Origin: Trichoplax sp. H2
Taxonomy: Eukaryota
Assembly: GCA_003344405.1 (NCBI GenBank)
Contig: NOWV01000019.1
Location: 372,001-436,000 of the forward strand
Reading direction: 5' to 3'
DNA length: 64,000 nt
The notes below the pieces were generated by a model. It made no database searches. It saw only the letters and a list, made by a program, of their open reading frames with translations, and was not told the DNA's origin. Position 1 is the stretch's first letter. The number at the start of each line of letters is the position of its first letter. Made by a program: the position numbers and the translations under genes. Shown one piece after another: positions 1 through 64,000 of this stretch.

Positions 1-1509
1 GACACAACTACTGTATGCTCATAAACAAGACAATCAACACTAACTTATGCACAGACACAGGCCAAATAAGATCCTTAGCAGTTTCGTAATATGCATGCAC
101 GATCTATGATAGATGTCATTGCAGATTATATCATCTGATCCATATTTTCCTTTTACCTCTCACTAGGCTTAGGAGTTTTAAGAAACCTCCTTAACATCAC
201 TGTTAATTGATATCGTTACCTAAGTGAACTGCGAAAATGATATAATTAATTGAAAAATAGAAGGAGTAAATGACCAATAGCGTTCGAAAATTATAAGCGA
301 TTAATCCAGTTTTGATAGTGCAATTATTGGTTGATGTAATTAACAAACAATTCTACGAGTAGTTAATACTGACTAGAAAATAAATCTATGCATTTTGCAA
401 TATCGTGCTCATCTTTAGTTGTAGTTTCAGTAAAGATGATGTAAAATTCTATACATATACAATAAATATCACCTCACAAACAACATTACATTTTAATCAA
501 ATGATTATATCGAAGCCGTTCATCATATTGAAACCTAACCTTACAAATTACTCATAAGTAATTATAATTTTAAAGTTTCAATAATATGTAAAATTAGTAT
601 AGTTAAATAGGCTTGATTATGAATACTAGGCCATTTATTAGGGGTTAAAACTAAAAAGTACCATCCGTCCGAGAATGAAAATCACAAGCAATTAAATCAA
701 TGTTGATATACTTGATTTATCAAGATGAGCTATTCAATGGTGGTCAGATTGTCCAGCCGGTATCCAAACTGACAAATTGCAAACAAATTGACAGTTAGTC
801 GTTTACCGACCATGGCAGATGTTAATATACTATTGTGTGAAGCAAGGAAGGTTCTAAATTGAGTACAGTACCAGCTACCGTAGTAGCTATATCATAGATT
901 AAAATACAGATCATTAATTAGCCTACTGTTAATAGTTAATTATTTAAGGTACGAACTGATTCCAGGATTGCCAAGGGTTTATTTGTCAGCAAATACTCGG
1001 TATTCCCTATTACATCGACTGATTGTATAACTCTGATTAATATTGAATTTAATGCTCAAACTACATCGTATCACATGCTAGTAAGATTTTTATTATAATT
1101 ATTGCAAAAGTCGTAATACAGTATAGAGTATACAACTCTTTGGCTTCATATTCATCTTTCTTTAAACAAACGATCGAGTATCAAGTACATAGGTAGACAC
1201 AATACTGGATGGAACAAGTGTATCTAAACTTAATTTTTTCAAGATAATGAGCATGAATATCCAATTAAGGCAGTATTTATTATAACTAACCAATAAGAAC
1301 TGATGGAAAATTTTCATTAGTCGATGTTATCTATTCTAGATGACTCAGAATTAATAGAAGCCTTCACTTTGCTCAATTTTTGGATCTAGTTTTTCTAAAT
1401 ACAGTATCTATTTATCATTTCTTCGGATAAACCGCTAAAATAGAGTATCTCTAATATCTAGTATAATAATCGAATAGATTAAAAACGGACAGGCTTAACC
1501 TCTACGAAA

Positions 1510-2523
1510 TTAATCCGATTTGAAATTAGAATTCGTCAACACAATACGGTAGCGAGCTAAATTTTGATCGATACGCTCAAATGCAGTGTGACAATGATCC
1601 ACATCCATAGGATAGATCTCTAATTGCGGCGAGATGTTATGCATGCCTGCAAAATTTAGCATCTTCTGCATCATTATTGGTGAACCAACAAGAGAACCAA
1701 CAATGCTTCTTTCCGATCCGATTAATAATCCACCGTTCACTTGAAGGGGCTTACTTGCAATACCAATAACAACGAATTTACCTCGTGGTGCTAATAAATT
1801 AATATAACTTTCGTAATCGAGGTTTGCACTAACGGTGTTGATGATCATGTCTAAAGGCTTTAATGACTTCAGCTGATCTGCGTCTTTCGTGACAACGAAC
1901 TCGTCAGCGCCGAATGCACGAGCTTCTTTTTCCTTGTTAGAACTAGTTGATAAAGCGACAACTCGACAACCCCAAGCTTTTGCAAATTTAATACCGAGAT
2001 GGCCAAGACCACCGACACCTAGAATGCCAACGCGGCTTCCAGGTTGAACATTATGATTAGCAAGAGGAGCATATACTGTAATTCCGGCACAAAGTAAAGG
2101 AGCTGCATCGGCAGATGACATTGTTTCGGGTATATCGTAAAGGAAACGAGAATCCCAAACGACGTAGTCAGCAAATCCACCAGTTGGAGCATTTATAAAA
2201 TTAGTCTTCTTGAGGCAAATATTTTGTTTACCATCATTGCAAACATCACAATTTTGGCAAGAACCTAATTGCCAACCTCCACCAACACGTTGGCCTACCT
2301 TGAGTTTTTCCACACTACTTCCGATTGCTACAATTTTACCAATAAATTCATGACCAGGAGCTTTTCCTGCAGGGCAGTAAAAGTCAGTATGGCAAACACT
2401 ACAGCATTCTATATTCATCAAGACATCAAGAGGCTGTAATTGTGGAACATCAATTTGACTCTTGCGAAAAGTTTGCTTTGATGCATCATCAATAACATAA
2501 GCCTCGATTTGTTTGGGAATCAT
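1510..2523 (-). CDS. Zn-dependent medium-chain alcohol dehydrogenase / aldehyde reductase (CAD-like, resembles bacterial Ahr/YjgB), intronless CDS, 337 aa
   Basis: Catalytic Zn motifs CHTD and PGHE; structural Zn cluster CQNCDVC...C; APLLCAGITVY; Rossmann GVGGLGH; ALSTSSNK typical of NADP(H)-preferring members; C-terminal ARYRIVL. Confidence 0.93.
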   Translation of the reverse strand: MIPKQIEAYVIDDASKQTFRKSQIDVPQLQPLDVLMNIECCSVCHTDFYCPAGKAPGHEFIGKIVAIGSSVEKLKVGQRVGGGWQLGSCQNCDVCNDGKQNICLKKTNFINAPTGGFADYVVWDSRFLYDIPETMSSADAAPLLCAGITVYAPLANHNVQPGSRVGILGVGGLGHLGIKFAKAWGCRVVALSTSSNKEKEARAFGADEFVVTKDADQLKSLKPLDMIINTVSANLDYESYINLLAPRGKFVVIGIASKPLQVNGGLLIGSERSIVGSLVGSPIMMQKMLNFAGMHNISPQLEIYPMDVDHCHTAFERIDQNLARYRIVLTNSNFKSD

Positions 2524-4248
2524 ACTGAACTTTAGAAATAATAGAATTAGTTACGTTCACTTATTTAATTAATTATATATTTTCTTTGCTATTCAGTGTT
2601 AAAAATTGATCTACGTTTCTCGTTTTTTGCTAAGCCACGATTAGTCTTTCCTACTTCGCACTTACTGTATATGTTATATGAGAGTTATATAGTATGAGTA
2701 TGTTTATCATCTGCATATGACATAGCCATAACCTTTGCACTCATGGAAATTGTGGATAAGTGATACAGTTATATAGTAAAAAGCATAAGTACTGTATACT
2801 TGACTACATGTACATAGTACATTATACACTAGTCAGGCAGGGACTTGCAAGAGAATAATTATGGACTGGGAGTCACCTCTGTCCGGTGTAACAAATATGG
2901 AGGCTATTATTATATGTCCTGTAGAGAATAATATTCTAAGAATTTGCTTGTAGACTACTGGGTAATACGTGCAATATTTGCATAACGCGAAGTATAACTA
3001 GTGTGGAATCTACTAGTATTGTATAGCAGGTAATTAATTAATTATTTATTACTAGTAATCCCGCGTTAGTTATACTTTGTGTACTATATATAGCTTATAG
3101 GAATGTTTACTTATACTTTATATCAGATATCAAAATAATTAAATTGAAGGACTGAGACGGACAGACCTATATACAGTAACCCATGTTATATTATACGTAC
3201 CGTACTAGGAGGCTATCTATACTTTTAAAAATGCAACGGAGTACTTGCGCTCCATTTTTCAAAAGGGATCTTATTTTATGTATTCTGCCAAACTTATTAA
3301 ATGATACGAACTTAGTAATAATACTATTTTGTTTATATCCTAGTAGAAAGATACAAAATTTTAGCTTACTTTTCTTCTATTTTTTCGATTNNNNNNNNNN
3401 NNNNNNNNNNATTCCTGCTATCTCAAATACCTTATCTATAACAACCATATCATTGTTAGCCTGTAACTTGTATCTCAATAAAATCCTTTATACCTTCTAT
3501 CATCGTCTACCTTAAAATACTTTACGCTACTTAAAGAAGATATTGTTACACTAGGAGGCTATCTATACTTTTAAAAATGTAACGGAGTACTTGCGCTCCA
3601 TTTTTCAAAAGGGATCTTATTTTATGTATTCTGCCAAACTTATTAAATGATACGAACTTAGTAATAATACTATTTGTTTATATCCTAGTAGAAAGATACA
3701 AAATTTTAGCTTACTTTTCTTCTATTTTTTCGATTCGTATAACTAAGAATGGAGGTCGTGATAAACTATATCCACTACACAAAATAGTAAAATATCACAA
3801 TAAACTAAGAATTTATAGTATTTTCATACGTTCGCCTTTCCCTGACTGCCGTTCTTTAAACCTTAAAGTAAAGATAAAATTGCACCGTACTGGAAAATAA
3901 AGATCAGGAAGAATATTTTCAGTTGTTCAAATTTTGCAATCTAGTCATGAAGCAAGATCCAAAGTAATCAATGTGGCTAATAGACAAACTCAAATAAGTT
4001 ATTAAGTTCTTTTCTATGTAAGATTAACGATGATTGCGCTACTTTGAGAGTGCTGATAATATCAAGCAGAAATCAAATTTCTTTGCCTCATGAAATTTAA
4101 AAATTGTTTATTTATCATTTCTACTTTTAGATAACTTACATGTTATTACAAAACTGAATTATCTATTGATACTAGTTAAATTATAGCAATAAAATAAAAT
4201 TACCGCAAGACTGATTATATGCGGACCCTGCTAAGTATAATAGATATA

Positions 4249-5102
4249 CTATTGTCCGAAGAATAAGAAATTGACTATAGATATGATGATCTTATTTCCA
4301 GACATGTTACGAGACAGTAAGTGTATTATTAACAAGTTATCCAACAGTTGAACTTGACTATCGTTCTGATCAAGTATAAAAGTTAAAGATAAATAGTCAC
4401 TCGCGCTAACATCTGAACCACAATTACGTCTTGCTTGTTGGAAAAGAACAGCCAAACACTGGACGCATCGAATAGATTCAATAACTTTGTTGCTCAAAAT
4501 CTGTCTTATTTCATTTTCACCTTCATCGTAACATTGATATGACTTGAAATTAACAATTTTATAACCTGGCTTAACGAATGGCATAAAATCGGCACTCTTG
4601 CCTAAGCATTGCCCTGTAAGAGCTTTGATGATGGAGGATTTACCAGAATATTCTGGTCCAGTAAATATGATTTGTACAAAATCGTTCTTGTACGCGGCTA
4701 ACGTTACCGCTTCATTATAAGCAGCAAAATATGGTTTATCCAATAAATCTAGATGAGAGTTAAAAATATGACAGTTAGAGGTATTATTAGCCCGTGCAAA
4801 ATTGGTAGAGTGCTTTCTAGATTTAAGTTTTCCAGATGATATTGAATCAGGAATGAGGTAATGTTCTTAATATCATCCTTGAATTATTCTATTTTAAAGA
4901 CGATGTCGAATAGAAAAGGAGTTAAACAAGCAAGTCATCAAACAGTACGCTACTGTACTCTGCTACATCATAGGTTATGCTAAAGAAATATTAGCAGATA
5001 TCTATCATGAGTTCTGCAGTGGACATGGTCCTATAAATCAGTTTAATTTATCCATTTTCGCTTACCAATATCATCGTCAGAATTTGTTGTCATACCCTCC
5101 AT
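4249..5102 (-). pseudogene. Degenerate multi-exon gene with a P-loop GTPase (Roc-like) segment
   Basis: ORF 4743-4249 has a hydrophobic strand plus Walker A (VQIIFTGPEYSGKSSIIKALTG). An upstream candidate exon MEGMTTNSDDDI ends in a GTAAG donor (~5066). The candidate middle exon (~4888-4790) has an in-frame TAA. The model is uncertain. Confidence 0.4.
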
Positions 5103-5534
5103 CTCTTAGAATTTCACTACACTTTGCAAACAGCGATGATAATTCTGAAATCATTGCAAATCTCAGTAGCATCCAAATCAAGTCGACGGCAAGATCAGGT
5201 GATATCGTGCTCGAATGGCGAAGGAATTTCACGTCCATTTGCAACCTCGAACATCGTTACCATGATGCAGCGATGAACTAGGTCAGATTGTCGGAGTCTA
5301 AAGCGAAGCTGGTATTGATTTCCGAGTTTTCAATAATTGCAGTTATTATTAGATAAAAATCGACATGTTATCAAGTTGAAGTCGCTGCCCTTCCATGTCA
5401 TCGAGGAGTGGCGTTCTGCAGCAGTCAGAAGTATGATTGCCATAGTAAAGAGCAAGGGCGCCGCTGGCGATGCATTTCACCGGTGTAATAATCTTAGTAC
5501 TGCTTGATCGCGATAGGGCACTCATCAGATTTCG

Positions 5535-6080
5535 CTAACCATGTCTTAGTACAGAAGCAGTAGTCTGCTTAGGCTTACGACGATGTCGTCTACCGGCCAG
5601 CCCACCTTGCAATAATCTTCTCCTGATAGTCCTAGCACTTAGTTGCTTTCCCCATTCGTCCTCCACTTTCCTCTTGAGCTGACCACTTGTCAAGCACCGG
5701 TCGTTCTCCGCCATTTTGATCAAGGCGCGGTCTTCCTTGGACGTAGTCAGCTTTTTGCAGCCGTTTCTTGGTCTATCATACAGGCTGCCAGTTTCATCGA
5801 ATCTGCGTAGTGTCCTACAAACGGTGCTTTTATTACAGCCGACCCGCACACCAATCTCTTCCATGGTGAGTCCTTCGTTGCGCAGTATAACCATTTCATA
5901 GCGTAACATATCCTTGGTGATTTCACCTCGGCCACCATTATTGTTGCTAGTCTTTCTAAATTGACTGTCTTCTTTACCATTATGGAATCGACTACTTCTA
6001 TATCGACCACGACTACTACTACTAGTCGGCTTACTCCTATGACTAAGGCGACTGCTCTGACGATTATGATTACTCGCCAT
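5535..6080 (-). mobile_element. Tc1/mariner transposase-derived ORF (181 aa): paired-like double HTH DNA-binding domain only, with S/R-rich N-terminal extension and no intact DDE domain
   Basis: GLTMEEIGVRVGCNKSTVCRTLRRFDETGSLYDRPRNG (HTH1 and GRP-like linker); EDRALIKMAENDR...LSARTIRRRLLQGGLAGRRHRRKP (Tc3/Tc1 HTH2). The ORF stops shortly afterwards. Confidence 0.85.
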
Positions 6081-6162
6081 TTTAGCGATGCTACAGTAAT
6101 AGTAAAGAAGAATGAACCTGCAATAGGAAAGGTAGATAGTCTGATACTATACAGCCTGAAAT

Positions 6163-6660
6163 ATCAACATTCAGCAGATCGATCAGTACAGCAATAGTAA
6201 AGGTCTTGAAGTACAATATTATGCTTTGGCAGTCTTTCAGGCTTGACTTGGTTCAGTTATAAATATCAAAAAGGCAAAAGAAAAAGCTTGAGAAAAACTT
6301 GCAGAAGGAAATCAAACCATGTTTCAGCTCTCTGAGTTCTACAGTATCAACATTCAGTAGATCGATCAGTACAGCAATAGTAAAGGTCTTGAAGTACAAT
6401 ATTATGCTTTGGCAGTCTTTCAGGCTTGACTTGGTTCAGTTATAATGATCAAAAAGGCTTGAGAAAAACTTGCTGAAGCAAATCAAACCATGTTTCAGCT
6501 CTCTGAGTTCTATAGTATCAAAATTCAGTAGATCGATCAGTACAGCAATAGCAAAGGTCTTGAAGTACAATACTATACTTTGGCAGTCTTTCAGGCTTGA
6601 CTTGGTTCAGTTATAATGATCAAAAAGGCTTGAGAAAAACTTGCTGAAGCAAATCCAGCC
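6163..6660. repeat. About three tandem copies of a ~170-180 bp unit
   Basis: Unit tatcaacattcagtagatcgatcagtacagcaatagtaaaggtcttgaagtacaat...cttggttcagttata...gagaaaaacttgc begins near 6163, 6345 and 6516. There is a single copy near 7093. Confidence 0.85.
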
Positions 6661-6783
6661 ATCTTGCAGCCCTCGAAGTTCTACAGTACAGTCTGAGGTG
6701 CTGTACAATGTAAACACTGTATAGATGTACTGTACTGCAGAGGCACCCAAGCAGAAAGAGGAGNNNNNNNNNNNNNNNNNNNN

Positions 6784-7010
6784 CCGACCCGCACACCAAT
6801 CTCTTCCATGGTGAGTCCTTCGTTGCGCAGTATAACCATTTCATAGCGTAACATATCCTTGGTGATTTCACCTCGGCCACCATTATTGTTGCTAGTCTTT
6901 CTAAATTGACTGTCTTCTTTACCATTATGGAATCGACCACGACTACGACTACTAGTCGGCTTACTCCTATGACTAAGGCGACTACTCTGACGATTATGAT
7001 TACTCGCCAT
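6784..7010 (-). mobile_element. Second, gap-truncated copy (probably the other haplotype) of the Tc1-derived HTH ORF
   Basis: Nearly identical to 5839-6080 apart from a 15-nt in-frame indel (SSSSRGRYRSSRF vs SSRSRGRF). It begins directly after the N gap at 6764-6783. Confidence 0.8.
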
Positions 7011-7918
7011 TTTAGCGATGCTACAGTAATAGTAAAGAAGGATGAACCTGCGATAGGAAAGGTAGATAGTCTGATACTATACAGCCTGAAATATCAACAT
7101 TCAGTAGATAAATCAGTACAGCAATAGCAAAGGTCTTGAAGTATAATATTATGCTTTGGCAGTCTTTCAGGCTTGACTTGGTTCAGTTATAATGATCAAA
7201 AAGGCTTGAGAAAAACTTGCTGATGCAAATCCAGCCATCTTGCAGCCCTCGAAGTTCTACAGTACAGTCTGAGGTGCTGTACAATGTAAACACTGTATAG
7301 ATGTACTGTACTGCAGAGGCACCCAAGCAGAAAGAGGAGATGTGCAAATAAGATGGCATAACTGACGAGTGCATTGTACCGTGATATCAAGACTTTACAC
7401 GCTATGTGTTTTACACATTTTGTGAAAGGTTGACTATAGACTAGCATGACCGAAAACACGAGTGCTGTTGCGGTCTGATGTTAGACGAGGTTGGTGGGGA
7501 TGATCATCAGCTCAAAGCATCGCCATATTTTTCTGACCTATGATCGTGGAATAATTCGTTGAGCGTGTAAGAATGAACTCTATAATACAGATCGTATAGT
7601 GCGATAGACTCAAGTTCTTGAAATCAGCCTGTTGAAGAACATGGGGCATGCACAAATGGCTTCCATGGCAGCGATCAACATGGCTAAAGTGGGTAGAGGT
7701 TTGTCCTACGGTCGCCATAGAGTCATGCTCATCTTGGACCAGGGATGGTCTCATCCAGTGCGCCTGCGTCAATGTCCTTACCGAACTTCAGCAAGTTGCT
7801 TCTCCAAGAAGAAGGCGGTAGTAAAATCTTTCCTATTTCCCATCATCACTCGTTGATAGTTGCCAATTGACCTTGAATTTACTTGATTATTTGACTATAA
7901 CATCATCAACTTGTCGCC

Positions 7919-10900
7919 ATGCCACCTAAGAAAAAGGAAGCTGAAAAACCATCGCCTTTACTAGGAAGATTTGGTACTTCACTCAAGTGTGGTATCGTTG
8001 GGTTGCCTAATGTTGGGTGAGTAGAGCCATGACGACGACAAGGATAGATTTTTAAGACCAATTTTGCAGGATAGATGATGAAGATCAATCTTGCCGGTCA
8101 AGACGACTGCAGAAGAAGTGAGATCGTCTTCTATTATCAATACAACCTATTCTTATGAGCCAACCAAATCGACTAGACTTTACCTAACGTACTGTAGATT
8201 ACTTGCTAAATCATAACTCATGGCGTCGTCAAAGTGACACAAGAATATGGCATCGACACCTTCACTAACTCTCGTCGCAGTCAACAGTGTTGCATAGTGC
8301 ATGCATGTATGTATAGTCTAATCAATTCCAATACATATTGTTGCAAGGACTGTAACTAAAACTGCCTTGATCATCGTATCCAATAGATTATGTAGGTATG
8401 CTAGATTGGGCAATATCATAACATCATAGCATTTGAATACGTAATAACTGCCTCCGAAGCATGATGCTCTTTATTCCACATTCATTTTCATGGACACCAT
8501 GATGTGATCTAGGCATTGTCATCACTTAACTCATCAATCTTGCAAGCGATCATATCATAGCCAGTGTTTCCTTCTACTGTATTGTAGTTGCAACAAGTTA
8601 CTAGAATCCATTTTGAAATAGTTGATATCGTCGTTATATCTTGGTTGGCCAACGTATAAGATAGTATATATTGGCTAAAAGGGAAGTAAAGGATTAGCAC
8701 ACATCTCCTCACTAGACGGTATATCCAGTGTTTGATAAATGAATCAATCGTCATTGAGTTACGAAATGATTGTATCTTTTTAGGAAATCCACCTTCTTCA
8801 ATGTATTAACAAAAAGCTCTGCAGCTGCTGAAAACTTTCCCTTCTGTACCATCGGTAATGAACGATTGGATAAATGACTGTTACCGTAATAGAATCTGAT
8901 TTAAAATAGCCATTCCTCGCTAGTCTTGTAAAATGAAATGCTATCATTACTAAACTATTGTTACCTACTTAACTTTTATAGATCCTAATGAAAATAAGTA
9001 TCCAATGAAAATTGCAAATTGCAATTGACAGTTGTTTTACAAACATCAATTGATCAACTTAACTTCCTATGTATTAAGCTCTGTACTAACATACATGCAT
9101 CAATTTTTTCCTACCTTATACGTCGAGTACCTGTACCTGATGAACGATATGATTTTCTTGTGGATTCTTTCAAACCAGCAAGGTACCAATATTGATCTTT
9201 AGCAAGAAATGTGATAGTAATTTGCTTTTACTCGATACAATGTCATCAGTTGATGTAGTACATTATTCCACTATCATGTAGTAAGGTACCAGCGTATTTA
9301 CATGTTACTGACATTGCTGGCTTAGTAGAAGGTGCTCATGAAGGCAAGGTAAGTTCTCAATATATTGGCTGCTCTAAATATCGAACGGATTAGATCTATT
9401 CTTGTATTCTCAACTTCATGGCCATCTCATCTCTACTTTAACTACCTCAAAGGGTCTCGGGAACGCTTTTTTATCACATATTAAAGCCTGTGATGCGATA
9501 TTTCATGTCGTTCGTAAGTAACTAACATTAAACTGATATACTTCATGTTAGCGTACAAAATTTCAGTGTCACACACACACAAAGTAACTCGACGAACACG
9601 CCAATGAAATCATACTATCTAGTTTCGTTTATACAATGTCTTTGGCAGATTTCCATTGATATAAAAGCAAAATGACTTTCTGCATCATACGTTTCAGGTG
9701 CATTTGATGATGACGATGTAACACATGTAGAAGGTGTAGTTAACCCTGTGCGCGACCTTGAGGTTATCCATGAAGAATTGCGATTAAAGGTAATGGGCGA
9801 TGCTGTACGATCTTCTTAACATAAAACAGTTTGATGCTCATCAGATAATTTCATAATCTTTGTCCTATACTATTAAAGGACCAAGAATACCTTTACAGCA
9901 AAACGGTAAGCTTATTAAAGTATTATACAAGATACATTGAGCGTTCATTTTAATAACTCCATTAATCTCAATTTACCCTACTGATTAAAACTAATTATTG
10001 AACCTATAGAGTGCATTGGAAAAAACTGTTGTAAGGGGAAATGATAAGAAAGGAAGACCAGAATATGTAAGATTTGGGATAATTGTATTTTCATAATACT
10101 CTTGATAAAAAATGCCACCTTTATTGACAATATTTTTTTAGTGTTGCTTCTAACTATCTATTTTTGACTGCCTCAATAGGATGCTTTAATGAAAATACAA
10201 GATGTTGTAGTAGATCAAAAGAAAGAGGTTCGATTCTGTGAATGGGGCACAAATGAGGTAGGCTTCCATTCTAAGGGCATCTATGATATATCACTTGATA
10301 GCAGGCCTCGAAATAATATTGTTTATTGTGCTTGCAATTATATCATTACTGCCTTTTAGGCAGTGTAGTAGCATAAGAATGGTAGAAACAAGTAGTTAAA
10401 TTTTGCTGTCTTACATAAATACTTTTCAATAAATAAATCAAAACATAAATTATTGATCTACTTTTTACTTGTACACGTATATTCACAGATTGAAGTCCTT
10501 AATAGACACTTGTTGCTAACTGCAAAGCCAGTTATTTATTTGGTCAATCTCTCTGAAAGAGATTACTTGAGGAAAAAAAATAAATGGTATGGCTTATTAA
10601 TACTTCCATAGTAGCATATCAAATCGTATTATACAGTATTATACGTGGTATACCAGCTTCTTTTAGTCCTATTTTTATAACATATTGCTTAGGCTCTGTA
10701 CATTGTTAGCATAAGTTATTTAAATCCTCGCGCGTTAACAATAGGTTGTTGAAAATTAAAGAATGGATCGTTTCGCGGGAGCCCAATCCGACTATAATTC
10801 CGTTTAGCGGTGCCTTTGAAAGCAAGGTACATATTTAAAAATTATATACATATTTTACTTGCTGATACGTCAATATTACAATTATCAAATCACTGCGGAA

Positions 10901-12060
10901 GTTTTTTTATTTTCATTGCTAAATACTTCCAGGACATAATTACATAACATTTATGCTCTTCCTATTAAAAATATTTTTTAAAATTAAGCCATGCTAATAA
11001 CAATGTACGCTGCTTAAAATTAAATGACAATAGCTGGTAGATATGGGAGCTACTGAAGCGGAAGAATTTTTGAAAGCAAGTAATGCCCAAAGGTAACTGT
11101 CCTTGAGGCACACTTTTGCTTTTGGCATGATTATAACATAATGGACGCATAATAAAGTAAATTTATAAAGTCCCATGAAAATTGTCTTCTAGTGCATTAT
11201 CCAAGATTGTTACGACTGGATTCCGTGCGCTAAATCTTGAATATTTTTTTACTGCTGGCAAAGATGAAGTTAGAGCGTGGACTATCATGGTTAGTGTCAA
11301 TAAATTCATGATACAGTGACTACTGCCGCACCGTGTCTGTTGAAAGAGGCAGGCAATTAGATTATTGCGAGTTGTTATGCTGTACTATCATATAAAAGCT
11401 AACCTCAGAGTACTTGCATATGTTACTATTTCGGTCGTAAACTAATTTTAGTGCTTTTTTGATACTAGAAATTGTTCTTTTAACTTGTTTTAAACTGATT
11501 TATGATGCAGTATAACTATTTTATTGTAATTTAGAAAGGTACAAAAGCACCACAAGCAGCTGGTAAGATCCATACCGATTTCGAGAAGGGATTCATAATG
11601 GCAGAGGTAAGCCAAAATTTTGTAAACTTTATTAGAAACTTTCCTTCCTTTATGGCGACTTGATTGGTATGCTAATGTAACCTTCAACTTGGTATTAGGT
11701 AATGAAGTTCGACGACTACAAAGAACTGGAATCCGAAGCTAATGTTAAGGTATAGTGTTCAATCTGTTAAGCTGGTTGTCAGTTCGTGCATCATTAAATA
11801 TTATATTCTCAAATAAGAGGGATCGTATTGATTAATAATCAGCTCCTTTGCCAGCTTTTGAAATATAACCTCCATTTAATTATTATAAAAAGTTTTGCAA
11901 TTTTTTAGAACCATAGAGTATCATATAATGCAAGTTCCTAAATATTTTTTAGGCGGCTGGAAAGTATAGACAGCAAGGCAGAAACTATACAGTGGAAGAT
12001 GGGGATATCATCTTCTTTAAATTCAATGCAGGCGCCGGTTTAACGTCGAAAAAGAAATGA
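7919..12060 (+). CDS. OLA1: Obg-like ATPase 1 (OLA1/YchF), 17 exons: 7919-8016, 8784-8854, 8982-8993, 9122-9182, 9282-9348, 9453-9513, 9698-9789, 9879-9905, 10010-10066, 10180-10257, 10489-10586, 10745-10826, 11034-11092, 11193-11289, 11535-11606, 11699-11749, 11953-12060
   Basis: Spliced translation [42 protein letters not shown]...[22 protein letters not shown]...[23 protein letters not shown]...[25 protein letters not shown]...[25 protein letters not shown]. Splice phases are consistent throughout. Confidence 0.97.
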
Positions 12061-12923
12061 AAGACCCAAACGCCAATTGCTGGTAGTTAGTCGATTTATT
12101 CTACAGAGCTGCAATTTTATTGATTTCTTAATATCGAACAATTTGGTACGAGACCAACAGGTCGAAAAAAGCGTAATTGTTGAAAATTTTTCAGAATGTA
12201 CTCGTCATCCTAACAATCATTTACAGTATATTGTGCTATAAGAAATCGAAATAAAATTTGTTCACCTATGTTACCATATTAATATAAATCTATAGCCTAT
12301 TCCTATTTGTAATTCGATTACATATAAAGATGACTATTATGCATTATGAACGTCTTCGTATGATATGAGAGATTAGTTTTATCTTGTGAAATTTGGAGTT
12401 GAAGAAAGTATTAAGAATTGTACCGCGAGTATATATCAAGATTTACAGTAGATATAATGCTTATGGGATTGTTTGTAGCTGTGAAGGGGGGGGGGTATTA
12501 GGCACAAGCAAAATAGTCATCTGATGAGGGAATGTGAGGCAAAGTAATATATGAGAGCTTAAGATATGGTTGGTAAAATTCTGGTCATTCATCATTTAGT
12601 GAGATTAGATTATGGTCCAAGCAGCTAAAATGGATAACTAGTATAAGTCCCTGTAGTTGTAAAAGAATACATCAAATTTTCGTTTAATCAGCTTATAATA
12701 TGTCGTTATTCTTCTTTAATCTCACGCGCATTATTTTTGTGCCCATAAGAATAGGGTTGGCGATCTACGCGTACTTCAGAACAGGGTGATATAAAAATAT
12801 AATAGTAGGTTGTATACAATTTAATCTGCATCGATTTTAAGAGTGCTGATTTTAATGTTAAGAGAAAAATGATTATTCAAACATCTTCAGAATAAATTGT
12901 AATGCGAGTGAATAGGATTATGT

Positions 12924-14976
12924 TCAGGTGGTTACGCGTAACTGGTTCCAATTTCGGCATAACAGTAGCATATGCATAAATTCTTTATGACCTGGCCAGA
13001 TTTCAGTCGATTGATATCTTTGGCTAGGATTAACGGACAAATGATCAGGAGTGCAAGAGATTGGAATACACAGTACATCTCGTGCTAATCGAGCTAAAGT
13101 AGGAAATCGTTTTTCGTTGTTTTTCCACCACAAAAGAGGATCTGCAGCTACATCTCTGACGGCGGTTGCCGTGCAAAATTGACTTACTTCGTCATCTTGG
13201 GAACTATTATCGTCTTCTATTTCTGTATTCAGTAATCTGCTAAGCACAGAAGCTGATTGCGTTGATTCTTTTGCTTCATATCTGTATAAATCAGTCAAGA
13301 GTTGTCGTATAGCATTGCAATCTAGCGTTGATTCATTATTTGGAAATCTTGGATCGACTAACTTAGCTAATTTAACTACATCATATTCGACGACATTTTT
13401 ACACTCGCTTAATCTGATAGCCATCATATTAGCAATATATCTAATTTGTTTAGGTATTGAATTTGTTCCCTCATTATTAGTTACTTTCTCACAATGTTGC
13501 AATAATAATTTAAACGCACTCGGTATTAAGCTCAAGTTGATGGTATGGGTTTCGCCTTCTACTGTTGCTAAATTGACAGCTTTCTCAAGAAAATTGCATA
13601 CAGCAGTGAGTAATTCCCATTCATCCTGTGTTAAAGCGTAGTTAATCTAAATCTAGCTCTTCTGTGTTACACATGCTATCGAAAATTGGACGTAACTTGA
13701 TGGCTTGGTTAAGCATATTAAATATATCTTGCCAATTGGAATCAAGATCGCAACACTGTGGTAATTGGGTACCTTGATCATAACTAAATTCAACGACTAA
13801 TTTTGTAAAACAGTTCTTCCTTGATGCGATATGACTAACGGATAGGATAAAAAAATGAATTTTTTGAATTTGATGTTGGATAATGTGGAATCCTTCTTTT
13901 ACAGCGGGTTGTATTGCATGGATCAGGCATGGAATATGCCAATCATCATGACCCGATAATTGCTTAATGCTACATTCTTGAAATATTAAATTTTGCAGCA
14001 AATGCAATGAATTTCTCATATTTACTTCGGATTCACTGGTTATGGAAACAATTTTCCTTTTAATCCCCCACTGGCATATTTGACGATAAATAATATCGCA
14101 TAAGACTTGATCGTAAGTCTTTAAGCAAAGAGCAGGAGAATGTGTAACATGAAGTAATAAACGTTTGAGTATCCATTGATCATTAATCCAGTTTGCTGAA
14201 ATAGTAATTGAACCTTTTGGAACAGAGCGTGAAGAACAATCAATCGATAGAGCAATCTTGGATGTTACTGTACGTATCGATGTTTTGGCTATGCGGCATA
14301 AAATGCTAAAATAATCACTAATATAGTTCTGAATTGTGGTTCTATCTGGAGGTACATAGTAAGGTTGCAGTCTGTGTAACATTTCTGTAAATTTTCTATT
14401 TTCAACATCACTAAGAGGGATGATACCATGGATCATCCAAGCTCCGATCGATTCTACAATATCATTATTGAACGATTGCTTGGTATGGCTTACATCATAT
14501 CTCTTGTTTTTGATTTTAATTTCAGTTTTAGTTGATTTTTCGATGGTAGGCAATGGAGTCGACTTGTCCTTAATAGGCGATAGATCAAACTCTTCTTTAA
14601 TGGATAGCTGAGGTAAATTTCCTTCAGTAGGAGACTGAGTTAAAATTTTCTTGATCGGAGATCGAGCTAAATTTTTCGTAATAGGAGATTCAGTTAAACT
14701 TTCCTGAACATTGGATTCGGCTTCATTTTGTCGTACTGGTATTTCAAAATCATTTTCTTCCCAAAGATGCTTTTTAACATGCTTTAAAAGAGTACTTGTT
14801 CCAGAGGGATTTCTATACGATGCACTGCAACCAGGGACATGGCAAAAGGCATTGATAACCTTTCCATTGATATCTTCTACAGTGGTAAAATATTGCCATA
14901 CTATACTTGTGCGACTTCGTTTTCTACTATTTATATGTGAAATATCAGCACTAACTGATAACATTTCATTATTCAT
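12924..14976 (-). mobile_element. BED zinc finger / hAT transposase-derived gene (ZBED-like), split by a single +1 frameshift at ~13642-13647; about 683 aa if restored
   Basis: BED finger SIVWQYF...CHVPGC...GTSTLLKHVKKH; F.EMLHRLQPYYVPPDRTTI; SITISANWINDQW; PCLIH; LTQDEWELL in the downstream frame; hAT dimerisation domain DPLLWWKNNEKRFPTLARLARDVLCIP. No terminal inverted repeats were recognised. Confidence 0.9.
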
Positions 14977-17900
14977 CGTAATAATTCCTCAGTTCTTACT
15001 TTAATGCAGCAATGAAAAGTCAGAATAGAAGCATTTCAATTAAGTAAGGACTTTAAGTTGGATCACTAATTTCCAGCTTTTTCCTGTTGTGATGCAAGTT
15101 AGTGCAGAATGATGTTAATAATCTCACTATCAATATTATCAGCTTGATTATACACATGAAAGCTGGTCCAAGTTAATTGATAGAATTTATATGCTAGTTA
15201 GAAAATTATTTGGACGTCATGTTATGAAAATACTTCAAAAAGAACTGAATTGTAAGCTATGTTTCCTTAAATGAAAACTTATCAGCAAAATTCATTGCAT
15301 AGGCACAAAATGATTCTTGCTTTTTATCATCATTCGATTTGATGATTGTAACCGCAATAAACGTGCCTATACTAGATTTATATATTGGTTGAGCACGAAA
15401 TAATTAACTGGAACCATGCTGGAACTAATACCTGCATTTTATTAGTGATTACTACCATCAAAGCCTCTAGTGATTAGTCTTACTGATTAATAAAATACTC
15501 TAAGAATTTGCACGATTGTAGTAGGGAGGATCAAGTAACTACTGTGCAATATGCATGTAAGTATTAATGCAAACTCTAAGCCTAAGAGACAATACTACCA
15601 TATGTCGACTTTTAATAAAATCTTAAATCATGATCTATACCAATTAATAATTATTAATTAGCTGGTTAGCATAATCGGCCGCAAAGTTGCTGATTACTCT
15701 CTATGAAAGCATTCGGTTTGCTTCTAACCTGCTAACATATTTGCTGATTTACCTGGAACCAATTAGCGTAAATAGTAGCAAAATAGTAATGCACCGATAG
15801 TTACAGTATAATCATATAATTAACCGATCTTTTTTAAGCTTCAATACTTGCGTTATGATTATGCCAGTTTGGACCATGACAGGTAGTTCTGACAGTTTAA
15901 GTAGTCTTTAAAACTTTCAATTTAATAGCGACTTCCAGAGCAAGAATACGGCACTTATAGATAGATGCCAGTTAGCTGTGAATTACAAGCATAGTTAATT
16001 ATATGATTATGATCGGTGCCTTATTCTATCAGTGTACTTATAGAATACGCGTATAGATCATTGACGGCATCAATTTACGTATACAGTAAAAATTGCAGAA
16101 TGTTCTTGCACAGACATTTTTAGCTTGATTGCAAGCTACATGCTTCAGTATAAAATGATGCGGTAGTGATATTTTATCACCGTACGGGAATGGACCTTAT
16201 TTGGATTCAGCTCCGAATCTTCAATTTGCATGCTGGTAGGAATCTTAAATGTATAGACCACTTTGTTTATGGCCTATACATTTAGTCCACTTACTCATTC
16301 GTAGGTAATTCCGATACTTTATGCCCATCTACGGATAAGATCTTAATCAAATTTGATTTCAAACCCAATCAATTTACTTATTCATGGACAATCCCGATAA
16401 TCTAAGTTCTCATTTTAGACAAGATCGCAATTAGATCTTTTAACCAGTCTTTTCTGGAAATGTACAAGTCAAATAGCTCTAAATTACAGTAAGTGATGAA
16501 TACTGTGGTTCAATTTGATAAAATCCTGTTTACAGAACGAAATGAGGATGAGGAAGGGGAACATTAACATACAAATATTTTATGACTACTTGTCTCTAAT
16601 ATCAATTAACTTTAACAATAAATTTAATTCAATGATCTAATCATTCCAAATTCTACGGAATCCGTAGTACACACATCAGAGCAATAGGTATTTGTAAGAG
16701 TTGATACAAAAAAATTCCGTATGTTATTTATATTGATTATACAGTACAGGTATACATCTGGATTATGAAAATGTGACTGATAATTTGAATGCGATGATTC
16801 GTAATTAGGAGAAGCAAAGAAGCTTAAAAACTACCTTCTATGTAATATCGATTTCAGCAAGTTAAAGGCAACATTAGCTGATGAGAAAGTGTACCATTGG
16901 AAATTACAAAGCAGCATAAGTAATTATTGATAGAGATATAAGTAGGGATATAATGTAGCATGACAGATACCGCTATTTCGAAGCAATCGCGAAAAAAATC
17001 TACAACTTAGCAATTTTAATCTATAAAATTTAATTAGATGCAATAGCTACGATTAATTAATTTTTGTCTTGGTACAGTTTCTGGAACTAAATATTGATTA
17101 GTTGAAATTAGTCTCCCCTCATGCTCAATATATGTCCTTTCTTAAACAGCAATTAATCATACAAATTGGGCTAATGTGATTATAGTCTACCTCTCTATGT
17201 ATATAATTTCTCTTCTCGTATTGCTTATGTGCCTATTCAATAATCTATCTATTTTTTTGGTAATATATATATGATGGGTAGTTGTAGTGATTGATTGGAA
17301 AATTTTGAAAAGAAAATTTCGTCATAATTTCATTCCGCCTAGTAGTTTTGATTGCTTCTATCTTTCGATAATGTCAGCAGATAGAGAAAAAGCTATAGAC
17401 ATTTTATTCATATTTTATCGCATCTATTAAAATACGCTCAGCTACTCATTAGGCTTATTACGTTATAAATTGTAGATGCTTTACACAACTATAATATTTT
17501 ATGTCATTACTTCAGTGTTAGCAATGAAAGTCCTTTAGTCTAATGCAGTTCATTTACCATTAGATTCATAACCTGATAACAGTTGATGCTGCATAAGGTA
17601 GCTAGATATATCTGCAGTTTTCGAAAGAAAGAAACTTTAGTTAACAATACATTCAATTTCAATAACAGCAAATTACTTGTCATAAGAAACTTCATCAGTT
17701 TGTAATCTGCGTAGGAGTTAATTAAATATATTGCATAGCAGATCACATAAATAATATCAAGGCATCTCATTCATATTATAACAGTATTTTTCCACAATAT
17801 ACAGTACAAACAGATCGTTAAAGCAAATATTATCTAGTTATCTTCATAGTCATAACATAAATATCTTCTGTTTTAATTTTTTTCCTATAGGTGACTAATA

Positions 17901-20900
17901 TCAGTGCAATAAAATTTATTATATCATTGATAAAATCTTTATGGTGTTCCTGGATATTCTCTATATTATAGGTTAACATCTGCTGCCTTACTTAAACAAA
18001 TTAAAGATGCATGCATGCATTGCTAATGGAAAAATTTTGTCAGATATGTTTAATTGATACCATTTTACATAATTTATTAAACAATTAATGATATAATTAT
18101 TTCATCATTATAATACAGAATGTATATTATATCAGAATTGTGCACACTGAACCATCGGTAAATGTATCTACTACCTTTGGCTCTATTATCAAAGAAAAGC
18201 TTGAAAATATTACGCTCCTAATCTTGGAAACAATAACAATATTTTCCATGTTATAATTAAATAGATTTTACAGTAGTGGTAAATTTCATCCGGTATCTTG
18301 TTTACTGTAAACAATATTCTACTAGCTAACGTGACTGTAGAGATATTGGTCATAACAGTATCCGTGTATTTATAATTGAACAATGACAAATTCTGGATTT
18401 CTTCCAGATACATTTATATATAATTTAATCCATTTAATCAAGAAAACGTTCTCATCTAATACTTGCTTTAGTGCTCTCTAATTTTATGTTACAAGCTTAC
18501 TTTGCAGATGAGAAAATGAAAGAAAAATTAAAATGAATTACTACAAACTTATGCTATCAAGCATTCAATTAAATATATACATTTTGTTAGCTTCTTTTTA
18601 GATACCATTTAAAAGCAATATAACTTTTACTATCTTTACTAATTTTACTCGTAAATAATGTAGTGTACAAATTATTAATTGGTGTATTCAAGTAAATTAT
18701 TTATGGTAATTTAATTTACTCCATATATCTTAAATACAAATATGCATACATGATTAAAAAATTACCTTTTAGTAGGTTGTTTTATTACTTACTTGTGTTG
18801 TTTATGCCATGTAGGTGTTACATCATCATTTACGAAGTTTTGCATTGGTTTATTGATGAATCATCGATTACATAATTAGTCAATAGTAACATGAATTAAA
18901 AGAGATGGCAATTAAAATTACATGAGAAATCTTACGCTTTCTAGTAGGCTAATGTGAACGAGACAGTAGTGATGTTAGGCTAACGCAATTTCATTGGCAA
19001 CTATCGATTTCAATCATGCAGAATAACAATGTTGAAATTTGATCTTTTTCTAGTCTTGACAGATATCCATTTTTGCTCTGGAGTAGAACATTAACGATCT
19101 CCAGTCAAGAAACAAATAGCGAAGGATATTTTCTAGCTGTACCTGATGTAATCATTCTGTTGTATTTAAGCATCTAATATGTATTTACTTATTGGATCTA
19201 CCAAGGGATGTTTAATACCTCGTATAAATTTGCATGTCTTACTCATCACTAATCAATGTTGTCCATAATCTACGGCATAGGAAAACAATTCAAATGGAAT
19301 ACATTCATGGCACCTTATAAAGCCCCTTATCCTACTTTCTAAGGCCAAATTGATATTGATAAAATGAAATAAATTAACGAAATGTATTTTTTTACCAAAG
19401 AATTTTATCTAGCTATTTGTAAAAGTGGAATTGACTGATTTAGCTGCTACAAAGTACGATGGTTTGGTGTATAATTGAAATTTTTCACAAAGATATAAAA
19501 TACTAGATCTTGTCCGCTATTTCTACTACCACATATTACCTGACCATACATTATATAGTGAACTATCTAGACTAATATTTCTTGCAATTTAAAATATTAT
19601 ATAGTAAAAAGAGGAATAGCGATATGAGCGATTTATGTGCTCAGTTATCAAAGAATAAATTGATAGTTTTATTTTTTTCCTTTTTAGAAATTGTCACTAA
19701 TAAAGAATTTAATTGCAAAATACGACGGTATTTTTGGTTTATATGCAATCATTCTACTAGAATAAATAATACCCTCATTATAATGTGGATTAACATAGCT
19801 TCTTTTTATATGTACTGTTATGACGGCTTATATTAAATTGCAACAAATTCAAATAAATTGATTATAGTTAACAGGGTTAATTAATCTTAAATTATTGATA
19901 TTTATTGAATTGATTCAAAACATATGCTGAATAGATGTAGAGAATACTTATTAATTATTACTATTGATATTAGTGAAGCATATTATTATTCTCGTTTTAC
20001 AACGCGTCTTATAGATAGTGACCTTTGAAATATGACGATTGATATCAAAGATCAATGGCTATATAATAAGCTAATCACTAATTATCAGTATTGTTTAGTA
20101 ATATTAAATAACAACTATCAGTTTTTGAAATTTTGAACAACAACTATTGGATCTTTACGTTTGATGTCTAGTAGATTGAAATAGAATCAGTAATCAATAT
20201 CATTCATTACTAATATTCACTCTTTTCTCTAAATGATTCTGACTAGTTAGCAATGGAAAACCCTATATGGCTAACAAAGTTACTGAAATATGATTGTGTC
20301 GTCGAACATTATTAGTTAAAAGCGAAAATAAACTACTATTTTAATAATGGTTATTCATAGATATCAATTGCCTGATTTGTTGATTAACCCTCTATCGGTA
20401 TTAATTAATTCTCTCCTTTTCATATCTTTGTTGGCCATTTATTTGCCAATTTTATTCTTTGAGATATTATCAGAAACCTTTATTTGTTTACTTGAACTCA
20501 GCCTTGTGCTCCTATTACATTAAATGACATGACAATAACTTCTATCTTGATTTATTTCTTTGCTTTTTTTTATCATCATACTATTTACAGTTAACTGATA
20601 TTTGCCAGACGGTAATATTTCTTGCATAGATAATAAGTGTGCGCGTAAAATACGATATCTCAAATATTTTATAGCCGTATATTTATACTCTTCAATAAAA
20701 AATATGCGTTCTGGTTATAAGTTAGCATAATACAGTTGATAACTTAATTATTTCACAATAGGAAGAAATAACTGGATCGGAATAATTCTCGTAAACTTGT
20801 CTGCTAATGTCTGATGTTCATTTGATCATGGCATGTCTTTTATTTCGAAAACAATAGTTAGCCTTGAACCAGTCTACTAGAGGTCAAACTATCGTGAAAT

Positions 20901-23186
20901 TTGAATAGGTTACTTAGCTGTATAATGTTATAGAAAGGTAGAATTTTCAAAGTGAGTTTATAATTGCTTAGATGTATTCCATAACCGACAGAACATCAGA
21001 AATTGGCTTCTGCTTTCTTTACATACTTTATTAAAGATATTTATGTACTGTTAATAGAAGTAGCAAAATAAATATTCAATCCGACCCAATTTTATGATAT
21101 ATAGTTGGTTGCGATGTCATAACCAATAAAGCGAACATATTTATAATTTCATTTTGCCAAACTAAACCCATCCATTCGCCATCTGCTGAATACATAAATG
21201 CTGGTACGCAAATTATTCATTAGTATATATCGATAAAATAGGTTTGATGGAATTGAATGGCTTTACATATAAGATATGAGTGTTCATTTAGTATAGTAGA
21301 ATTAATAGATCCAGTTTTGATAGCTATTGGAATTCATAACTGGTTTATTCTATCATTTCTAAGTAATGAAAGGTAATCGCATTGAAAGAGTCTGTGCTTG
21401 AGACATGTATTCTCCTTAAAGTCGATTTTAATCAAGTATTGATTATAACGGCTGCTTGAGTAAACTGGTGATATGGATCACAGCCAATGCGGATAGGGAT
21501 ACATAATATCAAGAGTTATCTTGAAGACCCCTTTCTTCTCACTATGGCGGTCTAGTGAATAATTACTGCTTCCATTACAGTACGGTAGTATTGTTTAGTA
21601 AAGGTAATTTTAATTGTTTTAATGAAAGGATGACTAGCTATTCTGTAGACCATAGATTGTCATATATTTCATATTCGCATGATAATAAATTGCATACTCT
21701 ATTGATTTTATTTAGGCTTGACGAGTCAATTGGTAAGTATTCGATTTGAAAGACTTTTGCTAGCTAATTAGCGATACTGTATATATGCTTTATCATCATT
21801 AAGTCATCCTTTGAAATGTTCAATTAGAATTGATTGAAAGCATTTCCACGTCGCATTGTGCTAGCCTGGTGCCTAATGATAGAAGACAGTTTCTATGATA
21901 CTGCTTACACTATACATTTTTCTTTCCGTCTTTTAATTAATCCAAAGTATGCTGACTCCTGTTTAAATTCCTTACATTCATACAGTACCAATGGCATTAA
22001 GATAGAATTCATCGAGAGATACATACTATGGCAAAAGAGCAACTGCAAGATTCAGGTGGTGACTCTATCACACGTTCTGTATAATATTAGGTTATGAGTA
22101 GGATCAATATACGAGTACAGTGTACAGAAACAGTTGACTACCGTAGTGACGTGATTTAGTGAATCATTTATGAGTATTCCTTAGTTGGCCATTTATGGCA
22201 GCAACATCATGACGTATCAGCTAACTTCAGCATTTTTGGAATGGACTTGATGATGCCACTGTCTAATTATACACTTTTGCAGTCATTTTGCATGTCGTTG
22301 AGAAAGTACCCAGGGTATTCGATAAATACAGTATAATTAATTTATTCATTTTATATAATGAATGAATTACCGCATAGTATACAGCAGAAGTCAAAAGTCT
22401 ACTTCTAAGTTGATAAATGGAGGGTAGCAACCTCGAATGAAGGTTATGATTGGAGAATCTATCTATGAATTCACGTCGTTGACTACAGTAATATTAATTT
22501 GCATTTTACAACAAACTCCTTGATACAGACGTACGCTCATGCAGACTTTTTCGCTTTATCGTATCATCTATACACCAGCTGTGAATAACACTTTGTGGCC
22601 AACGATACCAAATCGTAATCAACTGGAATGCTAAAGACAAGCCTAACCCTAAGCCTAAATTATACTGCTGATTATTGCATTTAAATTGGAGAGAATTTAG
22701 ATACGGGAATAACCTGATTACAGTTGGATGAGCACGGCCATGTTGTAGAAATAATGTGGTGAAAATTAATTTAGCTCAGTAGAGATCTCTGATACGCTAC
22801 AACATCCCAGTAGGTGTACTAATAACTAAAGTGTTTCAATAACTAATGGATTGCTATTCTACTGGATGATGTATCTCTAAGGAGATAATTGGGGAGAAGA
22901 GTATAAACTCAAGCCCTTTATCGTGAATATTAAATATATTATTGTAACCCTAAAGTTAACTGATTAAACAGTACTGCTTGTTGTGCAAGTGGGGAGAAAA
23001 TTGGGGAAAATGGAATGGCATGCTTCAAGTCAAGTTGATTTAGCTAAGCGCTGTTTGCAAGTCTGCAGTACATATTCTACAGTAAGAGAACGAACTAACA
23101 TCGATTCATGCCAATTTCAACTATCCAATCTATTACAGCCGTTGAGAGCATGAATGTTGAAGTACAGTGCAGCAAATCAGCTGCAT

Positions 23187-23635
23187 CTATCGCCATGTTG
23201 AGGTTTCTGCATGCAGACTTGGCTAATGGAATGGCAATCTGAGTATGCTACTGTAAAAGCATTCTGTAACTAATCGTATATAAATCGTGAATTTTGCTGT
23301 AATAAGTAGATTGTCAGATAGTCAGATAGTCCTTGGTAGTTAGGCGAACCTAACTTCTGTAATAAAGTGAAATTTGCAAGAAACTGTAGTTCCTGATTTA
23401 TTGTTTTGAAGATCACTTTATCACATTTTTGGGGCTGCACTACAGCTACTAACACGAACTGTGATCGTGCTTGGTGCTCTGAAGATGACTGCAAACGACA
23501 GCCAGTTGATGGCCTATCTATCGCCATGTTGAGGTTTCTACATGCAGACTTGGCTAATGGAATGCCAACCTGAGTATGCTACTAACACGAACTGTGCTTT
23601 GAAGATGACTGCAAACGACAGCCAGTTGATAGCCT
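23187..23635. repeat. Local mosaic duplication upstream of the Sp gene (segments A, B, then A'B')
   Basis: ctatcgccatgttgaggtttct.catgcagacttggctaatggaatg occurs at ~23188 and ~23518. ctactaacacgaactgtg...gaagatgactgcaaacgacagccagttgat occurs at ~23447 and ~23579. Confidence 0.85.
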
Positions 23636-24039
23636 ATACTGTGTCTAGTGTCTACGGTATGTTATTATTGTACAGTGTACAGTGCACAGACTATAGTATA
23701 GTACTGTACCATATGGTACTGTAATTGGTCTGATGGAAAATGTGTAAAACGAATGTCGCCTTTAGCCTCGATGCGCCATTACAAATACCGCCTTAGCGTA
23801 CGACATTTGTTTTACTTCAGTCTACTATACGGGGTATGGGTGTACGCTATGTTATCCGGCTTTGGAGGCATGACGAGAGAAATGACGAAACGTCTTGTCT
23901 GCCTCTATGAGACATCGCGTACGCTCCACAAACTAAATTAGTCTACTATTGAAGAAGGCTGTCAAGCGGCAGATCGACTTGGACTAAAACAAGGGGCAAA
24001 CTGGCACTGTGTCCAACACGCATGTCCATTTTGACGCTG

Positions 24040-24180
24040 ACTGGTTGAGTCAACAAAGGTAGTCATTGATCGGTGAAGTCCAGCCTCTTGACTGTCTATC
24101 AAATCAATTCAACGTATCCATTGGTTGATAGCAATGACGTCAGGCATCATCTGCCATCTGTCAACGTATTCGATTGGTCC
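24040..24180 (+). promoter_or_regulatory. Candidate Sp proximal promoter: AP-1 site, CRE palindrome and two reverse CCAAT boxes
   Basis: TGAGTCA 24046-24052; TGACGTCA 24135-24142; repeated TCAACGTAT-(2-3 nt)-ATTGGT at 24109 and 24161. These lie 240-380 bp upstream of the ATG. Confidence 0.5.
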
Positions 24181-24419
24181 AAGTGTTGGCGAGAAAAAGT
24201 ATCGTAACGCTTATCAGATCGATTGCATATTTTAGTCACTTCCCCTTGTCTATAGGATCATTTGGAACTTTTTCTAAGCTTTTATAGTTTTTCCAACCCC
24301 CAATTTATTGTTTGCAAGGTTGGAGGAGAAAAAAAAGGAGGTTAAATCCGTCACAACAAGATTCCTCTTTTCTTATTCATACTCATCTTGAGTTACAAAG
24401 AGTTTATTACTATCCGTTC

Positions 24420-27400
24420 ATGGCGTCGTTGGCCACGAGGCCACACGGCGAATATATTCAACCATCGTTAGCGTCAACGTCGCAGGTAAGCCAGTCAACA
24501 ATAGTTTCATGTTCAATCTTATTTGATGGACAATTTCAATCCATCCTTCATTCCTTACCATGGGCATACCTTAGGTTAAGAGAAATCCCATCATGACTCC
24601 TCTGTCGTTCAATGAGACTCGGCTCCAAGTGATGCCAGTATTGAATTTTCAACGTCTGCATACAACTTTTTTTGGGGGGTGAAAAAAAAAAAGTTACTTA
24701 TTGATTGTCACTCATTATCATTTGTATTGTACTGTTTGTCGTAAGTGTAAATTTGGACTTTCGAGTGGAACGTGGCGGGACAACTTTGAAGAGTTTGCTG
24801 TAGAAGGTAGAATGCAAGTGAATGCAGGCATAAGAATTGCACTTTGGTAAATGAGTGGACTTGCTTGAAAATGTCACTTGAAATCCATTGGGCATCGTCG
24901 TCTTGTACTTCTCCTTGTACTGGCCATGCCAGAGAGAGAGAGAGTATTTGACAACTTTTTCCGAGGTGCGATAGCGAGACAAGGGCGGTATACAACAATC
25001 CTTGTTGGTGCTATTCTATTACAACAGTCGTTTGTATAGCGCGTGGATGCGTCCTCTTCCAGTCGTATAGATCGAGCGCCCGCCCCAACATCAACAGCTG
25101 ATTACTAACCATAGTCAGTTGGATCCCCTACTTACTTGTACAATAAAATCGTCAACAAATAAAAAAATACCATGTCTTAAATCATTACAGAATGACATAG
25201 TTGAGAATAAACCGCTAAATGGAGCGTGAGATATTGTGTAAAAAACACGCTCAAAATGGACGAGTTTCCGGACAACGCCGGTCAGTCCCGCGTCAAGAAC
25301 CCATCCCCGGTGTAGGCTTACTATACTGTATCAGTGAGTGGATGGCGTAAATCGGTGCCGACATGCTGCTCGCCGATTGATTTTTTTTCCTTATATAAGC
25401 TCCAGAGAGTGTCCAACATTCCTTCGCGGATTGGATAACTAGAGGCTGTCATGAAAAACCGTATTGCAGTAATAATAATGCTGGAGTGCTAAACATGAAA
25501 CATCCAGGATGGATTGAAGGGAGTAGAATCTAAACTGTGTACAGTTGGAAAGAAGGAGTGGCACGACGCAACGCGTTAACCATTCTCGTCTTCTACGATC
25601 AATTTACCGCTCCAAATTACAGTATAATGTCATAAAAAGACTGCCATAAGTAGAGAGTACATTCAAGAAACGAGCTCAACTCAAGGGCATGTTTTTTTCA
25701 CCTGCACTATTTTTACAACTTTGCTTGTTTTCCTTTTGAGGAAGGAGACAACGTCGTTGGATGGAAAGTGTGCAACAGAAATAGATACGTTGTGTGTGCA
25801 CTGTACAGTACACTATAGCCTGTATCATAATGATGAACATGCAAAATAGGCAACGTTGACTGTTGTATTGGCAAGGAGTTCCTCCCATCCCTCCTCCTCC
25901 TTCTCGTTCCTGCTCCTCCCTCTCCCTTCTTCTCTTTCACTCGGTTTTATCTTCTTTTCAATGCATTGATTGCCTAAAAGAGTCGGTCTTCTCAACATTT
26001 ACCACCAAAGTGCTACACCAAACTTTTTTTTGTTTCGTAACTGTTGCACTGCTTCAGAATATCATTGTATTATCGACATTTTCCCCTCCTCTTAATTGAT
26101 GTCTGCTGTTCATGTACAATTGTGCATGTGGCTGTTACCGATGAGTCACTTCCATCTTGGAGATGGTTGCATTTAGCAACTTACAGCCATTTACAAGTTT
26201 TTCTTTGCGTTCATAATATTGTAAGTCGTGTCATGCCAGCAGTGAGATGACAACGATTAGGCAAGTTTCAATGGTGTAAGTTTATATAGAAATCGTAAGA
26301 GTTGTCTATCCATGGATCGGTCCGGATATCTCTCACATTTCATGCATGTTCTCCCAAATTGTCTCCAGCTGACATGTAAAGGGGTTTCAAATTTTTTTAT
26401 CGTGTGTATTAAGAATTTGAGATGCCCTTGATGACAGACGTTATTTGTTTAGTATGTACCAATTTACCCATAGTTTGTCTTGACATGATACCTACGTACC
26501 TCTGACAGGGAAGTTGGAAAAATATCCACTTCTACAGGGTGGATAGGACACAGGTTGTACGAATGTTTAAAGTGGGTAGAGGAGTCGGGTAGACAGGCCT
26601 GATTGAAATGCTCAGTCGTCGCTTTTATACCGATTAAAGTACTTTGCGGTACGACATCATCTACATAGAATTATGGGATCAATTCCAATTGACTGCAATG
26701 GATCCGAACTAGGCTACGCTTCTAACTTGTGTAACATGGACTTTCCCTGATTGCCTACTAGGAAGGAGTCCTTACTTGTTTGAAATCGACACCGCCACGC
26801 TTCTTTCTACATTACAATTAGCTATCAACGATATCACGGTATCCTGCTACAAGTAATGTTATTCCTAGGCTGTTACACTACTCCAATTTCAATGTCGTAT
26901 TCGACAGTTCCCAATCAAGAATGTGCTTATTGATGAAGGCCTCTTAGCCGATCTTGCTGACCGACATTTCTGTCGCTGCATTTGTTGCCATAGAGAGACT
27001 CCCTCTAGGTTCACTGTCACGACGACCGGAAGTCCGTACTTCAGTTCGATCGTCACGTAAAAGCATTGGTCAAAGCGCGTTCCATACAGTACGTCTTGTC
27101 CATCTGTCTGTCGACACCACTCTCTGTTGTCATTCTCAAAGCTTAGTCAAGAGTGATAGAATTTCCATGAAAACAAGACGAGTGAGTGATATCGTATAGA
27201 GTGTTCTGGTACACTACAGTGTACAGTACATTGTACCATGGTACTGAAAAGCTTGAGTTTGCATTCTACATCTCTGAGACCGAATGTATGGTCTTGTATG
27301 AAGATATTGATACTGTATCAGTAGCATGGTCTATGTACAATTGGACATGCAGAGTGGATACTGTAACTTTATCGTACTCTAATAAATGCGCGTTCACTGT

Positions 27401-30400
27401 ACTAGCGATAGTAGACTGTATGATACCAGGGTCAAAAGTGGTAGAGAAGACACAAGAAACGATCGATTGAAAATTTCAAGCTGACGCATTGTCCTAATTA
27501 CCATGGATGCGGTGAATGTTCCATGCTCATTTTTGCTCATTTAGGACAAGGTGATGACATTGAAAGGATTTGCAACCTCTATCACACTTTTCGACCATTG
27601 ATCCATGTTTAACGATCGAGTACTATTGCTGAAGACTACAGTGGGGCGTAAAGTGACGAGTGATTCAGTTTGACCGACTGCACTGGAATGCATGTACCCA
27701 TTTTCCACTGGATAGTGAAGATTGAAAAGGTTGAGAATTAATTGATAATAATAATATTGCAAGTCAAGAAAAGGCCAAAGACGCTGCCCTTTTTTTATAC
27801 TTGTCTTGACTGGACCGACTTGTCCTTCCTGCAATTGACTACCTTGGCAAGTAATGAATAAATCAAACTTATCTCGGGTACGATAAGAGTCTTTTGAACA
27901 CAAATGCAAACTAATTTGACAATGATTTGACCGCGATCGTAGCCAAGGATCATCATCATCATCTTGTACCGACCACATCATTTAGGCATCCATCCCTCTT
28001 TGTACTTTTAAAGTCAACCTACTGTATTACAAAAAATAAACCATCCTATTTTGATGTCAATACTTATCCTTTCGTTCCATTTTAACATCAATAGTCTGAA
28101 CATTTCATGGATATAGCGTGAATGATCGTATCCTTGCCTAGCAGCAAGGTTGATTTTTTGCAGCTTTAGCCAACTCGATAGCATGACTGTCTACGCCATA
28201 AAATGCCCAAAACAGTAATATCGCCTTTTGTGTACATTATTATCAATTAGTCGCATTTTGAATCGTTCATTTCTATTATGGATAGATAGTTTTATGAAAA
28301 CACCAATACAACTTTCAATCAATCAATTTGAGTTATGTGACTTCACTACATGATTGGACAGCTTATGACTCTTTCTCACTTTCATTTCGATAGCATTCGT
28401 GACATGATTTAATGAAGGTGCCAGTAGTTGACGCTCTAGAAATTGTAGTCTTACTCTTTTCTCTATTTTTAGTTTGCTGTTAAGCACTAGTACCTTAAAG
28501 TGTAACATTTTGCCTATACTATTGAACGAGTATATAGCAGCTACATAATCAATGGGCTATCATCAATCAGCCTTCTCATACGACATTTCAAGAATTAATC
28601 AGTGTAGTCATTTGTATGGAAAGAAGCGCATGATATAATAGAACTTGAGTAATTCATACAGAATCGATTTTTGCACATTGATTATCCAATCAAAGAAGAT
28701 TTGTATTTTGGGCGACAATTAACTTCGACCGTCTGAATAGTAGTTGAACTATAAGTTAATTTCTGAAATGTTGATATGGTGCAGTAATTGGTGTAAGATA
28801 ATTAATATCGAATATCACTGTTCATTGATATTGATTTGTTTTATCTTTACCCTTACAACAATAAAGGACGTACAACCTTCACCTTTGCAATTATTAGCAG
28901 CGACATGTAGTAAAATTGGTCAAGGACCAGAACAGCAACAACAACCGCAGCCGCAACAGCAGCAACAACAACAAGTTGCTGCTGTAGTAGTTCAACAGCA
29001 ACATCACCATTTACACCATCATCAACAAGCGCAACCGCCACCTCCGCAACATCATCACCATCAACGGCAACAGCATCAACAGCAGGTTACCGAAGTGCCA
29101 CCAGCCAATATGAATCAGAGAATAGCAAATAATGCACAAACTATTTCTAACGAATATACTAATAGCGCCGGTAATTGGAGCCATGAGACTACCTCCAATG
29201 CTCATACCAATAATTCTAATAATACAAATAATGGAAATAATGGCAACTCACCAAGAGATAGCAGAAGTAGTGTCGTAGTATCTTATCCTAACACACATTT
29301 TAATGTAGCCAATGTTAATCCTAATCTACAACAAGCTGTTGCACCGTCTTTTTACAGCAATTATGATCCTAATGAGATGTATTATGCATCGGGCAATAGT
29401 AACGCATTAATTAGAGTTCCAAATCCACCTAGTGGACACGTCCAACAACATAGGAATAATGTTAGCGGTGTCAGTAGTGGAGGTGTTAGTGAATCGCAAT
29501 CATCGCCGCATTATGTCGGTGGTATACAAACTAGTGTAAATGCAACTACGGTTGTAGCTGCATCTCATAATTATATCACAAATAAGGATGTTAGCGTTGT
29601 TACTGTTGGTAATAGTGGTGGTAGTTACAATTGGCCTCAGAAAAGCAATAACGTTAACGACCAACAACAGCAACAACAACAACAACAACAGCAACAACAA
29701 CAACCACAACAGCAACAAGTGGCAACTGCACCATGGTTAGCACTTCGTTCAACTGCTTGGACCCCCAACAACGCAGCTCAGAATAATTCCTATGCAGTAG
29801 GTTATCACTCGACAGCCAATTTAGGCAATTTAGCACCATTGTCTCCAGTACCGCCTCATATGTCTGGTGCACCACCTAATCTACCACCCCATGGTAATTT
29901 TATTAATCAGTATTATACACCAGATGCCAATGCAGCACCGAACGCTAATCAAGTACTAAATTATCCGCCAACTGTAACACCAGATGTCTCGCAAGGTCAT
30001 CAGGTCACTAATCCTCCGCAAGCGCCCGGAAGCAATAAAAAAGTAAGACGTGTTGCATGTTGCTGCCCAAATTGTCGTAATCCAGATTATAAACCACCTC
30101 AGGGTGGCAAGAAAATGCACGTATGCCATTATCAAGGTTGTAGTAAAGTCTACGGTAAAACATCTCATTTACGCGCACATCTTCGCTGGCACACTGGAGA
30201 ACGACCTTTTGTTTGTAATTGGTTATTTTGTGGTAAAAGATTTACTCGCTCAGATGAATTGCAACGACATCGGAGAACTCATACAGGAGAGAAAAAATTT
30301 GCATGTCAAGATTGTGGCAAACGTTTCATGAGAAGTGATCATTTATCGAAACATGTGAAAACACACAATAATACCAATTCTAAAAAGGGTTCTCAACACC

Positions 30401-30510
30401 AAGGTAAACAAACAGCTGGCTTGCAACCGAAACATGAATTACCAGATCAAGCCGCCACTTTAAGGCGTCAAAATATATCTTCAGGCGACCAAAGGTCATC
30501 AGAATATTGA
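24420..30510 (+). CDS. Sp-family C2H2 zinc-finger transcription factor, Sp1-4 class; exons 24420-24485 and 28867-30510 (~569 aa)
   Basis: Exon 1 [27 protein letters not shown] splices in phase 0 to [20 protein letters not shown] (Sp box). Q-rich activation tracts, Btd box [10 protein letters not shown], and three fingers with [30 protein letters not shown] and RSDHLSKH, which match Sp1-4 signatures. Confidence 0.95.
29662..29717 (+). repeat. CAA/CAG trinucleotide repeat encoding polyglutamine (a second Q/H-rich tract lies at ~28930-29085)
   Basis: caacaacagcaacaacaacaacaacaacagcaacaacaacaa within the Sp exon. Confidence 0.9.
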
Positions 30511-33500
30511 AACCTGGAGTCATTTTGATACGTAAACAATTTTTCACTGACTATATTTTTTAGCTTAAACATAGCACTTTATTTCCTTGATGTAATTTTT
30601 TTGTTGTTATCTCGAATGCTTGTACGCACCTTTAGTGAAGAAAAATCACAACGATTGTTGTGATAAAGTGGAATTATTACAGTAATTGATTGTTACAGTA
30701 ATTGATTGTTCATAATTACGAATAATTACAGCTACTGATCCAAACAATGTCACTGTTTTCTAACGGTAATACCGTAAGTTACTGTGAAGTAGTCATATTG
30801 AAAAAAAATCAAATTGGGATAGACAATACTTAGCTGCTACTTGAAAAGGAATCTTAAACGCGTCAATTTTGAGATATAGCGTATTAAATTTTTATTCTTG
30901 TTTTATTTAATATAACCTTTTTACATATATCTTTTCTCAAATTTTAATGCTAAAGCTTGACTTGATTTAAATTAGATAATGGATACTTGTGAACGTAATA
31001 TACGTATGTCTACTGCTGTCAATGCAAGGGAAATTAATATCATTTCATAAACAATGTTTTTCCGTATCAAATTGAAACATTGCTAATGTTGCACGAATTT
31101 TTCTAAATGTAATAGCAACTGTACATCATGTGCATGATATTTGGTATAAATCTATTTTACGTACGTTTACGTTGATATTCTATTGCGTTTCACCTTCAAT
31201 ATTCATCATGTTTAATTTATTGATAAATATAGACGTGTACACACTAATTCACATTAGTAATTTCGTGTTAACATGTAGCCGTGTGGATGTGTTCGATTGT
31301 GTGTTAATGTACATATGTGACCGCAGTTATGGAACCTCACTGCAACGTATTATCGTCACTTATGGTAGTATTGGCACTTTCGATCAGTTCAATTTAATGG
31401 CAATCTTAGTTCAGTAGCTTGTGCAATGAGACCGAAGGACCTTGCAAAATCTTTTTTGTAACCGTTGTTATACACTATGTATCTACATTTTAACTGTATG
31501 GTTCTTAACGTTACAATGGATAGCGTTTTATTTGTACTTCTGAATTTATTTTAACTCAATTCTTCTACTTAAGAGTATAAAGTTAATCAGCACTTCCCAA
31601 ATTGATATCGCTGTTGTTTTGGATTATAGTTAATAGTCCAGTGTTGCTTTTAGTTTTAATATGTCAACTTTCTGTTTTGTTTTGATGGATGAATTATGGA
31701 TATCGGATGTAAGCGTCTATCAATGCTTAATGGCGTTGCTGTTGATTCTGCAAAGGTGGATGTTAAGTTCAGCTTTTACTATTTAAAAACGATATTGGAG
31801 CTTTTGGCGAAAAATTTCAGTGAGTTGAATCGATGTTTTATCGGAACTATAAATTCATTACTACAAATGTTTTATGATACGTTCTTTCAACGCTCTTTTT
31901 TACTTAATACATATATATGCGATATATATGGAACGTGCATATATCCCGTAACACATATACCTAAAACTATATATAAAATAATGTCTAAAATAATCAAAAT
32001 GTTATTCTCGAATGTTGGCTTGTTGTTATTTGTTTAAAAACTTAGGATTGTAACATGATGACAAATCTATAGTTACAGTAAATGAGAACCTTACATTGGT
32101 GGTTATAGCCTGTATCGTTCAATTAACATTGGGAATTGCACTTTGAATTACTGATGACAACTTACTTTGACAACTGATGTTGTCGAAGATTCAAGTATAT
32201 GTTTGCTTAATCAGGTTGTTGACTGGGTCTTGGAGGAATACGTGCAATTAAAAAGCGTCCTCAGTAATGATATTTCGTTTTTTATGTTGGTAAAGAAACT
32301 ACGGAGAGATTAATTGTAGATCATTTACAATAAATGCTTAAAGTATCAGAAAAAATTTAATAAAATAATAACTTAAAGTGAAAATATTGTCGCAGTATTT
32401 ATGGCTCAAGATGAGTACCGTAGAAGTTAACAGCGTGCGGTCTCGTATGATTGTTGCGTGCAGTGGTATCTTTAGTACTACACTAGGGACTGATCTATAA
32501 ATGGGCAATAGGACAAGATCATCGCATTGCAGCATCATCAATAAAATTAACTGACATCCTGTAATATCATTAATATAGAAAAGTAGATGGTTATTATGGT
32601 AACTAAGAAAGGTGATAAATACATATGCTACTATATCGCTGCGTTGTTGTTTCATTAGTATAATATAATTATTATTTTTATCCGTGATGTGCAGGTATCA
32701 AGAGCAGAATTATATACTGACATTGTGTCGTAGAATGTGGCTGGTATACGGTCTAATAACAGTGGTAGCAATTACTGTCCATAACTGACTAAGTACTTAG
32801 TCGAATATCGCATACAAGTACACGTATTAACAACTTCTGAGTATAAAGCTAGTCATAAGGATAGGAAAAATTTAACTGATGATTACCAAATTATGCATGT
32901 ACGCATTCGCATTTAGGGCAAAAATTATTAGTAATCGGAAAAGGAAGACATACGTAATCAAATTTTATTTATTTTCTATAACGTACTCGGGTATAAAATC
33001 AATTGTATAATCCTGTAATATATCCCCAGAACTTTCATCAGTTATGTATATTTTCGAATATACAAGAAGATACAGTTTTTGCTTACATTATTTACAATAT
33101 CTATAGGTAATATGGGTTTAGATACACCATTGAAAGAGCTTGTCTATACCATTTAGATACAGAATATGAATGAGATTCTGATAAAGACGTTTCCACATCA
33201 TAGTAACTGTACAGCATAATAGGATGGAGTTTAAAGCATTAATTAAAGGTTAATTTTGCAACTAGCTATCATTCTAAAATACCAGTTTCACAAATTTAAA
33301 AATGCCAATCTAACAGAACTATTCACATATGTTTCATTACACGTTTCGATTTCAATTCTAATAAATATTTCCATTGCTAAAAATTTTATCGTAGTTTTTC
33401 TTGCATTTAATGTTAACGTTTTTCAACGTACTGGCAATTGGTAGATTAGGATATTTTGATAACTTCTTGTGTTTTGCTAATATATAGACACTGATACCAT

Positions 33501-35648
33501 CTCTAACAGATTGATAGTTATAACAAAGGGATTAAGAATTAGTTAAAAATTGAGATAACTCACGTTACGAGCTCATTAAGTTTTCTACAAATCAAATCGT
33601 TATAGTCTTTAATATTTTAATTTGTGGCCTTAAAATCGCGATTAATATTTTAAGCCAACATATTCGTGCGCTATCTTAAGACTAGACCTGAGAAAGGTTG
33701 GATCAGACCTATAGTCATGACTTTGAGATCAATAGACTACTTCAATAGCTAATTAACTTATAATTATCAGCTCATTATGATTTTATATGTTAAGACTTTC
33801 AATTGCCGATTTTCTTAAGTAATGATCGCAGTAGCCCTAATTGGCAATTAAAATTTCTAATTAAAAGTAAATCGTTCTATGTGGCCTTCTGCTATTATCA
33901 ACTAATGAATCCAATCTCTAATAGAATCTTGGTGAAAGGAAAAGCATCTTCGTTTACAATTCATTCTAAAAGTTACTAACTTGAACTTACTAATCAATGC
34001 GACCTACCTAGTACAAATTAAATCCATAATTGAGGGGCTAGTAAATAATGCTAACTTGCAATTCGGCCATGTGTATTTCACCAGCTTATTCCATTGCCTT
34101 TAATAAAAAAATAATCCAATAAGCGAAATAAACAGTTATTTTAATAATCATTGTTAGTTTGCATTTGTACTTTAATTATATTGTGACATGAGTATATCTG
34201 CCGAATCATTTATTGCTACTGATAGCTGCTATTTTCAATTGAGATTAAGGTTCAATTTTAATTCATGTCATATCGTAAACTGTTTTTGCTAACTAAATAT
34301 TATAATACCAGTGGAGAACTGTCAAGACAGAAGACGTATCAAATAGTCTATTCAAAAATAATAATTAACCTGTATTCCGTCAAGATTGAATCCCTTTTGA
34401 TAGTTTAATTTTCTACGAAAAGGATGAACAAATTTTAAAGGCCTTAGTAACAGTTCGTTCTACATCTTTTCATACAAGAAATCAATCGTCTAAGCAATGG
34501 AATCGAAAGCATCTTTTTAAAGGATTTTAATTCACAATCACCAGCTCATTAAGACATCATCAGTTCAGATTATTTATTGTTATCGATAATTGATGATGTC
34601 TAATGTGTCCAAATGATACTGATTTCTTTCCATTTCTTTTTCATTGCACATCATAATCTGCTTTAGAAAACTAATTGATACGGTATCAAATCGATTAATA
34701 GTCCCGGCAATAATGTCAGCAATCTATTGAAAAAGCTTATTAACCTGTAATTACCTTATTATTAAGACCTTATCAGTGGAGATTATTCATAGCCGTAGAT
34801 AAAACTAATTTGATCACTGATATTTGAATCCAGTCCGTTAGATAAGATCATTATTGATTCAATTATTGGCCGACTACTGGCTATCGAAATGTATTGGGGG
34901 CAAATTCGCTGGAAGAATTAATCAAGGCTCTTTGTTATGAATTGATATCGATCTCGATTTATATTATAGGAACTTACAGATTAAATTACCACCTAGGGGA
35001 AAATAATAATATGAACTAGAGATCATCATCATGATAGAGGTGGAGCGAAATTCAATTACATTATACTGGCTTGTGTCTCATTGGTTACAATATTGACAAA
35101 TTAACTGCTTGTTATTGGTAGATCAATATCAATATGTCAATTATAGATTTGCAATATAGATAGTTGATTCTAATAGATAAAATTGAATGGAATAAAGTAA
35201 TTTAGATCGTTGGCAAAAAGATGCATTAACAAAACATTCTTCTCCAGGACAATACAATAAGAGATAGCTTGAGCAGTCACTATCCTGATGTTAGTTTAAG
35301 AAGGTTCAAATTTGAAAAGGAAAAATCAACAAGGATAAAATAGCCGACAAAGCAAAGGGGATTTGATCTCCTCCCTTAATTTAAATAAAGGTGACGCCAT
35401 CGTTAGCTTTCCTGACTTACTTCAGTATAGCAAGGAAAGCAAACCAGACTGTCGCATTGCTGCAGTTCAATCAAGGTAGCAGAAAATTGGTGAAAACATA
35501 AATACCTTGCAACCGTTGGTTCATTTTTTATCATTATCTTTCTTCTTGATTACCCTCATCGGTATCCTCGATAATAAATCAAATTAAGTGATATATTGCT
35601 ATCAAAATTGAATTGGATCCTCTTTAAATAGATCACTAACTTGCAAAG

Positions 35649-38600
35649 ATGAAAAGGAGAGAATCGGAATATGTAAGTTTTATTTTACGCTGTTTCTTTT
35701 GCTGTGAAAGATGGAGTGATAATCCATATCTGCATTGGGTGAACAATGCTTTCGCCTGTATTTTTACTCAAGGGAATGAAATTTGCTGTATTCAATCTTT
35801 AAATATAATCACCTATCTTCTCCCTTTGGATGAGCTAGAAAACAGAAAGATAAAACACAGCTAGATAGATAGGATTTGATCTGTTCTTTAATTCTCTTCG
35901 TTCATCGGGATCTATTTTTATCCTCTAAACTCATACACAATTACTCTTTGCCTTACGATTTTTTTTATTCTACTGCGCTTTCTAATCGACAGTAATAAAT
36001 ATTACTATTCTGATTGAGGTATGAAGATGTATTCTACTCTATCCACAGTCTTAGAGAGCTAATGATAGGTTATTTTGTGATATCGGTATATTTAGTCAAC
36101 AGAAACTGGATTATAATCCCTTTGATATTCAATTTCGTGTATAGGAATGAGTCATCTATACTTGAGATATCTCTACAATTATCCTATTCAGATAATAATA
36201 AATCTTGTGGTCTCCGATTTTAATAGATGAGTGTAGTTTACATGCCATTGAAGGTTATTCAACTATCTTTAACTTGATCTATAGCTTCTTATTTCGGACT
36301 AGGTAGAGCAATATATCGAAGGAACTTGATAGAATAATGCTATTCAAGTAATTTACTTTCACTAATGGGGTAGAAACAGTAAATTTAATATTGTAGTAGC
36401 TCATTAGTCGGTACAATATATAATTTTCTATAACATTGAATTTCCTTTAGTCTACAGTACCTACATAATTAATTGCGTTTTAAATCGATTTACCAGTAAA
36501 TACCAAGTTAGTACCGGTAATAATCGTCCTTGAAATTAAATCATTCCTTAATTTCAGGTCTGATGGGGATTATAACATAGAGTTGGGACAATTCTAGTTA
36601 CTGTTTTATCTGTGCAATGTACAGTAGTATTATCTGATTTATGGACTAGTTGGCTATGGTATAACAGTATTTCATCTTGTTTCCTTTAGCTGTAATGATT
36701 AAAATTTTTAGATACTATGTCAATCTATTTAGATTAACATAGTATAAATTCAATTTATTTCAAACGGCTTGATTATTCCGTGACTGAAATATATCCAAGT
36801 AAAGATTCTTAAAGGCTTATTAGTGATAGAATTAAAATTTATCTTTCCTATACCAATTTTCTTACTCTAAAGAATGCAACATGCATATTATAAATTTAGC
36901 TTATGGAGCACATAGATTAATATTGGGCTTGTGCCGAGCAGAATAATATTATTTCTAAAGCATTGGTCACTTTCTGACCGACAAAGTTCTAAAATAGACT
37001 CTTATCGCTCATCAATGCTCAAATAGGTTGAGCCCTTCTTATCGGGTTAGTTTCAGATTTAATTTCAATTTCCTTCAAAATATCGGCACCTTCTATTGCT
37101 TGGTACTGCATGATTCTAGTGGATAATTATAATTGATTACTTCGATTTTCTGATCTTTCATATTGGCTATTATTTGTTATCCATTCTAGTGCTAATTATT
37201 CTACAAATTCTTAAAAAAATAAAATATTTGCGCAGTATCGTTCGACAAGCTCTAAATCTGATGATTTCAATTTTGACTTTATTGCTACATTTGATTAGAA
37301 CGTCCAAGAAGAACGCCGAACTCGCTCGAAATCGAAACGCACTATTATATGGATAGTCATTGCCCTTACCATTTTAGCGATAATTGCAACCGCAGTAGCG
37401 CTAGTAGTCGTATTGAGAGGTAAATTATTTCTACCTTGTATTTGCATGCGACATATAATTTTTTTGCTTGCAAAGTGATGTAAATACAAGTACTAGACGC
37501 AGAAATAGGCATTGTATCGCAAGCCATTATAGAAATAAGAATAGTATAGCGTAAGAAAATATTTCATGTTAGTAAAGGTGCGCTCAAAATACTATGAAAT
37601 ATTGCAATGCTGCGTACAAACGAAAAAATTATTGTAGTTTCTTTTGTAAAGATGAAAATAACGGCTAATAGCTTGAGGTACAGAACTGGACTACTTCGAT
37701 GAAATATCATATCATAAGCAAATAATTCGCATGGTTAAGGAAGTAGCTTAAATAATCTAAACTAAGGAAATAAATTTATACGTAAATGAAATTATTATAC
37801 AGGCTAGAAAATAGAGTCAAAAATTATCAAAGTGAACCGAATCTTAGACAGATGAAAGTCAATTGAGTAAAGATGATATATTATATACTGTATCTAAGAA
37901 TATAGTCGGTTAATATCCTGAAATTTTGATAACTTTATGGGGATAAAATTATAGGAATAGAAGCGAATATTAAGTATCCTACTAGCACAAGATGAGCAAG
38001 TATTTTATACAGATGAAAGATAATAATTCTAGGAAATCTTGTACATGTATAATATCTGTACGGGAATATATTTGAACAACTTGAAGCTTTAACTGTAAAT
38101 GAATATACCGTAGTCCATGAAAATCTTGTACAATTAAGAATAGAATCAAATATTGTATGCATTGAGAATATCTAATTAGTAGAACATTATCAATCAACAG
38201 ATCAACTGACAAACAATAATCAATCAACGCAACCTGGCTTTAGCTATGAAGATATGTTTAGTTCTTTATACCAATATCAAGGCTATGATGTCTTCTGGCA
38301 TGATGGTAAGTTATTTTACAGTTATCCAAGACTCTTTTATTTGTTCTGATAGTTTCTATCACTATTACTAATGCGTTGATGAATGTAAATGAAATTGTCC
38401 TATAGATGAAATTTATTCTTATAAAACTACTGGTGGTGATGTTCGTAGTCATAACTCCAAAACCACTAGTACACAAAATGTCATTACGCGAGCCTCATTG
38501 GTAAGATTATTTACATTTTAAATGCATACTAATGGTGCAATAAAGAGTGGATCGATTTTTTAATTTAATCTGTTTTATCTATCCAGAGCTTGTACTCAGC

Positions 38601-41600
38601 TACGAAGACTTGGGTTAGCCCTGATCGTCAATTTGTCTTGCTAGCTTATGATGTCGTTCAGGTAAGATTTGCTTTCATTTTAGTTATATTTATCTTGCAT
38701 TACTAGTGTTATAATTCATGATTGAGCTTGAATGGTTGGGTGTAATTAGATTATTTTTAGCGGCTACATAATTAAAAAGTAAACTTTTAATTATATCAGC
38801 TTTGTATCCATTTATTGGGCTATCAAGGTTAATTTATCCACATCAAAATGTGGTTGGGATATAGGTGTCCTATTTTAAAAGAGTTAGGCGTTTTTAAAGT
38901 GGCAAAATAAATTATAATTAATAGAAAGCCAATAGATAAAATCCTTGATATCCATAAATTAATGCATGAATCAGCGGCAGTAATGCTAATGGTACGATGC
39001 TATTTAGTTCGGTTTTACTTTCGTAAGTGCAAAGACTATATTTCAATTTGGAAAACCTAATACACGAGCGTATGATAATAATGCGCTAAAGCATACTCGT
39101 ACGAGTATCAAATGGACTTTAGTTAAATTAATGGTCTAATGTAGCTGGTGTTGAGATTAATTAAGGCTTAAAGAATAAACCAAGATAAAAAAGCATCATA
39201 GAGCAGTATAAAATGAAACTCTTGGAAAATAAGATCTATTAATTCGTTATTGTATTGATGCATTTCCATTTATAGCAATTTCGTTACTCTTTTCTTGCTC
39301 GATATGTGGCCTACAGGATTTCTGACCAGTAAGGATTTACGCTGTTTGAATGTTCCAAATTGTGATTGATATCCTATACAACCTGTTTTTGACTTTATTG
39401 ACCTAATGGGGTATTATTAATTTTTTTCTACAGGCGGTTCTTTCCTTTAGAACCGTTAGGTGTTGGAAGATTGCTATCTTATATGGGCTGGTCAGCAAGT
39501 GGTCATCAACTGGTATGATAGTTATTTCTAGAGAAATGTTTCCCTCTTTATAGGGCATTTTGAGTACTTTGCATATGCAATTTCGAAATTTTTCCGTAAG
39601 AGCATAGCTATCGAAATGAGTAGTAAACGAAGGAAACGTTAAAACCAAACTGAGAACAATTTTAGGATATAGCCTGAATGGATAGTGGTTGATTTGATCC
39701 GATTTGGTTTGTTTCATTTCTAGTCTTTTGTCTATAATAATGATGTTTACCTTATTCCGGATCCTGCAGTTGGTTCACCAATTCGATTTACTTCTGCTGG
39801 TAAACCTGGAGTTGTTTTCTATGGAGTACCTGATTGGATGAATGAAGGTATGGTAGATATTCAATTTAAGTGAATTGCCAAGAAGAAATTTCTCTCTCGT
39901 CCGACATTATTCATCAAAATCAACCTTAATGCATTATTTGAGTACATTTTTGCTTATTGATATCAAGTTGATGTTATCTTCTATTTTATAGAACAAATAT
40001 TAAGATCCAATAATGCAATTTATTGGTCCAAGAATAATGCTTACATAGCTTTCGGATTCTGGAATGATACTTTTGTTCGCCCTTCCAATCGATTACATTA
40101 CAATCCCGGTCTGTCTTACGCGTCTGTTCATAATATTCGTTATCCAAAGGTAGGCATAGCGATTGCTGCTTTATGTGTTCATGATGACATTATAGCCTTG
40201 ATTTTCCTGCTCAGCGTCATACCCAGTATTCAGAATAGACGGATTCTAGCTAAATATTTTCGTCTTTTCCCTTCGTCACTATCTAATACTGGTATAAAAT
40301 GTTTCCCGTCGGCATGTTTCTATAGTATTATATGTTGACGCAGCAACTTACCGTCATTGATGGAATTATTATTTAAGTCCAGTACTAACTATTAATTAGC
40401 TAGAATCAGATCTTCACAGACATGATATGATCATTTAATCCTACATGTACTAAATATGGTAGTTTACCTATTACAAAGCATCGTCAACTTGTAGCTATTT
40501 TTTAAATGATTTTAGATATTTTTAATTAAAGAGTTTTTAAAATATCGTATTTTGACTTTATTTTTGATACAGATTTTATTCCTTACTGTAATCGCATTCT
40601 ATCAATATTTCTTCACATTGAAGATAGTTTATTTGCTGCGTTTTCCGATCTTTTTCCTGATTTTTGATTTATTTGAAATGAGCTTTAAAATATCATATCT
40701 TGACTTTCTTTATTCTTTAATTAATATTTTAATCCTTATTATAATCGCATTCTGTCAATATTTCTTCACATTGACGATAATTTATTTTGCATCTCCAGGT
40801 AGTATAGCTAAGTGTTATAAAGTGTAAAGTAGAGTAATCCTATCTTCTAATATAGCAAGCCCTAACTTGATTGCCGCCTTGTCTTTCTATTTTGCTAGTC
40901 TGGCGATACCAATCCTTTAAATCGTGTTATTGTTGCTAGCTCAACGAATCCTGCCAATGGTTTTGCGCTATCTGCTCCTGCAACTTATGCAGGGTAATAG
41001 AAATTAAACTGATCTAGGATAACTAGAACTGAATAGAAAATACTAAATATTACCTTTGACTTCTTATGGATGAATTATTTTAATTTATTTTTTAGCCAAT
41101 TTTACTTTACTAATGTCAATTGGGCTACAAATAACGATGTTATTATTACCTGGATGAATCGAGCCCAAAGTTCAACTACGGATGTTATATGCAATGCTGT
41201 TACTAGGCAATGCCGTACTGTAAGTTTTCGGTTCTCTTGTAAACTGCTATTCTTGCGTTAATTTATAATTTATTGATATCCTATCGCCTATGCATCTATG
41301 GACTGTTTAGCTAAGTAAAACGGATATCACCAATGGCTGGGTTAATCCGTTCTATGTAAGTATTCTATACCATAAGATAAGAGTAGTTTAGTGATGTAGT
41401 CTATCTAGTAAGCGAATGCATTCTGCACCCGCTACAGTACCTAGTAGTAATAAAATTATTTTCTTATTATCCACTTTTATCCATCGTGGCTCATATTGCC
41501 AGCCGGATCCAAAATTTAGTTCGGATGGCTCCTATTACTTGCAACTTCAACCTAGAACTGTTGCAAGCTCCGAAACATATTATCATATTGCCAAAATATT

Positions 41601-44600
41601 TACATCGGTATGTAATTTTTTGGTTAGAAAAAGAATGAATTCTTAATCGTCGAAGATAAAATTGATAAAGGTTGTCGATAGGTAATCCGTAATTTTAGTT
41701 TTCTATGTTTAACCTTCATTTCTTGCAGAACGGCACTAAAGTCTGGATAACGTCAGGCAGTTTCCAAGTGACTGAGATTTATTCGCTAGCAGAAGCCAGA
41801 AATTTTGTGTAAGTGAACACCGCATCTGCCATCAATTTATAACTCCATGTTATAGCAATAGAATAAAACTCGTTTATTGAAATCATTAGACCAATAAGTA
41901 AATGAATTTGAGCTTAACCAATGTACTAACAAAGATTTTCATTGCCGTGATTTACTTCAGTTATTTCCAAAGCACGGAATATTCACGTGTTACAAGACAT
42001 ATTTACAGGTAAATTTTCAACCAATTTCCACTCTCAATTTATGATAGATTGGATCTTTACGATATTCTACTTAAACGATTTGAAAAATTGCTCAATAATT
42101 TCTTCTTATTCGCTTTTAATAACTCCATTACAATTTAGTGTAACACTAGATGGAACCAATGTCAGAACTTGTATCTCATGCAATTTCAAAGCTTCTAGTA
42201 AGCTTCTTATTTATAGTTTGTAGTGTCTTGCTTACTGGATCAAATGGTCTTTAGTCGATGCCTATTTGTATTATTTTGAGCTTGATTTGTCTGCTTTATG
42301 GAAGTTGATTATCATCAGTGTGAAATAGCCTTATCCAGAGAAGATTTCTAACTATTCTCATGACTATCAACTCTAGGCGTTTGTTCTTATTATTCAGCGT
42401 CGTTTAGTGCCCAAGCATCTTATTATATCCTCAACTGTTTAGGTAGGAATCCGCAAAAAAAGTTAATTTTAAGGTAGTAAACACCTCTAAGGGTATCATT
42501 TATAACTACACTGTTTCTTTTCTTTGGTAGGACCAAGCATACCTAAATATTATTTGGTTGACGCTGTGGCTAATAAATGTAAGCTTTGGGAGGATTATCT
42601 CTGTATGACCTGAAATAAAATTTTTAGCAAGTTCAAACATGAATAATCTTGATCTTTATTCAACATTTATAGCTACTGTTATGGAGGACAATCATGTTGT
42701 TTCTGAAAGACTGGCTAAGAAAGATTTAGCAAGCACCACATTCTACACCTTTACCAGTGGTGGTTATGGTAAGATTACTATATTGTTCTAATTGGAGATT
42801 TTGAAATAAAAATAGAGGAAATATAAACTGATATAACTGAATCTGTAAAATAAATAAAATGCAGTATTAATTCTTCAGTATCTCTATACTTATTCTACAG
42901 ATATTAACGTGGTTGAATACCGTCCACCTTATTTTGATATAACAGTTAAATATCCAGTGATTATTTACATGTAAGTCAGACAGTTCGCTAAATGGCTGTC
43001 GAACTGAAGATGTTTAAATTTTATAATGTAATGCAGTATGCGAATAATTTATATTTTATAATACGAGCATGTGAGATATATAGCATCTGAAAGAATACTA
43101 ATCATGATGATCCTCTTACTAAACTTAGGGATGGAACACCTGACAGCTCTGTGGTAAGATAGTACACATTGCTATTGCTACTAACTATACAGAAATAATT
43201 CTGTGACGATCGTTGCTACCAATGAATTATTTGTGTTCTACAAGAATGTGCTTAAAAAACATTTAAGAATTTATAATCAAGGCTAATTAAAGAGTCTCCA
43301 TATGACTATCTACAGTAATTAAGTTTAGCTTGTTTTTATGCCCATGAACATCATTAATTGATAGTGGTACATAAAGAAGATTAATAACTTTAAGTCCGTC
43401 TTTTGATTGAATGATCTAAATCACAAAATAAGAAATAAAGTAATTTAAATGTTCGTCATGATTAAGGTGGATACACGATTTCAATTGGGCTTTATTCAAT
43501 ACCTTGCTTCCTCAATGAATATTATTGTGGCACGCATTGATCCGAGAGGTACAAAAGGAAGTCAGAGAAATGAGTATGTATCTTATCATTAAGCTCTCAA
43601 ATAACCTTTACACGCAATTTAAGACCTATAAAAACCAATGTCATTTCGTACTCCGTCTTTTATAGATTTACCTATTCCGTCTATCGAAGATTAGGATTTG
43701 TTCAAGTCCTTGATATTGAGAATTATGTCACGTAAGTACTTTTAGAATTCGTTTTGCATTGCCAATTATTTTGTCTGGTGTCTATTCTATTAATTATATT
43801 TTGTGAGATTAGTAGAAGATGTTAATATCTTAAATTATACTTTATAGTATATAGTGCCAATATACTTTTACCGACTATTTATCTGCTATCCATTCTATTA
43901 ATTCTATTTTGTAAGATTAGGAGAAGATATTAATATCTTAAGTTAAATTTTATACTGATATACTTTTATCGGCTATTTATCTACTGTCTATTCTATTAAT
44001 TCCATTTCGTGGGATAAGTAGAAGATAATAATTACTTAAGTTATACTTTATACTGATATACATTTGCCGACAATTTACCTGCTATCTATTCTATTAGTTC
44101 TGTTTCGGAGATTAGTAGAAGATGTTTATGTCTTCAGTTATCCTTTATACTGATTGACTTTTACCGAGTATTTGTCTGCTACCCATTGTATCAATTTCTA
44201 CACTCTTATTTCATGGGATTAGTACAAGATGTAGATATCTTAATTTACATGAGGTGTTTATCAATTTTCCATATTAGGTATTTAAAGACGCAAGGTTACG
44301 TTGACACTGCCAAAATAGCAGTTTATGGCTGGGTATGTATGCCATCGAATAGCATAGATAGAATTTTTAAGCGACTGATTCTACTCCTATCGTCATTGAG
44401 TAAAGAATTAAAAAGTACACATATAATACGAATTAAATGCTACTAAATAAATGGTATAAAAGATAGCTTGAAAGACGGAGTTGATTTCATGGGCGGAGTA
44501 AAATCAAACGCTTTAAAGCTTTAAAGTAAATATCACTGATAATAATATTATCCTAGGGATATGGAGGATATCTTTCAGCCATGACTGTTGGATCTGGTAA

Positions 44601-46248
44601 AGCCAAGGTAAAGTTGGGAATTGCAGGAGCGCCAAACACCAACTGGATATTCTATGGTAAGAAATTTACTTAAATCAGATGCTCATTTAACTTGTAAATT
44701 ATTTACTAGTCTATATTAATGAATGAAGGATTGGTTAATTTTAAAGCTGGTGGTATTTCGAAGCTAGGTTGATGCTATGAACCTAGTTTATAATTGCTTG
44801 ACTTTTTCATAATTCTTTACTAATACCTTACAATTTATTCAATACTTCTCCGCATGTCACTTTTATTTACCGGAAGTGTATTTAATCTTTCTTATTCATG
44901 TTTGTCTAATTTTGAAATTTTTTTTTATCACTCGTTGCTTATTCTACATCTATGTTATAATTTTTTCATTGTATTTTAGTAATGACTAGATTTTTAGTCA
45001 AAAATAGGTACTACTAGTTTTAATGTGGAATCACGTTACTGCTTTATGCGATGGTTTATTCTATTCCTTTAGTTAAGAATTTGTTTCGTTTTCGATTTTA
45101 TTCTGTTGCTATTCATTGGAATTCGTTTTGTTTTTCTACTGCTCGTTTTTGTTACTATCTCATTTCAATGGTTAAAGAATAGACGCAACTCCAAGTTATA
45201 CATTCTAATTGCTTTACTGAGTTTTCTGATTTGTTTTACGCAGCATATGAACGACCAAAGTGTATCTATTCAGCATCAATCTATTTTGATCGTAGTCTTT
45301 AACCCTCTATTCTTAATTTAAAAGTGATTTTATTTAATTTCTATACTGAGACCGTGTTGTAAAGCTGTTAGTTAATGGCTATCTAATACATATGTTAATT
45401 TATTTTCTCAAATTGTGATAAATTCAATTTCTCAATAACAGATTCCGTCTATTCCGAGCGCTACCTCAGTACTTATGCTATTAATCGCCAAGGCTACGAG
45501 GTATGCTATTTTTCAAGTTTCATTTGTATTAATTACTTTAAAATTTGGCTTGATGACAACAGAAATGATATCCATAAGTAGCTGATATCAGTACAAAATA
45601 ATTCCATTCTGTAATCGTGGGTCAAAATGTTCTTCTTTATTAAGACTTTTGCTATTTATATAATATGGATATATAGGAGGCTTCGGTCCTGAATAAAATT
45701 AGCGGTTTTGAATCCTCCGATTTTGCCATTGTCCATGGTAGCTACGATGCAAATGTCCTATTTCAAAATTCTGCCAATTTAATTAATAAGCTGCAAAGCG
45801 AGGATATTAAGTTTAGAATGCAGGTAATGAATCTTTGACGTTGCGTTGGGTGAATAGCTAGGTCAAGTTTACTAAGCTAATAATATTATAAACAATAAAT
45901 TACGTTATTTTCTGAAGTCATCCCATTATTGCTAACTTTATAAAGTGAATCAGGTCGTCTTGGCTATTTTATAATGCGGCAATGATATTTTGCTTCTTTG
46001 ATGAGTAGATTGAGGAGCAATTTCTTACTGATCTCTTAGATTCAAAATCAATGTTTTGCAGTCATAGCCTTTACATTATTCCTTCATCAACAAAGTTAAT
46101 AAATTTATTTATTATCAATTCCCTTTCGTTCTAGACTTATATCAATCAAGGCCATGAAATTACAGACAATAAAACGATGCATCATATGTATCGCTTTATT
46201 ACCGAGGAGATTGTATCCTCCCTTGGCGTTCAAAATCCGATTCCATAA
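35649..46248 (+). CDS. DPP4-family (peptidase S9B) type II membrane protein, paralog 1, ~28 exons; predicted catalytically inactive (GWGYGG)
   Basis: Exon 35649-35672 MKRRESEY; TM exon from 37299 (KRTIIWIVIALTILAIIATAVALVVVLR); WVSPDRQFVLLAYDV; QFRYSF; GVPDWMNEEQIL; YPKSGDTNP; TWMNRAQ; IDPRGT; KIAVYGW|GYGGYL; YDSVYSERY; HGSYDANV; last exon 46135-46248 YINQGHEI...stop. Confidence 0.92.
40540..40790. repeat. Intronic two-copy ~150 bp duplication
   Basis: ccttact/ttat..taatcgcattct.tcaatatttcttcacattga.gata is repeated at ~40581 and ~40734. Confidence 0.7.
43780..44240. repeat. Intronic degenerate tandem repeat, ~100-110 bp unit, 4-5 copies
   Basis: Recurring ctattctattaatt...gattagtagaagat.ttaatatcttaagtt...tttatactgatatacttttaccga.tattt.tctgcta. 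Confidence 0.8.
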
Positions 46249-46794
46249 GTAGTATTGAGTATACTTACTCACGATGGAAGTATACAATATACAAAAACGT
46301 CTTCATCATAAAACGTCTTCATCATACTCTCTAATCTGCTTATTATGTATGCGATCTACTTTATTCCATCCTGTTGGTCAACTGTTAGAGGCGTATCCTG
46401 CTAACTATTATCGTCGACACTTAGTGTTTCTGTTTCTTGCAAAGCCAAGATAATTATTAATTATGTTTAGATCTTACATAAAACAATATGGATGATAATC
46501 CGGATAACATTTAATTTCATTAATCGAGCTTAAACTATCACTGTTGGTATAATTTAAGGCAAGCTTTTTTTGATAACTTGGCTCCATATCATTTCTTGCT
46601 ATCAATATGATGTTAATACCCAGATATTTCCTTAGTATTATGATTGTATTTTTGTCTACGTGTTTTCAGCTATTGAAAGTTTATACGTAAATAAGCTATG
46701 TTGAGTTGATTTTGTTAATTTGATATTTAGTTTAACAGTTGAAAAATATTTTTCCTATCAGTAATGGCCTCATTCGATGTTGATGTTAGTATGT

Positions 46795-48022
46795 TTATAG
46801 AATTCTATAGTTTTATCCTTCTAAAGCCGTCTTATCACTTATCGCATATCCGTATAAAATATCATTAAAAACGAGGAGTTGCAAAAAGGAAATTAAAAAA
46901 TTGAATTGAATTGGTATAGCATGATGCAACCGTAAACTTGAATCATCCTATCGTATATTAATAGCAAAATGATTCTTTCTCTGAGTAATAACCTCACTAA
47001 GTGCCGATGTGAGTATGCCTAGGGAATTTTATAGTTTTACCTACCTTAAACAATATCTTATTTCTTATCGCATAGACGTACAAAATATCATTGAAAACGA
47101 GGTGATTTTAGAAAGGAAATGAAAAATTGAATTGGTATAGACTGATGCCAATGTAAATATGAATTACGTTATTATATAGCAGTAGCAAAATGATTATTGT
47201 CTCTCAGTCATAGCCTCACTGGATGCTCACATTAGCATAGCTAGAGAATTTTACAGTTGTATCTGCCTAAAGCCATATTATTATTTGTCACATATCCGTA
47301 CAAAATATCATTAAAACGAGGCATTTTTGAGAAAGGAGTTGATATTATTAAGAAAGGAAATGGAGAAACTGAATTTAAATTAGTATAGCATAATGTCCAT
47401 GTAAACATGAGTTACTTTATCGTATTGCTGTAGCAAAAAAGTTCTTTTCTATCAGCAATAATCTCACTGGATGTTCATATTAGCATAGTTAGAGGATTCT
47501 ATAGTTATATCCGCCTCAAGCTGTCATATAGCAATAGCAATTGCTACCGTCCAAGTACGAAATCCAGTCATATGTGTTTTGATGTGCTATGTTTTTCATT
47601 CCTGTGATTGGCCGGGCAATCCTGGCCAATCTCAGGAATGACCGGCCAATCTCAGGAATAACCGGCCAATCTCAAAAATGATTCGCGATATTATTTGTCG
47701 CATGTCCGTCTGAAATATCATTAAAACGAGGTATTTTTAAGTAAAAAGTTTACATTATTAAGAAAGGAAATAGAGAAACTAAATTTGAATTAGTATGGCA
47801 TGATGTCCATGTAAACATGAATCACTCTATCGTATTGCAGTAGCAAAGTGATTCTCTTCTATCAGTAATAACCTCACTAAGTGTTCGTATTAGCATGATC
47901 AGAGAATTCAATAACTTTATCCGCCCAAAGTTGTCTTATTACTTATCGCTTATCCATCTAAAATATTATTTTTAATTGAAAACTAGTCATTTTTAGAAAG
48001 GTAATGAAAAATTGAATTCAAT
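46795..48022. repeat. Degenerate tandem repeat, ~225-250 bp unit, about 4.5 copies, interrupted by an insertion at ~47525-47685
   Basis: Recurring agaatt.tatagtt.tatc...cgcatatccgta.aaaatatcattaaaacgagg...aaaggaaat...tagcaaaatgattct...taacctcact at ~46800, 47025, 47245, 47495 and 47903. Confidence 0.85.
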
Positions 48023-51000
48023 TGTAGTCAAGTTTAGCCGGCTAAAACTCTTGTAAGATTGTTATGTTGACCATCATACATCATCAGAAATGCGTAACTG
48101 GTATGGGTCATAATTGGGCCATGGTAAAATCAACAAAATAGGGTTGTAAATCATATGTAGTTCTCTACTACCGGTATAGAATGGATAATGTAAATTTTTC
48201 AATATTGATCTGAAAGGCTAGAGTGATTGATTATGCTCGCCTTTTGAGGCTAACAGAGGTCAATAAAGCATGACTGGCCTATTAGTGATTTCCACTTCAT
48301 AGGGAAGATTACTTCCACCTTCTGGTCAAGCTGCGGATAGCCAAGACATCTCATAGAATAATGAACCTGGGGTAATGCTATCCCTAGCTGTCATAATCAT
48401 GTTATTAATTACTTTAGGAATTCTCTGTCTAGACTTTCTACGTGATGCAATCGAATGCCATGCTTGATAGTCACCAGGCTAAAATTGAGAGAGAATATGG
48501 TCTATCCAAGCTGACTGAAACCAAAATGAGAGAGATCGCTGAGTCTATTGGATGGGCATGATGGATTCCATTGGCTTTCGAGCTGTATTGATTTATCTGC
48601 CATATGCTGTTACTAGAGTTCATCTTGACGTAATGTAATCTATTTCCAACTTGAATAGCTTGCTAGAGTCCAGATGAATATTCTACTTGTGCACCATGAT
48701 TCATTGTTGACATAAAGCAGTAGGCTCCGCCTGGCATCACAAGACTGAGTTCAATAGCAAGAAATAATGCTGATTGTTGATGATCCATATTTCATCCTAG
48801 CTCATTTATATTGGATCAGGGCTTGGTACAAGCTTTGTTTTGACAACCTAAGCTATTGTATTGATATTATTGATTCAATAATCGCATAATTTGCTGCAGC
48901 AATCCTAAGCCAAGAAGATCCAATTTGAATATAATTTCATCAACAAGCTCCGCCTTGCATTATTCAAAGTTGATTTCTTATCCCTATTCCAATTAAGCCA
49001 ATCATTATCGAGATCAATCCAGCCTATATGATCTCCTTCATCTTGTCATTTCATTTCATCTTGGTGTGTTTTCATGCACGCAAGCCAGCAGGAAGTTTTT
49101 CAATTATTCAAGTATCTTGGCTGAAATTTTTTTCAACATGGGGAAAATGGTAAGTCATGATAGCCTTGCTGTCCAACTTGCTGATGGCTGGCGATCATTC
49201 TATCGTTAGCTGTACATCTAGAATACAGTAGTATAGGCATTTTAATTTCATTTTGATATCCTTTTTTCTGATATTTGGTGGGATTAAGTATGCGTAGATT
49301 GATGAGTACTGCATACGGATTAAAAAAATGCAATTGGATCTGTATTATGAACATCTTGAAAACTAGAAAGAATCAACAAGGCGTTCTTCATCAGCCGTAC
49401 CAAGAATGGATATTAGTCATGATCGAGCTCTGTTTCCCGTCCAATTGATGACAATGTTTATTAGGCGATGATGCATTGAAATGATTCTCCATAATCATGG
49501 AGATGATGATGGAAAAATAAACCCTAAAGTGATGAGCGCTAGCGCACTACCTTGTCGTAGCTACCGTAACAACCAACATCAAGAGGGTCATGCATAAATT
49601 ATTAGAAGAGAAATTAATGGGCAAATAATTTTTAGCCTACACAGTAATCGATGAATTTCTGAATTAAAGGATGATGTAATTTTGCAAATTCATCATCACC
49701 CATTCTACTTGCACTACTCTTTGTGCTTGGGATTCGATTGTCTTACTTTGCTATGTCTTCTACTTTCCATTGCGACAAGGATACGGTGGACAGGGACGCC
49801 GTTAAATATACATTCAATCGCCGGCACCCAAACTAATCGGCAGCCCTAACTGCACGGATAAGCCGATAGATGAAAAGACTTATAAACTGCTTTTAACTCA
49901 TTATACTGTACAAGAAGAAGGCATCGATGATTCATAAATGCATTACTTTTGTGCTTAGGATCAGATTGTACTGCTTTCCTTTGTCTTCCATTTTCTATTG
50001 CGACAAGGATACAAAATACCTATATCGTTGATTTTGAAACCGATCCATGGCTTCCAAACCAATCGGTAGTAGTACAATTTGACTTGATATTTATAACTCT
50101 TCTACAGTACGTCTCGTGAATCTGTAGATAATTCTTGAACTTTATCAGCTTGAGTTTTATTATCAAATTATGCGTTCAATGGAAATTATCGCTCATCCTA
50201 TCATGAAAATGATGTAAAAAAAAAAGCGATCAACACAATCACTGTTTCGTTTACTAGCAATCTTGACGAATGACTTTAGGAAATGCTTTAAGGATGATAA
50301 AATGACATTGTAACCGTTACGTTAACAAATGAGAAAATGATACTAAAAAATCAATCGATGCCATTCCATTGGGTATTTCCTCATCCGTTTGTCATAGGTA
50401 ATAGCTCACTTAGATTAGGTGGAGAAAATTAGACTAATCCTTTCAGTAGAATGAAAAATCATCCTAGTCTTATATCATCCATGATGATAGGAAATCCAGT
50501 GTTCAAATTGACTTCAACTTTTACTTTTTTAAATACTAACATTAAGGCTGGAAATTCTCATAACGCTCATTCTGTGCGCATCGATCGCCTAATGGAAATA
50601 TTTCGATTTACTGAGGCTCGATAGGATTATACGCGTATCGCATTCTATAAGGTAGCAAATCCGCTATTGCAAGACCTGAGTAGTCTGCTTGAAAAAGTTT
50701 TATTTTCTACTGGGATAAGACGGATTTCATGCTATTATTACCACACATTACATCATCAAAATCTCTAGAAGAAGATGATAGGGCCGAGTCCACCATTTTC
50801 TAGCCAATTCTGATTGATGTGCTTGAGGTCTGGATAGGATCAAGGCGCGTCGTACTCTTTTTTTAAGAGTTCATCTCCCTAATTCAATCATGATTTATTT
50901 TGCTATCTCATGTTACTATAATGAATTTAATTAGACCAGCAGCTATCCTAATTATTCAATCATTTTATATAACGCTCGATCCATTTTGTAATCCGTGTAT

Positions 51001-52639
51001 CTTAGCCATGGCAATAAGAATCAAATTGCCAGGTATTGCTAGCATTTTGACAAGTAGATGGTCATCCACGACAGCAAGATCGAGTTTGGATAGAGTCATG
51101 ATGGCCGTCCGCACTCCATTGGATTTAATTGCATTATCCATTTCCTCACTGAGTCTTATTACTTCCGTCTAGGTAAAATAGACGGTGAAAAGAAACTTGA
51201 AGCTCACTTTAGTCTGTTTGATAACAATATTATGACCGTATTCTAGCCTGCTGGCATCATCAAATCTATTCACACCTGCCAAGATTATATTATTTTCTTT
51301 TAAATTGCTCGCCATAGTCTATAAAAATTTATCTTGAACAATCAATTGATGTTCGATTTGATTATTGGCCATTTCGGATCGATCAACGCATAGCTACCCT
51401 TACTATTATATTCAAGGCTTAATTGCTTTGCATCGATATAATGCATGGATAGCTTTCCGGTCCTTAATTAATACTATTACAATACTAGATTAATCACTGA
51501 ACTGCTTTCTTTCGATTTAATGCGCGAATAACTTCCTAGCCCTGAATGCTATGAGAATACTATATTAATGAGGGAATTGCTTTGTATCCACCTTATGCTT
51601 GGTGGGGGGGGGGGGGGAATAGCTTCCTTCTACTTGTGGATATAAATAGTAGGACTACAAATAAGTTCTATTCCTTGATAATTTATAGCTATTTTTTGCT
51701 TTTCCATCGATATTTGAAATATGGATTGTCCAGATGAAATGGATAATGTCAGTTATGACCGAATTGCCTAGTATTAGCATATTGTTTTGGAAATTAGCTG
51801 TCTTTCGATCGATATTTGAAACATTAATATGCCCAGATAAAATGAACAGTAATTTGGAATTTGTTAAGCGACGTATTAATTTCTCAAGCTTGGCTGATAC
51901 CGTAGCTCCATGATGATTTTTTTTATTTATACTATTTAGCGGTGATACTGTGATTGTTACTTGATCACGGCATTCTATGTCTAGATATTAGTAGCAGGAA
52001 TCGATGAGGGTTCTAATACTTAATCGATGGATAGCTTGTCCAATTTTTGGGGCCTTTTCGGTTGATATTTAAGCGATACTTTACTCTCTCAAGTCAAGCC
52101 CATATACTGCGTCTATACTAACTACATCAATATTCATTTGGAAGATCTCTTATAGCACTTAATTTGTTCTTAGCTTTGACAATATCAATTCATAATAGCC
52201 TTTCATCGTAGCGAATAGAAATTAGCTTTTTTTTTCAGAAGAGTACTCCTACTCTCTTCTTGCCTTTTACGATAGCGATTAATAGTCGCGTTTCATTCGA
52301 CGAATAGACAGCAGCATGATCGCACAGCATCTTTCGTACAATTTCTTCTTCTTATTATTGAATCAATCATAATCATGGTCATGGTTGATCCTGCTTTATT
52401 CGGAGAGAAGCTGTAACGATTTGATATTCTAAAACCGCTTAGTTTGGATTTATACTGTGTGTCGAATGTAATCGTCTACAATTTGCTGCTTCTATCAATA
52501 CTTTTAAATAAATGAATAAATCAACGTACTCTCACTTTCCGAAACATGCATTCCTATTTCTATTTCACCGTGATCTATCAACATAAGCTGGAATACTATT
52601 TTTCGGCTGGGAACATACCCGATCGATACTGGCAGCCAT

Positions 52640-53625
52640 CCAATCTGTAGCCATCACAACACTAGAATAATTCATTTTGCTTTCTGAGCTAATCAGTAGT
52701 AATGAGTGTTGTTGTACGTAATTATTTTATTTCAGCTAGGGCATTAATATCATTTCTCATTTCGTATTAGAAAATAAATGAGCTTCTCTTGCACGAATTG
52801 ATAATCGTCTTGTATCATGACCAATAAACATAAGTAACCTTGCTCGACGAATTCACTGCCAAACAGCATCAAAAAGGCATCGATATTTGATCATAGCCGA
52901 ATAAATGAATCTTTTAGTTTAAGAGAATTGCAAAGACCATCATCTTTCATAAGTATTTTAATCTGTAGACAGTAACTATAGCCAATAATAAGTGTAATCC
53001 GATGAGATTTTGGTGTCGTTGATGGTACAATTCAGAAAATGGCTTAACCTGGGTTGTATGAATTGATAATCACCCTGCACTATGACTAATAAACATAGAT
53101 AGCGTTGCTTGAACGAATTAATTGCATAGTATTATCAAATGGAAATGAATCGTTTACTGTTAATTAAAGAGAATTGTAAAGACCATCATCCTCCATTTGC
53201 ATTTAGATCTGTTGGCAGTAACCTTAGCCAATAATAAATGAATGCTTACTGGCGATGATCAACTCTGTAGCCGTAGCGAAACTAGATGCATACATTCACT
53301 TTGTTTTTTGAGCTGATCAGTATTGATTAATACTATTCTATTTTAGCTAGAGCAATAATGTTGTTTTTAATCTCATATTGGATAATTAGTTGATTTCTAT
53401 TGTATGAATTGATATTGATCTTGCATCGTACCAAATCAATATGGGTAGCATGACTACTGTAAACGAATTTATTACAAAATAAGCTCGAAAGGTATTGAAA
53501 AAAAGGAATTGCGTAGATAAAGAGAATTGCAAAGATGATCGATCATCCTTCATTTGCGTTTAAATCTGTTAGCAATAACCTTATGCGATGATGAGTGCGA
53601 TCCAATACGATATTTTGGTGTCGTT
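52640..53625. repeat. Degenerate dispersed/tandem ~250-350 bp duplications (3 partial copies)
   Basis: aagagaattgcaaagaccatcatc.t.cat...atttaaatctgt.gcagtaacc.tagccaataataa occurs at ~52921, ~53167 and ~53520. Confidence 0.7.
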
Positions 53626-54056
53626 CTCACAATAATTTATACATTCTTAATAAAATAGGTTTCAATACTTTTACTTCCGTATTAGTTCAAAATAAACCTT
53701 TGGATGAGTTGATAAAGGAAAATGTTCCTCGTTGAGATTGATACTCTATTAATATTTGAAAATATTCGTCTGCTAGTGCAGGAAAAGTTATCATGGTGAA
53801 TGCTATGATATCATAATTGGTTTACCTTTAAAAAATGGTGCTGCCGAATAGAATCTTTCATGTCATCGAGTGATCTAGCTTCTACCCTGATGTTGCTAAA
53901 TATTTTTCAATAGGATTGAGCACATAAAGCAATTAATTTCTCCTTTCATAATAAGTGTAGTCTAGATATCGACAAGATGTAAAAATAATCCTCATAATAA
54001 TTATTGATATTAATCTAATTTTCATTTCTACTTCTTATTGTTGTCGTAAAATCTAG

Positions 54057-57000
54057 GACGATTTTCCGGAGACTAAAGTCCAGCGAAGCAGCGGTATTAG
54101 TAGGACGACAGTCCTTGTCCTTATTGTGATTATCTTATTAGTAGCTGCAGCTGCCATTACCGCTGTCGTTGTGATCATGAAAAGTAAGGCAATATTAATT
54201 AAGATGATTAACGTAGAGATTGAGAAGAATTATCAGGATAATAAACAAGATAAATAAAAGAATGAGTACATCGTTAATATCGACTTTTGTAATGCAAGCG
54301 GTATGGAATTATGTTTGTCAGTATATTTTTTTACTCAGTTTGAATGTAAGACATCATTAGTATAGATAGTTTTAATGCAAATGGGTATGCAAAGATGCTT
54401 ACCAGTATAATTTATTAGCTAGGTTGATTGTAAGAATACCTAGCTTAACGACGAAGCAAAAATTCCTTTATTTATTTATAGAGTTTTTTTTTCAGTTTCG
54501 ACATGTTTCATTGTCGTGCTCTATACTGATAAATCTATTTTATGTATGCCTATGTACTAAATGATAGCTTGATGGCCTTGCTATTCGATATAATGATGAT
54601 GATATTTCATCTATACATGCTCCTGTTCATGATCATGATTTTCCCTCGTAAATTGCAAAAATATCCCTCAGGATGATAGTATTATTTTAGGAACGTTGCT
54701 GTCTGTATATGTTAGTTTTAATTCAAAATGTAATCTACTATAAACTCCTAAACTGGATCTAAGCTGTAGGTAATCTCAGTGTTTACGGAAGAGCTGGAAA
54801 TAATATAATTAGATTATAGAATAACATTAATTTGCTGGCAGAAAGAAGTCCCTTAGACAAAACATGGTAATAAACAGATCCTTATGAGTTCCTAATTTGA
54901 TGGAATTGATATTTTGCATCAAACAGCGCTACTGAAGAATAAATTAACTAAATCAATGACTAGAATAAATAAATCCCTAGGGTAAATATAGCAATAAAAA
55001 GGTTTCCACCTCCTCAATACCCAATAGCTTTGATACTTTAAAATTAGGATAACATTAAAAAAAAGGTTTAACGAGAAGTTATTGATACAGGAGCTAAACT
55101 TTACGATCTACGTCACCTCTGAGAATTATTTTGATAAAAATGAGCATACATTGATTAAGTATTGCAATGGACCTGTCTGATTCTCCACAATACAACCAGG
55201 AAGGATTAACTAGAGTAATGATAAAATCTTTGCTTATGAAATATCCATTTTTCTTAGTTTAGATGGATTATATTTTAAATTTGTATTCTTATTGCCATGA
55301 AGTGATTATATAACCTTAACAGTCTAAAGTAAACTGTACAATAGCTACAAAACAGTAACTGTTTCTTAAATATGCATGATCCTTTTCATGAGAAATTGGT
55401 CAAGATTACAAACAATTTAAATGTCATGATTGAATAAGAGTAACTAGTTAATGTTGTCGGGATCATAAGTCATTACTTTCTCAATAGTTTAATATCGTAG
55501 GTAATAATTATTTGGAAATAAAGGGGGATTTTCCGCATATCCTTTAGTAACTTATCTTCTGTCAAATCACTAGACTAGAAAGGTTCTTGATTTAATCCGC
55601 TACTTCTAACTATAGCGGATATCGATGATAGCATTACTCTTATACTTTGGGAAGATCCAGTTATTTTTTCTAGCTACGTGTACAGTGGTTATCACTGATC
55701 GCATCAATCACATAGCTAGGGTAGATTTTGTAACTTTTCTAGCTATAATGGTATCGATGATCGAATCAGTCACATAGCCAGAACAGTTCCGTTATTTTTT
55801 CTAGTTATAGTAATTATCGATGATCGAATCAGCTATATACCTAGAGAAGATTTCTTTACTTTTCCAACAATAGGGCATATAGATGATCGAATCAGTTATA
55901 TAGCCAAAGTAGAACCCGTTATTTTTCAGCTATAAAGATTATACAGTATATATTATCAATAATTGGATCAGTATTATAAATAGGATACACTCCGCTATTT
56001 TCTAGTTACAGCAGTTTATCCACGATCGGATCACTCATATAGCTATAGTCGATTCCCTTGCTTTTCTAGCTATAATAGTTATCTGTAATCGGATCAGTTA
56101 TACAGTTCGGATATATCCCGTTATTTTTGTAAATATAGTAGTTATTGATGATCGAGTCAATCATGTAGCTAGCGTAGATCCTGTTATTTTTCTAGCTATA
56201 GCAGTTATCGAAATCGGATTAGCCACATAGCTAGAGTAAGTGTCGACATTGATCCTCTTACTTTTTAGCTATACTACATTGTTTATCGACGATCAATCAT
56301 GTAGATAGGATAGATCTCATAAATTTTTTAGCTATTTTAGTTATCGATGATTAGTCGATATAAATGGAGCAGATCCCGTTATTGGCATTCTAGAATGGAG
56401 AAAATATGCACATCTCCCATGGTACCGATGCGTACCATCGCTGATGATTGACAGCAGCATTTTTCTGCCCATAATTAATATCTATATTGATCTTAGTAAG
56501 TGAGTAAACATCTTTTAACATTACCATTGGGTTTATTGATCAAACTGCAAGGTAAATTGGAACCAGTTGTATTTATTTATTCTGTCATAGTGTCCCCATC
56601 TTGCATCCTATCATTTACATTAGAGCTTCCGATCCACTTTGCTATCGGCTTGTGAACTACCTTACGATATTGTAGTATTCAGTAAAGTGTTTAANNNNNN
56701 NNNNNNNNNNNNNNTTTCTAGTTACAGCAGTTTATCCACGATCGGATCACTCATATAGCTATAGTCGATTCCCTTGCTTTTCTAGCTATAATAGTTATCT
56801 GTAATCGGATCAGTTATACAGTTAGGATATATCCCGTTATTTTTGTAAATATAGTAGTTATTGATGATCGAGTCAATCATGTAGCTAGCGTAGATCCTCT
56901 TATTTTTTAGCTATACTACATTGCTTATCGACGATCAATCATGTAGATAGGATAGATCTCATAAATTTTTTAGCTATTTTAGTTATCGATGATTAGTCGA

Positions 57001-60000
57001 TATAAATGGAGTAGATCCCGTTATTGGCATTCTAGAATGGAGAAAATATGCACATCTCCCATGGTACCGATGCGTACCATCGCTGATGATTGACAGCAGC
57101 ATTTTTCTGCCCATAATTAATATCTATATTGATCTTAGTAAGTGAGTAAACATCTTTTAACATTACCATTGGGTTTATTGATCAAACTGAAAGGCAAATT
57201 GGAACCAGTTGTATTTATTTATCCTGTCATATTGTCTCCATCTTGCATCCTATCATTTACATTAGAGCTTCCGATCCACTTTGCTATCGGCTTGTGAACT
57301 ATCTTACGATATTGTAGTATTCAGTAAAGTGTTTAACGGATCGATTTTAGTGTCTAGTACCGATGATTTAGGCTATAGAGAACACAAATTTGTATTTATT
57401 TACTATCCAAGCTGTACCTGATGTTGACATGCGGTGGAATGTTGGATTTCTTATTACCAAATTGATATTAATTATTGCCTATTGTGCAGCCATACCAGTT
57501 TTAATTTTCTCAATTCTACGTTTACGTATATCATTTATTTAAGATATTTCCAATGCTGGTATGATAAGCTTCAGTATTAATTTGAACTGTATAAAATACG
57601 AATAGCTGTTGATTAAATACAAAAGGAATATTATTTGAGCCAGTATAGAATTAGAATCTTATTATTGATCTACTACAATTTAAAATAAATCTCTTGATTG
57701 ATCATAAGGATAAATAAAGGCATCACCCGGCAAAATGATGTCAAAAACGACTAAGATCATTATTATTGGCCTGAATTGGCTAATACGATATACATAATAT
57801 ACTGGAACTACTCCATCATTTTCAATTATTTATTTACATCCTAGTAAACGTTAATGCAGATCAAAACCTTTTGCATGGATCTGATTCTATGCTAAAAATA
57901 AACTACCATCATTAACCTTATCGATACCGATATTGTGCTATCAAATAGCTACAATTCTTCTATAAACTGTTTCTATAATCGTTTTCCTTGTAGCAGCTAT
58001 CTCCAGCTATGTAACCAATTGAAAGTTATTTTAATGCCCACTCAAAGTTTTCATTACCTCTATTCGCAGATCAACAACAAGCCCAGACTAGTATGCCTAC
58101 GCCAAATAATTTCAAAGGCAAAGTCTTTGGAATTAGTGAATTGTACAATGGATCATTTTATGCTCGATCAGTATATGTCAGTTGGATAAGTGGTAAGCTA
58201 ATTGATTATCAAGCAAATTCTACCCAATTGAAGGAATAATATAATCAATGGATACAAGCCTTTAATCAATTTCACACTTTAACCTTGATTCCTATCCGTT
58301 GAATATAGATACTTCCTACGAGTACACAGACACCAATGGCGATCTCGTCGAGTACGATGTATCCACGAATACTACCAAAGTCCTATTGCCTTATTCGCAA
58401 AAGGTAAATATAAACATCTACCAGACCGTAGAAAAATAGTGTCGGTATTTTGGGTTATGAAATGTGTTCTTAAAATTATTTTCTTTTTCAGAATTTGCTC
58501 AAGATAGCAAGATCTTGGATTAGTCCTGATGGCCTATTCTTACTTCTATCCTATCAAATGAGATATGTAAGCTATGTTACGATGGCCATTTTGGCGATGG
58601 ATATTGATGGCTACCAATCTGCTAGAATGAATCGTTGTTCTAATTGATATTATTGCTTCTATTGAAAATTCATAGCTCTATCGCTACTCTTTCTATGCTC
58701 GCTACATCGTCTACCGAATTTCAGACAAGTAAGTTGATTTTTGAAGCGCTAGAGTGTCGTTTTATGTAAATGGATAGTTATATTTGGCAAAAATCGTCAT
58801 AAGAATATGGAGTAAATTATCCTTCACTAATAAATTCATAGCCATAGCCATAGATTAACATAATCGGAACGTATTCACATATCAAGAAGATAGTGACTGT
58901 AAAATCATCTAATTTTTTTATTATTTTGCTTCAAGGCAAATTTTCTACTTGGAGCCAATGGGAAGTGGAAAAGAATTAAGATATATGGGTTGGTCAGCAA
59001 GTGGCCATAAATTGGTAAATTCTATGAGCGTTGAGTAAAACTTGAAGTTTGATGATTTTGTTATGCAAGAATGCGAAATGAATATGGATATGCAGTTTCC
59101 CCCAGCAATTTACTAATTTGGAACTGCTTAATTTCTAAGTGTTACAATCTTACAGTGTCATACTATTGAAGTATGCAAATTCTATAGATTTAATAACGCG
59201 ATGCATCTTATGTTCTATTTCAGTCTTTCGTTTTTGGAAATGATGTCTATGTTCTATCCGATCCTACCAATGACAAAAACATGGTGCGATTAACGACCAC
59301 CGGTGTCGATAAAGTCGTATTTAATGGTGTTCCTGATTGGAACAACGAAGGTTTGTTGCGATATTTGGATGTTATAAATAGAATTCATCAGTGTGTAGAT
59401 TTGGTTTCGTAAATCGTTAATCTTGTACAAAGATGAGATGAACAATTTACTCATCGTCGTAGAGTTAAAATAATTCATTGCTCCAAATTCATACCGTACT
59501 GAACGTGGATGAACCTTATATAGATCCTATTGGATCTTAGATTAATACTAAAAAAGTTCGACTTCTTAGCTTCTACAATATTGCGATAAAATAAAGCAAT
59601 TATCTTTCATATTTATAGAGGAAATTTTAAGTAGCAACAATGCCATCTACTGGTCCAAGGGTTCTACCTATGTGTGCTATGGTTCATTTAATGCAACTGG
59701 TGTTGGATCTGCTCACTGGGTGTTATACAATGGCAAAGGTTCTTATACTAGCATCGTTAAAGTTCCTTATCCCAAGGTAAGATCAGTTTTTTTGATCATA
59801 GCTTAATAAGGTTAAATTCGATACTTCGGTTGATTTTAGAAATGAATATTTCCGCGATAATTAAATTTCATCAATAATACTCCATTTCATTCAGAGTGGT
59901 TCAATCAATTCCAAAGTAACCATTTATGTCACTAAAGCCAACGATGCTGCTACTACCCTTCAATTAATGCCACCAACCGATTTCCTTAACGGGTAATCCT

Positions 60001-63000
60001 TTTTCGGATATAATCAATTATTAGGTGTTCTATTTGCCGAAAGATTTAAAATTAAGAGTTAAACTTTATTTGGCTATGAGCACCTGAAGAAATGATTAGA
60101 TGAAAAGTGTACGCGTAGATTAGTATTGCCTGCTGTATAGGAGGACATTTTGTGATATTTCCACTTGCATTTAAATTATAAAATAGGGAATATTATTATA
60201 CCAACGTAGTCTGGGCTTCTGATACTGTGGTCACTGTGACTTGGCTAAACCGATTCTCTAATGTCAGCGCTTTAATGTCATGCGATGCTACCAATGGTCA
60301 ATGCAGAGAAGTAAGTAGTTAATTTGAAAGGTTTCTGCAAAAGCCTTGCATAGATATTCAGGCAATAGGCGAAATTTCATCCTATTTTATTTGTGAATAG
60401 GGTAATCATCGAGTATTAGAATCTGCTATCCTTTAGCTTGATAGATAATTGCGTCAGTGCAACTTATTTGGGATAGTCATAAAATTTTGGGGAGTAGCTG
60501 TTCTATCATGTACAATGTACATAATATCATATCAAAAGAAATTAAGATTTTATGTAAGAATAGTTCTGAAACTGGATAGATGACAATCAAGTTGCTACTA
60601 TGATATCATTTGTTAAGGAATGCAGCGAACGTTGCATTGCCAGAAGTGGATAATTCCTTATACATGTACATTACATAATACCAAAAAATGCTGATATAAT
60701 CCTTTTTTAAGCAAAATTATGGGCTACTTCGAATATTTAGTGCATCTAGTAGTCCATGCCTGAGCAATAATATAAATACAGCGGTATTTGCATAGGAATG
60801 CTGCTCAAATCATATCGATGGCAGCTAAAGAATATTCTGTACACGGATACGTTACATATTTTAGAATTTTTTCTGCTAAGCAAATCACGCTGTTCTAGAC
60901 TAAATGGTATGATAGTTCACGTTAAAAATTGTTGTAGTCTCAAGATCGTATTGCAACCGGCAGTAGATAACAAATTCCTAATTTGGACTTCATAAATGCT
61001 TCAAGCTGGTGATTGTTACCAGACTTAATTTGATATCGTAACATAGACATGCTCAAATGTTTCTGTCGGTAAAAGTAATTTTAGATTAGTTTTATTGTTG
61101 TATTTTACCACTAGAAGAAATTGAGTTTCACATCCAATATGATATATACTACGAGGATATGAATAAGCACAAATTGTAAAGTCTACTCATTTATAGAGCT
61201 AAAAGTAGTAATAGATCAGTTGCAAACTATAAGTAAGTTCGCATTAGAATGAAACAATTGTAATTATTTATCTGTGTTTAGATCAATCGTGTATCTGAAC
61301 CTAATGGATGGATCGATTATCACTACGTAAGTCAGAAATTGCATCAATCAAAAGCTTTAAAATTTATTAAATTAAGTACTGATTTTGAACGATATAGTAT
61401 AGCCCAAAATTTACCACGGCTGGTGATTCCTACTACGCAGTTTTACCTAGGAAGGGATCTAGCGGTAAAAGCTTTTTCCATCTGGCTAAAGTCTCTCTAA
61501 CGGTAGGTTGCAAAGATTTTAGAGTTTACTTACTCAGTATAATAAGTGGAATAGTCTACATTGATTCTATGTCAGAGCTAGGACTGAACTATAGCATTTG
61601 AATTCATTGCCGTGTTTTACATGCTTATACTTTGTTATTGCGTAAGTTCTAACTTAGATACAACATATTTTGCTGTTCAATTTATAGAATAGCCAGAAAA
61701 CTTGGCTAACCAGTGGAGACTGGCATGTTACAGTCATTTATGCTTACTCTGAATCCAGAAATTTGCTGTAAGTTTTGCTGATTATTAAATTGATGCGTGA
61801 ATATTTCATTGCTTCTACTTGGCCATGGCTGATTGAAGGTATTTTAAATGCTGATCGTTTATTATAACTACTAGTTTCTTCCAAAGTACTGAAAAGGGCT
61901 CTATCACTAGGAATGTATACAGGTAACATAATGACTATCAAGCTAGCATCATAGCGGGTTACCTGGTATAGGCTAAATTAATAGTACTTGCGGCTTCCTT
62001 AATTTTATAACATTATAAGGTACAGAGCTCATTCATAATTGATGAACATATTATTTACTAGTATCGCCACAGATGGATCCAATAAGAAATGTTTAAGCTG
62101 CAGTGTTAGGCCAAGTAAGGCTCATGAAATCCCCACTCAATAGCGATTGCATTCGTATTCTTACTCTTGCAAATATCTTAATTTTGTTTCATAGATGAAT
62201 GTGAATATTTTACTGGCTCTTTCAGCTCAAGTGGTAATTACTACGTACTTGGTTGCAGAGGTAAGTTCATATTTCATTAACTTTCTGCTATTGAATAGAT
62301 TATTCCATAAAATGATATTACATCCGATGGATACTTGATATTAGGTCCTGGTATTCCATCTTACCAAATGATCAATTCTATTACTGGAGCAAGTAAGATC
62401 TCATTAATATTGTTTCGAACGATTCACTAAGTCCAGAATATTGTATACCGCTACCTAGATATTATTTACGACAGTAGCATATCTAAATTAAAATGGTTTG
62501 ATTCTCTTACCTATGACTAGCCTTCGTGATGGAATCTAATGAGCGACTTAAGAATGCTGTTGCAAGTATCACTGTATCCACCCGAGTTTATGGGGAATTT
62601 GCTCATGCTGGCTTCAGTAAGTTTTTCCGATTCAATATGCTAATGAGTATTTCAGCTACGATAGCTAGCTCTAGCTGGAATTAGAAAGGGCGTGATACAT
62701 TGTCATTTATTGATGTAGCTGTAGCTCCCACATTTAAAGTGCAGTATTTTAATTTAATTAACGTGGTTATCTACGATAACTCTGCTACTTTGGTAGTTTA
62801 AACTTTCTATTTATATAAACCGATATCGCTGGTAGATTTCTAGTATCGAAGTAAATGACGATTACCACAATATTCTGCAAAGTCTTATTTGCACTAAACA
62901 AAATCATTGAGGTGGATTTCCAGTGATCTAAGTAATGATTACTTTAATATTCTGCAATGTCTTACTTGCCCTTATTGAAATTGTTTTAATTACAGTAATA

Positions 63001-64000
63001 GATTTACGGTCATCTAAATGATAATTACTTTAATATTATCGCTCTTATAGAAATGATTGTACCTTCTTTTTGCTGTCATTATACGATATCTAAATATTTG
63101 TTGTCATCTCCATTAATAAGAAATGAACTATGTTATGTATCGTCCCCCTGGATTTGATGCTTCAAAGAAGTATCCAGTCTTTATGTATATGTAAGTCGAG
63201 CTATGATATAAAATAAACAGTTCGAATTTACCGTGATAGGAAATACGTTAGTTACTCTAAATATTCTTATCTGAAATTTCATAGCTACGGAGGTCCTCAA
63301 AGCCAACGTGTAAGTATTCGAAAATATGTAATAGGAATTTTATCTAGCTTAAAATTGCCAAGATATAAGCATTAAAATCAGCCGAAGCAATATTAATATT
63401 TTAAAGAAATGTTATTATCCCAATTATAATTTAATGGCTTATAGGTAAACAAAGAATTTGGTTTAGGCTGGGCAGAATACTTCTCGTCCTACTTGAATAC
63501 TATTTGTATCGTATTTGATCCTCGTGGTACCGGCTATAAGAGCAATGAGTATGCAAGCTTTAAGCGGATGGACTCATCTTATAATAACTTTAATAAATAC
63601 ATTAATTCCTATTTATTGATCGTCTACTGTGATTTCATTAGATTTATGTACAGCACTTATAAGAAATTGGGTGTACTGGAGGCTCAAGATGTACAAGCCT
63701 TTGGCCGGTAAGTATTTTCGGCCATGCATAAACCAATTGGACGAACAATGACTAATTTATAGCATCCTTGGTTGATCGTCATGTAAAAATCTTTGATTCA
63801 ATGAAATGTAGTATAATAATGAACAGTAATATGAGCTAGCAAAAATTGGAAATGTACATCTAAAATCTTAACTTAAGGCGTGCATACCGATTAGAGCTTG
63901 TGAATAGATTCAATGAGGAATAATAGCTAACGTATTATCATACTATAACAGATATCTGCAAACTCTGCCTTATGTTGATGGTTCTAACATGGGTGTCTTT
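54057..64000 (+). CDS. DPP4-family (S9B) type II membrane peptidase, paralog 2; partial (first exon uncertain, 3' end beyond the window)
   Basis: TM exon from 54057 ([27 protein letters not shown]); [77 protein letters not shown]; the window ends at [16 protein letters not shown] just before GW-S. Intron positions match paralog 1. Confidence 0.92.
55600..57020. repeat. Intronic ~60 bp degenerate minisatellite (about a dozen copies, partly re-represented after the gap)
   Basis: Unit approximately gatcccgttattttttctagctatagcagttatcgatgatcgaatcagtcacatagctagagta. Confidence 0.85.

Follow-up and report, generated by a model that had tools for sequence, protein, structure and literature searches.

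The OLA1 locus

The analyzed window, a stretch of 64 kb of Trichoplax sp. H2 DNA, carries the placozoan OLA1 gene (Obg-like ATPase 1). The coding region extends from 7919 to 12060 and is composed of 17 exons and 16 introns, with 396 codons plus the stop. It is located on the forward strand, as are all features described below. The exon chain was obtained from RNA joints and its translation contained no internal stop. The predicted protein was identical to the Trichoplax sp. H2 protein RDD45076.1 in 375/375 shared columns. Over its full length it was matched in the homologue search by proteins named Obg-like ATPase 1, with precomputed PF01926 and PF06071. The 396 aa protein shared 273 identical columns with the OLA1 of a newt and 281 with that of a sea urchin. 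The same search returned no further placozoan OLA1 protein, and the best match beyond the Trichoplax cluster was 74% identical. An Rfam search of the 64-kb window gave 0 matches.

All OLA1 introns besides the one at 8994-9121 were of the GT-AG type (15/15). Upstream of it, exon 2 (8784-8854) ends with FPFCTI plus a single G in phase 1; its last letters are ACCATCG and the GT of the next intron follows at 8855. Intron 2 (8855-8981, 127 nt) is an ordinary GT-AG intron with its AG at 8980-8981. It is followed by a microexon of 12 nt, ATCCTAATGAAA (8982-8993), which completes the codon for D, encodes P, N and E and supplies the first base of S. The subsequent intron (8994-9121, 128 nt) reads ATAAGTATCC...CCTACCTTATAC and has U2-type signals. 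Exon 4 (9122-9182) starts with GTCGAGTACCT, as given by the sequence and the RNA joint.

An origin of the microexon by duplication was considered and rejected. The similarity between introns 2 and 3 was at the level of shuffled sequences, with a local score of 18 compared to 17.0 +/- 2.6 for the shuffles, 191 of 500 of which reached the score.

Transcript and genomic evidence for the microexon and the AT-AC junction

One contig each in the runs X13, X5 and X6, which belong to three different studies, joined position 8854 to 9122 via ATCCTAATGAAA. X13 is on record as RNA, X5 and X6 are RNA-type runs, and the joint was thus present in 3/3. The removal of intron 2 follows from the 12 microexon letters standing between both sides of the joint. 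The splice cut cannot slide, since no base was ambiguous between the two sides ('both' = 0). The intron at 8994-9121 therefore has the termini ATAAGT...TTATAC. The mRNA junction reads GAAA|GTCGAG in the RNA contigs, so that the cDNA junction AATGAAA|GTCGAG named by the first-pass annotation was found as such, together with the 12-nt microexon and the AT-AC intron that it had proposed. The microexon is in-frame, flanked by phase 1 on both sides and contained in the mRNA of all three RNA runs.

Such a junction could in principle be mimicked by assembly errors at the two ends of the intron, or by transcripts stemming from another, canonical OLA1 copy. We found no point in support of this explanation and regard it as hardly conceivable. 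The RNA contigs differed from the window exons by 0-1 letters per piece. Furthermore, an independent intron-holding contig set (X1) represents another allele, with 21 single-letter differences from the window. Its contigs were identical to the window across 8707-9028, and the 5 differences that they showed across 8999-10114 spared position 9121. Since both bases are seen in X1, A8994 and C9121 are not assembly errors. In addition, both published Trichoplax models had to resort to non-homologous solutions at exactly this place (see below). The exchange 11043 A>T leads to M272L, the state of T. adhaerens, and was carried by X13, X6 and X1, not by X5. Because X13 and X6 differ from X5 at this position, the AT-AC junction was seen on both alleles. 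We thus confirm that both the microexon and the AT-AC junction exist.

The alternative splice GT8998-AG9127, already described in the first-pass annotation as leading to a stop, indeed ran into stops upon translation. The cryptic GT (8998-8999) and the AG nearest 3' of the branch box (9126-9127) were used in none of the listed RNA joints.

The RNA contigs, which are no measure of intron retention or of the rate-limiting splice suggested in the first-pass annotation, gave no cover in the bin 8893-9041. Intron 1 was run through by RNA contigs of low depth.

Splice signals and intron class

The 5' splice site ATAAGTAT (8994-9001) matched GTAAGTAT in 7/8 positions, which is the joint best value among the 16 OLA1 introns, with seven consecutive matches to the U1 consensus from +2 to +8. 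Compared to CAG|GTAAGTAT the donor reached 8/11 with a 7-base run, both values being simple match counts. A perfect TACTAAC branch-point box, the only one in the 16 OLA1 introns, is located at 9084-9090 and places the putative branch A at 9089, at a distance of 32 nt from the last base of the intron. The chance of finding a perfect TACTAAC in a 30-nt branch zone is ~0.3% (13 matches in 128,000 strand positions). The pyrimidine tract TTTTTTCCTACCTTAT (9104-9119) precedes the terminal AC (9120-9121), where the 3' splice site TAC|G is given by both the sequence and the RNA joint. With 16/20 pyrimidines in front of the AC the intron ranked at the top of the 16 introns. Outside of the terminal bases, the U2-type signals of the AT-AC intron were the strongest in OLA1.

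According to Turunen 2013 (PMC3584512) a U12 intron is recognized by its donor plus branch box, has no pyrimidine tract and shows an optimum branch distance of 11-13 nt. None of these features (donor, branch box at 11-13 nt, missing tract) was found in the intron 8994-9121. Its donor ATAAGTATC matched RTATCCTTT in 4/9 positions, with 2-6/9 in the other OLA1 introns. The best match to the branch box TCCTTRAC was TTCCTACC with 5/8, located 8 nt from the 3' end, and the other introns reached 4-7/8. On the other hand, the features of a U2-type AT-AC intron were all present: AT/AC ends proven by transcripts, a U2-like donor, lack of U12 signals, and a U2 branch site together with a pyrimidine tract. 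The first-pass annotation had likewise assigned the signals to the U2-type.

Nevertheless, the intron might be removed by the minor spliceosome with degenerate or lineage-specific signals. Such a reading would account for the AT-AC termini, the GTATCC at +5 and the TTCCTACC 8 nt from the 3' end. The machinery exists, as Trichoplax has the snRNAs U11, U12, U4atac and U6atac (Davila Lopez 2008, PMC2396436). The same work describes a variant 'CC' box in the Trichoplax U6atac, in the segment that pairs with the donor in other species, so that the rules for minor introns could be atypical here. However, a donor value of 4/9 falls within the 2-6/9 seen for the GT-AG introns of OLA1, and the best branch box is too close to the 3' end. 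The strong pyrimidine tract and the perfect U2 branch box also argue against it, and the donors suggested for other phyla would begin with ATAA and not ATAT. We therefore consider removal by the minor spliceosome very unlikely.

Slightly less probable still is the proposal of the first-pass annotation that the intron represents a U12-to-U2 conversion intermediate, i.e. a former U12-type AT-AC intron whose U12 donor and branch box have been lost. Its AT-AC termini and the nearby GTATCC would fit, and conversions from U12 to U2 are documented in general (Turunen 2013, PMC3584512). In contrast, an orthologous U12 intron is not known. The minor-intron tables of Olthof 2019 for human and mouse gave 0 matches to OLA1 but did contain the positive controls, and one supplement of PMC11347168 likewise gave 0 matches to OLA1. 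Our literature searches returned nothing that joins OLA1 with U12-type introns, or OLA1, GTPBP9 or CG1354 with AT-AC. Titles and abstracts on Trichoplax and AT-AC contained nothing on the OLA1 intron. A donor placed at GTATCC cannot yield the conserved ESRVP, and the ATAAGT-type donor appears to be common to several phyla, which points to a stable state. The GTATCC, formerly suggested as a U12 relic, is for the most part dictated by the U1-matching AAGTAT.

Taken together, we assign a probability of about 0.85 to the reading that 8994-9121 is a true AT-AC intron, in constitutive use and spliced by the major (U2-dependent) spliceosome, and that it follows a 12-nt microexon in Trichoplax OLA1. 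The dependence on U1/U2/U4/U6 rather than on U11/U12/U4atac/U6atac is deduced from its signals. By these it is a member of the known, rare class termed 'AT-AC type II' or 'U2-type AT-AC' (Sheth 2006, PMC1557818). There, 24 such introns were counted among about 610,000 introns of five species, of which 15 belong to human, 6 to mouse and 3 to fly, whereas worm and Arabidopsis have none. The fly orthologue of OLA1 may be one of the three fly cases.

Gene models of Trichoplax and other animals

The first-pass annotation had expected gene predictors to fail at this site, and they did. In the public Trichoplax sp. H2 model the donor is placed at GT8998 and exon 4 is left out (DPNENN|KVPAYL), while the public T. 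adhaerens model lacks the microexon and takes AG9127 as its acceptor (FPFCTI|VPVPDER). Both models avoid the AT-AC intron and are wrong.

Deviations at the same junction were also present in other animals. Among the best 120 homologue matches, 16 of 69 mostly genome-derived models deviated compared to 0 of 51 transcript-like proteins (Fisher p = 6.9e-5); we assigned the proteins to these two groups ourselves, on the basis of their source and the length of the contig. Recurrent errors, seen in 24 models, were Asn-Lys in place of Ser-Arg, a skipped 61-nt exon, or the loss of DPNE-x-R. Asn-Lys instead of the Ser-Arg of relatives was found in 14 models and is the exact product expected from a shifted canonical GT(+5)...AG(+4) intron. 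Congeners differed in this respect, namely Lytechinus pictus and L. variegatus as well as Penaeus vannamei and P. japonicus. A second homologue search gave 7 extra Asn-Lys matches, which are biased since the query itself carried Asn-Lys. In some species Asn-Lys could be the true sequence or the result of true alternative splicing. A transcript-derived Lytechinus protein that would decide between Asn-Lys and Ser-Arg was not among the homologue matches.

Two OLA1 models of D. pteronyssinus differed in one segment only, which is replaced by N...N in one of them. For this pair the genome must read GAR-A-AYAA and then GT, at the point at which the mRNA goes on with G. The read-through models of Frankliniella fusca and Araneus can only be reconciled with an intron in phase 1 that begins with A and ends with C. 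The Porites evermanni model (P0098) also deviated at the junction, in a pattern that we did not decode. Taken as a whole, and as judged from protein models, these errors would place A|ATAAGT...C|G in mites, insects, spiders, crustaceans, echinoderms and cnidarians.

All 80 metagenome OLA1 loci were contiguous across residues 50-70 (80/80); these loci are transcripts or stem from microbes and carry no information on the intron position in other eukaryotes. A degenerate pattern of microexon plus donor was found at 59 loci on genome contigs, none of which carried any OLA1 motif (0/59), and these represent chance bacterial matches.

Age of the intron

The OLA1 AT-AC intron is probably ancient and not a U12-to-U2 intermediate, as far as the protein models of other animals allow this to be judged. 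The apparent recurrence of A|ATAAGT...C|G in many non-vertebrate animals suggests that it predates the split of placozoans and bilaterians. Furthermore, since the ATAAGT-type donor seems to be common to several phyla, the state would be stable rather than transitional.

As an alternative, a GT-AG intron may have acquired both mutations recently and in placozoans only, with the deviant models elsewhere arising from unrelated causes. Candidates for these are a missed microexon, copied annotation errors and true Asn-Lys variants. The case for other animals is indeed built on predicted protein models, and some of the deviant models (type A and 'other') can be explained by a missed 12-nt exon alone. 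However, canonical models must be readable from the genome, and for the type B and the Asn-Lys models this means that AAYAA plus a donor must come immediately behind GAR in 18 species. The two read-through models additionally require C as the last base. Moreover, 0/51 transcript-like proteins deviated and congeners differed between SR and NK. A young, placozoan-specific origin is hence unlikely.

On balance we lean towards an old, frozen AT-AC intron of the major spliceosome (A|ATAAGT...AC|G) that would be common to placozoans, cnidarians, arthropods and echinoderms, was apparently lost or converted in vertebrates, and is trapped in its present state, thereby causing the errors in the OLA1 models.

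Relation to known intron classes

The AT-AC intron resembles the U2-type AT-AC introns of SCN4A/SCN5A and TAF2 in its ends, in an ATAAGT donor deviating only at +1, in its tract and U2-type branch site, and in the extreme rarity of the class. For SCN4A/SCN5A the use of the major spliceosome has been demonstrated, the TAF2 intron is conserved between human and fly, and the class was reported to be preserved in orthologues (Sheth 2006, PMC1557818). In contrast to these, the OLA1 intron is found in Placozoa, lies directly 3' of a 12-nt microexon, and its dependence on the major spliceosome is inferred. With U12-type AT-AC introns it shares the terminal dinucleotides and a host that has the minor spliceosome, but it lacks the ATATCCTT donor and a TCCTTRAC box at 11-13 nt and possesses a pyrimidine tract. 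As in GC-AG introns with a compensating strong consensus, the remaining splice signals match better than average and so make up for a non-canonical base at the end; here, however, a different base is changed and both ends are altered.

Few natural splice-site classes are as rare as the U2-type AT-AC introns. A case verified by transcripts in a placozoan housekeeping gene provides a clean example, whose remaining splice signals clearly surpass those of the neighbouring introns. Both public Trichoplax OLA1 proteins are wrong in a conserved part of the nucleotide-binding domain. The same junction seems to corrupt the OLA1 models of many invertebrate genomes, so that a simple rule could be enough to correct them. 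Should the age indicated by the model errors hold true, the intron would join TAF2 as a deeply conserved case and offer a natural test of why U2-type AT-AC introns persist.

Proposed splicing mechanism and persistence

We propose that U1 pairs with AUAAGUAU via +2 to +8, which would offset the mismatch at +1, and that U2 pairs with UACUAAC, bulging A9089, while U2AF would be recruited by the pyrimidine tract. During the second step, a non-Watson-Crick contact may form between the A at the first and the C at the last position, as it does between G and G in normal introns. Such a contact would explain why the AC at 9121 is chosen over the AG six bases downstream. A rescue of first-base G-to-A mutations by a last-base G-to-C change is cited by Sheth 2006 (PMC1557818, refs 52-54). 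This suppression, known from yeast and human, would explain the working A...C and the unused AG. While the suppression mutants are engineered and less efficient, the A...C pair of OLA1 is natural and the sole form in the contigs seen.

Single reversions to GT-AC or AT-AG would be expected to splice badly, which might be the reason why the AT-AC state persists. The only canonical escape would then be a 4-nt slide of both splice sites, turning the conserved Ser-Arg beside the G2/switch I threonine into Asn-Lys.

A further AC, at 9113-9114 within the pyrimidine tract, is passed over by splicing.

Structure of OLA1 and of its AT-AC intron

The OLA1 gene (Obg-like ATPase 1, + strand) comprises 17 exons and 16 introns according to the RNA joints, and its coding region (7919-12060) contains 1191 nt with no internal stops. 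Among named proteins the closest was the Trichoplax sp. H2 Obg-like ATPase 1 (RDD45076.1, search handle P0002), with all 375 shared columns identical. Its T. adhaerens counterpart, XP_002116391.1 (P0073), differed from the window OLA1 in a single shared residue (M272L). This identity and the state of residue 272 mark the window as placozoan and H2-like at this residue, and its G+C content of 30-42% is consistent with placozoan origin. The 90% cluster of the two proteins held those two sequences only, and among the best 120 homologue matches no further Trichoplax OLA1 protein was found.

Exon 2 ends with ...TTCTGTACCATCG at 8854, with GTAATG next, and the intron 2 acceptor (ACTTTTATAG, ending at 8981) was rated good. 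Then follow a microexon of 12 nt (8982-8993, ATCCTAATGAAA), the AT-AC intron (8994-9121), running from ATAAGTATCC... to ...CCTACCTTATAC, and exon 4 (9122-9182), which begins with GTCGAGTACCT. Joining 8854, 8982-8993 and 9122 restored a continuous OLA1 peptide (25 residues around the junction), and no single acceptor tried between 9100 and 9134 restored DPNES. The first-pass annotation had proposed this arrangement, which is present in the sequence, and had dismissed a GT8998-AG9127 alternative, rightly, since its translation meets stops.

Contigs of four runs were compared with the window: X13 (recorded as RNA), X5 and X6, which are RNA-type sets from three studies, and the DNA-like set X1. 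One contig each of X13, X5 and X6 ran from 8854 to 9122 with ATCCTAATGAAA in between and zero ambiguous bases at the joint, so that RNA of three studies joins the microexon to 9122. The other 14 OLA1 joints listed from RNA contigs were all GT..AG. The X1 contigs covered exons and introns alike and carried 21 single-letter differences from the window: none over 8707-9028, and five over 8999-10114, with 9121 not among them. They thus agree with the window at both 8994 and 9121. Position 11043 was T (the T. adhaerens-like Leu) in X13, X6 and X1 and A in X5. Therefore the AT-AC junction is used on both alleles, and both unusual terminal bases are real genomic bases.

Assignment to the U2-type class

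In the passages on U12-type introns in Turunen 2013 (PMC3584512), the hallmarks are the donor RTATCCTT and the branch box TCCTTRAC, optimally 11-13 nt from the 3' site, and a clear pyrimidine tract is absent. The OLA1 AT-AC intron lacks this donor and branch box but has a rich pyrimidine tract. Its U12 donor match was 4/9 (2-6/9 in the 15 GT-AG introns of OLA1), and the best branch-box match (5/8) lay just 8 nt from the end. The U2 donor consensus was matched at 7/8 (ATAAGTAT versus GTAAGTAT), with seven U1-consensus matches in a row from +2 to +8. Among the 16 OLA1 introns it alone contained a perfect TACTAAC, with the candidate branch A at 9089, 32 nt from the intron end, and it ranked top in pyrimidines before the 3' end (16/20). 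TACTAAC was not enriched across the window (13 observed, 10.2 expected), and its chance occurrence within the branch zone of this intron is ~0.3%. From the branch box to 9121 the sequence contains no AG; the first one downstream, 9126-9127, was not used as acceptor by any listed RNA joint. A TAC inside the pyrimidine tract (9113-9114, 24 nt past the branch A) is bypassed for the TAC at 9119-9121.

With weak U12 and strong U2 signals, as the first-pass annotation had read them, intron 8994-9121 therefore fits the U2-type AT-AC (AT-AC II) class, from which we infer the major spliceosome. It shares the class signals as defined in the relevant part of Sheth 2006 (PMC1557818), where 15 such introns are counted in human, 6 in mouse, 3 in fly and none in worm or Arabidopsis. 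Work cited there found a first-base G-to-A change rescued by G-to-C at the last base in yeast and human. Minor snRNAs exist in Trichoplax, including a U6atac with a variant donor-pairing box, according to the portion of Davila Lopez 2008 (PMC2396436) concerned.

A U12-to-U2 conversion intermediate had also been suggested, yet U12 ancestry is unsupported. OLA1 gave 0 matches in the minor-intron tables for human and mouse from the Olthof 2019 supplements, in which SCN5A, TAF2 and GATD3A were found as controls, and was absent from one supplement of PMC11347168, whose species include T. adhaerens. AAGTAT, which matches U1, extends into the GTATCC at +5, leaving two Cs as the only 'extra'; as a donor GTATCC is unworkable, ESRVP being unobtainable. 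AT-AC II introns are a known kind; the OLA1 member and its possible antiquity were not found in print. A literature search, with supplements and subscription journals outside its scope, found nothing on OLA1, GTPBP9 or CG1354 with AT-AC, or on OLA1 with U12-type introns.

The junction in public OLA1 models

Both public Trichoplax models are wrong at the AT-AC intron, as had been predicted for gene finders. The H2 model (377 aa) reads DPNENN|KVPAYL: ATAA is added to the microexon, GT8998 serves as donor and exon 4 is skipped. In the 386-aa T. adhaerens model the sequence is FPFCTI|VPVPDER, with the microexon dropped and AG9127 as acceptor. The latter also lacks the 27-nt exon 9879-9905 (DQEYLYSKT), correct in the H2 model; in its place stands VMGDA, translated from the beginning of intron 9790-9878.

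The best 120 homologue matches were sorted by source into 51 transcript-like proteins (Logan, JGI or ENA contigs <3 kb with full-length protein, a split defined within this analysis) and 69 others, mostly genome models. The transcript-like set read E-[S/A/G]-R in 49 cases and E-N-R in 2, with no deviant. In the other set 50 were as expected, 3 read E-N-R and 16 deviated exactly at the AT-AC junction (16/69 versus 0/51, Fisher p = 6.9e-5). These 16 were E-N-K-V (7), 'ENN|KVPA' with the next exon skipped (4), 'FPFCTI|V[PA]VPD' (2) and other (3). A second search, biased to E-N-K by its query (the L. pictus protein, itself E-N-K), added 7 E-N-K models, none transcript-like; E-S-K occurred in two transcript-like proteins.

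Since any canonical model has to follow from its own genome sequence, model errors carry nucleotide information. Models with 'E-N-N|K' can arise only where genomic GAR-AAY-AA precedes a GT or GC donor; the pattern was found in Tyrophagus, Aphis glycines and Trichoplax H2 as well as in Dermatophagoides pteronyssinus, whose RefSeq and submitter's models differ only by a 21-residue stretch versus N...N. Read from these protein models, the D. pteronyssinus mRNA goes on with G and the genome with AYAAGT, which predicts A as first intron base.

E-N-K-V is the expected product of GT(+5)...AG(+4 into exon 4) where Arg is encoded by AGR; both sites shift by 4 nt, with length unaltered and frame retained. 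The Ser-to-Asn and Arg-to-Lys changes always co-occurred, across scattered taxa (Hydractinia, three echinoderms, four decapods, Rhodnius, Colias, Parthenolecanium, Arctopsyche, Orchesella and Oedothorax), and congeners disagreed (L. pictus NK, L. variegatus SR; P. vannamei NK, P. japonicus SR). The fourteen invertebrate Asn-Lys models (P0119, P0133, P0153, P0159, P0163, P0173, P0178, P0194, P0227, P0237, P0264, P0268, P0272 and P0273) probably reflect an annotation artefact that recurs systematically at the AT-AC intron.

Two models read through the intron, Frankliniella fusca (E-NKYFFYILKHTR-RVP) and Araneus (E-NNLRK...VDEIR-RVP). They would fit only a phase-1 intron with first base A (Asn = A+AY) and last base C (Arg = C+GY); an AG end would yield Gly. 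For 'FPFCTI|V[PA]VPD' (seen in T. adhaerens, Nematostella and Pocillopora meandrina, with DPNESR in P. verrucosa instead) the predictor may have chosen an AG six bases within the exon over the true acceptor, and a missed microexon alone might contribute. No vertebrate was among the 24 deviant models, and all donors inferred from deviant models start ATAA, never ATAT.

Age and persistence

Judging outside Trichoplax by predicted protein models, we put the probability that the OLA1 U2-type AT-AC intron predates the placozoan/cnidarian/bilaterian split at about 0.6. Extended U1 pairing, the perfect U2 branch box and the strong pyrimidine tract might compensate for the +1 mismatch, and may help to define the 12-nt exon, whose two splice sites lie 12 nt apart. 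In the second step the A-first/C-last pair would stand in for the G/G contact, which would explain the choice of AC9121 over AG9127. The intron could be held in an evolutionary trap, single-step GT-AC or AT-AG intermediates being disfavoured; such intermediates splice poorly according to the passages concerned in Sheth 2006 (PMC1557818) and Turunen 2013 (PMC3584512). On the other side, a 4-nt slide to GT-AG would swap Ser-Arg for Asn-Lys, in a segment that is E-[S/A/G]-R in 49/51 transcript-like proteins.

Other features of the window

Some X13, X5 and X6 contigs run through OLA1 intron 1 (8017-8783) at a depth of 6-30, versus 50-180 for spliced mRNA contigs; these could be transcripts in which intron 1 is unspliced or retained, or some library DNA. 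Just downstream of OLA1 (12924-14988, - strand) lie two adjoining ORFs of 448 and 240 aa; the latter contains the C-terminal dimerisation domain of hAT elements (Pfam PF05699, E = 2.3e-11), and the pair probably represents a hAT transposase gene interrupted by a stop codon or frameshift. The N-terminus of a Tc1/mariner-type transposase (HTH_Tnp_Tc3_2, HTH_32) is present in two near-identical copies at 5535-6163 and 6620-7093 (- strand), the second broken at 6764-6783 by one of three 20-N assembly gaps (the others at 3391-3410 and 56695-56714). An intronless open frame of 346 aa (1510-2550, - strand), unusual near the intron-rich OLA1, encodes a zinc-type alcohol dehydrogenase (ADH_N, ADH_zinc_N). 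A 588-aa open frame (28744-30510, + strand) is rich in poly-Gln and poly-His and ends with three C2H2 zinc fingers (Sp/KLF-like).

Follow-up and report, generated by a model that had tools for sequence, protein, structure and literature searches.

A DPP4-family gene of Trichoplax sp. H2 (hereafter gene A), lying in a window of 64,000 nucleotides (the whole stretch of DNA that was analysed), is a duplicate from a four-gene placozoan DPP4 cluster that has lost the catalytic Ser, the oxyanion Tyr and one of the substrate-anchoring Glu residues. It is probably an independently evolved pseudo-peptidase, with a different, non-cutting job at the cell surface. Judging from its residues, the protein is almost certainly devoid of serine-peptidase activity, and this loss of catalysis very probably occurred separately from that of vertebrate DPP6 and DPP10, though the same Gly and Asp were reached.

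It is a puzzle what DPP6 and DPP10 need their large, inactive enzyme domain for, given that the transmembrane (TM) region suffices for Kv4 binding and that back-mutation restores no activity. The same two changes, separately evolved in an animal in which no Kv4 was found, separate the inactive ectodomain from any role at the channel and make a ligand or partner testable. The novelty is limited, since Ser-less DPP4 homologues evolved repeatedly, and the function of gene A is one that we infer. We found no published account of a placozoan DPP10-like gene or of this Trichoplax DPP copy in a search of literature that included few subscription papers.

Gene structure and transcription

The product of gene A (Table 1) is identical to P0049, the Trichoplax sp. 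H2 record RDD45067 (780 aa). An earlier note on this DNA had set the start of the gene at 39830; the actual start is at 35649, which adds seven upstream exons and the beginning of exon 8. The note had also taken the gene to be intact, with its TM anchor and splice sites remaining, and so it proved: the 28-exon frame is open, spliced and transcribed. Spliced contigs occur in three of four RNA runs (three studies), while run X8 holds only unspliced low-depth pieces, with no joints. A contig of run X10 spans 40147 to 46133 with 1395 letters in between, a length equal to that of predicted exons 10-27 added together; this agrees with the 44332/44557 junction, for which the note had proposed a cDNA check. 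Junction 39847/39992 is present in RNA. At the codon positions of Ser, Tyr547 and Glu206 the RNA contigs list no alternative letter. An exon 3 acceptor at 38180 was ruled out, as RNA places the start of that exon at 38201.

Gene A has the Pfam domains DPPIV_N and Peptidase_S9 and a single N-terminal TM segment, as expected of a DPP4-like S9B fold, and its predicted structure (pLDDT 93) superimposes on DPP4 with a TM score of 0.88 and an rmsd of ~2.1. The fold, the membrane anchor and the dimer residues are retained.

Table 1. Coordinates of gene A, its diagnostic residues and its paralogues (window positions unless a contig is named)
Feature	Position	Strand	Remarks
Gene A, DPP4-family (S9B), 28 exons, 780 aa, type II membrane protein	35649..46248	+	all GT-AG, one terminal stop
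Exons 1-7	35649-35672, 37299-37419, 38201-38305, 38406-38500, 38587-38661, 39276-39328, 39434-39512	+	
Exons 8-14	39724-39847, 39992-40149, 40899-40993, 41096-41219, 41311-41355, 41503-41607, 41729-41808	+	
Exons 15-21	41961-42008, 42139-42197, 42377-42442, 42531-42578, 42673-42768, 42901-42970, 43129-43153	+	
Exons 22-28	43467-43573, 43666-43731, 44278-44332, 44557-44656, 45442-45500, 45677-45823, 46135-46248	+	
Exon 2: TM anchor preceded by a short, basic cytoplasmic tail	37299..37419	+	helix 21-55 in model
Arg143, equivalent of DPP4 Arg125	39282..39284	+	kept
Gln227 (CAA), replacing DPP4 Glu206	39994..39996	+	DWMNE/EQ; Glu205 equivalent Glu226 kept, split by intron 8
Asp558 (GAT), replacing oxyanion Tyr547	43130..43132	+	context IM/DGTP
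Gly642 (GGA), replacing catalytic Ser630	44557..44559	+	paralogues TCC
Triad Asp718	45746..45751	+	kept; neighbouring Ala719 replaces conserved second Asp
Triad His750	46153..46155	+	kept
Paralogue B	58070..64000	+	past window end to G000:C230:437303; TM exon near 54060-54185; Ser, Tyr, EE intact
Paralogue C	C230:440367-447465	+	outside window
Paralogue D	C230:363822-356810	-	outside window

Active-site residues

The nucleophile elbow reads GW/GYGG (the slash marks the intron), as reported before: GGC TGG ends at 44332 and, after a 224-nt GT..AG intron, GGA TAT GGA GGA begins at 44557. The changes from YGGP to DGTP (at 43130) and from DWxxEEE to DWMNEEQ (at 39994), as well as the retention of the catalytic Asp and His, were likewise read correctly. 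The Ser loss is not a matter of chance or read error, because the Ser codon differs from that of the paralogues by two base changes (TCC versus GGA) and the T. adhaerens record carries the same three residues. Alternative splicing that would restore Ser was also considered and rejected: the intron 24 region holds 13 AG, seven of them in frame, and all except the true acceptor hit stops.

For the residue comparison, a family set of 198 proteins of 500-1300 aa was followed by 187 rows from the database whose cover was 72% or more; replacing five Trichoplax records by four genome models gave 191 rows. Of these, 81 were omitted, their place in the tree being non-animal, and 110 were compared. Tyr547 is retained in 84/85 Ser-bearing rows versus 2/22 Ser-less rows. 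Measured against an active DPP4 or FAP, gene A has the triad Asp and His, lacks the Ser of GWSYGG and Tyr547, and has an incomplete Glu205/Glu206 pair; with nucleophile and oxyanion Tyr gone, the earlier view of the protein as non-catalytic is almost surely right. Additionally, the pocket equivalents of Arg125, Glu205, Trp629, Tyr631, Trp659, Tyr662, Tyr666, Asn710 and Val711 are kept, a retention that exceeds that of each of the seven vertebrate DPP6/10 rows. Gene A deviates at 22/102 conserved columns versus 12-15 in paralogues B-D, which is also compatible with relaxed constraint.

Given His750, Asp718 and most of the pocket, one might suppose that gene A is still a hydrolase, its His-Asp pair and the new Asp activating water in the space vacated by Ser. 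We consider this very unlikely: the oxyanion Tyr is gone, and PMC4350108 and PMC4873792 describe DPP10, which shares the Gly and the Asp, as inactive and not revivable.

Origin of the catalytic loss

Trees and the AU test were built on 42 hand-picked rows of the 191, among which there is one full vertebrate-type DPP4 (hagfish), one partial record and no row identified as sponge or ctenophore. Gene A groups with the three placozoan paralogues that bear Ser (support for this clade 100/100; for A with B and C 99/96), and the tree of the hydrolase domain alone gives the same placozoan clade (100/99), against a mosaic origin in which a DPP6/10-type hydrolase was joined to a converted propeller. The AU test rejects the union of gene A with DPP6/10 (five vertebrate rows) by 119 log units (p 2.8e-47), and the sister of vertebrate DPP6/10 is an amphioxus DPP6-like protein, P0057, with Ser and Tyr intact (95/93). 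These S9B results set gene A apart from DPP6/10, in line with the independent origin proposed earlier. A true DPP6/DPP10 orthologue predating Kv4 could be read from the public record name ('Inactive dipeptidyl peptidase 10'), from the top PDB sequence match (DPP10, 407 bits versus 394 for DPP4) and from 6/27 shared DPP6/10-derived residues (at most 5 among 82 Ser-bearing rows). Nevertheless, the trees, the AU test and the Ser-bearing amphioxus sister contradict it, 3/6 of the shared residues are also found in paralogue D, and between 2 and 9 of the 27 occur in further rows without Ser; such orthology is highly improbable, and the database naming of gene A as a DPP10 orthologue is corrected.

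Neighbouring paralogue B retains EEE and YGGPQSQ, as the earlier note had it, together with GW/SYGG, and its intron positions are those of gene A; the close resemblance claimed between the two neighbours did not hold, since they are only 40% identical. A predicted complex of A (270-780) with B (230-710) had weak support, at 0.44 versus 0.00 for the best control (contacts agreeing at ≥86%, partner pLDDT ≥80). The complex-score mark was reached by 51/78 solved and 2/108 mismatched pairs, but scores of 0.60 or less include just 5 of those 78 and every one of the 4 mismatches that pass. We draw no conclusion from this score, DPP4 dimers being already solved, the chosen fragments lacking some of the dimer interface, and A and B belonging to different cell-type modules.

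Among the 110 rows there are 14 further non-vertebrate Ser-less DPP4 homologues, and Ser-less DPP4s have at least five separate origins in animals. Gly occupies the nucleophile position in 11/22 Ser-less rows, and Tyr547 is lost in 20/22, with Asp there in eight. A speculative, rather unlikely reading is that Ser to Gly and Tyr547 to Asp do not reflect decay and are a selected refit of the DPP4 pocket to a ligand-binding site, acquired separately in placozoans, arthropods and vertebrates. If so, the placozoan protein would show the purpose of the dead site of DPP6/DPP10, in an animal with neither Kv4 nor neurons. It would also be the earliest-branching dead ectopeptidase that serves a brush-border-like membrane of digestive cells in the role of an ancillary subunit.

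Constraint and conservation

RNA contigs of gene A show 7 synonymous versus 2 non-synonymous differences (3 including the T. adhaerens record), that is, a pN/pS of 0.09-0.13 (binomial p 0.001-0.002), computed from 9-10 differences in assembled contigs with mutation bias ignored. The earlier note had named neutral evolution or lack of expression as grounds against its reading; what was found is constraint (pN/pS ~0.1) together with spliced RNA. A single-copy orthologue is present in 4/4 placozoans (PMC10580291 supplement 4). Relative-rate tests were mostly not significant, one of 12 reaching p<0.05. The hydrolase-domain branch of gene A is the longest of the four paralogues (1.14 versus 0.23-0.57), as a decaying, functionless duplicate might have; with the open 28-exon frame, RNA spliced in three studies, the constraint and the orthologues against it, decay is extremely unlikely.

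The three residues were read in Trichoplax only, and the Hoilungia and Cladtertia orthologues, Hhon_g07405 and PlH23_008900 among them, may retain Ser, the H23 gene being labelled FAP. Three homologue searches and the 50% representatives gave no orthologue sequence from other placozoan genera; one search gave 78 other hits (24-37% identity, bacterial where named), and a metagenome scan gave six loci (26-27% identity). In the protein atlas there were DPP4/DPP6/DPP10 clusters only.

Kv4 and other channels

The idea of a Kv4 auxiliary subunit, put forward in the earlier note, fails because a search of the genome found no Kv4: seven T1/BTB_2 matches are, by reading, Kv3-, Kv2- and Kv1-like, three KCTD-like and one without a readable frame. 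Searches with PF11879 and PF11601, run without a positive control, gave no match, and the published count of Shal genes in Trichoplax is 0 (PMC3519636 Table 3). The juxtamembrane/TM segment of DPP6/10 binds Kv4, according to PMC4873792 and PMC9409431, and a motif scan of this region found RNW[KR]G, typical of the DPP6/10 type (5/5 such rows, 0/3 placozoan and 0/2 DPP4 rows examined), to be absent from gene A. In all likelihood, the product is not a Kv4 subunit. An auxiliary role for another channel (Kv1, TRPA1, TMC) has in its favour a Kv1 in the pan-epithelial module of T. adhaerens and TRPA1- and TMC-named genes in the H23 gland module; the missing motif, and 0/28 voltage-gated K-channel rows in the four modules of gene A orthologues, make it quite improbable.

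Cell type and proposed role

In published single-cell tables, where gene names are human best hits, the gene A orthologues (OG_6577) belong to gland (digestive) modules in three of four placozoans and, in the fourth (H2), to an unlabelled module of similar content, with membership scores of 0.71-0.78 that express co-expression, neither contact nor exclusive expression. Other DPP4-type rows are in lipophil modules (10/10), so that, after duplication, catalytic loss accompanies a shift from lipophil to gland cells. Module mates by name include GGT1, ANPEP, ENPEP, trehalase, cubilin-like and prominin, a set that we liken to the hydrolases of the vertebrate brush border. An SLC6A5-named transporter occurs in 3/3 partly read modules; SLC6 genes make up 71 rows, so one per module weighs little.

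On this basis, the protein would reach the digestive-cell surface as a dimer, without cutting peptides, and might there assist a membrane protein without catalysis, as its ancillary subunit or scaffold, through trafficking, stabilisation or the holding of peptides beside it. Candidate partners within the same gland programme would be the SLC6 transporter with which it is co-expressed (Tadh 50950 in T. adhaerens) or the M1 aminopeptidases (63983 and 63982), on the model of collectrin/ACE2 and of aminopeptidase N with B0AT1, and PMC3408045 and PMC5600382 give precedent for peptidase-transporter complexes. We propose this partner or scaffold role tentatively, by analogy; an SLC6 transporter as the specific partner is doubtful.

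The retained pocket, as well as clathrin, PICALM, cubilin-like and cathepsin genes in the same module, would also suit a peptide trap or receptor whose dead site binds X-Pro peptides (food or signalling) and then protects, clears or internalises them. However, the Glu pair of DPP4 anchors the substrate amino terminus (PMC4350108), Glu206 to Gln takes away half of that anchor and should weaken X-Pro binding, and the cytoplasmic tail has ~22 residues; we regard a trap, or the receptor or decoy that the earlier note had suggested, as unlikely. Less likely still is a surface protein that adheres, or binds mucus, matrix or microbes, through its propeller: the modules also contain DMBT1-like, MAM-LDL, mucin-4-like and spondin genes, and DPP6 and DPP4 ectodomains promote adhesion (PMC9409431), but an active DPP4 could do the same, which leaves the residue losses unexplained.

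Comparison with known systems

Like vertebrate DPP10 and DPP6, gene A encodes a type II protein with propeller and hydrolase domains and keeps the triad Asp and His; its DGTP is that of DPP6, and DPP10 has the same Gly at the nucleophile and an Asp (Asp568) at the Tyr547 position (PMC4350108). Unlike DPP6/10, it keeps Trp629, Asn710 and Tyr666 and loses Glu206 (DPP6/10 do the reverse), is of separate origin, lacks RNW[KR]G, belongs to an organism in which no Kv4 was found and has digestive instead of neuronal expression. With DPP4 and FAP it shares fold and domains (and placozoan paralogues share the GW/S intron), and with DPP4 an association with a brush-border-like hydrolase set; it differs from both in having neither nucleophile nor oxyanion Tyr and in the loss of one anchoring Glu. 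Ser-less proteins of other lineages resemble it (sea cucumber P0088, spider P0104, beetles P0118/P0154, hemipterans P0089/P0174, orthopteran P0122); the beetle and millipede proteins bear the DPP6/10 motif. In fly DPP10, both the Ser and the activity are retained (PMC4873792).

The service of B0AT1 (SLC6A19) by collectrin/ACE2 and by aminopeptidase N offers an analogy only, from unrelated folds or families, of a surface hydrolase, active or dead, helping a membrane partner. SLC3 heavy chains and neuroligins, again of unrelated folds or families, are further partners of the dead-hydrolase type that work without catalysis.

Gene structure and active site

Rebuilt from the window, gene A (the DPP4-type S9B gene under study) has 28 exons, GT-AG introns throughout and a single terminal stop, with the exon-3 acceptor (38201) set by RNA; its 780-residue product is identical to P0049 of our homologue set (RDD45067, Trichoplax sp. 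H2) and one residue apart from T. adhaerens TRIADDRAFT_60461 (P0001). The rebuilt gene and its alignment uphold the change from Ser630 to Gly642 proposed in the earlier note, and the changes from Tyr547 to Asp558 and Glu206 to Gln227 also stand, as does the retention of the triad residues Asp718 and His750 (DPP4 numbering partly after PMC4350108). Equivalents of Arg125, Glu205, Trp629, Tyr631, Trp659, Tyr662, Tyr666, Asn710 and Val711 are kept as well, and a peptide trap is a possible, if rather unlikely, role for the protein. The Ser codon position reads GGA in gene A and TCC in its paralogues, and none of the in-frame acceptors of intron 24 restores Ser; that a protein with this active site is an unusual hydrolase seems very improbable. 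The AlphaFold2 model (69-row alignment) has a pLDDT of 93, a TM helix at 21-55 and a TM of 0.88 against the DPP4 structure. The observation is real: gene A is a folded, anchored and expressed DPP4 copy without the nucleophile.

The contig (C230) carries four DPP4-type genes whose introns fall at identical positions, D upstream on the reverse strand, then A, B and C. The last two and D all retain Ser, Tyr547 and both Glu, and gene A is 40% identical to B, 42% to C and 37% to D. The public models of B, C and D (P0002, P0050 and P0055) are mis-predicted, with faults across them of intron read-through, missing exons, a wrong C-terminus or, in B, an absent TM exon; clean GT-AG models exist for G000:C230:430070-437303 and 356810-363822.

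Features of the window and its flank (window positions unless a contig is named)
Feature	Position	Strand	Remarks
Gene A	35649-46248	+	
Repeats, intron 23 of gene A	43740-44250		degenerate tandem, units near 75-80 bases (by eye)
Repeats downstream of gene A	46740-47980		degenerate tandem, units near 200 bases (by eye)
Early intron of paralogue B	55600-57340		degenerate repeats; near-duplicate ~600-base block around gap 56695-56714, which may be an assembly duplication
Paralogue C	G000:C230:440367-447465 (L011-L012)	+	Ser kept, motif GWSHGA, Trp659 to Phe; changed S1 pocket, perhaps another specificity, judging by sequence
Zinc alcohol dehydrogenase (ADH)	1513-2550	-	single frame, domain match
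Repeated blocks with helix-turn-helix frame	5350-7400	- (frame)	presumably Tc1-like; assembly gap 6764-6783
OLA1-like GTPase exons	8982-11310		
hAT-like transposase	12927-14988	-	two long overlapping frames, hAT dimerisation domain in second
C2H2 fingers, Gln/His runs	28744-30507	+	long frame, presumably Sp/KLF-like

Origin and recurrence

Orthology with DPP6/10 needed testing, since the best PDB sequence match of gene A is DPP10 (407 bits; DPP4 394, DPP6 382), in which Gly651 and Asp568 occupy the corresponding two positions (PMC4350108). FastTree (191 rows) and IQ-TREE (LG+C20, 42 of the 191) both recover a placozoan clade (100/100) in which gene A adjoins B+C (99/96), while vertebrate DPP6/10 are nested in bilaterians, with an amphioxus DPP6-like protein bearing Ser and Tyr as sister (95/93). 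Forcing gene A together with the five vertebrate DPP6/10 rows cost 119 log units (AU p 2.8e-47); membership of DPP6/10 by descent was rejected on this test and the placozoan clade, and the S9B phylogeny favors the independent origin suggested earlier. The hydrolase-domain-only tree keeps the placozoan clade (100/99), pairs gene A weakly with D and leaves the amphioxus link unresolved. The DPP6/10 juxtamembrane motif is present in herring, mole-rat, amphioxus, millipede and beetle rows, and a motif scan found it absent from gene A. Gene A has 6 of 27 DPP6/10-derived residues, more than any of 82 Ser-bearing rows; three of them occur in D too, and other Ser-less rows have 2-9. From these sequence comparisons, we read the likeness as convergence.

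The 110 animal-side rows divide into 85 with Ser, 22 without it (gene A, 7 vertebrate DPP6/10 and 14 others, those named being from sea cucumber, spider and insects) and 3 that are gapped at this position. Ser-less rows fall at five places in the 42-row tree, three immediately beside Ser-bearing sisters on starred branches, so an independent dead DPP4 is not rare. The curious part is the recurrent Gly and Asp outcome: Gly replaces Ser in 11 of the 22, and Tyr547, present in 84 of the 85 Ser rows, is missing in 20, with Asp in 8. Because Tyr to Asp needs one base change, mutation alone may account for part of this recurrence. The millipede protein P0119 has Asp with Ser intact (the sole such case among the 85), hinting that Asp can precede Ser loss.

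Expression and constraint

Spliced gene A contigs occur in three of the four RNA runs examined, from three studies; 15 RNA joints are among the rows listed, and 20 further rows, including 44332-44557, lie beyond these. In run X10, one 3098-letter contig spans 40147 to 46133 with 1395 letters, precisely the combined length of exons 10-27, and the cDNA check lists no alternative letter at any of the three changed codons. Within the coding sequence the contigs show 7 synonymous and 2 non-synonymous differences (3 when P0001 is included), with pN/pS 0.09-0.13 (p 0.001-0.002, small sample); the gene is neither unexpressed nor, on this small sample, neutrally evolving, as the earlier note had allowed. 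Counted against constraint, gene A departs from 22 of 102 family-conserved columns, versus 12-15 in B-D; the median is 5 in other Ser-bearing rows, and four vertebrate DPP6/10 rows reach 23-28.

Cell type and proposed function

Among the rows listed from PMC10580291, the orthologue group of gene A (OG_6577) is represented by a single gene in each of four placozoans: T. adhaerens (60461), H2 (002968), Hoilungia (g07405) and Cladtertia (008900). In the available part of that source, three of these four lie in gland-labelled modules, the H2 module being unlabelled with many gene names in common with that of T. adhaerens; other DPP4-type rows are in lipophil modules (10/10), and a DPP8-named H23 gene is in a gland module. 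Gene 64278 is B, and from their order 60463 and 60452 would be C and D. The gland module covers protein, lipid and carbohydrate degradation with chymotrypsin as marker (PMC10580291); PMC6737977 assigns digestive enzymes to lipophil cells, so which morphological cell "gland" denotes is uncertain. ADH genes 60454, 60455 and H2 002960, which probably correspond to the ADH frame of the window, are in gene A's module in the available tables, so genes nearby may be co-regulated. Module mates of the orthologues, among the rows listed, include GGT1, two M1 aminopeptidases, trehalase, maltase-glucoamylase, a cubilin-like protein, prominin, clathrin and an SLC6 transporter. We take this set to be brush-border-like, and the vertebrate brush border employs active DPP4.

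The suggested role as a Kv4 subunit was not supported. A genome search for T1/BTB_2 gave seven matches, by frame reading Kv3-, Kv2- and Kv1-like (three), KCTD-like (three) and one unreadable, and two Kv4-specific families had no match in a genome search run without a working control. Trichoplax has zero Shal genes in Table 3 of PMC3519636 and placozoans lack Kv4 according to bioRxiv 2024.12.09.627618; fly DPP10, which binds Kv4, has kept both Ser and its activity (PMC4873792). The available module table of PMC10580291 contains 28 rows for voltage-gated K channels, of which none has a subfamily D name or lies in modules of gene A's orthologues, and we consider a subunit of another channel improbable.

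On digestive cells the gene A protein would sit at the surface as a dimer, since the Tyr and His linked to dimerisation appear to be retained, and would act without catalysis. An adhesion protein at this surface is an unlikely reading; the leading candidate, held tentatively, is a protein that partners a transporter or peptidase in the digestive membrane. Gene A would resemble DPP6/10 in working as a dead S9B ectodomain, and differs from them in its separate descent.
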